Assembly: GCA_010909165.1 (NCBI GenBank)
Contig: MU008164.1
Location: 124,001 to 188,000, forward strand
Source: Anthoceros angustus
Taxonomy: Eukaryota; Plantae; Anthocerotophyta
Direction of reading: 5' to 3'
Length of the DNA stretch: 64,000 nt
Position 1 is the first letter of the stretch. The number at the start of each line of letters is the position of its first letter. Both the position numbers and the translations under genes were made by a program. The notes beneath the pieces were generated by a model. It had not been told where the DNA came from. It did no database searches and saw nothing but the letters and a program-made list of their open reading frames with translations. Positions 1-64,000 of the stretch are shown here, one piece after another.

Positions 1-1635
1 TCCGGCCCCCTGAATCATACCTTGTAGCTGAGAGCCCTACACGCACAATCCCTTCTTGTGATGATGTGTTTCTCTACATCTAGAGATTCGACATCCCTTT
101 GGTATCTTGATTCAAAGCGTCGCTAATATCTGCAACAATAGAGATTTATTCACCACTTTTGTGCGGACTACTCGACAGTGGTGATTGTCGTGAACGGACA
201 CATTGAAGGAAAGGTACTATACAACTAACTACTTCGCTAGGAACGGAGTTATTTCTTGACAATGTGCTCTATGTACCTTCTATGTCCAAGAACCTTCTCT
301 GTTCGTGCTCTCACTACCAGATGTAATATACAATTCCTCTTTACCAATGATGCATGTCGACTGTTTGCGGGTAAGGCCCCAGAACAGTGCATTGCCATTG
401 GGAGAGCTCAAGATGAGCTGTATGTCCTTCAGCTCACACCTATATCTTCCTCAAGTGGAAGATCTGCTACATGTGATGTAGCACATATGCCTGCAGATGT
501 TTCTAACAAGACACTCTTGTGGCATATGAGACTTGGACATCCTAACTTGCCTAAGCTCCTACGACTCTCACAAGGAGATTATTACCGGGCCCAAGAAGGA
601 TTACCCAAACTACCCAAACACATGCCTATGTGTGAATCCTGTGTGGTGGGCAAGCATAAGCAAATGCCTTTTACCAACACAAGTGCAACTCGAGCAACTA
701 CTTTGTTGGAATTGGTACATGCGGACATTTGTGGTCCACTCGATCACCTTCCTTAGGGGAGCAGTATTACCTTGTGATCGTTGATGATTACAGTGGGTTT
801 ACGCATACTTATCCGTGAAGAAGAAAAGTGATGCTTTCAGCACCTTCCAAGACTTTAGAGTGATGGCTGAATCTCAGACTTGCTCCAAGGTTCACTGTCT
901 GCGGACAGATAACGGAGGTGAGTTTAGCTCCAATGTTTTTCAAGATTGGTGTAAGGCTCATGGAATCTTGCGGCAGTATACAGTACCTTATACATCCCAG
1001 CAAAACGGGATTGCTGAGAAGAAGATTGGGACCTTGGCAGCGCAGCTAGGACAATGCTCTCTGCCTCCCATCTTCCGAAGCCCTATTGGGCAGAAGCTGT
1101 GGTCACAGCTACCTATGTAATGAATCGGATCCATACATCAGCCATTCCGTTAGGGACAACACCATTTGAGTTATGGTATCAGAGGAAACAGGGTAGTTCT
1201 CGAGTGTTTGGTTGCACCGGGCCTGTTCCCCTTCAAGGCCGGCCTAAGCTAGCAGACAGGGCCACCAGACACATATTTGTTGGCTACGGCGAGCAGGTGA
1301 AAGCCTACAAGCTTTACATGCCTTCTACACGCCAACTTACTTATGCCAGGAGCGTTGTCTTCAATGAAGCTCCAGTGGTCGCTCGCGCAGTGGAAGCCTC
1401 TTCCGCGAGTGGAGAGTCCAGTCACCAACCTACTAAGGACTCACCTTGGGATTCAGATGACATCCCAGACACCAGCAGCTTTGATTCTCACATATTTCAG
1501 CGGCGATCACCTCCGGATGAGGATTCCTCTACCCTATTCCGGTGTCTCAAGTGGCTTCCAACTGCTTTTATTGATCACGCCGTGATCCGGCCTTTCTAAT
1601 CTCGGCTTTCATTCCCCGCTCCGTGATGCTCGTGA

Positions 1636-1995
1636 AGAGCCGCAGCCGATGGCTTCCGACCATTGGACAACACCGCAGCCCTCACACAATATGCACAGAC
1701 ACTCCAGCCCACACTCCCAGCCGGATCGGGCGGGCCGCGCCACCGCTGGAGATGCGCCCGCACGTACCGGTAGTGAGCGCGGATGAATGACCGTGCGCTG
1801 TTAGGCGGGCGGATGCTGCGCGGTGGATGCACCGGCGAGCCGCAGCCGATGGCTTCCGACCTATTGGACAACACCCGACGCCTCCTCACAATATGCACAG
1901 ACACTCCAGCCCACACTCCCGCTCGGATCAGCGCCAGTGCCACGACCCCTGGAGATGCGCCCGCACGCGGTAGTGAGCGGATGAGGTCTGCACAG
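1636..1995 (+). repeat. ~200 bp GC-rich direct duplication in the copia integrase-RT linker
   Basis: GAGCCGCAGCCGATGGCTTCCGACC...CTGGAGATGCGCCCGCACG...GGTAGTGAGCG occurs at ~1637-1780 and ~1837-1980. Confidence 0.8.
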
Positions 1996-4033
1996 CGCCT
2001 GTAGCGCGGCGGATGTTAGAGCGGATGCCGACGCAGGCATGTGCCGAGCGCGGCTCCGACGCAGGTGATGGTCTAGATGGATCGTGTGTGGTGGCCGGGC
2101 GGCGCGCCGATGCCTGGAGTATGGGCACATGCGCCGGCGGTGCAGGGCGGCAGGCGGGCATTGGGGAGCAAGCAGGCGGGAGCGGAGGAGCGGTGCCTTC
2201 GCCGTTCTTCCCAACGGAATCGTCCTCCGTTCGGTGGTCCCCGAACCACCGTATCTCCGCGTGCCGTTCTCGGGCAATTACAGATATTTTGGCTAATACA
2301 CATGATGGAAATACCCCAAATTATTCAGAAGAGCATTTAGCCGATGATTTTATTAATGCTGCTATTTCTGATTTTGCTGACACCACTTCGGAAATGACTA
2401 GGGCTCTTCATGTGCATGCTCTTTTGACGGTTGACAATGAACCGGCTACCTATCAAGAGGCACTGAATGGGCCCAATGGTGCAGCATGGAAAGTCGCAAT
2501 AGAAAGTGAGTATAATTCTTTGATTAAAAATCACACTTGGGATTTAGTCTCACTTCCTCCTGGTCGTAAACCCATCCTATGCAAGTGGGTATTTAAAACA
2601 AAATTAAATGCTGATGGCTCAATTGAACGTTATAAAGCACGACTTGTTGCTAAAGGTTATAGCCAGGTTGCCAGTGTAGATTATCAAGAGACTTTTTCGC
2701 CGGTAGTCAAGACCCAATCCTTGAGGGTACTCTTAGCCTTAGCTGCAGAGTTGAATTTAGAAATCCATCAAATGGATGTTTGCACTGCATTTTTATATGG
2801 GGAACTTAAGGAAGAAATATATATGCGGCAGCCCGAGGGCTATGAAGATGCCAATGCTGAGCTTGTTTGTAAGTTGCTTAAGTGCCTCTATGGCTTAAAA
2901 CAAAGTGCTCATATATGGTATTATAAATGTGATGGTCGTCTTAAATTTATTGGCTTTATTCAAAGCCATGCTGATAGTAATGTTTATTATCTTGCTGACG
3001 GTTCTGACTTTATCATTTTAGCCTTATATGTTGATGATGTATGTATGTTTGGCACTAGTATGACCCTCATCAATAGCGTTAAAGATATGTTACGGCTGAA
3101 TTTGAAATGAAGGATATTGGAGTTCTTCAATGGTGCCTTGGCATTGATTCTCCGTGATCGGCCTAATGGCCGGATTTTTATGCATCAACAGAAATATGTC
3201 AGGGAAATTTTAACCCGATTTAATATGCAATCTGCTCGGCTGTATCTACTCCGGGCGGTTGGTATTCGATTATCTCTGATGGACAATCCGATGCTCAGCG
3301 TGAGGATATGTTTACTATCCCTTATGCTGCATGTGTGGGTTGTCTTCTTTATTTGGCTAATTGGACTCGGCCTGATATTATGTATGCTGTTAACGCTGTT
3401 GCTCAATATCTTCAAAATCCTGGGCGGGTCCATTGGGTCGCCGTGAAGAGGATCTTGAGATACTTGAGTGGTACCTCCACATATGGCATTTGCTATACCT
3501 CCACCGGTCAAAATCACTTCAACCTCACTGGTTTTGTGGATGCCGACTGGGCCTCCGACGCTGATACACGAAAAAGCATTTCTGCCTATTGCTTTATGTT
3601 AGCTGGAGCTTCCATAAGTTGGCGGTGTAAGAAGCAAACTAGTCTAGCCTTGAGTTCAACAGATGCAGAATATAAAGCTCTTCAAAAGCGGTAAAAAGAG
3701 GCAGCTCACTTTTGAGTGATATTAAGCGTCCTCGTCTATGCCTACAACACTCAATTGTGACAATATGTCGGCCATCGCTTTAGTAGCTAATCCTCGTTAT
3801 CATGCTCGTACTAAGCATATTGGGCTATATCATCATTATATCCACGATGTTACTTCAAGAGGAGTGGTGATAGTTGCTTATATTAATCAAGAGAGAATCT
3901 GCCGATATATTTACTAAGTCACTTCCTACTTATAAACACAATAAGCATAGGGAAGGACTTGGCGTAGTTGGCGACATCATTGCACAAGCAACTAAGGAAG
4001 CAAAATGTACAACACACTAAGTTTTTCAAGCTT

Positions 4034-4320
4034 GAGTGGAGGAGGAGTGATGAGTGGATGAAGCTAATCAGAATTAGATCCAATCGTCAAGTCACTTAGT
4101 AGTACTATAAGCAAATCTTTGTGTGCCTAGAGCTGAGTGGGAGTGTGAAGAGACACATCTCTAACACACAAAGCTAGTCTAGGTGTTTCAGTACGTCGTT
4201 TCGTAATAACGTATAAGAACACATTTTTGTATTGTTGATAATTAATCGAAAGAGTCAAGCTACGAAGTTCTATCGCTCGTGTCTTCGCTCTTTCACTCAT
4301 ACACACCAGACTTTAAAGCA
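4034..4320 (+). repeat. Candidate polypurine tract and 3' LTR of the copia element
   Basis: Purine tracts GAGTGGAGGAGGAG (4034-4047) and GAGTGGGAG (4135-4143), each followed by TG. The segment ends CTTTAAAGCA at 4320. The 5' LTR is not in the window, so the boundaries are unconfirmed. Confidence 0.45.
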
Positions 4321-4859
4321 TGTGAGAAGCGGGTAGTGTTACGACGGTGGATCCACCGCTTGAAGTATGAATTCTTTGAATGCAATTCTTCCGTGTCATG
4401 TGTGCGCTTGTTCCGTGTGATGTCTTTGTTGCTCGAAGGATTGTCGACGTGATTGGGATTTTTTGAAATCTGTCCTGGCTGGTGCGATCCGTGGGCCACC
4501 GATCATTCATATGGTTTCCAGCACAAGCACGCTTTTAATTTCTGTAAGCTTTCGAGGGCACTTCATACTTGGGCACACGGTGAGAATGTGAGGTGTGAAA
4601 TTGCCCTAGATCCTTCCTGCAGACAGCGCGCTGTTGACTGTGGTCACTCTTTCACTTTTCGTTGGAACCCATGGAGCCCTGTGAGTCATGAGGCACTGGG
4701 AAGCATGGAGCACTTTTGAACCAGCCTTTGTGGAAAGTCAGGGCAGTCAGCCACAGACGTCAGAGTGGAAGCCCTGGACATTGTGTGAAATTTGCGTGTG
4801 AGAGTGAGTGAGCAGAGTGCAGCGAGAGACTGTAGTTCCTGGCCCATGCCCTAGTGGGA

Positions 4860-5040
4860 ATATCCCGCTGTCATATATACTAGTCCATGATGTGACCGCA
4901 TTTTTGTGAGGGAGCCTGTCCAACACCGTAAGCGCGTCTTCTACACTGCCACACTTTGCATACATGTTGAACAAACTGGTGGCCACAGATACATCAGCTT
5001 CGTGTCGTAGATCCCGGACATGTATATTTCTGAGCTGCAG
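4860..5040 (-). pseudogene. PLS-class PPR gene fragment (end of an L motif plus an S motif)
   Basis: EADVSVATSLFNMYAKCGSVEDALTVLDRLPHKNAVTSWT in ORF 4747..5148(-); resembles the S motifs of the PPR genes at 54-64 kb. The flanks are not PPR-like. Confidence 0.8.
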
Positions 5041-5169
5041 GACGAGCCTGTCCAGCAGGAATTTCAACCAGGCCTTTGTGGACACGCAATATTGGAGGCC
5101 ATTCAGAACGGGCTCCCCGCTGCAGGCAGTTGTAGAGAGCGCAGACATACTTCTTTGTCACCTCCGAGC

Positions 5170-5715
5170 TCGTCGCATGGGCTGCTGCATCAACATTGCT
5201 ATCGCTAGGGGCTGGCATGTCTATTACCTGTGAAGATGGAATGACTGCACTTGACTGGGCAAATAAGCATGGGCAACTTGAAACTGCAGGCTGTCGGTCG
5301 GGTCACAAGAGCAATCTTGAACAAAAGAGTTTGGGGTCCCTTAGCGAGAAATGGTGTTGTTGGCAAGGAGGACATTGATGTGGTCCTCATTGAACGATTA
5401 TTGAGTCATACATATACAGGACATCCACTGACGACGGTTTTGGAGCGTTATCTTAGTGTTCCTGCCAGGGTGGGATGACATCTCAAACGTGATGCAACAG
5501 CTGGCAACCTCCAGCTTTCTTGCTGCCGAGGCCAAGATTTTACTTCTTCCGTTGCCTTCAAGTTGAGCAGAAAAAGGTTTTCAAACGTCCACCTCCAGGT
5601 GTACGCAAGACTGTTCTCGCAACCAGTGTTGCTGCAACTGCAATTACTATCGGTGATGTTGTACTTGTCACTGACCCGCGCCGACCAAAGGAGAAAAGCT
5701 ATGATCCGGATATAC
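5170..5715 (+). pseudogene. DExH-box RNA helicase (DExH6/NIH/HVT1, YTHDC2-like) fragment 1: ankyrin insert plus RecA2
   Basis: Across frameshifts: LLSLGAGMSITCEDGMTALDWANKHGQLETA (ankyrin), EDIDVVLIERLL, ILVFLPGWDDI, EQKKVFKRPPPGVRKTVLATSVAATAITIGDVVLVTDPRRPKEKSYDP. Confidence 0.85.
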
Positions 5716-8700
5716 ACGAAATGATGGTAGTTCGGGCTACTGCTTAGCAACGTGGTGGCGAATTGGGGCCCTGAGCTCCCCATCGGAGCCTGCTCTCCAG
5801 CAACCAAACGAGCACGAACAAGCCTCCTCCAGTCCATGTCCGGCACTACGGGCGGCCTGGCTGGGTGGCATCACCACTGTGCTGCCCATCTCCTTGCTTC
5901 CTCTTACGGTCTTGAGGAGGAGACTGCGGGTTGTTGTTCCCGTTCTTGGAAGCCTCACACACATGACTCCAATCATGCATCCCCATCCCCATACCACACA
6001 CATCAACCTCCAACCTCCACAAACAAGCAAACAAACAACGCCATCACCAGAGCCCTTGGATCCTCATCACCACCGCAGTCACACCCGGCCGCAGACACCA
6101 AAGCCCGCCGAGGCGAGCGAAGCCCTTCGTCCGAGCCACGACATGCCTCAGAAACCACCTCTCCGAGCCCGGCCTCCTCACTTGACAACCCGTTATTCTC
6201 ACTCACTCGAACAAGCCCGGCCCATTACGAGACTAAAGAATCGCTATCAAAGGCGAAGTCGGAATCGAATGTCACTGCCATGAGCCGCCCTCCGGCTCAA
6301 CAGCGCCCCAATTCGCGCTCGCCTCCCGACCTCCTCCGAACCTCAACTCGCACCCAAGCCTCCACCGGCACCAACCATCACGTGCCTCGCTCACGTGATG
6401 GAGGCGATACCGAACCCCGCTCTCCACCGGGCTGGGCTAGCGCCAGGGCTATGGCACCCACGACACCAACCACGGCGGCGGCGGCGGCGGCGGCCACATC
6501 GCCCGCCCGATGTGGCTCTCTTGAAGCCAGTTGCCTAAGTCGACAGACAGACATTGGCACCCGCAAGCGACCCTCGCTGTGAGGGATGTGAAGAATCTAG
6601 GATGCACCACAGTTCGCTCCCGTCAGCCTTGGACCATGGCTCCCACACCCTCTATGCTCCATGCTCCATGCTCCATGCTCCACACCCAGCTCCCTCTTAC
6701 AGCCCACTGAGATTGAAGTGTGAAAGGCAGTTGGAGGTAGGAGGCTCCAGCGTATTGGGTGCACCGGCGTCCCTTGCGTGTGGCCTTGGAGATTACCGAT
6801 CAATAAAAAGTAAAAATGGAGTTTAGACTTGTGAAATGAAAGGGAGCCTTAAGTTGAGGGTGTGTGGGATGTGTGGGATGTGTGTGTGCGTGAGTGTGTC
6901 TCCTGAAAATTTTAACATAGGAGATGGTCTCCTGAAGATTCAAACATAGGAGATGGTCTCTGGAGATTCAAACATAGGAGATTGGTTTGCTAACATTATG
7001 GTGAAATAAAAAATTTTACACACGAACTAGATGCTACTCTCTACAAGCAGCCATTGCTATTCCACTCATAATGTACAATGCACATTAGTCCTGTATGTAA
7101 CATTCCAATTTCTGGACAACATATGGTGTACACTTAAACACTTCATGAAATACAGCATATGCTACTGAAAACTCTTATGCTGACAAATACTTATCACTGA
7201 TCGCATGAGCAATCTTCTCAGCGCTTGTTCTATGCACTATGCCCTTTGAATATGTTGAGCGAAAAAGGTTTTCAAGCGTCCACCTCCGGTGTACGATTCA
7301 ACCCGGTGTTCTTGCAAGCGCAATTACTATCGGTGATGTTGTACTTGTCACTGACCCGGGCCGACCAAAGGAGAAAAGCTATGATCCGGATATACACGAA
7401 ATGACTGGTAGTTCGGGCTACCTGTTTAGCAACGTGGGTGGCAGCAATTGGGGCCCTGAGCTCCCCATCGGAGCCTGCTCTCCAGCAACCAAACGAGCAC
7501 GAACAAGCCTCCTCCAGTCCATGTCCGGCACTACGGGCGGCCTGGCTGGGTGGCATCACCACTGTGCTGCCCATCTCCTTGCTTCCTCTTACGGTCTTGA
7601 GGAGGTTGTTGTTCCCGTTCTTGGAAGCCTCACACATGACTCCAATCATGCATCCCCATCCCCATACCACACACATCAACCTCCAACCTCCACAAACAAG
7701 CAAACAAACAACGCCATCACGAGCCCTTGGATCCTGCATCACCGGCATCACACCCGGTCGCACACCAAAGCCCGCTCGAGGCGGGCCGAAGCCCTTCGTC
7801 CGAGCCCGACATGCCTCGAAACCACCTCTCCGAGCCCGGCCTCCTCGCCTTGACAACCCGTTATTCTCACTCACTCGAACAAGCCCGGCCCATTACGAGA
7901 CTAAAGAATCGCTATCAAAGGCGAAGTCGGAATCAGTCTGCACTGCGAGCTTTGCCCTCCGGCTCAACAGCGCCCCAATTCCGCGCTCGCTCCCTCACCT
8001 CCTCCGAACCTCAACTCGCTGACCTCCACTGGCACCAACCATCACGTGCCTCGCTCACGTGATGGAGGCGATCCACCCGCTCTCCCCTGCACCGCAGGCT
8101 GGCAGCCAGCCCCCTATGGCGACACCAACCACGGCGGGCGGCGGCGGCGGCGGCGTCACATCGCCCGCCCCTGTGGCTCTCTTGAAGCCGATTGCCTAAG
8201 TCGGCAGGCAGACATTGGCCCTGGCGCGAGGATGTGAAGAATCTAGGATGCACCAGTTCGCTCCGTCGACCTTGGACCATGGCTCCCACACCCTCTATGC
8301 TCCATGCTCCATGCTCCATGCTCCACACCCAGCTCCCTCTTACAGCCCACTGAGATTGAAGTGTGAAAGGCAGTTGGAGGTAGGAGGCTCCAGCGTATTG
8401 GGTGCACCGGCGTCCCTTGCGTGTGGCCTTGGAGATTACCGATCAATAAAAGGTTTAGACTTGTGAAATGAAAGGAGCCTTAAGTTGAGGGTGTGTGGGA
8501 TGTGTGGGATTCAAACATAGCGTGGTGTGTCTCTGAAAATTTTAACATAGGAGATGGTCTCAAGATTCAAACATAGGAGATGGTCTCTGGAGATTCAAAC
8601 ATAGGAGATTGGTTTGCTAACATTATGGTGAAATAAAATTTTACACATGAACTAGATGCTACTCTACAAGCATTGCTATTCCACTCATAATGTACAATGC

Positions 8701-8878
8701 ACATTAGTCCTGTATGTAACATTCCAATTTACAACATATGGTGTACACTTAAACACTTCATGAAATACAGCATATGCTACTGAAAACTCTTATGCTGACA
8801 AATACTTATCACTGATCGCATGAGCAATCTTCTCAGCGCTTGTTCTATGCACTATGCCCTTTGAATATGTTGAGCAGA
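5562..8878. repeat. Tandem duplication of a ~1.65 kb unit (5562-7254; 7255-8878)
   Basis: The two copies are near-identical with many small indels. The junctions share GTTGAGC(A)G. Each copy contains the helicase tail, a GC-rich segment, CCATGCT repeats and a 28-29 bp AACATAGGAGATGGTCTC repeat x3. Confidence 0.9.
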
Positions 8879-9016
8879 TGTTCCTCATCACCTTGGTCCT
8901 TTTAAGCAAGCCCTTTGTAATCTCAATCTATGAGGTGTATCGCCACTGAGAATTCCAAATCTTTTGTCCTTGTGTACCTCAATACTTTTCAATATCACCC
9001 CAAAAAAACACCTGAT

Positions 9017-9517
9017 TTACTGGACAGCACTATCTCCGATAATTATGCGCATAGAATATATCTCATCCTCTACTGCCTTTATTTTCACCGTATTAGCTTT
9101 CATCTCCTCTTTCAACACTTTTATCTGAGAATTTGTCTTTACATTCAAGTCTTTAATTTCTTCTTCGAGACATCCAAACTTGGAATTCATTTCCCTGATG
9201 GTTGCTGCCAAGTCCCCATACGTATCTCCAAAATCAGTCCCCTCAAGTAGTAAGGATCCACAAGAAAGAGATGATATTTCCTCGGTGGTCCGCTCCTCAA
9301 GGTTATAAAGTTTCAACTTGGCTCTCGTTCCCTCCTTCGCCTCCTTCTCCATTAAATTCATGATCCTACTCTTGGTAACTATATCCACAAAGCCGGATTG
9401 ATCGGATTTCCATACTTTTTTTGGACCGTCATCACCTACAGTCCTCTTCATATTCCCAGAATTTTTGATTTTGCTCCTTGTACAAATCGAGCTCATTTCC
9501 AACCTGCCAAAATACAA
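9017..9517 (-). other. 166-aa ORF with a predicted coiled coil, probably TE-derived
   Basis: Heptad-like stretch LEEEIKDLNVKTNSQIKVLKEEMKANTVKIKAVEDEI; no diagnostic domain recognised. Confidence 0.3.
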
Positions 9518-11207
9518 AATCGAGGTTAGGATTACGCATTCATAACCTTCCCAATCTTAAACACTTATTCCTCATAATTCCACTTATTCCTCATAATTCT
9601 TCTGGACTTCTCAATTTTGCGTTGGGATACGGCCGGAGTCATGCCTCCTAAGCCTAAACCTAATCCCGACACTATACCGAAGCCTAACCTAATCCGGCAC
9701 TACAGGACCTGCCATTCCCATCATCCCCACTCCACGAGGTCCACGAGGGTAGAGGGGGGACCACCAGGATACATGGGTGGACCTGGCATTGGTGGACGGG
9801 CCAATGCCAGAGGGCTCTCAAGATGAGGTTCCCCTCCACACTCCATATCTTCGTCTCGGTGGACCTGGACCCATTCCACTGATGCCCCCATTTGGCTCCA
9901 TATCATGACAACGTCCCCTAAAGATGAGGACGTCCCCTAAAGATGAGGACTCCTAAACCACCCGAATGAACTCCCATACGATGCTGGGGAGCCGGTGATG
10001 GCAACTCCTTCACCAGACCAGCTCTTTGTCAACGGTAAGCACCATAAGCCTCCGTAGCTCCCCACCCACAAACTACTCCTCCACCGATGAGAACAATAAG
10101 CCTCCGAGGCTTCCCACCCACAAAGTAAGTCTCCACCTCCACTGCCACAGCCACCGGCCAGAGCTGACCATTCTAGAATGCTTCAACAGCTACAACCCCA
10201 GCCCACCCCACCTTCCTCACCTCCCAGCTCATTCAACGCATCCCTCTCCGCACCAGAGGGACTCTTAGCCACCCGACGCCCGCGATGCAAAAGTCACAGT
10301 CTAGAATCGGTGGGAATGGTAATCATGGACGACATCAAGCAAGCTGCAACCATCTCCTTCACAAACCCTAAAGCCCCAACGGGGCCCCTCCTGAACCCTT
10401 CTCCTCCTCTATGGTGATCCACCTCCCCATTCGGAACCCAATGCACCCTGTTCTCAGCACCTCCGCTAGCAAACCCTCGACCCCCCATCATTCCATATTC
10501 CGCAACCTTGTGCCCTCCCCTCTCCGATGATCTCCCCGAGCCTGCCTGTCCCCAGACGTGTCCCGTCGTCTAAGCTCCAATCCCCCAACAACAGTTGAAG
10601 CCACTTTGTACGAGAGGTCCAAGGAAGTAACCAAGATCGGGAACCAGCGTGGGCAGACTGTCCATCAGCTCCTCCCGGTTGCTGCTATGCTGCTGCCCCT
10701 TGATGTTTCCGAGGCGCTCCAGCTGCCGCCTCCCTGTGTTGCAGCGAGCATAGGCACTGGGCCTACCGTACCTTGTCCCCTAACCATTCACACACAGCAC
10801 AGCACATGATGTACACACAAACACACACAACACACACCTGACGGGGTTCCGCACACGCGCTCCGCACACCTCAAGATTGCGGCACCGAGCATTCACCTAG
10901 CACACCGAATTCTGTCCTTACGGCGCTTCGGCGAGGGCGCTTCGGCGAGGGCGCTCCGGCGAAGGCGCTGCCCCTCCTGGCCGGAGGAGCGCGGCTGCCC
11001 CCCTTCCTCAGCCCGGCCCCGTACAGGCGTACAAGGGTGCTGTCAGTCAGGGTGCGTTCGCGTGTATGCCCATCCCTTACCTCAAAACAACCCTGATGAA
11101 GCTGGTGTAGGCCGCACAATTTTCTCAGATGTATGTGTGGATCACCTACACATATATAGGGTTTAGGCCGCACAATTTTCTCGAATATCGCAGTTTCCTT
11201 GGCCCTC

Positions 11208-11780
11208 TACCTGAGCTGGGGAGACAACCGTGGGTCACTGCCTTGTACATCCTGCGTTGCTCCTCTTGAACCATATTAATGAATTGTCTCGACCCTGCTC
11301 TAACTATCGCGTGTGCGGGCAGCTACCGAGAGCCTTTGATTTTGCCCATAGCCCCTTGGGAGAAGCTGCGTGCAGCTGCAGCCAAGCGCGAGAATTTGCA
11401 GCTAGATTTGGGGGTTACGGTGATCACTTGGCTGTGGTTGCTGCCAGAACAGCTGGTAGGGTGCTCAGCAGCAGTTCTGTTCAGAGAATTTTGTTTGAGG
11501 TGGAACTACGGCTATATATGCTGTCTCGTATGCAGACGCAGCTTCAACGGGACCTTGCTCAAAAGGGGTTCAGGTATGTCACGTTTGCAGTTTGAATGCA
11601 GGGGATATCGATCCTGGATATCCATTGTGCGGGCTGTTATAGCCGCCGGCTTGTATCCAACGATTGGAACACTACTACCACCGGTGTCAGGAAATCAAAA
11701 ATCTCTGCTCTAAACGTCCTCATGCTGCTGCTGCTAGGGCAGTTGATTGGAACTCCAGCCATATATATGCATTTATATAA
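11208..11780 (+). pseudogene. DExH6/YTHDC2-like helicase fragment 2 (HA2 / post-HA2 region)
   Basis: Across frameshifts: LPELGDNRGSLP.HP, NCLDPALTIACAGSYREPLILPIAPWEKLRAAAAKRE, FGGYGDHLAVVAA, MLSRMQTQLQRDLAQKG, IVRAVIAAGLYPTIG. These match the DExH6 HA2 consensus I recall (LGSLPVHP...CLDPALTLACAADYK.PF.MP...AAAAK...GG.SDHLAVVAAF). Confidence 0.8.
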
Positions 11781-12539
11781 CACTACAATGACCAGGTGCA
11801 GGTATTATCAGAGGTCGGGACCGGCAGAGACCTCGCAGAGGTGGTGCTGGCTAGTCTGTTTGGAATCCTGCACAGTTTTGACAAAATACATGGTGCGAAG
11901 ACATCGAAGCTCATGGCCTCTTGCTGTGTCAGCAAAGTACGCTGATCTGCGGCTTCTACCTCGCATTTTGCAGGTGGCTCGCGGGTACGACAGAGACAAG
12001 ATTGGTGGCCACGGATACGAGTTGACATAGGTTCCTTTATCCTTTTTCTTTGCGGATGTCAAGCCACTGTCGGAATGGGATTGACTCGCCGCCAAGACGA
12101 ACAGGACCTGCTCTCTCCTTGCTTTTCATTCCGGCGAACTCGGCCAATTCCAACGTACGGTCTCCAGATTTTGCAGACGCTCGATTCCTGCACGGCTTGG
12201 CTCTGCCTCCAGCTCTCCCGTCAGTTCCTATCGACAGTTCACGCTGGAATTAACGATGACTGTACCCGTGGCGTGTTCGCAAAGGCCTGTGCTGTATGCA
12301 TCATCGGGGCCAGCCCGCACCCGCAGACAGTTTCCCTATCTTGATTCCCTATCCGAGCGTTTCCACAATCCAGTACATGTTTATCAAACTTCTGGCCAAG
12401 AACACATCAGCTTCCAGTCCTCGTCCTTCAATTTGAGCTTGAAAATGCCTCTTCTTCTCCAAAGCTTCAGAGTGTGAGCTGGGAAGCAGACTTCCGTGAT
12501 GTGGTTCTGAACCCAGACCAAGAACCCTCTTCAACCTCA

Positions 12540-12790
12540 GGGTTCAGCTACTGTTGCCTTATCGTGGATAGCTGGTGGGCGTGAAGAACTTTTGGAGTCC
12601 CAGCACACCGATACACATCCTAGGCCTTTACTGATGGCCCACGTTGTCAGTCCAGGGATTGTGTCCGATGAAGTGATATCACAATGGGATACACTCTCAA
12701 AGGCTCAATGGCACTTCTGATTTTCAGGCCCAATCAGTGGCAGCTAGGCAGCTTCTAGGAGCTCTGAAGGGACGTCAATCAGGAATCTCA
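12540..12790 (+). pseudogene. RING E3 exon-1 relic (copy D)
   Basis: GCTGGTGGGCGTGAAGAACTTTTGGAGTCCCAGCACAC...CTGATGGCCCACGTTG matches 32450-32705. It shares an internal deletion with the copy at 25.5 kb. Confidence 0.75.
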
Positions 12791-12918
12791 TTTTGGGGTT
12801 GCAGAATCGAAGCACCGGTCGCTGCTGCCTCCTCGGCCCGCAGCCTGCAAACCTCGTAGAGGAGGCACCCCGGCCCCGCACCATGCGGATTCGCTCCCCT
12901 GCTCCTCTTCCCCAAAAA

Positions 12919-14024
12919 TTACTCAAATGTACGCGTATACCATGACCGACCGGAAGCCCAGTTGATGCAAGGTAGGCAGCAACATACGGCCGCACAGAGG
13001 GCAAATGACATTGCATACAGAATCCAGTTGAAAGTCAAGAAAACGATACACAGCCTGTGTTGGCAAGGCAACGCACGTGTCACAGAAGACTTCCCATGCA
13101 CATGACACGCAAAAACAAGGCAGAAATGCAATGCACTCAAATCACTCTTAACTGCAGAAATAAACTTGTCCTACGCATCCAGCCTTATTCATCATACGTT
13201 TGATGAGAGATTCTCCTTCCGCATCCAACTAAGGAAGCAGCTTATTTCACACCTAGCTCCAATGCTTCACATGCATCCTTCGGCTGCCAAACCAAAGAGT
13301 ATGTACAAAGCCACGCACAACAATCCACAACGACATTGGATTTATGCAAGAACACATGGGGCCCATCCAGATCGCAGTGCACGGAGATGAACATTACCTG
13401 TACAGATTGGGAGCATTGCTGGATGATGATCCTCCGCCAAAAAACCAAACATTTCCCACCACAAACCAGATTAAAAAGAGACAATTAAGAGCTGTTGTGA
13501 ACCTTTCCATCACTATTTCAAACCTGCAAAAGATCCACAGCACGCTTCAATTGATGCTAAGAATCAGGAAAGATGAGCGACAGGCAATGTGACAAGAAGA
13601 TGCAATAGCTGTGAACGTACCCTGAACCTAAACTCACTGTGCCCTGATTATCGACAAGGTACATGTAGGACGCGGCGTCATTAGAGGGAGTGCAAATGTG
13701 AGCAGGAGGGGTGGCTGAAGAAGTTGGGAGAGCGTCCTGATCCCGAGGTCGTACGTGCAGATGCGTATATCGCCAGTACAGCAGAGGAAGAGTGGCAAGA
13801 CAGCCAGCAGCATAGCCAGTAATCCACACCCGTAGAGGTGCTTGTGGCTTCTCATCTCTGGAAAAAGAAAGGACTACAATGGAGGCAACAATGGAGATCA
13901 CTGTGATGCAGAGCTCAGAGCAGATCCATGGTCCAGAATCTGGAGGCCCCGTCCTCTGTCGTGCAGCGCCATATGCAGGGCCAGTGTCCAGGGACTTCAA
14001 AAGTTCTTCACGCCCACCAGCCAT
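12919..14024 (-). CDS. RING-less paralogue A of the transmembrane RING-H2 E3 ligase (3 exons, open frame; may be a pseudogene)
   Basis: Exons 14024-13621, 13523-13398 (126 nt) and 13054-12919 with GT-AG introns at the parent gene's positions. The spliced ORF is 221 aa and ends ...CCCLPCINWASGRSWYTRTFE*. An upstream in-frame start at 14114 is possible. Confidence 0.6.
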
Positions 14025-15271
14025 GGACAATAAGGTAGCAGCAGGTGAGATAATCCGCACCAGTCTCAATCCAGCACGTTTTGTGTGCCTGCTCACCAAC
14101 TTCAGGTCAGGCACCCTCCTGAGAGTGTCTCAACTGTAGTGACATAGGGTAACAAGCTGATGCTGCTGCCTGGCTGGTTGCATGCACAACCACAATCCTT
14201 TCCGGCCTTATTCCGGATTATCTTTGGAAGCCGTCCCTGAATTGCAAAACCCCGCATTCCAGCACCGGCAACACATTCGTGGCACTCCGGAAACCCCAAT
14301 CCACACCACATTCACTTCCTCTCTAATGCGCAGCGCACAAAATTGCTCATCCCGAGCAATCTCACCTCCAAGAGCGATGCAAACCGGTACCGCAGAAATG
14401 AGCCAATTCTGGAGCCACCGGTGCTCCAATTCTGCAAATCCAGCAAATCCTGTACGGAACGAGTGCGGGTGCAAGCCGGAGATAGATGTGCTTCAGTGCG
14501 AGACGTGGTGAAGGAGATCCCGGTGGAGATGCAGGCGGATGCAGGCAGAAGCGGTGATGCCAGGGGAGTTCCGTCAGGATGTAGGGCGGTGGATCTCTCG
14601 GCTGCAGGAGGAGCAAGGAGTGGGATCTCTATTTTCTTTATGGGGCAGTTGGGGACGCATTTCGCCGGGCTCGGGCAGGGGCCAACAACTGTGCGGGCCT
14701 CTGCCCGAATCTGTGGTGCCCAATTCTGGCATGGAGCACAGGCCCTGGACAGTGCCCGCTGTAGCTTCGCAGTATCCCTGTGTTTTCCCCTGATCTAACC
14801 AAGAAGTGGTTGGATGAAGGCTGGGCGCAGGGATTGCTGCAGGAGACTCGTCGAGCTTGACGACCTTGAACTGCCTGCACCGTGGGCGGAACGCGTGACG
14901 ACGCAACTGAGATGGTGTCTGTGACAACCCTCATTTCCAAGCCTCGGAAACGTCTCGATCATATGAGAGGTCCTATGTACATTCGGTCCTCTGGTGAGAA
15001 TGAAAGCAGGAATAAAACTACGACAATACAAAAAGAAAAATGAGCCGCAGCACATGTGTAGTTGTAGAGTGCAGACATATATACATGCACAGACACAAGC
15101 CGGTTTCTAACTCTTAAGCTTCCTCGCCCACTTCGTCCTTAGGGTATTCCAAATGGAGAGCCTCACACCAATCCAGATATCAGGTTCGGAGTCCCATAGC
15201 CAGCTTGTTTCGTTGAATCTCCAGGGTTCCTAGTGGCCAGTGGAGTAGGTTTCAGGAGTCTCTGCAGGTGC

Positions 15272-16942
15272 CTATGGTTCCGCAGGCAGAGGCTGCAGAG
15301 CAACAGTCTTGTCCATAAACAGCATAGCATCGTATCTGTTGGCCAAGGATGTTGGCACATAATTCATTATCCAGTCCTGACCAGGTTTATACACCACTGC
15401 TATGGCTCTATGGCCTCGCATCGCCGCCAAACATCCTTCCTGGTGCTTGGGCTCGAACAAGAAGGCCACATGCTCTGCCTCCATTTTCAGAGCCACCTCA
15501 TGGAAGTCTGCTTCCCAGCACACACCCGTACTCGGAGGCACCTGCAAGATCTCCCCGGGACCATCCCAGGTCTGCGACGCAAACACGGTGCCCCGGAAAG
15601 TGCTGAACCCTACCAGCTTCACAGCCTCCACTCCGAGCTCCTCCCTGGCCAATCCCCCTAGATTGACATACCCGTCACGACCCATGGTGGTTGCCCTATA
15701 GTCCCCGACATGCGTGTTGTGCGCCCAGACAATCCCCTTCGACTGCGGCCCGTAGTGATCCAGCAGATCCCTGAGCGTCTCCATCATATGGCGGTCGCGA
15801 ACGTTCCAATACTTGCCCCCCAGTCTCTGAATCATGCAACGGTAATAGCTTTCCGCGCTCTTCACAATGCGAGCATTTTGTAGTGCGTCCAAGAAGGCAG
15901 TAGGCTCGATGCTGTTGAGCCGCTTGTGCAACAACTCCTGAAACGTGTCCTCCACTCCCTCATCGCAGCCCTGTGGATGCAAGCGTAGCGACCTGGCGTA
16001 GTCCCACTCGTTCTTCAGATAAGGATCGAAACACTCGTACCTAAGCTTCGCCTTCCTGGCTAGGGCTGGATCAATCCGCTCCATCTCCGTCACTGCATCC
16101 TTGATCGACTCCGACAGGGAGAAAATATCCAAGCCGTGAAATCCAACCCGCTTCTCAGGACTGTCTACCTCGGTATTCCGTATCCACATCCATGTCACCA
16201 GCTTCTGTAACTCCGTATTGCAATACATCCATGTCGGCCACCTCCTGCATTTGTCCAACAGCCGCTTTCAAGATTAACCTCCCAGAGACATCCTGTGCGC
16301 GTCTCGTTCATCTCATCAAATTCAGCGACTCCAAATCCACAGATCTACAAGGAAACAAAACTCGCAAAAGACACAAACATACTTGAAAGAACGAAGGACA
16401 TCGCCGACTCTGCTATTGTTACAGAGGTCGGGATCTTGATCCAGCTGCTGCTTGATGAAGCGGTTTACGCGTTGCGACGGAGGCCAATCCCCTTCAATAG
16501 CGATGAAGTTGAATCCGTGCTTCTCCATAAGTTCCTGTGAGATCAAACGACGCCACTCGTAGAATTCATGCGTGCCATGAGACGCCTCTCCCAGCATCAC
16601 CACTTTGGCGCTCTTCAACTGATTGACCAAGTCGCTGAGGTCTGCCACCGATTTGAACGATTTAGCCACGCCGCACAATGCCTTCACAAAGTTGGAGTCC
16701 TCTTGGGCTTCGCTCACAACAGCAACCGGAATCTTCTGGTGCTTTCCTCCAAGCCTAAGATGAGTGGGATGTCGGATCCGCTGCCGCCAGGAACAATCGA
16801 AATTCAGCATGCAGACTGCAGCTGGCTTTCTCACATAAGATGGAGTACCTGCATAGCACCGAGGCAAGTCACTCCGCTCTGGCCCCCTCTTTTGCAAGGA
16901 CAGCGATATGCAGGACGACGACATTTCGACTGCACCCGCCAT
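15272..16942 (-). CDS. Erythromycin esterase family protein (EreA/EreB-like fold) with N-terminal extension; 2 exons, ~510 aa
   Basis: Exon 1 16942-16383, intron GTATGT...ATGCAG (16382-16245), exon 2 16244-15272, giving ...VLRSFK|RWPTWMYCN. Motifs: VMLGEASHGTHEFY, FIAIEGDWP, GFHGLDIFSL, WNVRDRHM, IVWAHNTHVGD, RAIAVVYKP...NYVPTSLANRYDAMLF. Confidence 0.9.
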
Positions 16943-18247
16943 CAAGAATCACAACCAACAAACTCTGATGCATCTTGCTTATGCACGCTCCTATACATAT
17001 AATAGGATTACCTTGTTAAACTAGTTTTATTTATATCGGATCATAAATAAAGGATCTATTTTTCATATACATATTTTTAAATATTATTGAAATTTTATAT
17101 CATTGTAAGAACATATTATTTAGTTAGATAGGTATATTAACAACAAAATATAGACCACAAAAGAGAACAATAGCCAATATGGGACCTGCAATCATAAAGA
17201 AACATCCTGGGGGCTAGTCCCCCTGGCATGGTGCCCTTCGTTGGTTTTTCCCTTTTGTTTTTGGGGTGGATGGGTTTCTCCATCTCTTTTTTATAATAAA
17301 GTCTTCTTTCCGTCTTTAAGAAACATCTTATAATGAAGTTTAGAAATTGTATTGCTGAAACTTGATGTGCTATATTGATGAAAGCCATGAAGCAAGGGAA
17401 ATATGGTCTTTTGTAAACTACATTGTGAACTAGGTATTTTACCTAGTCTTTAGATTTTGATTAACTTTGGTAGTCTCATGCATAATAAGTCGTTTAACAG
17501 AGTCTAGCATGCCAACCCTAGAACGATATAAAATATTTGCAATCAAATTGTGAGTGGTTCTAGCCTTGGATATTGCCTCTCTTCTCAATCTCATCCTGTG
17601 CCATGGCCTGGCTGTGAGGACGATCCATGGATTGCAACTCATGATGCCATTAGAGGCTCACCTCGTGAGAAAAAATATACTAATAATAATAATAATAATA
17701 ATATTCATTAAAAAGACAGGGCAGGACCCGTGCACACGTCCGATCATCTCCCTTACATATATTGCATGGAGAATGGATTACAAATAGATGATTGGATAGT
17801 GTCATGCCGTGTGATACTAATCTCTGTGCACTTGGGTGTAGTGTTTGATTAGCATTAATTAGTCTAATTACTTATCTTTAAGTAAGTAATTAATGTTAAT
17901 TAATCTAAGGTGCTTATGTTAATTAAGCATTGATTAGTGTTAATTAAACATGGTTAGCAATAGCTAAGTGCATAAGCTCAAATATGCTTTAGCATATTGC
18001 ATATTATAGTGTATTCTTAGGATATTTGGCATATGCCAATAGGATATCTTAGGAATATGCGATGCAGGCTAGTATATATAGACCCTTCCATGAGGACAAG
18101 CTCGGATCATGCTTGTCTCTCTCTAATGCAAGGGTGTTGTGAGGAGGCCAAAGCTATGACTCCGAGAGCGATGTGTGAGAGCGATATGCCTCCGAGAGCG
18201 ATGTGCCTCGGAGATTTGTTGGAGATTTGAATGATTTAGCTACGCGG

Positions 18248-18530
18248 CACAATTCCTTCACAAAGTTGGAGAGAGATTGGATCCTGTTGGCGGGCACAGT
18301 TCCTTCACAAAGTTGGAGACATACTGGATCCTGTTGGCGGGCACAGCTCCTTCACAAAGTTGGAGACATACTGGATTCTATGGGTAGGGACAATTCCTTC
18401 ACAAACTTGGAGAGAGACGAGATCGGCCCACACGCAATATGGAACACAAACTAGATTTTGTGGGTAGGGACAGTTCCTTCACAAACTTGGAGAGAGACGG
18501 GATCGTGTGGGCAGGCAATATGGAACAACT
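18248..18530. repeat. ~47 bp minisatellite x5
   Basis: Core (C)ACARTTCCTTCACAAASTTGGAGA at 18248, 18295, 18342, ~18390 and ~18470. Confidence 0.8.
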
Positions 18531-18689
18531 TGGTGAGGAAGTGGAATTTGGTAGGGAATAAGAAGGATGTGGGAAATTCTATCTCCCTTTGAGTTTCATC
18601 ATACCACTATCTTTCTTCTCATATTCATTTGGTTTAGAGTTACAAGTTTCGTACACAAAAGAAATTGAAATTACCAACTTTGTTGATTC

Positions 18690-18835
18690 TCTTTGACTTA
18701 ATCCTTTTATAGTTGATTTGATTTTGACTTGATCCTTTTATCATTGATTTGCTTTTTACTTAATCCTTTTATCATTGATTTAATTTTCACTTAATCCTTT
18801 TATCATTGATTTATTTTTTTCTTAATCCTTTTGTG
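18690..18835. repeat. AT-rich ~28-30 bp minisatellite x5
   Basis: Repeated ACTTAATCCTTTTATCATTGATTT. Confidence 0.75.
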
Positions 18836-19200
18836 ATAAGATTCAAAAATAACTGGATGATCATTGGCCAACAACATTAATTTTTTTGTTTTTAATAGGA
18901 TTTTTGTCTAGTCTTTTTAAGCGAGTTTAGACTAAGAATACAAGACATATCCATCAAAGATTTTTTTACAAAATGATAATCTTTTTGTGATAAGATTTTG
19001 TATTTTAAAATACCCATAAGTTTTTTGAGGTTCGAAATGAGTTTTTACTTTCATACAAGCTATGTTTTCTCCACTTCTCTGTGCCAACTAAAATGTTGGA
19101 CACAAAAAGAAGGGAACACAAAAATAATTCCTAAGCCACTACTAGTTATCAACCCAATCTCCTACTGAAAAGCCATTTTGTTATCACACTTGGATCCGTA

Positions 19201-22200
19201 AGATGAGCCATTATAAGTCTTATGGTATCTAGAGCCAATTGTTCTTGCTCAGTCCATTGGGTCCTGTCTTCTTTCAAATGTAATCGTGATTCTAGGGTTT
19301 TGTAGAATTCTTATGTATGCTGTTTTGTAGAATTCTTGTGTATGCTGTTTTGTAGAATTCTTGTGTATGATGTTTTGTAGAATTCTTGTGTATGCTGTTT
19401 TGTAGAATTCTTATGTATGTTGTTTCTTGATACTTGTATACTTCGGAGAAAGTTTGAGCAAACGGCCAAGGCTTTTATGATCAGGTCTTGGATTAGAAAC
19501 AATAAGATGCACCCACTTTTCCCAATGATGGTACCTAGTCTCATTGTCATGTATCTGCACTCTTTCCATATTCGCTATTCAACTTGCTAGTGCTTGAATT
19601 GAGTTCTCAAAAAATAGTTGTTAAGAACTTCTTTACAATAGAACATGCAGACATCGTTAAGAACTTCCTTACAATGGAACATATAGACATCGTAGTCTCA
19701 GAGGCTCTTATATCGTGAAGTTCAACAATCCTAAATAGGAACCTACTATCCTCGGAACCTCCATCTTAGAATAGTATAATGTATATGTGTGAATACCACA
19801 TATATATACAATACTATAATATGCAAATATCTATGCAATATGCAAAAGTAATTCCATATGGTATGCAAAAGGTCAAGTATGGATGAGTAATTCTAGGCAG
19901 GCATAAAACATAAAGAAAATCTTCGATGGTATGCAAAAGATTTGTTTTGAATCTTCTACAACTATTTCCCTTCGATTCTTTAGCAATACTTCTAATAATT
20001 CTCAAATACGCGTGCAACATATATAAACCTTAGTTGCTATGAATTTGGATTATTTGAACAGAAACTGGACATATAAAGTACACAAATCATACAAACAAAA
20101 AGGTGAAGACATATAAATTTTGGAGATATAATTATTTTATAATATAATAATTATAATCCATCGGACTTAAATATCAGGGTTCCCATGACCGATGGTACAT
20201 GCGTGAGAAAGAGAAGAGGATTTTTTTTTATAGATGGCTAATGATGGATGACTATCATAATTTTTATCTTTAACTGTGGCCCCGATGACAGATGTTCAAG
20301 AAAGTGAAGAGGAATTATGTTTTTTTAAGTTGATTAATAATGGATAATTATGTTCATCATAATTATCTATCTATCACCATCAGGCAAAGGAAAATATGAT
20401 GCCCTCCAAGGATGCTTTTAACCACCCTTAGATAAGAAACCACAGTGCCCTCTAAGCATGCTATCAACCTGTCCTTAGATAAGAAACCACCCCTCTAAGC
20501 ATGCTATTAACCACCCTTAGATAAGAAACCACCATACCTCTAAGGGTGCTAGTTTTGTAGATGCTTATAATGTATTTGTATAACTCATCACAATAGAAGA
20601 TTAATACTAAAATAAAAGTTATTACACAATTAAAAGACATGTATAGTTGTTAATTGCTCAAATATCTCTTTGAGCATCTCCATTAATCACTCCCAAGCTT
20701 TTTTATGATAGTAAAATTCGTGAAAGATCGGCTCACACAATACTAGAAATACTAGTGTCCAATGGGTTCCAAACCATAATGTCTCCTAAGATGACTGGTA
20801 ATTGAAAGCAAAACACTTATATGTAGTGCTTAGCAACATTTTTAAGTATCCATACAAATGAATTATACTAAGCCACATATAAGCAACCTTATCTCATTGT
20901 TATCACCCTGATTCATAAGATGAGCCATTATAAGTCTTGTTCTTACAAGAGCCACTTCTTCTTTCTTAGTCCATTGGGTCCCGTCTTCTTTCAAATGTAG
21001 TTTGACTCTAGGCTTGTGTAAAATTCTTGTGTATGTTGTTTCTTGATATTGAAAGTATGCTTGAGAAAGTTTGAGCAAACGGCCAAGGCTTTTATGATCG
21101 GTCTTGGATTAGAAACAATAAGATGCACCCACTTTTCCCAATGATGGTACCTAGTCTCATTGTCATGTATCCGCACTCTTTCCATATTCGCTATTCAACT
21201 TGCTAGTGCTTGAATTGAGTTCTCAAAAATAGTTGTTAAGAACTTCTTTACAATAGAACATGCGAACATCGTTAAGAACTTCCTTACAATGGAACATATA
21301 GACATCGTAGTCTCGAGGCTCTTATATCGTGAAGTTCAACAATCCTAAATAGAACCTACTATCCTGAACCTCCATCTTAGAATAGTATAATGTATATGTG
21401 TGAATACCACATATATATACAATACTATAATATGCAAATATCTATGCAATATGCAAAAGTAATTCCATATGGTATGCAAAAGGTCAAGTATGGATGAGTA
21501 ATTCTAGACAGAACGCAAAACATAAAGAAAATCTTACTGATGGTATGCAAAAGATTTGTTTTGAATCTTCTACAACTATTTCCCTTCGATTCTTTAGCAA
21601 TACTTCTAATAATTCTCAAATACGCGTGCAACATATATAAACCTTAGTTGCTATGAATTTGGATTATTTGAACAGAAACTGGACATATAAAGTACACAAA
21701 TCATACAAACAAAAAGGTGAAGACATATAAATTTTGGAGATATAATTATTTTATAATATAATAATTATAATCCATCGGACTTAAATATCGTGGTTCCCAT
21801 GACCTGGCGTGAGAAAGAGAAGAGGATTTTTTTATAGATGGCTAATGATGGATGACTATCATAATTTTTATCTTTAATCGTGGCCCCGATGACGGATGTT
21901 CAAGAAAGTGAAGAGGAATTATGTTTTTAAGTTGATTAATAATGGATAATTATGTTCATCATAATTATCTATCTATCACCATCAGGCAAAGGAAAATATG
22001 ATGCCCTCCAAGGATGCTTTTAACCACCCTTAGATAAGAAACCACAGTGCCCTCTAAGCATGCTATCAACCTGTCCTTAGATAAGAAACCACCGTGCCCT
22101 CTAAGCATGCTATTAACCACCCTTAGATAAGAAACCACCATACCCTCTAAGGGTGCTAGTTTTTGTAGATGCTTATAAATGTATTTGTATAACTCATCAC

Positions 22201-24150
22201 AATAGAAGATTAATACTAAAATAAAAGTTATTACACAATTAAAAGACATGTATAGTTGTTAATTGCTCAAATATCTCTTTGAGCATCTCCATTAATCACT
22301 CCCAAGCTTTTTTATGATAGTAAAATTCGTGAAAGATCGGCTCACACAATACTAGAAATACTAGTGTCCAATGGGTTCCAAACCATAATGTCTCCTAAGA
22401 TGACTGGTAATTGAAAGCAAAACACTTATATGTAGTGCTTAGCAACATTTTTAAGTATCCATACAAATGAATTATACTAAGCCACATATAAGCAACCTTA
22501 TCTCATTGTTATCACCCTCGGATTCATAAGATGAGCCATTATAAGTCTTGTTCTTACAAGAGCCACTTCTTCTTTCTTAGTCCATTGGGTCCCGTCTTCT
22601 TTCAAATGTAGTTTGACTCTAGGCTTGTGTAAAATTCTTGTGTATGTTGTTTCTTGATATTGAAAGTATGCTTCCGAGAAAGTTTGAGCAAATGGCGAAG
22701 TGTTTGTGATCAGGTCTTGGATTCTCAAATCGCTGCATGCAACATATATAAACCTTAGTTGCTATGAATTTGGATTATTTGAACAGAAACTGGACATATA
22801 AAGTACACAAATCATACAAACAAAAAGGTGAAGACATATAAATTTTGGAGATATAATTATTTTATAATATAATAATTATAATCCATCGGACTTAAATATC
22901 AGGGTTCCCATGACCGATGGTACATGCGTGAGAAAGAGAAGAGGATTTTTTTTTATAGATGGCTAATGATGGATGACTATCATAATTTTTATCTTTAATC
23001 GTGGCCCCGATGATGTATGTTCAAGAAAGTGAAGAGGAATTATGTTTTTAAGTTGATTAATAATGGATAATTATGTTCATCATAATTATCTATCTATCAC
23101 CATCAGGCAAAGGAAAATATGATGCCCTCCAAGGATGCTTTTAACCACCCTTAGATAAGAAACCACAGTGCCCTCTAAGCATGCTATCAACCTGTCCTTA
23201 GATAAGAAACCACCGTGCCCTCTAAGCATGCTATTAACCACCCTTAGATAAGAAACCACCATACCCTCTAAGGGTGCTAGTTTTTGTAGATGCTTATAAA
23301 TGTATTTGTATAACTCATCACAATAGAAGATTAATACTAAAATAAAAGTTATTACACAATTAAAAGACATGTATAGTTGTTAATTGCTCAAATATCTCTT
23401 TGAGCATCTCCATTAATCACTCCCAAGCTTTTTTATGATAGTAAAATTCCCGTAAAGATCGGCTCACACAATACTAGAAATACTAGTGTCCAATGGGTTC
23501 CAAACCATAATGTCTCCTAAGACAGACCTGGGTAATTGAAAGCAAAACACTTATATGTAGTGCTTAGCAACATTTTTAAGTATCCATACAAATGAATTAT
23601 ACTAAGCCACATATAAGCAACCTTATCTGCTGTTGTTATCACCCTCGGATTCATAAGATGAGCCATTATAAGTCTTGTTCTTACAAGAGCCACTTCTTCT
23701 TTCTTAGTCCATTGGGTCCCGTCTTCTTTCAAATGTAGTCGTGACTCTAGGCTTGTGTAAAATTCTTGTGTATGTTGTTTCTTGATATTGAAAGTATGCT
23801 TCCGAGAAAGTTTGAGCAAATGGCGAAGTGTTTGTGATCAGGTCTTGGATTCTCAGCAATAAGATGCAACCACTTTTCCTAATGACGCTACATAGTCTCA
23901 TTGTCATGTATGTGCACTTTTTTCCATATTCGCTGTCCAACTTTGCTAGTGCTTTAGCAAGTTAGAAGTGAGTTCTCAAAACATTAGTTGTTAAGAACTT
24001 CCTAAGAATAAGACATGTAGACATCTTAGTCTTAGAGGTCTTTAGATAGTGAAATACAACAACCCTTCCTAGGAACCTACTACCCTCATAACCTATATTT
24101 TAGAGAGGGGATGGATTTTTCCCATCTCTTTTTTATAATAAAGTCTTCTT
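19201..24150. repeat. AT-rich tandem array of a ~1.1-1.7 kb unit (3 copies plus a partial fourth)
   Basis: Anchor AGATGAGCCATTATAAGTCTT at ~19201, 20918, 22529 and 23658. Copy 3 has an internal deletion near 22725. Internal subrepeat CCTTAGATAAGAAACCAC occurs x3 per unit. A 25-bp repeat x5 (19298-19420) is found only in copy 1. Confidence 0.9.
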
Positions 24151-25524
24151 TTCCCTATATCTTAGAACAGAGTATAATATATATGTGTTAATACTATATG
24201 TATATACAACACTATACCTTTATTTCACATGCCTTAGAATAGTAATCATCCTCCCTCTATAATTAGAACTCGCCATAGACTAAAATTGTTTCTTTTGGTG
24301 GGAACATCAACTCATTAATTCACGGCTATGTCTCGTGGTCTAAAAAGTCTTCATATCGCTTAAATAAATAGTTAAGCACAGTCAATTTTTTTGGACCTTA
24401 GCCATGGCCTCGGATTGCCCAAAATTCAAGCAAAAGAAGCAAATACTACAGGGTAAAATATTAGACATAAAGTCCATTTTCTACCAATTTATTCACCATT
24501 TTACGAGGGTTATGTAACCACCATGCGAACGCGCGAAGGCAACAACCAGACGCGCCTGCAGATCTTCCTGGAGCCTAAATATTGCGCTGGCCACTAAGAG
24601 CCCTGGAGATCCCACGAAACAAGCTGGGACTTGGAACCTGACATCTGGGTGGAGTGAGGCTCTCCGTCTGGGATACCCCAATGATAAAACAATGTGGGCT
24701 TGCTGGATCCGAAAGAGATGCGACCGCCTTGTGTTTTTCCATGTGCGTATGTCTACGCTCTACAATCACACGTGTGCTGTGGCTTACATTCTCATCAGAG
24801 ACCGCAATGTGCTGCCACAGCCCTCCTAAGATGCACGCGTTCCCGAGTCATGGAACTGAGTCGCAAGCTGATGAGAGTGCCCTGTTGATGCGTAGTTGAA
24901 ATTGAAGACTAAGACAATCTGAATTCAGAGAAACAGAAGAATACTATCTCCAGACGTGGTGGCCATTCTGGAGTTTTTGACTACGAGGAATACGAAAATA
25001 AGCTCCAACGTGGTGAGCGTCTGGTATTACTGACTCTGGGCAATCGAAGAATATCATTGAGAGGCAATGCACCGCCTGGCGTCGTATAGCACAAGTGGCA
25101 GCGACTGTGGGGGATACCCCACAGTTGAACTTCCCTGTCATCACCAGGGATTTCCTTCATCCCGTCTCGCACCGAAGACAATCTCGGGCTTGCACTGTAC
25201 AGGATCTGCTGTACCAAGGGTTGAAAGGATCGTGATGTCTATGCGACCAGTCAGGCAGCAACATCAGCTGGTAACCCTAGATGGATCACTGGGGTTGAGA
25301 CACCCTGAGGAGTTTGAGCTGGGGCAAGGATGTCAAGAGGGTGCCAGATGTGAAGCTGGTGAGCAGGCACTCAAAACGGCCTTGCTGGATAATCGATCCA
25401 GCTTTGTGACTGCTGCGGATAGTCAGGAGCAGCTGCTGCTGCCTTAAGTTTATCGTGGATCGCTGGTAGGGGTGAAGAACTTTTGAAGTCTTAGCACACT
25501 CATGATCATCCTAGGGCTTTACTG

Positions 25525-26810
25525 ATGGCCCACGTTGTAGTTGTCAGGCCAGGGGTTGTTTCTGATGAAGATCAGAGCGGGGGAGGGTATGAGAGTCTCA
25601 GTCTTTATTCAAGTACTGATTTCACATTTCGGGCCAAAGCAGCGTACAGGGAGTTTCAACGAACTTTGGACGGACTTCGACCTTTACGCGCAGGAGTTTC
25701 AAGGCTTGATGCAGCATGGGTAACACCCACCCCTGCTAGCAGCCTTCTCCCCAGGTCAAATGGAGCCTCAAGTACATCTGGCAGTACGCAAGAGATCTGG
25801 ACGAGTCCTTCAGCTTCTGGACGGCCATGGATCTCCTTTCTAGTCTTGCTCAAAGTGAGTGAGATTGTTGCCTCAATTTTAGTCCTTCATGTCTCCGGGG
25901 GTGAGAAGCCCCAAGCACCTCTACGTGTGTGGATTGCTGTCTATGCTGTTTACTGTCTTGCCAGTCTTCCTCTGCTGTACTGGCGCTATGTGCATCAGTA
26001 TGACTTCGCTTCCTACGTGCACCATTCATTGCTTCCTGCACATGAATCCCAAGAATATCCAAGGCTGCAAAATGCAAATCATCAGGGCACAGAGTCTTCA
26101 GGATCAGGGTACGTGCGTTCGCAGCTAGGGTGTACCGTCTTGTGCTGTATGTTGCTTCATATCATCAGTTGAAGCGTGCTGTGGATGTTTTAAATTTGCA
26201 GGTTTGTAATGGCAGTGGGAAGATTCGATATAGCTCTCCGTTGTTTCCTTCTTGTCTGGTTTGTGGTGGGAAATTTTTGGATCTTTGGAGGAGGAGGATC
26301 ATCCAGCGATGCTCCCAATTTGTACTGGTAATATTATGCTCATCGATCTGCAGGCTGGGTGGCCCCAAAGTGTTCTTTCATGATGCTAGCAAGCTTTCGT
26401 GTTGGAATCCAATGTCGTTGCGGTCTTTTTGAATGGGGCAGCCCAAGGATGCATGTGAAGTATGTGAACTAGTTGTGAAGTAAGCATATGCTTCTGCTTC
26501 CTTAGTTGGATGTGTGAGGAGGATCTCTCATAAAATGTCAGTGGAATGAGGGTGGATGCCTATGACAAGTCCATTTTTGCAGTTCAGCCTAATGTGAGTG
26601 CATGGTGTTCCTGCCTTGCTTTTGCGTGTCATGTGCATATGAATTTTTTCTATAACACGTGCGTTGCCTTGCCAACACAGGTGGTGTACTGTTCTCGTGG
26701 CTCTCGACTGGTTTGGATATGGATTAACATTTTCCTTCTGCGTGGGCTGTGCTTGCTGCTTATCTACTTGGCGATGGGATATAGCTGACCACTATGGCGT
26801 GAACTTCTAG
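25525..26810 (+). CDS. RING-less paralogue B of the transmembrane RING-H2 E3 ligase (3 exons, open frame; may be a pseudogene)
   Basis: Exons 25525-26108, 26202-26327 (126 nt) and 26681-26810 with conserved GT-AG introns. The spliced ORF is 279 aa and ends ...FSFCVGCACCLSTWRWDIADHYGVNF*. The parental ATG is lost, so a downstream ATG is used. Confidence 0.6.
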
Positions 26811-27212
26811 GTCAGCAATACGTTTTATATAGTTGTGTAAATTATGGGGAGGCACTAGGAGTACGGGGGAACAGGTGTCGAGGGGCCTGGCTGCAGTCAC
26901 CATAGTGGTGGCTGTTACTGGTCCCGTTTATAATCGATTCTTGCGGTGTTTTGATTGGGGAGTGATCGTAAGGATTTTTGTGGTCAAGATTTGTGCTTGC
27001 TTGCTCATCACCCTGCTAAGGTAGCAGATCCAATATGCAAATGACTGCAAAGCAAAGCACTTCACAAGTTTATGGGAAGGTCGTCGAGGCTGAGAAGTGA
27101 AAGAGAACCGCCTTGTATTTCTGCATGCATGTATGTCTGCCCTCTGCCAGGACACGTTTGTTGAAGCTTTCATTCTCACCAGAGAACAGACAATTTGAGT
27201 TGATTTAAGAAC

Positions 27213-28822
27213 ACAAGGGAGTTCCTCTGTGGGGGCATTCCTCCAACAGGGACGACCACTTGTGCTACGCGCTGCGCGTAGCGTGTAGCACATTCCTTCC
27301 TCTCCATGCCTTTCGCCTTCCACTTCACCACCACGTTGGGAGGTTTTCTTTTTCCTCCTTCAATTTGACAACGATATTTCCAAACGTGCTGACCACTCTG
27401 GAGGTCCACGAGCGAGAGGAATAGAAAAAACCATCTCCACTCTGGAGGTCCATGCGCGGGAGGAATAGAAAAAAAAATCTCCCTTCTGGATGTCCATGAG
27501 TGAGAGGAATAGGAAAAAAAATTCTCCATTTTGGAGGTGCATGAGCGAGAGGAATAGAAAAAAAAATCTCCATTCTGGAGGTCTATGGAATACGATCTGG
27601 TCGCGCAGCATCTATATTTTTTAGGGTTATGGACAGAAAAAAATAGTCCCACCGTATGCGGTATGTCACGCATGACCACATCGGTCGGGGCTGCGATCCC
27701 CCGATGTACCGATGTCGTCAACCTACCCGATGATGCACACAAAGTTTTCACGATACACAGAAACTTTTTTTCTCTCGAGTTTAGGGTTGCATTTAGGGTT
27801 ATTTGCGCTCGCGCTATTGCGGCATGCGTCGCGCCAGATGCTGTAAAGGGTTGCGCTTGGCGCGTTAGGCTTTGTAATTGCGTTTACGCTGCACTCATCG
27901 TTTGTGTTTGCGGTGCGGCTAAGTGCGTTTGCCCTTGCGTGTGGGGCTTGCTGTGTTTGGCAATGCCGTGACTGTGGTCGCAACGCTTCCTGCGCCTATG
28001 GGGCTCTGTTCACATGGCACTAAGTACCCTGAAACAAGCTTGTACCAGAAGGACCAACAAAAGAAGGGCTTCCATGAAAACAATCGCACAGATACGAGGC
28101 TTGCACCCAAAAAAGCCTGTATTGCACACGTGTAAAGTTCAAAGGGCCTACTGGACCACATAATGCAACAGATCGATCTCGCCTACGCCCAGGCGTGGCT
28201 TCACCGGCCCACCGCAGTACTTGGCTCTCCTCGCCTCCCGCACTCGCACAATGTCGCTGCTAGGAAAAGCGGTACATATCGGGGAGGAAATGGGAACCGT
28301 GCACGCGGGCCACACTTGCGCCCAAAATTTGTGCATGTGTGTCTTGGCCGCTTGTTTAGCATGTATGTGTGGTAATTGGAACCCTAAAACCCTTATAAAC
28401 AAGAAAACATGTGCATGACACAATCGGAACACCAGGCTAACATTGTGTCATAGAAAGTTTTACCTGCACGAACCTACCGGGTTGATGTGTAATGGCATAT
28501 ATGGTATTATCGTGGCATCCGAAAGATGCAAAGGTATATTTCCGTACCATACACCCAAAAAAAACCAAAGTCACACACATGAACCCGAGTGACCAGATCG
28601 GTATTCCATAGAGGTCCATGAGTGAGAGGAATAGAAAAAAAAATTTCCATTCTGGAGGTGCAGGAGCGAGAGGAATAGACAAAAAAAACCTCCCAACGTC
28701 CTGGTGAAGTGGAAGGTGGAAGGCAAAATGAATGGAGACCGCATTGCAGCGCATACCATGTAGCACAAGTGGGGAATGCTGGTCCTGTTGGGGGGAATGC
28801 CCCCACAGGGGAACTCCCTTGT
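27213..28822. mobile_element. Foldback / long-TIR non-autonomous element (MULE- or FB-like)
   Basis: ~140 bp inverted repeats ACAAGGGGAGTTCCTCTGTGGGGGCATTCC...GTTGGGAGGTTTT (27213-27352 vs 28681-28822). A second IR pair lies at ~27578-27605 / 28590-28617. A 43-44 bp GGAGGTCCATGAGYGAGAGGAATAGAAAAAA array lies at 27390-27590 and 28605-28690. No clear TSD. Confidence 0.65.
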
Positions 28823-28914
28823 CAATCACTTCTGCCTGCAATTGCTTGCATCTCTTTGTAAAAGTAGTGCAATCAGCCAGAATCGGTCTTTTCATTTTAT
28901 TGTAAGCCCTATTC

Positions 28915-29170
28915 AGGTAGGAAAATTGTTGGATCTGGGGTAAACGATCTAGCAATGCTCCCCATTTGTATTGGCAATATTACGCTTATCTATGCGCGCT
29001 GCAGTCTGGGTGGTCTCTTTGAGTTCTTGCATCATCTATGCTTACAAGCACTTTGGAATCCAATGTCAATGTGAAGTGGCTTGCTTCTGAATTTTGTTTG
29101 GCAGGTGAAGGAATCAGGGCTAGTGTGGTTTTGAAATAAGCATATGCATCCACAGTCCTCATCTGGTCTG
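28915..29170 (+). pseudogene. RING E3 relic copy C (exon 2 / intron 2 remnant); its upstream piece lies at ~27090-27200, before the foldback element
   Basis: GGAAAATTGTTGGATCT...AGCAATGCTCCC...CTGGGTGGTC...GGAATCCAATGT matches 33355-33600. AACCGCCTTGT...TTTCATTCTCA at ~27105 matches the segments upstream of the parent (~30465) and of copy B (~24720). Confidence 0.6.
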
Positions 29171-32100
29171 ACGTGACCTCTTGGACTGGATAGAAGAAGA
29201 AGAAAAGTCTATTATAGTCTAGGGATAAGCGGGGTTACTTCTTCCCCTATGTCGATTGTGCCCCTTTGACCGTTGGATGACTTCAAATAGTTTTGTCTGC
29301 AAGATATCCATAGAATGATAGCCCATAGAATATGCGAGGCACATCCAGTTATAGCCCCGATTTCTCCCCTCCTGGAGCCACCAATATATTTTGCATAGAT
29401 CGATCTGCAAATAGTGCGCATCCTAGCAGTTTAATAAAAAAATGGTTCTTGCATTCTTATCACAATTCATGTCACAACTCACCATCAATCCATGCTTGAA
29501 CTACACACCAAACAAATCAAAAGCACACATCTAGAGGGTGTGAGGTATACAAAAACGTACAAGAACCTTGAGAAAACATATTAGAGAGCAGTAAGGACGG
29601 TGTCGCTTCGACGGTGATCAGACAACAAGTCGACGGGAAAGCGGTGTCTACAGATGCTTGCCGTGCATCTCGACACATCATGCGCCTGGTGGAAGACCTA
29701 GGTAATTTCATGTCAATCAGCTTTGATTATTAACAGGCTAATGCTTTTTGCAATTTTGCAATTGTTGAGCAAAGCAGGATTTTCGAGCCGAAGAAGCAGA
29801 AGGCAAACGAACTGCTTTTAAGAGTTCAAGTCGCCTAAGGTACTCCTGGATATGCATTTCGAAGTCATCGAGGTATATTCAGACCTACAGTTGATATGCC
29901 AATGTGCGGGTATATATATGGCTTAGTGTGTTGCATGCAACTTAAGGAGAATGCATTGAAAAATCCCAAAACAAAACATCAGAAAAACTGCTATCTCACA
30001 ACGATAGATAAAAGTTCGTTCGACGCTATCCCAGGTTCGACGCTATCCCAAGCCTATCTTCTTGACAACTATCAGAGATTACATCACTGGCATAAGATTG
30101 CTCCGAAAAATTCATTCTGATGACGTAGAGACTACAAAAATTCATTCTTATGATGTAGAGACTACAACTTGTCGCCTAATGGAACTTAATGCCGTCGTCG
30201 ACACACTGCAAATTGCTTGCATCATGAAGAACGCCATCATCAGCGCACTACAAATCGCTCGCATCATGAAGAACGTTGTTGTAGAACTTGCTGTAGACAT
30301 TCCTGAAGCATATTTCACTGATCAATTGAAGTCCTAACTGGTGATTCAACCCACTTCCAACCAATTGCAAGTTGTTGAGACTTTGAACCTCATACATGGA
30401 TTGGGGGAATATCCTCTAGGTAGAATACCTAAGGCCAATGTCGACGAACAAGAATCGAATGAGATAAACCGCCTTGTGTGTCTGCATGTGTGGATAATGG
30501 TAAGTCTACCCTCTACAATACACGTGTGTTGCGGATTTTCATTCTCAACACAGGACAGAATGTACATGCAACCGCTCATAAGATGCAGACGTTACCAAAC
30601 GGAGTTGATGTATGTGTGTATGTCATTCATGATATGTACGCGTTCAAATTGAAGAAACAAAGTTCAAACCGGAGTTAATGATTGAGAGGCTATGCACTGC
30701 CTAGCGCCGTGTAGCCCGAGTGGCAGCGCCTGGCGGGCGCTCGCTCAGTACCGGTCGGCGGTCGCGACCGGCGAGGGTTTAAACCGCGACCTGCGGTTTT
30801 GTGACCACCTGACAAGAGTGACCTGGTTCCGGGTCGTCCATTTGTGTTGACGCCGTGGGCGTCGGTCGATTGGTGTGTGGGGCCATCGATCTGAGTCGGG
30901 CGCTGGGCTGGGCTGGGCATGGCTTGCAGCGGCATCACCACTTCTGCCTGCACTTGCCTGCGTCTCCACCGGGATCTCCTTCACCACATCTCGCACTGAA
31001 GCACATCGCCGGGCTCGAACCCGGGTTCTGTCTCTACCGGATCTGCTGGATTTGCAGAATTGGAGCACCGGGGGCCCCTGCCTCCCCGGCCTGCGTGTGC
31101 GGAGCTCCAGAATTGGCTCAATCCCGGGGTTTGGCTTTGCTCTCGGAGGTGAGATTGGGGAGGAGAAATTTAGTGCCTGCGCATCAGAGCGGAGGTGAGT
31201 GTGGTGTGGATTGGGGTTTGCCGGGTGTCCGAATGTGTTGCTGGAATGAGGGGTTTGCAATTCAGGGGTCCGGCAGGCCTGGGTGGTGCTGGACCCCCGC
31301 GGATTTCGGCCATCCAGCTCCAGCGCACCGTGACAGGGTGTGTTGCTGGCGCTGAATCTGGGTGATGCATGGGGGATTAGGGTTGTGACGTGCGGACTCG
31401 GGGTGTGGAGTGCGCAGTAGGGTAGGATGTTTTGGAGGAGGGATGAGGTCTCCAGTGTATGGAAATTGTGGTGGAATTGGGTTTTGAAAGTATCCGGTGC
31501 GCAGATTGTCGTCATGCTGTCTTCTTGTATGGTATGAATGTGTCTATTTGCACCAGGGCGCTAAGCCCTTCTCGTGCCCCAAGGGAAGTTGTGCATGCAG
31601 GTTTAGTCTCCACGAGATGCAATGCAGTCTGTGTTTGTAGTATGGCCGCGGGCTGGATGAGCACTGTGGGTGTCTTCTTGGTGCCATGATACGTTATGGA
31701 GAAACCATGCTCACTGCCCTTCATGAGGTGCTCATGGTGGCGGGGAAGACTGAAATGGTTGGATTTCCCGTTTTTGAATGATTTGGCTTTCCAGATCGAG
31801 TGTTTCGGTGGCATCTTGTATTATGGTATGCTTTTGTATTCTGTGCGCATATTGTGCATGTCGTCATCCTTACAGTAAGCAGAGTGCTTGAGCCCTGATC
31901 CTTTATGACTTTGTGGTTAAGTATTTATGCTAGGAGAAGCGTCTGATTATGGGTCAAGTTCGTTCTCTGGTACCAGAAAGACTGTCAGGCTGACGCTCAC
32001 CTTCTTGCCGTCCTGTGTAGGGATTCACACACCCCGCCTATGATGATTACATAATGTGTAAAAGTCTGGCGCAGGCTCTTTGGTCTGGAAGCAGCTATTT

Positions 32101-32460
32101 CTCGGGGAGCTTGGAGCAATCCAGAGTGTCCTCCTGGTGATGGTTGCAAAGACGTGTGCCATCGATGCTATCGGCTTCTATGCCCCCCGGGCAAAAGTCT
32201 GAATACAGATGCACTAGGACAACGGCGGTTTCCAAAAAACTAGATTAACGGTTGAAAAGATCATGATGTGCATGCGACCAATCAGGCAGCAACATCAGCT
32301 TGTTACATAGGGTTGAGACATCCTCGGGAGTTTGAGCTTGGTCAAGGATCAAGGGTGTGCCTGATCTGAAGTTGGTGGGCAGGCACAGAAAACTTGCTGA
32401 ATTGATTACCCAGCATTGAGACTGCTGCGGGTTGTGTCAGCTGCTGCTGCCTTATTGTCG

Positions 32461-34464
32461 ATGGCTGGTGGGCGTGAAGAATTTTTGGAGTCCCAGCACA
32501 CTGATACATATCCTCTACTGATGGCCCATGCTTCTGCTTCTACTTCAGACTTGGATCACGTTGTAGTTGTCAGGCCAGGGATTGTTTCTGATCAAGATCA
32601 CAATGGGGGACACTATCAAAGTCTTAGTGGCGCTTCTGATTCCCAGGCCGAATCAGTGGTGGTTCCTGTAGGAGCGTTAAATGGACGTCCATCTGGAAAC
32701 TCGGTTTTAAGGCCTGATGCAGCAGCGGCAACACCAACCTCTGCTGGCACCTTGCCCCCGAGGTCAAATGGAGCCTCAAGTGCATATGGCGGTACACGGC
32801 AGAGGACAAGTCCTTTGAATTCTGGACCGTGGATCTCCTTTGAACTCTGCATCACAGTGAGCCAGATTGTTGCCTCCATTGTAGTACTTTCTATCTCCAG
32901 GGACGAGAAGCCACAAACACCTCTCGGTTTGTGGATTGCTGGCTATGCTGCTGGCTGTCTTGCCACTCTTCCTCTGCTGTACTGGCGATATACTCATCGG
33001 TATGTCCGTCTTCGGGATCAGGACACTCTCCCAACTTCTTCAACCAACCCTCCTGCTCACACCTCCACTCCCTCTAATGACACATCGTCCTACGTGTCCC
33101 TTTCATTGCCTGCTGCACATGATGAAGAATCAGAAGGGGATCCAAGGTCGCAAAATGCAGATAATCAGGGCACAGAGAGTTCTGGTTCAGGGTACGTTCA
33201 CAGCTAGTGCATGGTCTTGTCATATTGCCCTTTGCTTGCCTTTCCTGCTTCTCACCAGCAGTTGAAGTGTGCTGTGGATCTTTTGCAGGTTTGAAACAGC
33301 GGTGGAAAGATTCAAAATAGTTCTCGATTGTTTCTTTGCAGTCTGGTTTGTGGTGGGAAATGTTTGGATCTTTGGTGGACGATCATCGTCCAGCAATGCT
33401 CCCAATTTGTACAGGTAATGCTCATCTCTGCGCACTGCTGTCTGGGTGGTCCCACGTGTTCTTGCATGATGCTTGCAAGCACGTTGGAAGCCAATGTGGT
33501 TGTGCACTTTTTGAGTGGCTTTGTATTGACTTTTTGGTTTGGCAGCCGAAGGATGCATGTGAAGCATTAGAGCTAGTTGTGAAATGAGCATATGCATCTG
33601 CTTCCTTAGTTGGATGCGTGAGTGAGGATCCCTCGTCAAACGTAAGCGGAATGAGGCTGGATGCATATGACAACTTGAATTTTTGCAGTTAAGCCTGATG
33701 TGAGTGCATGGCATTCCTGCCTTGCTTTTGCATGTCATGTACGGATGAAGTCTTCTATAACACGTGCGTTTCCTTGTCAACACAGGTTGTGTATTGTTTT
33801 CTTGACTTTCAGCTGCATTGGGTATGCAATGCCATTTATCCTCTGTGCGACCATATGTTGCTGCCTACCTTGCATCATCGCTCTGCTGGGCTTCCGGGAG
33901 GAGGACAGGCAGGGGCGTGGAGCTTCAGAGGAAGCTATATCAGCATTGCCAACTTACAAGTTCAAGGCCAAGGGTGGAAGTCAGGATGGCAAGGCTAAGG
34001 AGGACACTGAGTCAGACACTGAGGCTGCAGGGGAGGGTGGCATTGTTGGATTCGGCACAGATAATGAACGAGTCGTCTCGGCAGAGGATGCAGTGCGTCT
34101 ACTTTCCTGCTAATTAACTTGTGCCCTGTTTTGGATTTGTGGTGGTGAATTGTACAGTAGCGGGCATAGTTGGTTCTAGTTCTAGTTCTAATTGATGTTT
34201 CCTTCCTTGAACCTGGATGCACAGCTGTGCTGCATCTGCCTGGGCAAGTACAAGCATGAGGTGGAGTTGAGGGAGCTTCCGTGTTCGCATCATTTCCACG
34301 TCGAGTGTGTTGACAAGTGGTTGAAGATTAATGCTTCTTGCCCCTTGTGCAAGAAGGAGGTTGGAGGAGCAAGCGAGACCCAAGATCAGGCCAGTGAGGC
34401 AGCTGAAGAGAGGGACGCTGCACAAACTGCTACAGGAGCAGAGGTGGCTGCCAGATCTGGTTGA
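32461..34464 (+). CDS. Transmembrane RING-H2 E3 ubiquitin ligase (At1g63170/At4g11680-like), 4 exons, 467 aa
   Basis: Exons 32461-33191, 33289-33414, 33786-34092 and 34225-34464, all introns GT-AG. Motifs [70 protein letters not shown], and RING-H2 CCICLGKY...[26 protein letters not shown]. Confidence 0.95.
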
Positions 34465-34924
34465 CGCCTCGCCTTGTAGAGTAACAAAGATGGGGGCACT
34501 GTGCCTAGATGGGCTCACGTGCAGTACTCTAGCAAGTTGTTAAGAGTCTCGCGTCAACCCTTTGGGACTGCTTTCCGAGTGAGGAGTCACATCAGCAATC
34601 TAGATCGTTGAGAAGTGATAGGTTACTGATCCAACGTGGTGTCGGCTAAGAAGCAGGTCGCATCCCAAGTTCCAACATCCTGCTTTTGGTTTTGCAGGCA
34701 CCCTCAGAAAACCATCTTCGGTAATTTGGAGTATCCAGCTCCGTTCTGTTACCGGATGTGAATATCTTTGGGACAGTCTTCATGTCCTTCAACATGGAAT
34801 TGCGTCCGCTGAGTCTCTCGTGTCCTCATTTCTCGACGTAATGTACATTTTTGCTACCTATTTAAGTGACAGGCTTTTGAATTTGGGTCCAGCCAGTTTA
34901 ATTGCTATGTTTTCCGGTAGAGGG

Positions 34925-36916
34925 TCAGTCGGGCAAGATAGGGAGTCGGCTGACGCTGGTTCCTCCCGTGCTTGAGAGTTGTTTGCCATCTTCCTCACCT
35001 TCCAGAGCAGGCACAGCAGAGAGCGCGGCTGGAGCAGCAGAAGAGTGGGAAGGGAGAATCCTGAGGCGGAGCTTGGCATCACTCCCAGCCTTCTCCGTGG
35101 CCAGCTGATAGCCTTCCGCCAGCTTCTCCTGCAAGCCGATAACATCAATGCTCCTGGGAAGCAGCTCCACCGGCTGACCCCTGGGAATCACGATCCGCTC
35201 TATGGCCTGCCGCGCTTCCTCCAGCGCATCTATCCTCTCCTCCGACGTGCTACTGCTACCCCGCTCCCTGCTCTGCTCCGCGTCCCTCTCCCTCAGTGCA
35301 TCCGACGACACCCACGCGTTGCTCACCAGCGACTCCATCCCCAGAATTGCCCGCAACGCCCTCACCATCTGCGCCATAGTGTTGGCCTTGATGGCGAAGA
35401 TTGGAAGCTGCCGGAACTTGGCCATTCCCCGCACCCAGGAGTTCTGCTTCAACTTGCTCCTCAGCGCCAGCACGGCGTCCGCGGCCCCGATGTCGTCCGT
35501 CAGCTGCACGGCCTTCTCCAGCCCCATCACCTCCATCACCTGCTCCAACGCCGCCTCCGTCACCTGGTACGCAAAGAGCTTCAGAGGCGGGTCGCCTAAA
35601 CCCCAACCCTTGCCGCCATCTCCCGCCACATAGTCCTCCTCCTCCGAGCTCTCCTCATCGCTCTCACCATCGCTGCTGGTGCATCCATCCTGTGAAGCTT
35701 GGCCTTCCATGGAAGCAGAAGAGGCGATCACCTGTCCCGCATCCGTCATCCTTCGCACCTCCACCAGCGGAGTGCGCCCCGCGAGAAGAGCGTCCACAGT
35801 GGCCGCCAGGCTTCGGTGCACGCGCCACTCGCTCCTGGACACCATCTCCACCGCGGCCGTGAAGGTCGGCGGGCCCATCCGCTCCAGCACGCTCTTCTGC
35901 ACTCCCCGCCTTCGAGCCTCCTCGTCCCCGAGCGTCACGCTCTGGATCCCCCCCGCCAAGCTCTGCAGGGACGGATTCTTGATGAGGTTATCCACAGTCA
36001 TGCCGTGCGCGGTGGCCACCAGCTGCACTCCCCGCTGGGCGATGGTCCCCGCTGCAGCAGCCTCCCGCTCCGTCCCGATCTCATCAATCACGATAGTCTG
36101 CGGCATGTGATTCTCCACGGCCTCGATCATCACATGGTGCTGCATCTCCACCCTCGCCACCTGCATCCTCCTGGCCCTCCCGATCCCGGGATGCGCGATG
36201 TCCCCGTCCCCACCGATCTCGTTCGAGGTGTCCACCACCACGACGCGCCTGGCGTACTCGTCCGCCAGCACCCGCGCCACCTCCCGGATGGCCGTGGTCT
36301 TCCCGACCCCGGGCGGGCCCATAAGCAGCAGCGAGCCTCCCCCGGCCACCAGATCTCGCACCATCTCCGCGCTCCCCGAGATGGCCCGCCCCACCCGGCA
36401 TGTGAGCCCGACGATCTTCCCTCCTCTGTTCCGGATCGCGCTCACCCGGTGCAGCGTCCTGTCGATCCCCGCCCGGTTGTCCTCCGCGAAATCCCCGACC
36501 ACGGCCACGGCTCTCGCCAAATCCTCTGCCGACACCGCCTGCTCCGAAATCGGCCAATCCCCGGACGGGAATCTGGCCACCGGCCGCCTCCCAAGGTCCA
36601 GCACGATCTCCACCAGTCCCTGGATCTCCTCATGCTGCACCAGGCTCTCCCGCAGCGGCTCCGCCACCAGCGCCACCAGCTGCTGCAGCTCCCCTTCCAA
36701 TGCGCCTTCTTGCTCTAGCCCTTGCCCTTGCCCTTGCCCCAGCCGCCTCGTCGTCACGCTCTGCCCTCCACCATGGCCACACCACCCGGTCACGTGCCGG
36801 AGCAGGCTCACGTGCTCTACGTTCCACCTCCCGCGTCCGCCATAGCCACAATCTCGAGCTCGGGTCGTGAACCCGACGCGGACGCCCACGCGCGGGGCCA
36901 CGACCAGGCAATTCAT
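34925..36916 (-). CDS. ycf45: ycf45-like / SpoIIIAA-type P-loop ATPase (SPD1 family), intronless, probably plastid-targeted
   Basis: 663-aa ORF with EIVLDLGRRP, GLTCRVGRA, Walker A GPPGVGKT, VVDTSNEIGGDGD, VENHMPQTIVIDEIG, ATAHG and IQSVTLGDEEA. Confidence 0.9.
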   Translation of the reverse strand: MNCLVVAPRVGVRVGFTTRARDCGYGGRGRWNVEHVSLLRHVTGWCGHGGGQSVTTRRLGQGQGQGLEQEGALEGELQQLVALVAEPLRESLVQHEEIQGLVEIVLDLGRRPVARFPSGDWPISEQAVSAEDLARAVAVVGDFAEDNRAGIDRTLHRVSAIRNRGGKIVGLTCRVGRAISGSAEMVRDLVAGGGSLLLMGPPGVGKTTAIREVARVLADEYARRVVVVDTSNEIGGDGDIAHPGIGRARRMQVARVEMQHHVMIEAVENHMPQTIVIDEIGTEREAAAAGTIAQRGVQLVATAHGMTVDNLIKNPSLQSLAGGIQSVTLGDEEARRRGVQKSVLERMGPPTFTAAVEMVSRSEWRVHRSLAATVDALLAGRTPLVEVRRMTDAGQVIASSASMEGQASQDGCTSSDGESDEESSEEEDYVAGDGGKGWGLGDPPLKLFAYQVTEAALEQVMEVMGLEKAVQLTDDIGAADAVLALRSKLKQNSWVRGMAKFRQLPIFAIKANTMAQMVRALRAILGMESLVSNAWVSSDALRERDAEQSRERGSSSTSEERIDALEEARQAIERIVIPRGQPVELLPRSIDVIGLQEKLAEGYQLATEKAGSDAKLRLRILPSHSSAAPAALSAVPALEGEEDGKQLSSTGGTSVSRLPILPD

Positions 36917-37631
36917 CTCCCATGGTCTCTCGTTTCTATCACATGGCTCATGTATCCATCCTGTTTCAGTTCCATGAGGATGATGATGAATGTCACATGT
37001 TCTTTCGGGTTTATATCACTAACCATCTTCTTGACCTTGAGGGGAAACACTTCCAACCACATCTTGCCCCTGCGATCCTATGATCCGGAATTCGAACCTC
37101 CGTCGGTTAGTGGCGAGAGCGTTCTGTGCTAACCAGTGGCACGATGACGATGGATGTGTGTCGTAATTGTTGTAGCATTTTCTCAAAATTATTTTATCCA
37201 TAATAATGTGGCATCTTACCCGCTAACCCGAGCTCCAGGTTCACATAGCCCCGGCGCGGTTACAAATATCTCTGCCCGCTAACCAAATATCTTGACAACC
37301 AGACAAATCGCATCCTGTTCGTGTGGCACTGCCTCCACCACCACTCCCTCCTCCCGCAAAAGCCTACGGCGCAAAAGGGGGCTGCGTCTACACACCTCCG
37401 GATACAGCCCTAAAAGAAGCGCCCGGCTAAGAAATGCCCAGAATGTGCGGGAGCGTTTAGTCCGGATGCCGCATTGATATCGTCCGCCCGGGCTACAGCT
37501 TCTCACATTTTAGGCCGCTGTCACGACTAAAGGGGAGGCGGAACAGTGGGGGGTTAGAGAAGCGGCAGGGCTTGAGAGGGTTGTGGGTGTGAGACGTTCT
37601 TAGTCCGGGTGCTGAAGTAGGGCAGCGGCTT

Positions 37632-37640
37632 AAACCCTAA
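37632..37640 (+). promoter_or_regulatory. Telo-box AAACCCTAA in the divergent ycf45/RH3 intergenic region
   Basis: Exact AAACCCTAA about 570 bp upstream of the RH3 ATG. The motif is typical of plant ribosome-biogenesis and translation gene promoters. It is a single short motif, so a chance occurrence is possible. Confidence 0.35.
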
Positions 37641-38208
37641 ACCATCTGCTACTTGGTGCACGAAGCTCGCAGCCTTTCTGTCCTTTCAGATTGTGTGCTG
37701 CTGCTGTTGCTGCTGCGCAACTGTTCGTCGAGGAGGTCGACAGCATCTCTGTTTCCGCCTCGCCTGTCTTTGGTGAGCGTCTAGACTGCCCGGTCTGTGT
37801 GTGCCGATGTTGGGCGTGGCAGGGTTTGGATGTTCCTAGAAGGTTCTGCATTTTGTTAGGGATGGTTTGTTGTCGCGTTCGGAGGGACGGTGGGGTGAGG
37901 TTTTGTAGCCCTCGTTGTATTCATTTGTACGTGTGTGGTGGAGAGTCTGGTGGGCTGGGTGCCGGGATCGCTGTCCTTTGCTTGAAGGTGAGTGTTGTGG
38001 TGGCGGCGGGAGTTGGCATCGTGGATGATGGTGGCGAGCTCATGTGGACTCTGTTGTTGATCGGTGATGGTGTTGAGTGGATGCAGGCTTGGCGCTGAGG
38101 GGGTTGCCTCCTTCAATATATTTGTTGGAGTGTGTTGTTGGAGACATCAGCGTGGCGCCAATAACGGGCAGGGAGGTTGGCGTCCGAGCGCTGCTCTGGG
38201 TCAGAGCC

Positions 38209-40833
38209 ATGGCTGGAGCCACCACCCTCACTCCTTCCGCCTCTCTGCAGCTGCAAGGGCTATGTCTGGAGACCTCCAAGAGGGCTGTGGCGTCTCGGGC
38301 CAGTGCCGCCGGCTGGCCCAGCCCGGCCCTGTCGCTCTCCTCGTCCTCGTCCTCTTGTTTCGGTGGCGAGGCTGGGAAGGTGGGCCTGAGCGTTTCCAGG
38401 CCCGTCTTTCTGATGCCCGGGCAGAAATGTCCGGACGTGCTGAAGTCTGCCGTGTGTTTTCAGAGGGACGGGCTGTTGAAGGGGCTTGAGGATTTCGACT
38501 CCTCCTCCTTCGCTGTCAAGGGGTCCAGGGGGGTTCACACGCAGGGGGCTTACCAGTCGTCGGCAGTGGTATCTGCGGAGTACCTGGTGGCGGAGGAGGA
38601 GCAGACAAGTGTGAGGGACGGCAGGTACAGCAGCGCCTCTAGTGGTCTCTTTTCCTATGATGTCAGAAGTGAGGCTGTGGGAACCACGGAAACTTCGGAT
38701 GCCAGGGATCCGCTAGCTATTGCCAACCTGGGCATTTCCGACATCATCGTGAAGGCTTTGTCCGCCCGTGGTATTGAGAAGTTGTTTCCTATTCAGAGCG
38801 CGGTGCTGGAGCCCGCCATGCGGGGCAAGGACCTGATTGGCCGGGCCAAGACGGGGACCGGGAAGACACTCGCTTTTGGGATACCGATTCTCCACAAAAT
38901 TACCGAGGAGAATGAGCAGAACAGACTTGCCAAGAGGATGGGCCGTACTCCTCGGGCTCTTGTGTTGGCCCCAACCCGAGAGCTTGCGAAGCAGGTAGAG
39001 AGGGAGTTTAAGGAATCAGCTCCGCACCTGAGCACGTGCTGTGTTTACGGAGGTGTGTCCATCATAGAGCAGAAGAGATCTCTTGACCGAGGCGTCGACA
39101 TTGTTGTTGGTACCCCTGGTCGAGTGATAGACCTGCTTAATCAGGGTAACCTGAAGCTGCAAGACTGCCGCTTTATTGTTCTGGATGAAGCAGATCAGAT
39201 GCTTGCTGTCGGTTTTGCGGAGGACGTGGAAAGGATCTTAGAGTCTGCGCCAACAGTGAGGCAAAGTATGTTGTTTTCTGCCACCATGCCTGCATGGGTC
39301 CTGAAGTTATCCCGGCGGTATTTGAAGGAGCCTACGACCATCGATCTGGTGGGGGACAACGACGAGAAGCTTGCAGAGGGCATCAAAATCAAGGCTGTCG
39401 GTGTTGGTGGAACCATGAAGAGGACTGTCTTGAATGACCTTATCACAGTGTATGGGAAAGGTGGAAAAACTATTGTGTTCACCCAGACCAAGCGGGACGC
39501 TGATGAGGTTGCCATGGTCATGAGTCGGATATTGGGTTGTGAGGCCCTTCATGGTGATATCTCTCAGCACCAGCGCGAGAAGACTCTGAATGGGTTCCGC
39601 TCAGGAATATTTTCTGTGCTGGTCGCCACGGACGTGGCTGCTCGAGGTCTGGATATCCCCAACGTTGATCTGGTCATTCACTATGAAGCACCCAATGACT
39701 CTGAGACCTTTGTCCATCGCACGGGAAGGACAGGAAGGGCTGGGAAAACGGGCACTGCCATTCTCATGTATGCAAGCCAACAGCAAAGGACTCTGCGGAC
39801 CATAGAGCATGATGTGGGATGCAAGTTTGAGTACATCGCACCTCCAACTTTGTACGAGGTTCTGAGGTCATCCGCCGACCAAGCTGAAGATCAAATCAGG
39901 AAAGTGCACCCTGAACTGAAGACTGTCTTCCTGGAGACTGCGGAGAAACTTCTGGCAGAGCAGGGTTCTGGAGCTCTAGCAGCTGCCATTGCACACATGA
40001 GCGGCTACACGCAACCTCCTGCACCTCGCTCTTTGATCACCCATGAAGAAGGGAAAGTGACCCTGCGTCTCATCCGTACTGGACGACCCATTCGCAGTCT
40101 CATCAATGCCCGAGCTGTCACAGGCGCTGTGTCCAGCATCTTCCCTGAGGCGGCATACCAAATGGGTAAAATCCGTGTGATCTCAGAACCTGATGTGGAC
40201 GGTGCAGTCTTTGATGTGCCAGAGGAGCTGGCTAAGGAATTCCTGTCGAAGCCGACTGCAGCTGGCGAGACTGTGGACATGCCCAAGGTGCTACCCAGGC
40301 TGGAGGATGACGAAGAGGACCTGAGATCTCGTGACTTTGGAAGGTTCTCAAGGGACGGGGGTAGAGGGGGCTCTAGAAGCCGGGGTGGCTATGGGGGTTC
40401 GAGCGGTGGCTATGGGGGTTCAAGTGGCGGTTATGGGGGTGGTGGCTATGGGCAGAGGAGTGGTGGCTATGGATCTTCTAGCGGTGGCTATGGATCTTCT
40501 AGCGGCGGCTACGGATCGTCTAGCGGTGGCTATGGGTCTGCTAGCGGTGGCTATGGGTCTGCTAGCGGAGGCTATGGATCTGCTAGCGGTGGCTATGGGT
40601 CTGGGAGTGGGAGTGGTGGGTATGGGTCGGGGTCCGGGAGTTCTGGCTATGGGTATGGGAGTGGGTCTGGGACTGCAAGGTCTGATGGTATGCTTAGGAG
40701 AGGAGGTGGAGAATCCTATGGCGGCAGCAGTGGAGGTGCTAGCAGGGGTGGCTCTTTCGGCGGTGCTTGCTATTTATGTGGGCAGCCTGGTCACCGTGCC
40801 TCTGACTGCCCTTCAGGTGGTAGCAGGCGGTGA
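38209..40833 (+). CDS. RH3: Plastid DEAD-box RNA helicase 3 (DDX21-like; GUCT domain and C-terminal CCHC zinc knuckle), intronless, 874 aa
   Basis: First ATG at 38209 (MAGATTL...). [55 protein letters not shown]; GAVFDVPEE (GUCT); [14 protein letters not shown]. Confidence 0.95.
40383..40673 (+). repeat. In-frame ~21-nt repeat encoding a GGYGSSS low-complexity tract in RH3
   Basis: [14 protein letters not shown] x3, GGYGSAS x3 and variants; 14 YG dipeptides. Confidence 0.9.
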
Positions 40834-41568
40834 AAGGGCTCTAAAGGTGGGCTCTAAAGGTGGTAGCAGGCGGTGAAAGGGCTCGAAAGGTGGGCTTTAA
40901 AGGTGGGTGGAACGGAGTAAAGTTTCCGCAGCAGTGAAGTATCTCCAGGAATAGCTCCCACAGTCTGGATAGTACGGCTATTATGCTAGGATATGTGTAC
41001 CAACACCGTAACTCAATGTGGCTCTGCCGAATCATCCAAGTGGTTTCTGGCTCCCTATTTAAATTGGACTAGAGACAGTGTTCGATTAGTGCAGTATTGC
41101 TTACTTTCGGAAGAATGCTGTGGGGGATGATTGGCCTAATATGTAGTTAAAAGGCAATGGCCTTTGAACGTAGTCCATGTGAAGGCAGGGTACAGAGATG
41201 ACATTTCAGGACAAGCAGAGTGTGCGCCCGAATTGGCAATACCGATAACGTTAGAGTTGGTTCTGTATTTGGTTGCAAATTCTTTTGAAATGGAAGATGG
41301 ATGTTGCTGTTGGCTGCGCAATTTGATGTCCATACGATGTACACTATTTGTTTGCAAACTTACCGATACGTTGTGACGTTGCCACACTCTCCAAAACTAC
41401 TTCAAACAAGAGTGAGATTAGTAGACCAAAATGCTTGCTGTACAAAAGCCTGAAGGAAGGTCAAGACATGTAGAACCAGACCTTTGACGTTCCAACACGT
41501 TCCACATTAATGTCACTTACGTTGGTTTCCTAGCTTACAAATCCTGTTAATGTTTACAGGCACGCTTC

Positions 41569-43041
41569 TCAGGAGTCCTTCACACTGACAACTTCGTAGT
41601 GCAGTCCAGCCTCCTGAAGCCTCTCTCGCAGGTCAGTGGTAGCAAAGGCAGCCCCAGGTGACCAGACTCCACCCTGCGGTAGAAATTTTCTCTCATCGAG
41701 CACCACTAGAGCAGCCTGTATCAGGCATATGGGGGTTGTGATGTAGCCGATCTCAGGGCCAGTTATGCGGGTCACAATCTGCTTATCTGGCTTCTGCGCT
41801 GTTGATATCGGCGTACTGCTGTACCCCTTGCCCACAAACCACATGGAGAAGTAGCTGGCCTCCACTTCCTCCTCCGTCGGTCCATCCTTGGAGAAAGTGC
41901 CCAACGAGAAAAGCGTCGGGTACTCCAGAAGCAGCTTCTTTCCCCACGAGAACTGCGCCAGAAGAGTCCACACTATTGCCATTACTATCAAAGCAATGAT
42001 GGCTCCAAGGCTTTTGTTGGCAAGGTAACACCCATAGTGAGCTGGCTGTATAGACCTCCACTTCTGCTTGATGGTTTCCACTGCTACATGATCATCTCCG
42101 GCATCAGCTGCCGTGGGCAACCCATCAGGGTACTGTGTCAACGTGGACTGAGTTTTCCGGACAAGAAGAGGGTCTGCAGAAGGTAGCTTCAAACCCCATG
42201 AGCCTGAGTTCTCTTCCCACTTGATAAGAGCAGGCTTTGAGGCTGGCAGGCCCGGAATCTGCAAAGATGAAGACAAGACAAGACACATAAATCAAACAAG
42301 GAAAACAGCAACTAAGCACATTATACAAGCAAAGGGGAGTTGGAGGGAGTAACCACCAGAAAAAAGAAACACCATGCTCACCTTTGGTCGACTACGCCGC
42401 GGCTTACGTTTCCTCAGCTCTGCCAAGTTCTTAGAGCTGGAGAGCCCTAGAATAGCAGACTCATAAGTACCAAAGTTTCCACGAATTCTCCTTCCCTTGG
42501 TACCCAGAAGGATGAAAGAATCGACGCTGTTTGGAATCCAGCCTCTGGTGGCAAACTCCTCATTGTTGTACAGAGCACCTGTCTCCGCAGGGATGGAGTC
42601 ATAGCCACAAGCTGAAACGACCAGAGACCCATTCTTGACAGCCAGGTCATGGTACTTGACCTCCATGGTCTCGATGAACTCTGGCTCCCCTGTGATATCC
42701 AGATAATCCACCCCAGCCTCCACACAGGCTGCAACCACGGGCTCCCCATACTTCCGATAAGGCCCCACACACGAGATGACCAGCCTGGTCTGCTTACAAA
42801 GCGCAGACAGAGAGTCGGGCGAGGTCACATCAGCTTCGATAATGGGTATCTGAGACGCAAGACCCGGACCCCCCGCCCAGGTCAGTGCGTCAGCAAGCTT
42901 CCCCTTGCTCCGACCGGCAATCCCGATTCTCCGCTTCCTGCCCTTCCCATCGTCCTGGAACTTGAGCATCTCCCGGATCACATACTTCCCCGTGAAGCCA
43001 GAGGCTCCGAAGATAACAACGTCCAGCACCTGCTCAGCCAT
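41569..43041 (-). CDS. SCCPDH: Saccharopine dehydrogenase-like oxidoreductase (At5g39410-like), 2 exons, 449 aa
   Basis: Exons 43041-42382 and 42258-41569 (GTGAGC...TTGCAG intron). IFGASGFTGK, CVGPYRKYGEPVVAAC, YLDITGEP, SACGYDSIP, GPEIGYITT, GGVWSPG. Confidence 0.92.
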
Positions 43042-44089
43042 GTCCACCTCCTTCCCCCAGCTCCTCTCTTCAAGCCCGGTTCCCTGCCGTCTGCCACCTA
43101 CGAAATACAGGCTAAGCGACTAAGGCACCCCCGTTTCCTCGCTAGGGCATTCACGAACCGAATAAACAACCGCCATTTTCCCGATTGAAGCCGCCGATCC
43201 TGACCAGGATGCAGCCTTAGCCTTGTGTTTGAATAATGGCGTTTCGACGGCAACAAGAATCCTTGCTTACCTGCCAGCGTTCCTCCATTTCCAGCTAGAA
43301 GCACACAAGCTCCACCCAAAAGCAGGGAGCAGCTCGAAAGCATGCATGGATTGAAGCCTGCCGGTCTCACATTCCGCAAGCTGGGGTTGCAGGCATGCTA
43401 TCTCTCGACTGATCTCGACAGGTGCTCCACCTCTTCCTTGGAGAAGTAATCATATCTGAGGAACGATTTACGATTCAATCCAGAAGCCTGAAGAAATGCA
43501 GCAGCATCTCTGTTGCTTAGAACACAAGTTCACAACCATTACATAGCTATGCAGGGACTCAGGACACACTTCAGATGGGAAGCCGAATCCATGCGTAAGA
43601 CTTTGCACAGGCCTATTCAATTTTCAAGCATTCTAGGATGATTTGGAAGAGAGCTTCACAATTGAGTGTTTTGTTCTCACATTGCTGGAAGACTTTTTGT
43701 CCAAGGGTAATGGTAATAAGGCCCACTGCGAAAGATTAGATTGCGTCATGAGGAAGTGTTCGTCACTAGCTCAAAGCCGGTGCAGTAGTCTTCAGGCATC
43801 AACGTCTTTCCCACTGGTCGTGAAGGGCTCGCAGACAGGAGGTTGAGTTCCAAGCACACACACTTCAGCTCCTAACCTGCACCTCTCCAGGAGCTGGATG
43901 TCGATGTCACAAGCTGGCCATCCCATGTATCGAAACCAGGGTTTGTGCAGCGGAGAAGACGAATCGAATCCATCCGTCTTGTGATGGTGCGTACAACGTT
44001 ATGAGCTACTTGCTTGAAAACAAAAACATGCCCTTCATGGTTTTGCTAAAACACACTACCTACCACTAAGCTACAACAATAATTTTATT

Positions 44090-45575
44090 TACAACTTTAT
44101 TTATGTCCACTAAGGATGGAAGAACCATCATGGGAGAGAGATAGTACAGCTTAAAAAGAGGCCAACGATTGTGTACACATGTACATCTGAACTAGATCTT
44201 CCGAAAATCAAGAAGCTCAGAGAGACATAGACCAATGAGCTTTGTAATATGAAACAGAAGAATTTGCGCAAGAAAAAACCAGCACCCTCCAAAAGAAGAG
44301 TGTAGCAAGCCCGAGTAGAAACATAGACAGGGCAATAGAAGAGGAAGTGCGATTCATATTCAAGGTCAAAAGAGCATAGCTTGCAAATACGGGCAGCTTG
44401 AGGAGGTGTGGGCTTAAGCCAACGGTCAGTCTCGATTTGAAGGTGGTGGGAGCTAACATGAAATTGACCGATAAGAGTGCGGAGCTTGAAGGAGAGAGGT
44501 CAACTGAGGTAACGTGATAGGGCAGGGAATCCAAAGGGGGGATGGACACATAACTCCTCCTTGTAGAAACGGAGTTTGGATGTTAGGGAAAGGGCAAATG
44601 AAAGGGGGAACCAAGTGAGAGGAAGGTATCATAATTTAAGATCCCGCCAGATGAGGTGGTTGGAGGGAGATGAGAAAGGGGGAGGGGGAATGGGGAGTTG
44701 GCCAAGCCGGGAGCCTAAGGGGTGCAAAGTCAAGCCATTTAAGCCAAGCAGCTGCTTGGGAGAGCCAAGAAAATTAAGCTTGGGAATCAATATTGAGCCA
44801 AAGAGAATGGGAAGACCTGTAGGCAAGGAGATGGTAAGGGGGGTAGGCTTGGGGGGCAAGGCTAACAATGTTAAGGAGGAGGAGGCGGTAAAGGAAACAA
44901 AAGAGGCGAAAGAGGCCATCAAGTTCAAGGGGAAAGGTAGCAAATTCAGAAAGGAGGACAGGTAAGGGGGCCGAACACTTACAGGCAATGTGAGCACGAA
45001 CAAAGGAGGTTTGTACTTTTTCCACCTCAGCCCAAGAGAGGAAGAGGAAAGACTCGGGCCCCAAACCTCAGCACCATAAATAGTGGAGGGTATGACCAAT
45101 GTGTTGAAAAGTTGCTTCCGGAGGTTGATATCCTGAATATTCATCCTATGTAAAGCCCGGCGTAGAGCATCAGCAGCACCCATCCCCTTGGTGGCGCGAG
45201 AAGAAGCAGAAAAAGTCTAATTGAACTTCGGAACAAAAATCATAACACCTAGGTACGTATAAGAGCGGACCATCTCCACCTTTTGACCATCATAGAAGAA
45301 TACGCAATCACCCTTGTAATCCTCAGAGTTAATCGCATGATCTTGGTCTTGCGCAGATTGACAATGAGACCCTTGGCTTTACAAAAACTGAAAAGCACGT
45401 CAAGTTGCTACTGTAAGTCTTCCGGGGAATGCGAAAAAAGAAAAATATCATCTACATATAAAAGGTTAGGGATACTTTCGAGGAACAGGCGAGCGCCAGG
45501 ATCACCAAATGACAAAAGCCACTCTTCAAGCTCGTCAATTACAATCCAAAAAGATTTGAGTTAGAAGTACAGACC
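44090..45575 (-). mobile_element. 5'-truncated, degenerate LINE (RT C-terminal part and 3' region)
   Basis: Reverse strand reads LLYVDD (45447-45458), QLDVLFSFCKAKGLIVNLRKTKIM, YTYLGV and LRKQLFNTLVIPSTIYGAEVWG, with stops and frameshifts. An AATAAA-containing tail lies near 44090. Confidence 0.85.
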
Positions 45576-45763
45576 GCATTGGTTATGGTTAGCTTAGCTT
45601 AACCCAACGAGGTCATACCCTTTGGCATCTTGAACCGAAGAGGTACAACTCTTCAGACACAGGCTATAAAAGCCCACTGCTTGTAATCAATTGTATCAAT
45701 TAGTAAAGCACTAAACTTTGATCAAACGCTTCCGCAAAGTACCTCAAACTTGGTATCAGAGCC
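45575..45763 (+). mobile_element. LTR-like segment ending in a tRNA-iMet primer binding site
   Basis: CTATAAAAG (~45664), TTGTAAT and CGCTTCCGC, then an exact TGGTATCAGAGCC at 45751-45763. No recognisable gag follows. Confidence 0.55.
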
Positions 45764-48700
45764 ACAAAATACATTAATCAGGAAAAATGCATTTCGATGT
45801 TGATCTATGTTTTTTCAAATTCATTTATTAAACTGCATTTTTAAAGCAAAATTTTCTGTTTATTTGGTTTTAATATGAAATCGTTTTTCATGTACTTATT
45901 GAGAGGACATATTCATTCGTAATGCTTCTTCCACTTTCATTGCATTCCATCTTTATGCCTTTGTGCTCTCTTGCCTATCTTCCTTAACTTTGCCTTTTGA
46001 GCAATTCCATCTTCTTTCATACTATATGGCGAGAAGACACTACAAGGTCAATGGGCGTGTAAGGAAGAATCACTCTAATGATACTTTTACAAGATGGAAT
46101 GATCAATTCTCACACAAGATCAACATCTCCAACGGCTAGCTTTCTTAACAATTGGATCTCTTCAAATGATCAAAGACCTTGGTCCAATAGCTCGAATACT
46201 AGCCTCCTTAGGTGTTGTGGGGATATATCTTCAACTAAGCGTCAGACATCCTCTGCTCAGTACTCTCATCATCCTGGCTCATCAGTTTATGCCCCAGCAA
46301 GTCGGTTTGAATCGAGTGCAGATTGTTCTCTTCTATCAAGAAAGAAATACTATGCTAATGGACGGTCGGCCACCCCGTCACAAGCTGCTCAATCTAATGG
46401 GCACTCTGCCTCACAAAGTGTTCCTTGTGTTCTCACAAAACATGGGCAGCTAGGCCTACAAAATATTGGGCTTCAATATTCAGAAACTGATCATTCACCA
46501 ATTTTCCCTTCTTCTAACACTAATCATACCTCCTATACAGATTGTGTGAGGAAGGAAAATGCACACAATGGTGATGGATCAAATTCAGCATCTAAGATAT
46601 TCAGGCAAGGTGGTTTTACATCACCAGCACATCTGCAATCAGATATCGTTACGACAACAAAATTTCTCTCTGGCTACAAAAGTAGATCACAGGGGATTGT
46701 TGATAAGATCCCACAGGGTGTTTCGGTTACCAACGACCTTCCTCTAACAGATGTTTGTCCCCCATATTTCCAAATTTTAGCAGCACTTCAAACTGATGAG
46801 TCCCCGCCAATCACAAAATCTTCAACGACCTTTTACATCAGATCTCGCCATGGCACCTCCACGATTCTGCAATTTCTGTAGCTCAGGAGGGGCGCCATGC
46901 TCTCGCGACCAGATTGCCGCAAGTATGTCCACTCAGATCTAACCTGAAGTCGAGAAATCTGCAATCATGCCCCCAACATTTCCTGGCCAATCAGTTACCC
47001 AAATTGGAGGCGTCTTCCTGGATCTTCTCCTAGCTAGGTCGCCGTGGGCCAGCGCCCATTATGCCGCTCATGCCCATCAGCATTCTCAATTGCCAATGCC
47101 CGAGATCAGAGGCATCGAGATGGCGCTGAAGTTCAAAGTGTATGCGGCGCTGGAGGTGCGGGCACTGCTTTGCGCGTCAACATTGCCCTAAAAACTTAAG
47201 TGGGGCACCATTTTCCGGAACGCCGCGTTTCGAACCGTCGCCGTTTCGAAACGTTTCTTTTTTCAGCTCAAGTTTGGGCCTTGGGGATGCTGGTGGGGCC
47301 CACCTAATAGCTTGTTCTGGATCTTCCGCATAATTGCTCAGCCTCGAACTTTTCAAGCTCTTTATAATCAGCCTCCGGCAGTTGAGTTTTCAGCTATTCC
47401 AGCTTCAGCAATCAAACAAGAGCTCTTGTCGCCGCGCCTGCCACCTGATGACATCGCCACTCAGCGCTATCTTTATGAGCAAGCAGTTGCAACTGCTCAA
47501 GAGCTGTTCCAATTGTAGTGTCGTTATCTTTGGGATCATCTTCATCAACTCCGAGCCGCAATCGCCTCCTCATGCGCTCAAAGACCTTGTTATAGCCTTT
47601 GCCCGTGATCGCGGGCATAGTTCACTGGGCTATTTGACTTAAATCTTTGTTTGCATTACATCGACAGAACAGAGCTGCTGAGAATGTAGCGTAAGGAACA
47701 CATGTTCTGAAATGCATGTTCCTTGAGAGCTTATAAACGAAGTTCTCAATGAACTTCATTGACGAAAAAGACTTACCTGTTTGACATCTGATGTGTGTGT
47801 GGCGCGCAACATTGTCGCCGGCAGGAGGACTTCGCACCTCCGTCGTCTGGAAATCTATTGCCCCCTAATCCCATTGCCTGCTGTGTAAGGTGGTAGGCTA
47901 CCGCCGCCAAAACTTAATGCCTTGGCACGGAAATGAAAATATTTGCAAATATGCCGAAGGATCTGCAACGGTAGATCTTGTCGGCTGCGGGGCACAACGC
48001 CTTTTAATTGTTTTCTTGACATTGGTATTGACATGTAAGGCTTTTGCCTCTTGGGCAAATGGGGTCCTCAAAATAGACTTTCATTTAAGCATGGGTTTAA
48101 TTGACAATATGGTTAGGGTTACCTGCACATGCACTTGATGTCACCCGAACGGGTGTAATACTCTCGGTTCAAAGTGGAGAGTAATCTAGAGCAAGACCCG
48201 GGACGTTGAGTGAGCGCAGACGGAACGGTGGCGGCCTATTCAGTCGAAGTTGCTCTCAGAAGACAAAGGACCTCCAGCGCTTTCTCCCAGCGCTTTCACG
48301 ATCAGGTGTCATCGTCCGCCATTTTCTCTTCGCCGCGATTCTCATCGTCTCCCAGTATGCCCCGTGTTTGATCGGATAATTGAAGACAAAACCATGTATA
48401 AGGCTTGTGAGCTTAGCCTACATGGCTTCCAAAGCAAGAAATATAGGCCTCCAAACCTGGTGGAGGCTTTCAGAAATGCTATGCATCAGCCATTTGTAAG
48501 TATGAATTGTTTACGATGTTTTCAAGTCCCTTGATCCAGAGCATGGTCTATTGGTTTCTAAAACATACCATTTCTTTGTGGCCATTCCTCTACCATTTGT
48601 GTGTTTTGCAGAATGGTCAACAAGCAAGGGCACTAATCCCGACCATTTGCGGGAAGGTTACGGAATCCATTGTCCAGCATAGGAGGGAAATGTCCCAACA

Positions 48701-49265
48701 CCGAGTCAGAGCCCAACTTCGACAGAGTGACCAAGATGGGATCAACGACGACCAGCGAAGTGTAGATAGTGAGCTCGGCCCATCTGATGAGGAGGATGGG
48801 CCTATATAAAGAAGTTGGTAGCCTAGGATCGCATGTGTGAAGATCGTGCAAGAGGTAAGCAAGAGGGACAAGAGCAAGTTGGAATTGAAAGATGATACAA
48901 ATTACACACAAAGAAAGGGTCTTATACAAAAACGGTTATTGACGGTTATTAATTAACGAATAATAAAACTAAACCTAATTTAATTGTAACTGAAATCACC
49001 ATTATGTTTTAACACATATCTATTCCAAAATAAGCTATATTCCATTACTATATCCGACGTGCTTGGCCACTCGGATGATGAGGATTTTGTGGAGCCAGAG
49101 GAGGGTAGGGACGCTCCATTGCTAGACATTCCATTTCCTGGCACCTCACTTGTGGTTCCAACTGTGGAGTACATTCCAGAGGAGTCTGAAGGGCGCCGGC
49201 CTGCCGTCGCCCCTGTGGCAATGTGAAATGCTGGAGACCTGGTTACACTAAACCCCGACTGGTTT

Positions 49266-50640
49266 ATGGGGTTCCCAAGGCACACGGAAGGCTTAGGGCG
49301 CCGGTCGGCCGGTGCCCAGATTGCGGATGCCCAAGACATAGCTGCAGGAGAGACGTTGGCTGAGCAGGCAGGAGGTCGAGGGCGACGACCCATGGAGGGG
49401 CCTGCAGTGTCCTCCAGATCTGCGGGTATGGAGACAGGGGACTCGAGTGGGAAAGGAAGGCAGGGTCGCAACGATGCAACAGGTTGTAGTAGTCGGTCGC
49501 AGAGCGAGGCTCCAACTGGCGGCAAAAGAAAAAAGAAATACAAGAAGGATACAGGGAGTGAAGCCCATCAGGATAACATAGCGACTGTCCATGTACGGAC
49601 ATATGAAGAAAGACTCGAAGCTGCCATTCGGGAATCAGACCCATTGACAAGAATCAGGGACTCTGCATATTCAAAGAAAGTTGTTCCAGAGACAGTACTG
49701 GTAAAGCTAGAGAATTTGAAGCCCGCATCTTATATAACACCAGATGCCCAGATAAGGAGGTTGGACGAGGCATGGGCAAACTACTTAGCTTGAGTTATTT
49801 CGAAGGGAAGGATTGAGGAAGGCGTTTTGCCTCTACTGTGCATGGTTGATCCTGGGGAGTGCAACGATATTAGCAAGTTGGACTGGAAGAAATTCAGGGC
49901 CAAGAAATATATTATGGGTGTCCTAGGGGGGAACCACACTTATGCTGCTATGAAGCACTTGGCCGATATTTCTCCGGGGAAGTCTCGTTTTCAATATGTA
50001 GAAGCACATGTATATTGTGGGCTAATGGTACGGAGATGAGAGTTCTTGCGACCGACCATAATACCATGTTTGATAAGCAGAAGAAAATGTCTTTTATTGA
50101 ACATGTTAGATACTTACGGGATGAGCTTCTTATTGCACGTCGTGACGGAGTGCAGATGACCATGTCATGGAAGTTCAATCTCTATAAGGTTCTTGGATTG
50201 ATTGAAGATGATGAAGGGCGGGAAGATGACGTCTATAAGTAGAACAAAGTAGATAACAAGACCCACATATTGTACATCTCTAGGCAAGAGGGCAAGGTAT
50301 GGGACAACATTGATAGGATCTTTTCCAAGTGGGAAGCAGGCGAGTTACCTGAGTAGAAGAAGCACATATCTGCTGGAACTAGCAAAAAAGGGAAAGGCAA
50401 AAGGAAAGTCACCGATGATCCCAAGCATGTAGAGACAGTGTATTTCAAGCCGAAGGACATGCTCGCGAAACCCTAGAAATCGTTTCAGGGTATTCAAGCA
50501 GGTGAATGTGGACAACAAATTCTTGTTACGGCAATAGAGAAGGTATTGACAGGCATCCTAGATCTCAAAGGAATGGCCGACGAAATTACTTCGAGGAAGA
50601 AGCTTCATGTTGTTATCCAACTGGCACTTAGGGAGAGGCG
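49266..50640 (+). pseudogene. Decayed transposon-associated ORF with a ParB/Srx-like motif
   Basis: Reading through stops and one frameshift: IRRLDEAWANYLA*...PLLCMVDP...VLGGNHTYAAMKHL...EAHVYCGL...RVLATDHN...MSFIEHVRYLR...FQGIQ. The stops are TGA/TAG, compatible with C>T decay of CGA/CAG. Confidence 0.5.
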
Positions 50641-50797
50641 TGTTTTGCAAAACCCCTTTTGCAAATGTCCCAATCTTTACAGCGTCTAAAAACCTACACT
50701 GTAAATTGGTTTAAGTTTCGCTGATGTGGCAAGTTTTAAGAATCGGTTTACAACGGGGGTTTCTAGTTGGATGATGTGGCACTCTTTTGGGTGCTCA

Positions 50798-51500
50798 TTT
50801 ACAACAACGGATTGATGACGTGGCTCCCACGTTGTAGATTACGTTGTAAAAGCCTTTTTTTCAAAATTTGATCTTTATTTTTCTAAAAAAGCTTTATTAA
50901 TATCACTAATCACAAAAATATGATTGGAAGCCATTTACAACAGCATGTGATAACGTGGCTCCCTTGTTGTAAATTACGTCGTAAAGCCTTTTTCTCAAAA
51001 TTTGTTCTTTATTTCTTCAAAACTCTTTACTATTATTATTAATCACAAAATTATGATTGGAGGTCATTTACAACAGCGATTGATGACGTGGCTTGCTTGT
51101 TGTAGATTACGTTGTAAAATATTTTTCTCAAAATGTGTTCTTTATTTTTTTAAACTCTTTATTATATTATTAATCACGATTGGAGGCCATTTACAATAGC
51201 GATTGATGACATGGCTCCCTTGTTGTAGATTACGTTGTAAAATATTTTTCTCAAAATGTGTTCTTTTTTTTTTAAACTCTTTATTATTGTTATTAATCAC
51301 AAAAATATGATATTATTTACAATGATTGATGACATGGCTCCTTGTTGTAGATTGATGTAAAGTATTTTTCTCAAAATGTGTTCTTTATTTTTTTTAAACT
51401 CTTTATTATTGTTATTAATCACAAAAAATATAATTGGAGGCCATTTACAACAGCGATTGATGACGTGGTTACCTTGTTGTAGATTACATTGTAAAGCATT
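50798..51500. repeat. 123-135 bp tandem repeat x6
   Basis: ATTTACAA anchors at 50798, 50933, 51066, 51189, 51315 and 51443. Each unit has TTTACAAC...TGACRTGG...TTGTTGTAGATTACGTTGTAAA. Confidence 0.9.
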
Positions 51501-52533
51501 TTTCTTTAAAATGTGAGGCGGGGAGGGGTATTTTAAATTTGGTGGGGGTTATTTTGTGGGGGCATGATGAATGCGTCCATTTAAGAGTACAAAGGCGTGC
51601 CACTCGGCAGCTCGCAATCCATTAATCCCAGCCCTTACACACAATCTGGCATGGAGAGGGAAAAAGTCGAGAGGGGGGGCACTAGTGCTCTAATTCTAGT
51701 ACTTTGCTCTCTTTAGCATTTTCTTAAGTGTTCTTATGATGAGCAGTTACCACCTCTATGTCCACAAGCAAGTGCGCACTGCCTTGATGTACATGACTGT
51801 CAAGTCTGTTGTCGTGTAAGCTAATCTCGCTTTGGCTTTTTTGAATTTTTGACTTGCATCTTATATTCCTCTTCACATGCATGTTGCTGTTAACCCTGCG
51901 CATATGATGGCCTTCAAATCCAAGAGAATATCTAGAAGGAGGATCATCACAACCTTCAAGTGCAAGCGCATTCTATAATGCACCGCCTCATAAAGATCGC
52001 ACGAACTTTACAAGACTTTGGCGGATTATGTTACAATATATATTGCCTTCATTTATCCTAATTTTAAGATATTATGTATGCATTATTTTATATAAATTTG
52101 GTCCTAATTAGGGGCAAAATTTATTTAAAATAATATGTATATATATACTGCCCAAAAATTAAGATTGAAATGGAATGGATATAATATAATTACATTATTA
52201 AATTCATAGATTTATAATCTTAATTAGATACTTAATTAATTAATTCAATAATTATTTTTTTATTAATTTTATCATATATTAAATAAATACTCATGTATTA
52301 TATGATATACATATATAATTTGATCTTTGTATATTATACCATATAATATACCTTATGTCAGTACCCGTATGTATGAAAAAAAGATGTATACTATTTTTGT
52401 AGAATACATATATATTTTAATGTAAACGACGACGTTATAAACGTATAAACGACGTTGTAAAGTAAGGCTGTATGAAGGTTGTAAATGAGGTTGTAACGTA
52501 TATTATAAAATATGTTGTAAATAGACCGACTTT

Positions 52534-52730
52534 ACAACCTAGTTAAGCTGTCAGACTATAACCTCCTATTAACAACCTAGTTAAGCTGTCACACTATAAC
52601 CTCCTATTAACAACCTAGTTAAGCTGTCAGACTATAAGCTCCTATTAACAACCTAGTTAAGCTGTCAGACTATAACCTCCTATTAACAACTTAGTTAAGC
52701 TGTTAGACTATAACCTCCTATTAACAACCT
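52534..52730. repeat. 38 bp tandem repeat x5
   Basis: ACAACCTAGTTAAGCTGTCAGACTATAACCTCCTATTA at 52534, 52572, 52610, 52648 and 52686. Confidence 0.95.
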
Positions 52731-53019
52731 ACTTTACAACCTAGATTACAAGGCAACCACTTTGTAAATGGCGTTGTCATTTAGGTTGTAAACGAGCCCA
52801 GCGTTGAAAATGGCATTGTAAACCGTCTGGCTCAACAAGATCGAAGCAAAGGTGAAGGCCCACCTTATGCCCCGGAGGGCTGGACATGGCATGCTATAGG
52901 CGCAAGGATGGATTGTGGTTTCAAATTTGGGAAGGATCGTACTTTACAACCTTGAAAAACATTTCTAAACCAATACGGAGGAAAATATGAACAAATTTGA
53001 AGTATAAAAGCCCTCAGAG

Positions 53020-53372
53020 TACCGTACCCCGAAGGGTGATTTAACGTTAATTAATTAAAATTAGTAAATTTAAAAATTCAGAAATTATTATACTTAATAT
53101 GCTGAATATGTAAAAGTTTATGAGTTTAAGATGCCGAAAACAAGCAAACTAAAAATTGTGTGGAAAACTGGGGCCTGTTTAGGGAAGGTCTACACATGTC
53201 CATTAGTTCTATACAGATACCTATGTATTTTAATAAATGTTGAAATTCGATCAAATTATTTTTCATAAATTTTTAAATTTTGAAAATATAAATATTTATG
53301 TTGAATCTTATTTTTTTTCAAAAAATAATTATTTCGGCATTATCCTGTTGAACCACCCCTCGGCGTATGGTA
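53020..53372. mobile_element. ~350 bp MITE (Tc1/mariner-like, TA ends)
   Basis: 26 bp TIRs TACCGTACCCCGAAGGGTGATTTAAC vs the reverse complement of GTTGAACCACCCCTCGGCGTATGGTA (21/26 match). AT-rich interior; TA at both ends. Confidence 0.6.
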
Positions 53373-53978
53373 TATATAGCAAAGTACCACAAAGATGCTT
53401 CCATAGAGGATGTGAGGCAATCTTTTGTATGGAATATTCGGGTGGCGAAGAACCTCTAACAAGGTTAGTCCGTGTTAGGAACATTGCTAAAAAAACATTG
53501 TTATGCTTAGGAAAATTTTATGAAATTTTTATCTTCATAATGCAAGAAAGTGTCCCTCACTAATTGACAATTGAGACGACTATGAACAACGAACCGCTGT
53601 TTCTTACACACGCCCTTTCTTACATACTTCGCCTTCGTAATATGGAAGTTCTTTGACCGGAAGATGCAAATCTAAAACCAGTCTTTCAACTTTCAAGTCT
53701 TCCTAAACTTATCCAAAGTCCTTTGAGCCCGTAAGATGCAAATCTATAACGCCGTTTCAAACAAGAGTTACATGGCTTCAAAGTTATGCTGGACAGGGTA
53801 GGTTTCAAACAAGAGTAACAGGCATTCATTTGTCACATCCTTGCCATCCAGAGGCTGCCAGGCCTTCCAATTGATGCACAGATTTTGTACAGGCTTCAAT
53901 CAAGCATTAAGTTGGAAGAGGTTGTTTTGAACTACTTGCTCAAAGCTGCTACAGGACCTATCCTCAACTATGTACTAT

Positions 53979-56627
53979 TTAATGCCTGTCACCACAGGAA
54001 CATGAGCCGTCTACAAAACGGTGCACACGGTGTGCATCTCTCACCACAATCTCCCGTCTCTCCAGCCTTGACATGATCTTGGTGCCGCTGTGGCAATCGT
54101 TGCACATCCGAAGATTCTTGGTAACCAGCAAGGGTGTGCCATCTGGGGTTCTCAGCAGACCATATGCCAATGCCAGTTTCTCAGCATGCCCACACAAGGC
54201 ATCCTCCTTTTCGGCCTCTGACACTGCCTTCATCACCAGCTCTGTGTGTGGCACGTGGCCTCCTTCCTCCTTCAGCCGCAGGTTCACGCTCATGAGCTTG
54301 GAAGATATGTCGTCCCTTTCTTCTCCCACTCTGAACTCGTGCACCTGGTTTTCTACTTCGATGCACGCCTTTGCAGGCTTCTTCTTAGCGCCTGCAAGCA
54401 TACGCAGCTTTTCTATCTCCTGCGCATCCGCCCACCGGCCTGTGCTTGAGTACATAGTTGCCAAGAGGGCATACGCTGACGCATTTTCAGGCTCAAGTAC
54501 AATGAGACGCTCAAAATAGCGTCGTCCACGCTCCATGTCACCATGGCTTTTGCAAGCACTGAGCAAGCAAGTCCAACCCACAACCTTATCCTCAAATGGC
54601 ATACTGCATAACACGTCCTCTGCTTCGTCTAGATGGCCAGAACGCCCAAGCAGATCCACCATGCACACATAGTGAAATGCTGTAGGTGCAATCCCATGGT
54701 CCTCCACCATTGTCTGGAAGTACCCCCAGCCCTCATCCACCAGGCCCAAATGACTGCACGCCACCAGAAGGCACACAAAAGTGGCACCATCCGGCTCGAT
54801 GCCTTGCTCTTGCATCTTTCGGAAACAGTCCATGGCCATTTTCACATCATTGTGTTCAGCACAGCCTTTCAGAAGCGCCGTCCATGTTGCCACATCCCTT
54901 GTAGGCAGCCTGTCAAACACTCTGCACGCCTCCTCTAATCTCCCACACTTGGCATACATATCCACCAGGCAGTTGCCAATCACCAAGTCAGGCTCCAGTC
55001 CTTGTTCGTTGATCTCTGCGTGAAGCTGCTTACCTTGATTCAGAGCGCCCACAGTGGCACAGGCTTGAAGGAGGCAGACGAATGTCACATTATTTGCAGG
55101 AGTGAGGCCCTCCTTTCGCATGTTGGCATACAGACTGAGGGCTTCTTGAACAAGACCATTTTGAGCATATGCTGCAATCATGGCAGTCCACAGCACCACA
55201 TCTCTGGTGCGCAACCCGTCAAACACACGCCGTGCATCCTCCAAGCTCCCACATTTGCCATACATGTCAACCAAGCAGCTGCCGATAACCACATCACCTT
55301 CTAGTCCCCGATTATTAATCTGGGCATGAAGCTCCATTCCCTGTGGCAAGTCTCGGGTGCTAGCACAGGCTCGTAGGAGGGAGGCAAGTGCAGCAGGACT
55401 GGGCGTGGTGCCCTCCTGTTGCATTCGTGCATGAAGACCAAGAGCTTCCCTACCAAGGCCAAGCTCAACGTATCCTGTCAGCATGGCATTCCACGTTACG
55501 ACATCTTTATGAGACATTGTGTCGAACACTCTCTGAGCGTCCTCCACACTTCCACACTTTGCATACATCTCTATGAGGCAATTACCCACAACCACATCCG
55601 GTGTCACTCCCCTTTCTTGAATATGCACATGAAGCTGCTTCCCACGATGTGGATCTCTCACTAGGCGACAAGCTTTTAAAACGCTGGCAAACGTGAAATC
55701 ATCAGGAGTCACACCCTCCTGTAGCATATTTACATAGAGAGTCAGAGCTTCTTGACCAAACCCATGCTCCCCATATCCTGAAATCATGGCTGTCCAGGTG
55801 ACCACATTCCTTTGGGATAAGCTGTTGAAAACTCCGCGAGCCTCGTCCAGCTCCCCACATTTCGCATACATGTCTACCAGACAGCTACCGACGAATACAT
55901 CCGGATCATCGCCACTTCGCAGTATATCAGCATGTACCTCCTTCCCAGAAGCCAAATCGGCTGCACTAGAACACACTTTCAGGACTACCACATACACATA
56001 GTTGTTGGGTTTAACCCCCGACGTCCGCATCCGACGATACAGTTCCACAGCCTCGGAGAACTGGCCATGCTCAGCAAAGGCTGAGATAATGGAATGCCAC
56101 ATAAAGATGTCCGGTGCATTCACAACCGAAAATACCTGCATTGCTTCCTCCAGCTTCCCATGAGAAGCATACATGCGAATGATGTGGTTGGCCAAGAACG
56201 TGTTCGACTCATACCCACTTGTAAGAGAGAGGGCATGCACACGCTTGCCAAGATCCAAATCCCTGTCTGAGATACACCTCTTGAGAACACGATAGAAGTG
56301 AGTGTGGGGAACGAACGAGGATCGCTGCACGACTAGGTCCAACGCCTCAACCACATCACTGAGCCTTCCCTCCTCAAAAAACCCCCTCAGGAGAAGATCC
56401 AGCTGATCCTGCTCCTTGCCAGCACCTCCGGGAACCCTAACCTTGATCCTTGGTGCCTGGCCCAGCTTCACACCAGCCAAGGCACTCACCCAAGGATTGT
56501 TCAAGGCAGCTGTCACCTTGGTTGCCGCTGCAGCTGTGGCAAGCGATCTGGAAATCGTCTTGCAGCCTTCTCCAGGAAGCAGGAGCAGCAATCGCAGCCA
56601 TAGCACCATGCCGCCCCGGCCTCTCAT
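53979..56627 (-). CDS. PLS-class PPR protein with E1-E2-DYW:KP (DRH-type) domain; candidate organellar U-to-C editing factor, 882 aa
   Basis: 17 PPRs (L-S-P triplets plus P2-L2-S2), E1/E2, then [25 protein letters not shown] and C-terminal CSCGDRH. The SHP motif is absent. Intronless. Confidence 0.95.
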   Translation of the reverse strand: MRGRGGMVLWLRLLLLLPGEGCKTISRSLATAAAATKVTAALNNPWVSALAGVKLGQAPRIKVRVPGGAGKEQDQLDLLLRGFFEEGRLSDVVEALDLVVQRSSFVPHTHFYRVLKRCISDRDLDLGKRVHALSLTSGYESNTFLANHIIRMYASHGKLEEAMQVFSVVNAPDIFMWHSIISAFAEHGQFSEAVELYRRMRTSGVKPNNYVYVVVLKVCSSAADLASGKEVHADILRSGDDPDVFVGSCLVDMYAKCGELDEARGVFNSLSQRNVVTWTAMISGYGEHGFGQEALTLYVNMLQEGVTPDDFTFASVLKACRLVRDPHRGKQLHVHIQERGVTPDVVVGNCLIEMYAKCGSVEDAQRVFDTMSHKDVVTWNAMLTGYVELGLGREALGLHARMQQEGTTPSPAALASLLRACASTRDLPQGMELHAQINNRGLEGDVVIGSCLVDMYGKCGSLEDARRVFDGLRTRDVVLWTAMIAAYAQNGLVQEALSLYANMRKEGLTPANNVTFVCLLQACATVGALNQGKQLHAEINEQGLEPDLVIGNCLVDMYAKCGRLEEACRVFDRLPTRDVATWTALLKGCAEHNDVKMAMDCFRKMQEQGIEPDGATFVCLLVACSHLGLVDEGWGYFQTMVEDHGIAPTAFHYVCMVDLLGRSGHLDEAEDVLCSMPFEDKVVGWTCLLSACKSHGDMERGRRYFERLIVLEPENASAYALLATMYSSTGRWADAQEIEKLRMLAGAKKKPAKACIEVENQVHEFRVGEERDDISSKLMSVNLRLKEEGGHVPHTELVMKAVSEAEKEDALCGHAEKLALAYGLLRTPDGTPLLVTKNLRMCNDCHSGTKIMSRLERREIVVRDAHRVHRFVDGSCSCGDRH

Positions 56628-57139
56628 GGGAGGCGTCCGGGGTCCAATTCATGAACCCCAGAAATAGGCCGGACGATGCCCGTCTTCACCTTGGTCCCTG
56701 ATGTGGCTTGCCTTATCTGAAGTTCATCCTGCTGAACAGGCAAGATGATGGTGGTGGAGAAGATCTGCACCTTGCTGCCATTGCTGACTACTCGGAGAAC
56801 CCGCCTGTTGGCATTTGCGGATGTCAAAGCTGGACAGATCTATCAGCTGGTGTTCACTACCAGCCATGGAAGCTCGTAAGCTCAACACCTTGCTATCAAA
56901 CAACACCAAGATGCACAAAGATCTGCAGAGGATTCTAAACCTCCTATCCCAAGCAAACATCCAACAAAACACCGGACAAACAACCTGCGTACAAGCCTCC
57001 GATCAGCACCAACAATGTGGGGAAATATGGGAGGAAAGTCCATCGCCCGGATTGTGACGAGGACTGGCTATCCGCTTTGATTTTGTTGTCTTCCATTTAT
57101 CACGATCGAACCTGTTCGTGGGCGCCTTGGAAGCGGGGC

Positions 57140-60100
57140 ATGGCCATGGCTTTGGCAGAATTGCTGCTGTGTCCCCTTCCGTTGTCGAAATTGGGTCAGC
57201 AGCAGCAGCAGCAGCCGAGCTGCGGATTTTCCCATACTGGCAAGCGACGCTGCGTTCCATCTGAGACGGGAGTGTGCAGGGCTTATACTCGGCAGGCTCT
57301 TGGTGCTGCAGAGGCCGGGGAGGAGCGGCTGTGGCACCAATTCTTCGTGGATCCCAGGCAGTGGTGGGACAACAGGGTGGACAAGCCCAGTCCCCGCCAT
57401 CCCGACTTCAGGCATAAGGTATCCAGGCAGGTGCTGTGGCTCAACAGCCGGCTGAAGCCAGAATGGGTGGATTTGCTGCTGGCCAAGTGGGATGCAGGTC
57501 CAGGTGCAGGGGATGGGGAAAGGAAGGCAATGGTGGAGAGGCTGATCAGGAGATGCGAGAATGGGAAGCTGAGCGAGGCTGTGGAAGCCTTGGACGTCCT
57601 GGTGCAGTGGAGATGTCGCGTACCTGATTCTGTTCTGTATCGTTTGCTGAAGAGGTGCTCGGGAGAGAAGGACCTGGTGCTGGGTAGGAAAGTGCATTCC
57701 ATTGCCAGGAATGGCGGGTACGAGAGCGACGCATTCGTGGCAACCCACATTTTGGGGATGTATGCTGCCCATGGCAAGCTGGGGGATGCAGTGCAGGTGT
57801 TCGGGAAAGTGGAGGTACCCAATGCCTACATGTGGTCTTCCATCATTCTGGCACATGCCCGGCTGGGACGGCCTGCGGAGGCCATCGCCTTTTACAGGCA
57901 GATGCGGGAGTCAGGCGTGAAGCCGGACAACCACATCTTTGTGGCAGTTCTGAAGGCGTGCGCATCTGCCACGGACTTGGTTGCAGGCAAAGAGGTGCAT
58001 GCTGACATTCTGGGCAGTGATGTCAAGTCTAACAGCTTCGTTGGCAGCAGCCTGGTGAACATGTATGCCAAATGCGGGAGCTTGGAGGAGGCTCGCACAG
58101 TTTTCGATGCGCTGGGCACAAAGACGGTGGTGACATGGAATGCTATGATTGCAGGCTATGCCCAGCAGGGTCTTCGTGAAGAAGTTTTTCATCTGTACGA
58201 TAGGATGCAACTGGATGGCTTACAAGTCAATAAGGTTACATTCGTGTGCTTACTCCAGTCGTGTGCTAGTTTGGAAGCTTTGCATCAAGGGAAGCAGCTT
58301 CACAAAGAGATTCGGCAAAGAGAACTAGATGCTGATCTACTTGTTGGCAATTGCTTGGTGGACATGTATTCCAAATGCGGCAGCGTGGAGGATGCTCGCA
58401 GAGTGTTTGACCGACTACCCACGAGAGATGTTGTGACATGGACTGCCATGATTGGGGGATATGCAAGCCAAGGAATGGCCCAAGAAGCCCTAAGTCTGTA
58501 TGCCAGTATGCAACAGGAGAGCATGATCCTGGGTGATCGAGTTACATATGTGTGCCTGCTGAAAGCATGTGCCAGCATCGGGGTCCTGCACCAGGGGAGG
58601 CAGCTTCATATGCAGATTGAGCTGGAAGGGCTTGCAGCTGATGTTGTCATAGGTAACTGCCTGGTGGACATGTACTCTAAATGCGGGAGCGTAGGTGATG
58701 CTCGCCAAGTGTTTGATTCATTGCCCACGAAAGATGTGGTGACATGGAATGCCATGATTGCAGGATATTCTCAACGTGGGCTTGGTAAAGAAGCGCTTGA
58801 TCTGTACGAGAGGATGCAGCTGATGGGCTTGACTCCAGCCGACCATATTACATTTCTCTGCCTCCTTCAAGCATGTGCCAGTGTGGGAGCATTGCATCAG
58901 GGGAAGCAGCTTCATGCACAGATCCGTGATAGGGGGCTGGAAGCTGATGTCTCTGTTTGCAGCAGCCTGGTGGGCATGTATGCCAAATGTGGAAGCCTGG
59001 AGGATGCTCGTGCTTTGTTTTCCAAATTGCCAACAAGAGACGTGGTGACTTGGAATGCCATGATTGCAGGGTTCACTCAGCAGGGGCTCGGTCGTGAAGC
59101 TCTAGCTTTGTATGCCAGTATGCAGCAGGAGGGCACCACCCCCAATCACCTGACATTTGTGTCCCTCCTTCAAGCATGTGCCAGCGTGGGAGCGGTGCAT
59201 TATGGGAGGGAGCTTCATGCAGAGATTCAAGAACAGGGATTGGAAGCTAATGTAATGGTTGGCAACTGCCTGGTGGACATGTATTCCAAGTGTGGGAGCC
59301 TGGAGGAAGCTCGCCGAGCAGTTGACAGATTGCCCGTAAGGGATGTGGTTACATGGAGTGCTCTGCTCAACGGCTATGCCGAACATGGCGATGGTCAAAA
59401 GGCAAAGCAGTGTTTTGATGAGATGTGTCAGCAAGGCGTGGAGCCTAATGAGTCCACCTTTGTCTCTCTGCTTGTGGCATGCAGTCACGCAGGTCTGGTG
59501 GATGAGGGCCAGCGGTACTTCAAAATGATGGTGGAGGACCACGGTATTGTACCCACAGATGATCACTACAACTGCATGGTGGACCTTCTTGGGCGATCAG
59601 GACATCTGGATGAAGCGGAGTCGTTTCTCCAGACTAAGCCATTCCAGAACCGTGTGGTGGGCTGGACGTCACTGCTGAGTGCCTGTAAGAACCATGGTGA
59701 TGCAGAGCGTGGAAGGCGATGTTTCGAGCATCTTACAGAACTGGAACCTGGAAATGCCTCAGCATATGTTTTGTTGGGTACCATCTACGCGAATGCTGGC
59801 AGGTGGGAAGACGTGGGCACAATCGAGAGGCTTAGAAAGTCGGCACGTGCCTGGAAGAAGGCTGCAAAGGTGTGCATCGAAGTGCAGAACAAGGTGCACG
59901 AGTTTACTGTAGGAGAGGAGAGGGCTGACATCTCATCAAAGCTGAGGAGTGTAAATACGAGGTTGAAGGAGCAAGGTGGGCATGTGCCGCAAACACAGTT
60001 GGTGCTGAGAGCAGTGTCCGAACAGGAGAAGGAAGATGCCTTGTGTGGCCATGCAGAGAAGCTGGCCTTGGCGTATGGACTGCTGAACACCCCTGATGGC

Positions 60101-60259
60101 ACACCTTTGCTAGTCACTAAGAACCTTCGAATGTGCAACGACTGCCACAGCAGCACCAAGATCATGTCACGCCTTGAACAGCGAGAGATTATAGTTCGAG
60201 ATGCACACCGAGTGCACCGTTTCCTGGATGGATTCTGTTCATGTGGGGATAGGCATTGA
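57140..60259 (+). CDS. PLS-class PPR-E-DYW:KP (DRH-type) protein with an N-terminal OSB-type PDF motif, 1039 aa
   Basis: First ATG at 57140. LWHQFFVDPRQWWDNRVDKPSPRHPDFRHK...LWLN...PEWV at 57329-57469; 20 PPRs; KKAAKVCIEV, GHAEKLA, CNDCH, CSCGDRH. Confidence 0.95.
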   Translation: MAMALAELLLCPLPLSKLGQQQQQQPSCGFSHTGKRRCVPSETGVCRAYTRQALGAAEAGEERLWHQFFVDPRQWWDNRVDKPSPRHPDFRHKVSRQVLWLNSRLKPEWVDLLLAKWDAGPGAGDGERKAMVERLIRRCENGKLSEAVEALDVLVQWRCRVPDSVLYRLLKRCSGEKDLVLGRKVHSIARNGGYESDAFVATHILGMYAAHGKLGDAVQVFGKVEVPNAYMWSSIILAHARLGRPAEAIAFYRQMRESGVKPDNHIFVAVLKACASATDLVAGKEVHADILGSDVKSNSFVGSSLVNMYAKCGSLEEARTVFDALGTKTVVTWNAMIAGYAQQGLREEVFHLYDRMQLDGLQVNKVTFVCLLQSCASLEALHQGKQLHKEIRQRELDADLLVGNCLVDMYSKCGSVEDARRVFDRLPTRDVVTWTAMIGGYASQGMAQEALSLYASMQQESMILGDRVTYVCLLKACASIGVLHQGRQLHMQIELEGLAADVVIGNCLVDMYSKCGSVGDARQVFDSLPTKDVVTWNAMIAGYSQRGLGKEALDLYERMQLMGLTPADHITFLCLLQACASVGALHQGKQLHAQIRDRGLEADVSVCSSLVGMYAKCGSLEDARALFSKLPTRDVVTWNAMIAGFTQQGLGREALALYASMQQEGTTPNHLTFVSLLQACASVGAVHYGRELHAEIQEQGLEANVMVGNCLVDMYSKCGSLEEARRAVDRLPVRDVVTWSALLNGYAEHGDGQKAKQCFDEMCQQGVEPNESTFVSLLVACSHAGLVDEGQRYFKMMVEDHGIVPTDDHYNCMVDLLGRSGHLDEAESFLQTKPFQNRVVGWTSLLSACKNHGDAERGRRCFEHLTELEPGNASAYVLLGTIYANAGRWEDVGTIERLRKSARAWKKAAKVCIEVQNKVHEFTVGEERADISSKLRSVNTRLKEQGGHVPQTQLVLRAVSEQEKEDALCGHAEKLALAYGLLNTPDGTPLLVTKNLRMCNDCHSSTKIMSRLEQREIIVRDAHRVHRFLDGFCSCGDRH

Positions 60260-60554
60260 CTGGTAGGTGCACGTCCACATCCAAGTTGATCCAATTCACC
60301 ATACAATTCTACGTACATCTCACCAAGACAAAGTTAAACATCTGCGCAATTCGATAAATTCTCGCTCGCCTATTATTTCCTGATCTTGAAACCATCATCT
60401 CCTACTTCGTGGCATAAAGACCCTCCATCTCCTACGTCGTTGCGTTCGTTCTTCCAACTCTCTTTGCCTCACTTGGAAGTCTAAAGGAACAACATGGAGA
60501 ATTGATAAGAACAAAGGGAAGTAGGAAAGCTCACTGATAATCACCGCGTATAAA

Positions 60555-61357
60555 GGAAATGCCTCACCATAATGTTTTGTTGGTTTCCATGTACGTGAAC
60601 GCTGGCAGGTGGGAAGGCGTGGGCACAATCGAGAGGCTTAGAAAGTCGGCACGTGCCTGGAAGAAGGCTGCAAAGGTGTGCATCGAAGTGCAGAACAAGG
60701 TCCACGAGTTTACTGTGGGAGGAGAGGGCTGACATCTCATCAAAGCTGAGGAGTGTATGAGGTTGAAGGAAGCAAGGTGGGCATGTGCCGCAAACACAGT
60801 CAGTGCTGAGAGCAGTGTCCGAACAGGAGAATGAAGATGCCTTGTGTGGCCATGCAGAGAAGCTGGCCTTGGCGATGGACTGCTGAACACCCTGATGGCA
60901 CACCTTTGCTAGTCACTAAGAACCTTCGAATGTGCAACGACTGCCACAGCAGCACCAAGATCATGTCACGCCTTGAACAGCGAGAGATTATAGTTCGAGA
61001 TGCACACCGAGTGCACCGTTTCCTGGATGGATTCTGTTCATGTGGGGATAGGCATTGACTGGTAGGTGCACGTCCACATCCAAGTTGATCCAATTCACCA
61101 TACAATTCTACGTACATCTCACCAAGACAAAGTTAAACATCTGCGCAATTCGATAAATTCTCGCTCGCCTATTATTTCCTGATCTTGAAACCATCATCTC
61201 CTACTTCGTGGCATAAAGACCCTCCATCTCCTACGTCGTTGCGTTCGTTCTTCCAACTCTCTTTTGCCTCCACTTGGAAGTCTAAAGGAACAACATGGAG
61301 AATTGATAAGAACAAAAGGGGAAGTAGGAAAGCTCACTGATAATCACCGCGTATAAA
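60555..61357 (+). pseudogene. Tandem duplicate of the E2-DYW end and 3' UTR of the preceding PPR gene (59750-60554), frameshifted
   Basis: 805/803 bp units with GGAAA microhomology at the junctions. Indels break the frame before [18 protein letters not shown]...GDRH. Confidence 0.9.
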
Positions 61358-62044
61358 GGAAAGGCCATGCCCAGACAAGACATCAATCGATCTATGTATA
61401 TGATGTGTGTCTGTTACCTTGCAGAATGATACAGTAGAAGTCACCAGAAACGTGCAGAAAACCTCACAGCAATAAAAGAGGTTCACCAGCAGATCGAACC
61501 AAGATAAAGGTTCTTTGATTACATTAAATTGCACATCAGGATCAGCCTGACTCTCCACAATCTCCAGTAATTTCTGAACCCGTTCGGCAGGCGCATTTTC
61601 TCCAAAAATGTTCAGACTCTTCAGGAAGTCCTTCAGATCTTGAACTCCGCTGCAGTCACATCTTGCAAAATCTCCAAAGAAAGAAACTGCATTACAGAGG
61701 AGAAACTTTGGCCCCAGCCAAGGACTCGTGGATTTGACATAGTTGTAGTAGCTGGCATACAGGAGTCTAAGTCACGAGCTTGCTACTCGAGCTGGGACTG
61801 AAGGGAAGAGTAAGAAGGCATTTTACTTCCTCCATCCTGATCATGTCCACTGTGTGCATGATACTAGCTAGCGCTGTAGTTGAAGTCCATCATGCGTCTA
61901 CAGGCATTTGCTTCTAGAGTGACGAAATCAGAGGTGTTGAATCTCAATTTCAGGGCTAGATGTGCTGGAGCTACTGCACAGAGATGGGTGGAGACTTTGC
62001 GAGGATATGCAGTCATATGAAGCATCGACATCATCGTGAGCATT

Positions 62045-62590
62045 CTATGGTTGCAGATCATGGCGGACATGATCCGATTGGAAGGAGGCAACCGAGACCC
62101 AGTGACGCCAGACGGTTTGCGACTCCTTCCAGACTTCCCTCATTTCGGGACGCTCTCGGGATCTGGAGGCCAAGCACCTGACAGCCAGAGCGCCAACACA
62201 CTCTCTGTAAGCCTTCCCGCTGTCTAAACAAAATGTGTCCGGCAACACAGGGTCGATCAGTTCTTCCCACCCCACCGCCCCCGCCCTCGTCCCCCTTGTC
62301 CACTGCAGAAAGTGCCAGGTTCGCGAAGCTAGTCTTGTCATACCCTCTCCCAACATCAACAGCAGGCTTTGCTGAGATGAGTTCCAGTAGAACCACGCCC
62401 AAGCTGTAGACATCACTCCTGGGAGTGAGCTGGAAGGTGGCATAACTAGTACTCAGGATCAATGTAGCCAATGGTGCCTTGGATGGCGACTGTGAAAACA
62501 TGAGTGGCTGCCTTGCTAGGAGCCAGATTGGAGGTGCCGAAATCTGCCACCTTCGCATTCAGGTCATGGTCGAGGAGAATATTGAAGAAT
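62045..62590 (-). pseudogene. Receptor-like kinase domain relic (WAK/WAKL-like)
   Basis: [18 protein letters not shown]...[11 protein letters not shown], frameshift, TFQLTPRSDVYSLGVVLLELISAKPAVD, then LAVRCLA...ERPEMREV. The N-lobe is missing. Confidence 0.85.
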
Positions 62591-63027
62591 TGCGGTGAAT
62601 TCCTTGTCCTCACAGGCAAGGGTGAGTGCTGGCTGGGTACTTCCTATGCTGGTTCCTGTTCTGCACGGACTGTCTTACCTGCCAGTCTTACCTGCTTCCT
62701 GACATGAGATCTCCGTCTTCTTGCAAAAGGAGTCAATTGTCGTAGGCTACTGGGGAGCAGACGAAGAAGAAGAATTTTATTTAAGCCTACGTCTTTAACT
62801 AGTCTTGGAGATTGCTTTGAGCCTTTCTGAGAGCATCCGCTCGCAAGCGCATCGTTGTAGATGGTTCTGATGTGTAGCTAGCGGATCTGCCCCGTCTCTC
62901 TTCCTCATCTGTTGACCTACCGACGTTCCTCGTTTGTACATGGGTTTCTTTGGTCAGTTTGATACGTGCCTGTGAACTTCAACAGACGTCTTCCGTCTTT
63001 TAGCTTCACCCAGCAGGCCTGGCTACC

Positions 63028-64000
63028 TCATTGCCGGTCGTTGCAAGAGCATGAACCGCATGAGAATCGGTGTACTCGGTTTGCGTCTCTAACTATAATT
63101 TCGCGCTTCTCGAGACGTGAGGTTATCTTGATGCTACTGTGGCAGTAGTTGCACATGCGAAGGTTTTTGGTGACCAACAAAGTGGTGCCATCGGGGGTGT
63201 TGAGAAGACCAAAGGCTATGGCCAGTCTTTCTGCGTGTCCACAGACGACATCTTCCTTCTCACGCTCGCGCATGGGCTTCAGACCCAGCTGTGTCCGTGG
63301 GATATGGCCTCCTTCGTCCACCAACCTGGTACTCACGCTCGACAACATGCCAGACGAGACGTCAGATTTCTCCTCTCCTACTATGAACTCGTGCACCTTG
63401 TTCTTCACTTCGATGCATGCCCTGGCTGGCTTCTTCCAAGCAAGTGCAGACCTTCTCAGACTCTCGGTTTGCTCCACATCCTCCCACCGGCCAGCTTTTG
63501 CGTAGATGTTGCCCAAGAGGATATAGGCCGATGCTTTCTTAGGTACCATTTTCACGATGCGGTCGAAGCATCTTCTTCCTCGACCTGCATCATTGTGGGT
63601 TTTGCAGGCACTGAGCAGCGATGTCCAGCCCACGACGTTATCATGGAGCGGCATAGTGTGCAGCACCTGTTCTGCCTCATCCAGACAGCCTGCCCGTCCA
63701 AGGAGGTCCACCAGACAGTTGTAGTGATGGTCGGTGGGCTCAATGCCATGCGCTTTTACCATCCTGAAAAACTGCCAGCCCTCATCCACCAGCCCTGCAT
63801 GACTGCATGCCACAAGCAGACTGATGAAAGTGCTACCATCAGGCTCCACGCCTTCCTGCTGCATCTCTACGAAACACTGCCTTGCCCTCTCCATATCGCC
63901 ATTTTCAGCATACCCACTAAGGAGAGCATTCCATGTCACAAGGCTCTTGACAGGCATTCTGTCGAACACTCCGCGAGCCTCCTCCAAGCTCGCACATTTC
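63028..64000 (-). CDS. PPR-E-DYW:KP protein, 5' part beyond the window end
   Basis: P2-L2-S2-E1-E2, KKPARACIEV, GHAERLA, LRMCNYCH, C-terminal CSCNDRQ. Confidence 0.93.
   Translation of the reverse strand, partial: KCASLEEARGVFDRMPVKSLVTWNALLSGYAENGDMERARQCFVEMQQEGVEPDGSTFISLLVACSHAGLVDEGWQFFRMVKAHGIEPTDHHYNCLVDLLGRAGCLDEAEQVLHTMPLHDNVVGWTSLLSACKTHNDAGRGRRCFDRIVKMVPKKASAYILLGNIYAKAGRWEDVEQTESLRRSALAWKKPARACIEVKNKVHEFIVGEEKSDVSSGMLSSVSTRLVDEGGHIPRTQLGLKPMREREKEDVVCGHAERLAIAFGLLNTPDGTTLLVTKNLRMCNYCHSSIKITSRLEKREIIVRDANRVHRFSCGSCSCNDRQ

Follow-up and report, generated by a model that had tools for sequence, protein, structure and literature searches.

A bacterial-type erythromycin esterase family gene, probably of Bdellovibrionota origin, in the nuclear genome of the hornwort Anthoceros angustus

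Gene transfer from bacteria to bryophytes is well documented, and one more such event is in itself unsurprising. The transfers described for Anthoceros angustus by Zhang 2020 and those described by Dong 2025 are events of the kind considered here, in which a bacterial metabolic gene resides in a bryophyte nucleus and carries few introns; Dong 2025 counts 1,809 transferred families in streptophytes. The Ere (erythromycin esterase) family is not named in the main texts of Zhang 2020 and Dong 2025 or in those of their supplements that are readable, and the searchable supplementary files of the two Anthoceros genome papers contain no mention of "erythromycin" or of the Pfam names; one of these papers excluded transfer candidates without transcript support. 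The family may well be listed in the tables of Dong 2025, and no plant Ere family was named in the literature that we searched.

The described enzymes EreA/EreC and EreB/EreD belong to the same Pfam family as the hornwort protein analysed here. For EreC, a metal-free mechanism has been proposed in which H50, positioned by E47, takes a proton from water, E78 and H289 assist in holding the water, and R261 stabilizes the transition state (PMC7979712). The equivalents of E47, H50, E78, R261, and H289 are kept in the hornwort protein, whereas its NCBIfam scores lie far below the family cut-offs (EreB, NF000209, 19.6 bits versus 750; EreD, NF000516, 18.4 bits versus 800), and exon 2 searched against NCBIfam gave no match. 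Judged by these scores, the hornwort protein is not an EreA-D macrolide resistance enzyme. The closest solved structures by profile search are BcR135 and BcR136 of Bacillus cereus (PDB 2QGM and 2RAD/3B55), which have the GEA(S/T)HG and HNxH motifs in common with the hornwort protein but are distant kin, below the reach of a PDB search with exon 2 as a single sequence, which returned no structure at E 0.001. A profile built from 30 sequences of the subfamily reached BcR135/136 at E 1e-26 to 1e-27, while its match to EreC (6XCQ) was weak (E 4e-6) and limited to the N-terminal 73 residues of EreC. No biochemically characterized member of this Bdellovibrionota-like subfamily was found in the searched literature.

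Gene structure and catalytic residues

The gene lies in a 64,000-nucleotide stretch of A. angustus DNA, which we call the window. Its features, in the order in which the gene is read, are as follows.

16694..16942, minus strand: N-terminal extension, residues 1-83 (alignment, composition, and frame analysis)
16383..16942, minus strand: exon 1, the leader plus the start of the Ere domain with its motifs GEASHG and IEGDW (ORF list and splice reconstruction)
16574..16591, minus strand: GEASHG, residues 118-123; E119 and H122 correspond to EreC E47 and H50
16484..16498, minus strand: IEGDW, residues 149-153; E150 corresponds to EreC E78
16245..16382, minus strand: intron of 138 nt, GTATGT...TGCAG, GT-AG, phase 2, GC 0.45, containing an in-frame stop
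15272..16244, minus strand: exon 2, the remaining Ere domain through the TAG at 15274-15272 (Pfam PF05139)
15788..15805, minus strand: NVRDRH; R336 corresponds to EreC R261
15710..15727, minus strand: WAHNTH, residues 360-365; H362 corresponds to EreC H289
15230..15271, minus strand: relic of the ancestral C-terminal tail, 13 in-frame codons (APAETPETYSTGH) and a stop, behind the premature TAG

Two minus-strand ORFs, 16322-16945 and 15272-16258, are present in the ORF list. Exon 1 starts with the ATG at 16942 and closes with two bases of codon 187, and reading of the sequence places a splice, ttcaa/gtatgt...tgcag/gagg, that takes out 16382-16245 and leaves a frame of 510 codons from that ATG to the TAG at 15274-15272. 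Because the intron has an in-frame stop inside it, it must be spliced out. The junction rebuilds ..LRSFK/RWPTWM.., a stretch that is gapless and nearly invariant in all homologues, and the alignment shows the intron to be a clean insertion, with zero homologous residues lost at the junction. The same site is uninterrupted in Sphagnum, in the genomic contig L086 (described below), and in all bacterial homologues. Thus the GT-AG intron restoring SFK/RWPTWM, which the original prediction had read from the DNA, was borne out both by the sequence and by the homologue alignment. The prediction had also called the ORF complete; the 510-codon spliced frame stands, but its completeness does not, since the TAG comes 13 codons ahead of where the ancestral frame stopped. 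Both exons are open, without frameshift or internal stop, and the splice sites are canonical, from which we infer that the gene is probably spliced and expressed. A search of RNA runs listed none that contains this stretch; the one run examined was nearly devoid of window sequence, its contigs being placed only at 17220-17300, outside the gene.

Family membership was assessed against Pfam PF05139 (Erythro_esteras), whose gathering cut-off of 26.4 bits is exceeded by both exons: exon 1 matches profile positions 2-33 with 28.8 bits (E 1.3e-6), and exon 2 matches positions 42-358 of 358 with 265 bits (E 1.8e-78). The predicted GEASHG, IEGDW, and WAHNTH motifs are present in the translated protein, and profile alignment to 6XCQ revealed that all five catalytic residues of EreC are kept (E119, H122, E150, R336, and H362). 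With these positions preserved, the same water-activating mechanism is plausible: the Glu/His/Glu/Arg/His set would activate water for attack on the ester carbonyl, as in EreC. Metal-independent hydrolysis of a small-molecule ester or lactone is most likely and our best mechanistic guess, and by this reasoning the hornwort protein would be catalytically competent.

Bacterial origin and relatives in other eukaryotes

In the window, genes of plant type lie on both sides of the Ere gene.

2013-3110: Copia reverse transcriptase
11279-11713: DEAH helicase exon
34925-36916, minus strand: AAA ATPase with a C-terminal PTPase-like domain, 663 codons, uninterrupted
38077-40833, plus strand: DEAD/Helicase_C/GUCT/zinc-knuckle helicase, 918-codon open frame, uninterrupted
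53979-56627, minus strand: PPR-DYW gene, intronless
57017-60259, plus strand: PPR-DYW gene, intronless
63028-63987, minus strand: PPR-DYW gene, intronless, running off the window end

The sharing of the contig with plant genes that had been noted earlier thus stands (Copia, DEAH, DEAD/GUCT, and the three PPR-DYW genes are all present), and it places the Ere gene in a plant chromosome rather than in contaminating DNA. The AAA/PTPase and DEAD/GUCT genes are arranged back to back where the GC content of the window is highest, and the PPR-DYW trio resembles tandem or inverted duplicates. Hornwort PPR proteins of the DRH class have been proposed to act in U-to-C RNA editing. In the three DYW domains here, KKPA(K/R)A replaces the PG box, and the C-termini are DRH, DRH, and DRQ; DYW:KP domains are limited to hornworts, lycophytes, and ferns, and DRH is described as a hornwort variant of the DYW:KP proteins (PMC9478123). 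By these features the window belongs to a hornwort genome.

A database search with exon 2 yielded 5,529 matches, of which the best was a Sphagnum protein cluster (61% identity) and the next was P0002, a protein of 449 residues (57% identity); the remaining matches are at most ~53% identical and, where named, are bacterial or metagenomic. Only Sphagnum, P0002, and fragments of L086 stood above the bacterial matches among the 5,529, most of which carry no taxon name. In the collection of 5.8 billion clusters, no protein is more than 61% identical to the hornwort Ere protein, which is itself absent. An exact look-up showed that two neighbouring intronless ORFs are absent from the collection as well, and so the hornwort genome's own annotation is not in it.

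The Sphagnum gene (S. magellanicum KAH9537736.1, CY35_16G067900; also in S. jensenii) is an orthologue, 61-64% identical, in the same clade as the hornwort gene (100/99; support values throughout are ultrafast bootstrap/SH-aLRT). The original prediction named no described land-plant family; the hornwort gene is not alone, as Sphagnum species carry an orthologue. The two have the same catalytic motifs, and GDWPPS is shared within the plant clade where bacteria have GDWPPC. In contrast to the hornwort gene, the Sphagnum gene (on an 18-Mb S. magellanicum chromosome) reads through the SFK/RW site without an intron, in an unbroken ORF of 458 codons; it is leaderless, its C-terminal tail is complete, and its rate of evolution is about half that of the hornwort gene. 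An intron near the 3' end is used by the annotated S. magellanicum model and by one JGI contig. The resulting spliced form (P0128, 462 aa, from L002 6001-7802, CM038922.1) skips 7273-7685, with unrelated residues replacing the tail, and the JGI contig L003 has this spliced form contiguously; the Sphagnum C-terminus may vary by alternative splicing.

P0002 is encoded on a transcript-like contig of 1.7 kb with ~190-nt untranslated flanks on each side. In a different sample, the genomic contig L086 (1.65 kb) has three exon blocks whose protein product shares 74-85% identity with P0002, and the contig is interrupted at 1178-1261 and ~1391-1511, whereas the related transcript-like contig L001 runs straight through both sites; neither interruption coincides with the position of the hornwort intron. 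A further relative, P0035, is encoded on another transcript-like contig (L004, JGI 3300013895). It has WEHNTH instead of WAHNTH and EGDFP instead of EGDWP, and at L004 1620-1741 the 3' flank ends in a ~45-nt direct repeat (..gatctcaagat.ta.cagtacaggacac..ttgtaaatatccggg). Three eukaryote lineages with three intron patterns point to independent gains after a shared acquisition. Intron gain after transfer, which had been proposed, accordingly fits both the Sphagnum orthologue, continuous at the hornwort site, and the third lineage, whose introns lie elsewhere.

Among prokaryotes scanned at one genome per species (571 relatives), the closest named ones are Bdellovibrio, Bacteriovorax, and other Bdellovibrionota, with 43-50% identity. 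These "erythromycin esterase family proteins" (Bdellovibrio, Bacteriovorax, Oligoflexia) are of the same length class as the hornwort protein and share its motifs; identity reaches ~53% for unnamed database proteins. They differ from the hornwort gene in being intronless, in rarely having a long leader, and in retaining the conserved ..PETWPxG. tail. Three trees, two of them quick (119 and 103 rows) and the third a careful one (49 rows), gave the same result. The window sequence, Sphagnum, and P0002 form one clade (100/99) with P0035 as its sister (99/98), and together they are nested in a larger clade supported at 100/99. All phylum-assigned rows of that larger clade are Bdellovibrionota, and its only other row with a title is a MAG labelled "uncultured proteobacterium", which is unclassified. 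Sequences from Actinomycetota, Bacteroidota, Gemmatimonadota, and other phyla do not belong to it. The nesting of the plant clade among Bdellovibrionota upholds the horizontal transfer from bacteria that had been suggested from the motifs.

Taken together, these results point to an old acquisition that would be common to the hornwort, Sphagnum, and at least one other eukaryote lineage, after which the hornwort lineage would have gained one spliceosomal intron and an N-terminal leader. The most parsimonious history is that an early bryophyte received the gene once, long ago, from a Bdellovibrionota-like donor and that losses came later; spread of the gene from plant to plant is a possible alternative route. 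We put the probability at about 0.7 that this is a nuclear hornwort gene for a PF05139 hydrolase that came from bacteria, most likely Bdellovibrionota, and that gained an intron and a leader and has come under relaxed or shifted constraint.

The leader, the lost tail, and the rate of evolution

Homology to other proteins begins near residue 84 in the alignment, and 83 residues precede it, in agreement with the N-terminal extension of about 80 residues that had been predicted. The leader begins with MA, has a Ser-rich start, and contains 12 Ser plus Thr residues and 12 Lys plus Arg residues versus 7 Asp plus Glu, a composition characteristic of transit peptides (Ser/Thr and basic residues, few acidic ones). 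Met codons occur in it at residues 1, 7, and 45 with none between 45 and 116; translation therefore starts at Met1, Met7, or Met45, and the number of extra residues is 38-83 depending on which is used. The single open frame across this stretch is that of the leader, for which base composition gives an estimated chance of ~0.04. GC by codon position is 0.57/0.52/0.57 in the leader versus 0.55/0.34-0.41/0.65-0.68 in the core. The leader is missing in Sphagnum, P0002, P0035, and most bacterial homologues, and a few bacterial homologues, e.g., P0007, have unrelated leaders of their own. A database search with exon 1 found no leader-bearing relative, the best match covering 58% of the query; one match, P0141/L085, proved to be a bacterial gene split by a frameshift and was set aside. 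The leader is possibly a young presequence, and its composition would be compatible with organelle targeting. The original proposal of such targeting was drawn entirely from this make-up, and it gains no support from a leader that has no homologue and a weak coding signal.

A short ORF of 34 codons (window 16871-16973, minus strand), in a different frame from the gene, starts with an ATG at 16973, upstream of the main ATG at 16942, and overlaps the latter. If the transcript begins upstream of 16973, initiation at Met1 could be reduced by this uORF, to the benefit of Met7 or Met45. A TATA-like AT-rich sequence lies at about 17030-17100. Directly upstream of the gene, window positions 17000-24000 are AT-rich (GC 0.33-0.36) and without an ORF of at least 130 aa, sitting between gene-like blocks of GC 0.45-0.60.

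At the other end of the protein, the codons behind the premature TAG still resemble the conserved bacterial tail, ..EIPETWPxGx, when the relic APAETPETYSTGH is compared with the alignment consensus. Since the tail is still readable, the nonsense change looks recent. We next compare the copy at near-invariant positions, defined as the 76 columns conserved at 97% or more in 194 bacterial sequences. Six of these 76 positions differ in the hornwort protein (W194Y, Y228F, L288F, S332Y, G469A, and the lost tail proline), versus one each for Sphagnum, P0002, and P0035 and a median of 0 (95th percentile, 3) for the bacterial rows. In Tajima relative-rate tests with six outgroups, 39-50 unique changes were counted in the hornwort versus 15-21 in Sphagnum (p 0.0005-0.006); the hornwort was also faster than P0002 in five of the six tests, and Sphagnum and P0002 were alike. 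In the careful tree, no member of the plant clade has a longer terminal branch than the hornwort sequence. The evolutionary rate of the hornwort copy is about double that of the Sphagnum gene.

Between hornwort and Sphagnum, dN is 0.29 and dS is saturated at ~2. The contrast between the two indicates purifying selection over most of the gene's history, with the proviso that dS between plant lineages is saturated throughout (~2 or undefined) and hence blind to recent relaxation. We hypothesize that the hornwort copy is under relaxed or shifted constraint, as the loss of the tail, the changes at near-invariant residues, and the raised rate would suggest; the copy is either on its way to being lost or undergoing a change of function.

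Alternative explanations and significance

Four other readings of the locus were weighed against a functional nuclear gene of bacterial origin. Contamination, or bacterial DNA joined chimerically to plant sequence in the assembly, might be suspected from the mostly bacterial distribution of the family, whose nearest named relatives here are soil and freshwater Bdellovibrionota. However, a GT-AG intron with an in-frame stop interrupts the coding sequence, the top match is a gene on an 18-Mb Sphagnum chromosome and not a bacterial one, identity to any bacterium is at most ~53%, and Copia, the DEAH exon, and hornwort-type PPR genes flank the locus on both sides within the same 64 kb, so that we regard this reading as extremely improbable and already close to refuted. 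An organelle-targeted macrolide esterase that shields plastid or mitochondrial ribosomes from microbial macrolides, as originally proposed, is very unlikely. The Ere catalytic set is intact, the leader is basic and Ser-rich, begins with MA, and has no counterpart in the compared homologues, and at least 38 residues stand ahead of the conserved core whether translation begins at Met 1, 7, or 45; yet macrolide hydrolysis sits poorly with scores of ~19 bits against EreB and EreD cut-offs of 750-800 and with a profile that fits BcR135/136 (1e-27) far better than EreC (4e-6), and targeting sits poorly with a leader that has neither a codon-position GC signal nor a homologue and with Sphagnum and P0002 orthologues that are leaderless.

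The two remaining readings concern the fate of the hornwort copy. It could be an early-stage pseudogene or silent duplicate, long functional but now silent or inactive and starting to decay. An in-frame TAG 13 codons short with the old tail still legible indicates a recent event, departures at 6 of 76 near-invariant positions exceed the bacterial 95th percentile of 3, unique substitutions are ~2x those of Sphagnum, and with nothing above 61% identity in the 5.8-billion-cluster collection, no assembled transcript of the hornwort gene or a close orthologue is present there. Set against this are 510 open codons with no frameshift or internal stop, canonical splice sites, the retention of all five catalytic residues, the conservative nature of the substitutions in conserved columns (W to Y, Y to F, L to F, and G to A), and the fact that loss of 13 C-terminal residues need not inactivate the enzyme; decay is thus a possible explanation, although on balance an unlikely one. 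Decidedly less probable is that a post-duplication copy with a new presequence is targeted to an organelle and is adapting to a new substrate, even though adaptation of this kind would explain the fast evolution, the altered conserved residues, and the trimmed tail. If true, it would be a compact case of a transferred bacterial gene that was retargeted and refunctionalized, readable in one genome.

Under the preferred reading of a nuclear hydrolase gene acquired from bacteria, the hornwort Ere gene is one more case of a known transfer phenomenon, in a family already present in Sphagnum. What is new here is the premature TAG with its legible tail, together with the near-invariant departures and the doubled rate, as well as a third eukaryote lineage that bears its own introns and the assignment of the window to a hornwort through its DRH-type PPR genes. 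The Ere family offers a clean, datable example of transfer in which the likely donors are predatory soil bacteria. The intron patterns are specific to each lineage: the hornwort has one intron, Sphagnum lacks an intron at that site, and the third lineage has two at other positions. The family is therefore useful for studying how introns enter a transferred gene and at which places. With its new leader, trimmed tail, and doubled rate, the hornwort copy could show the fate of a transferred enzyme.
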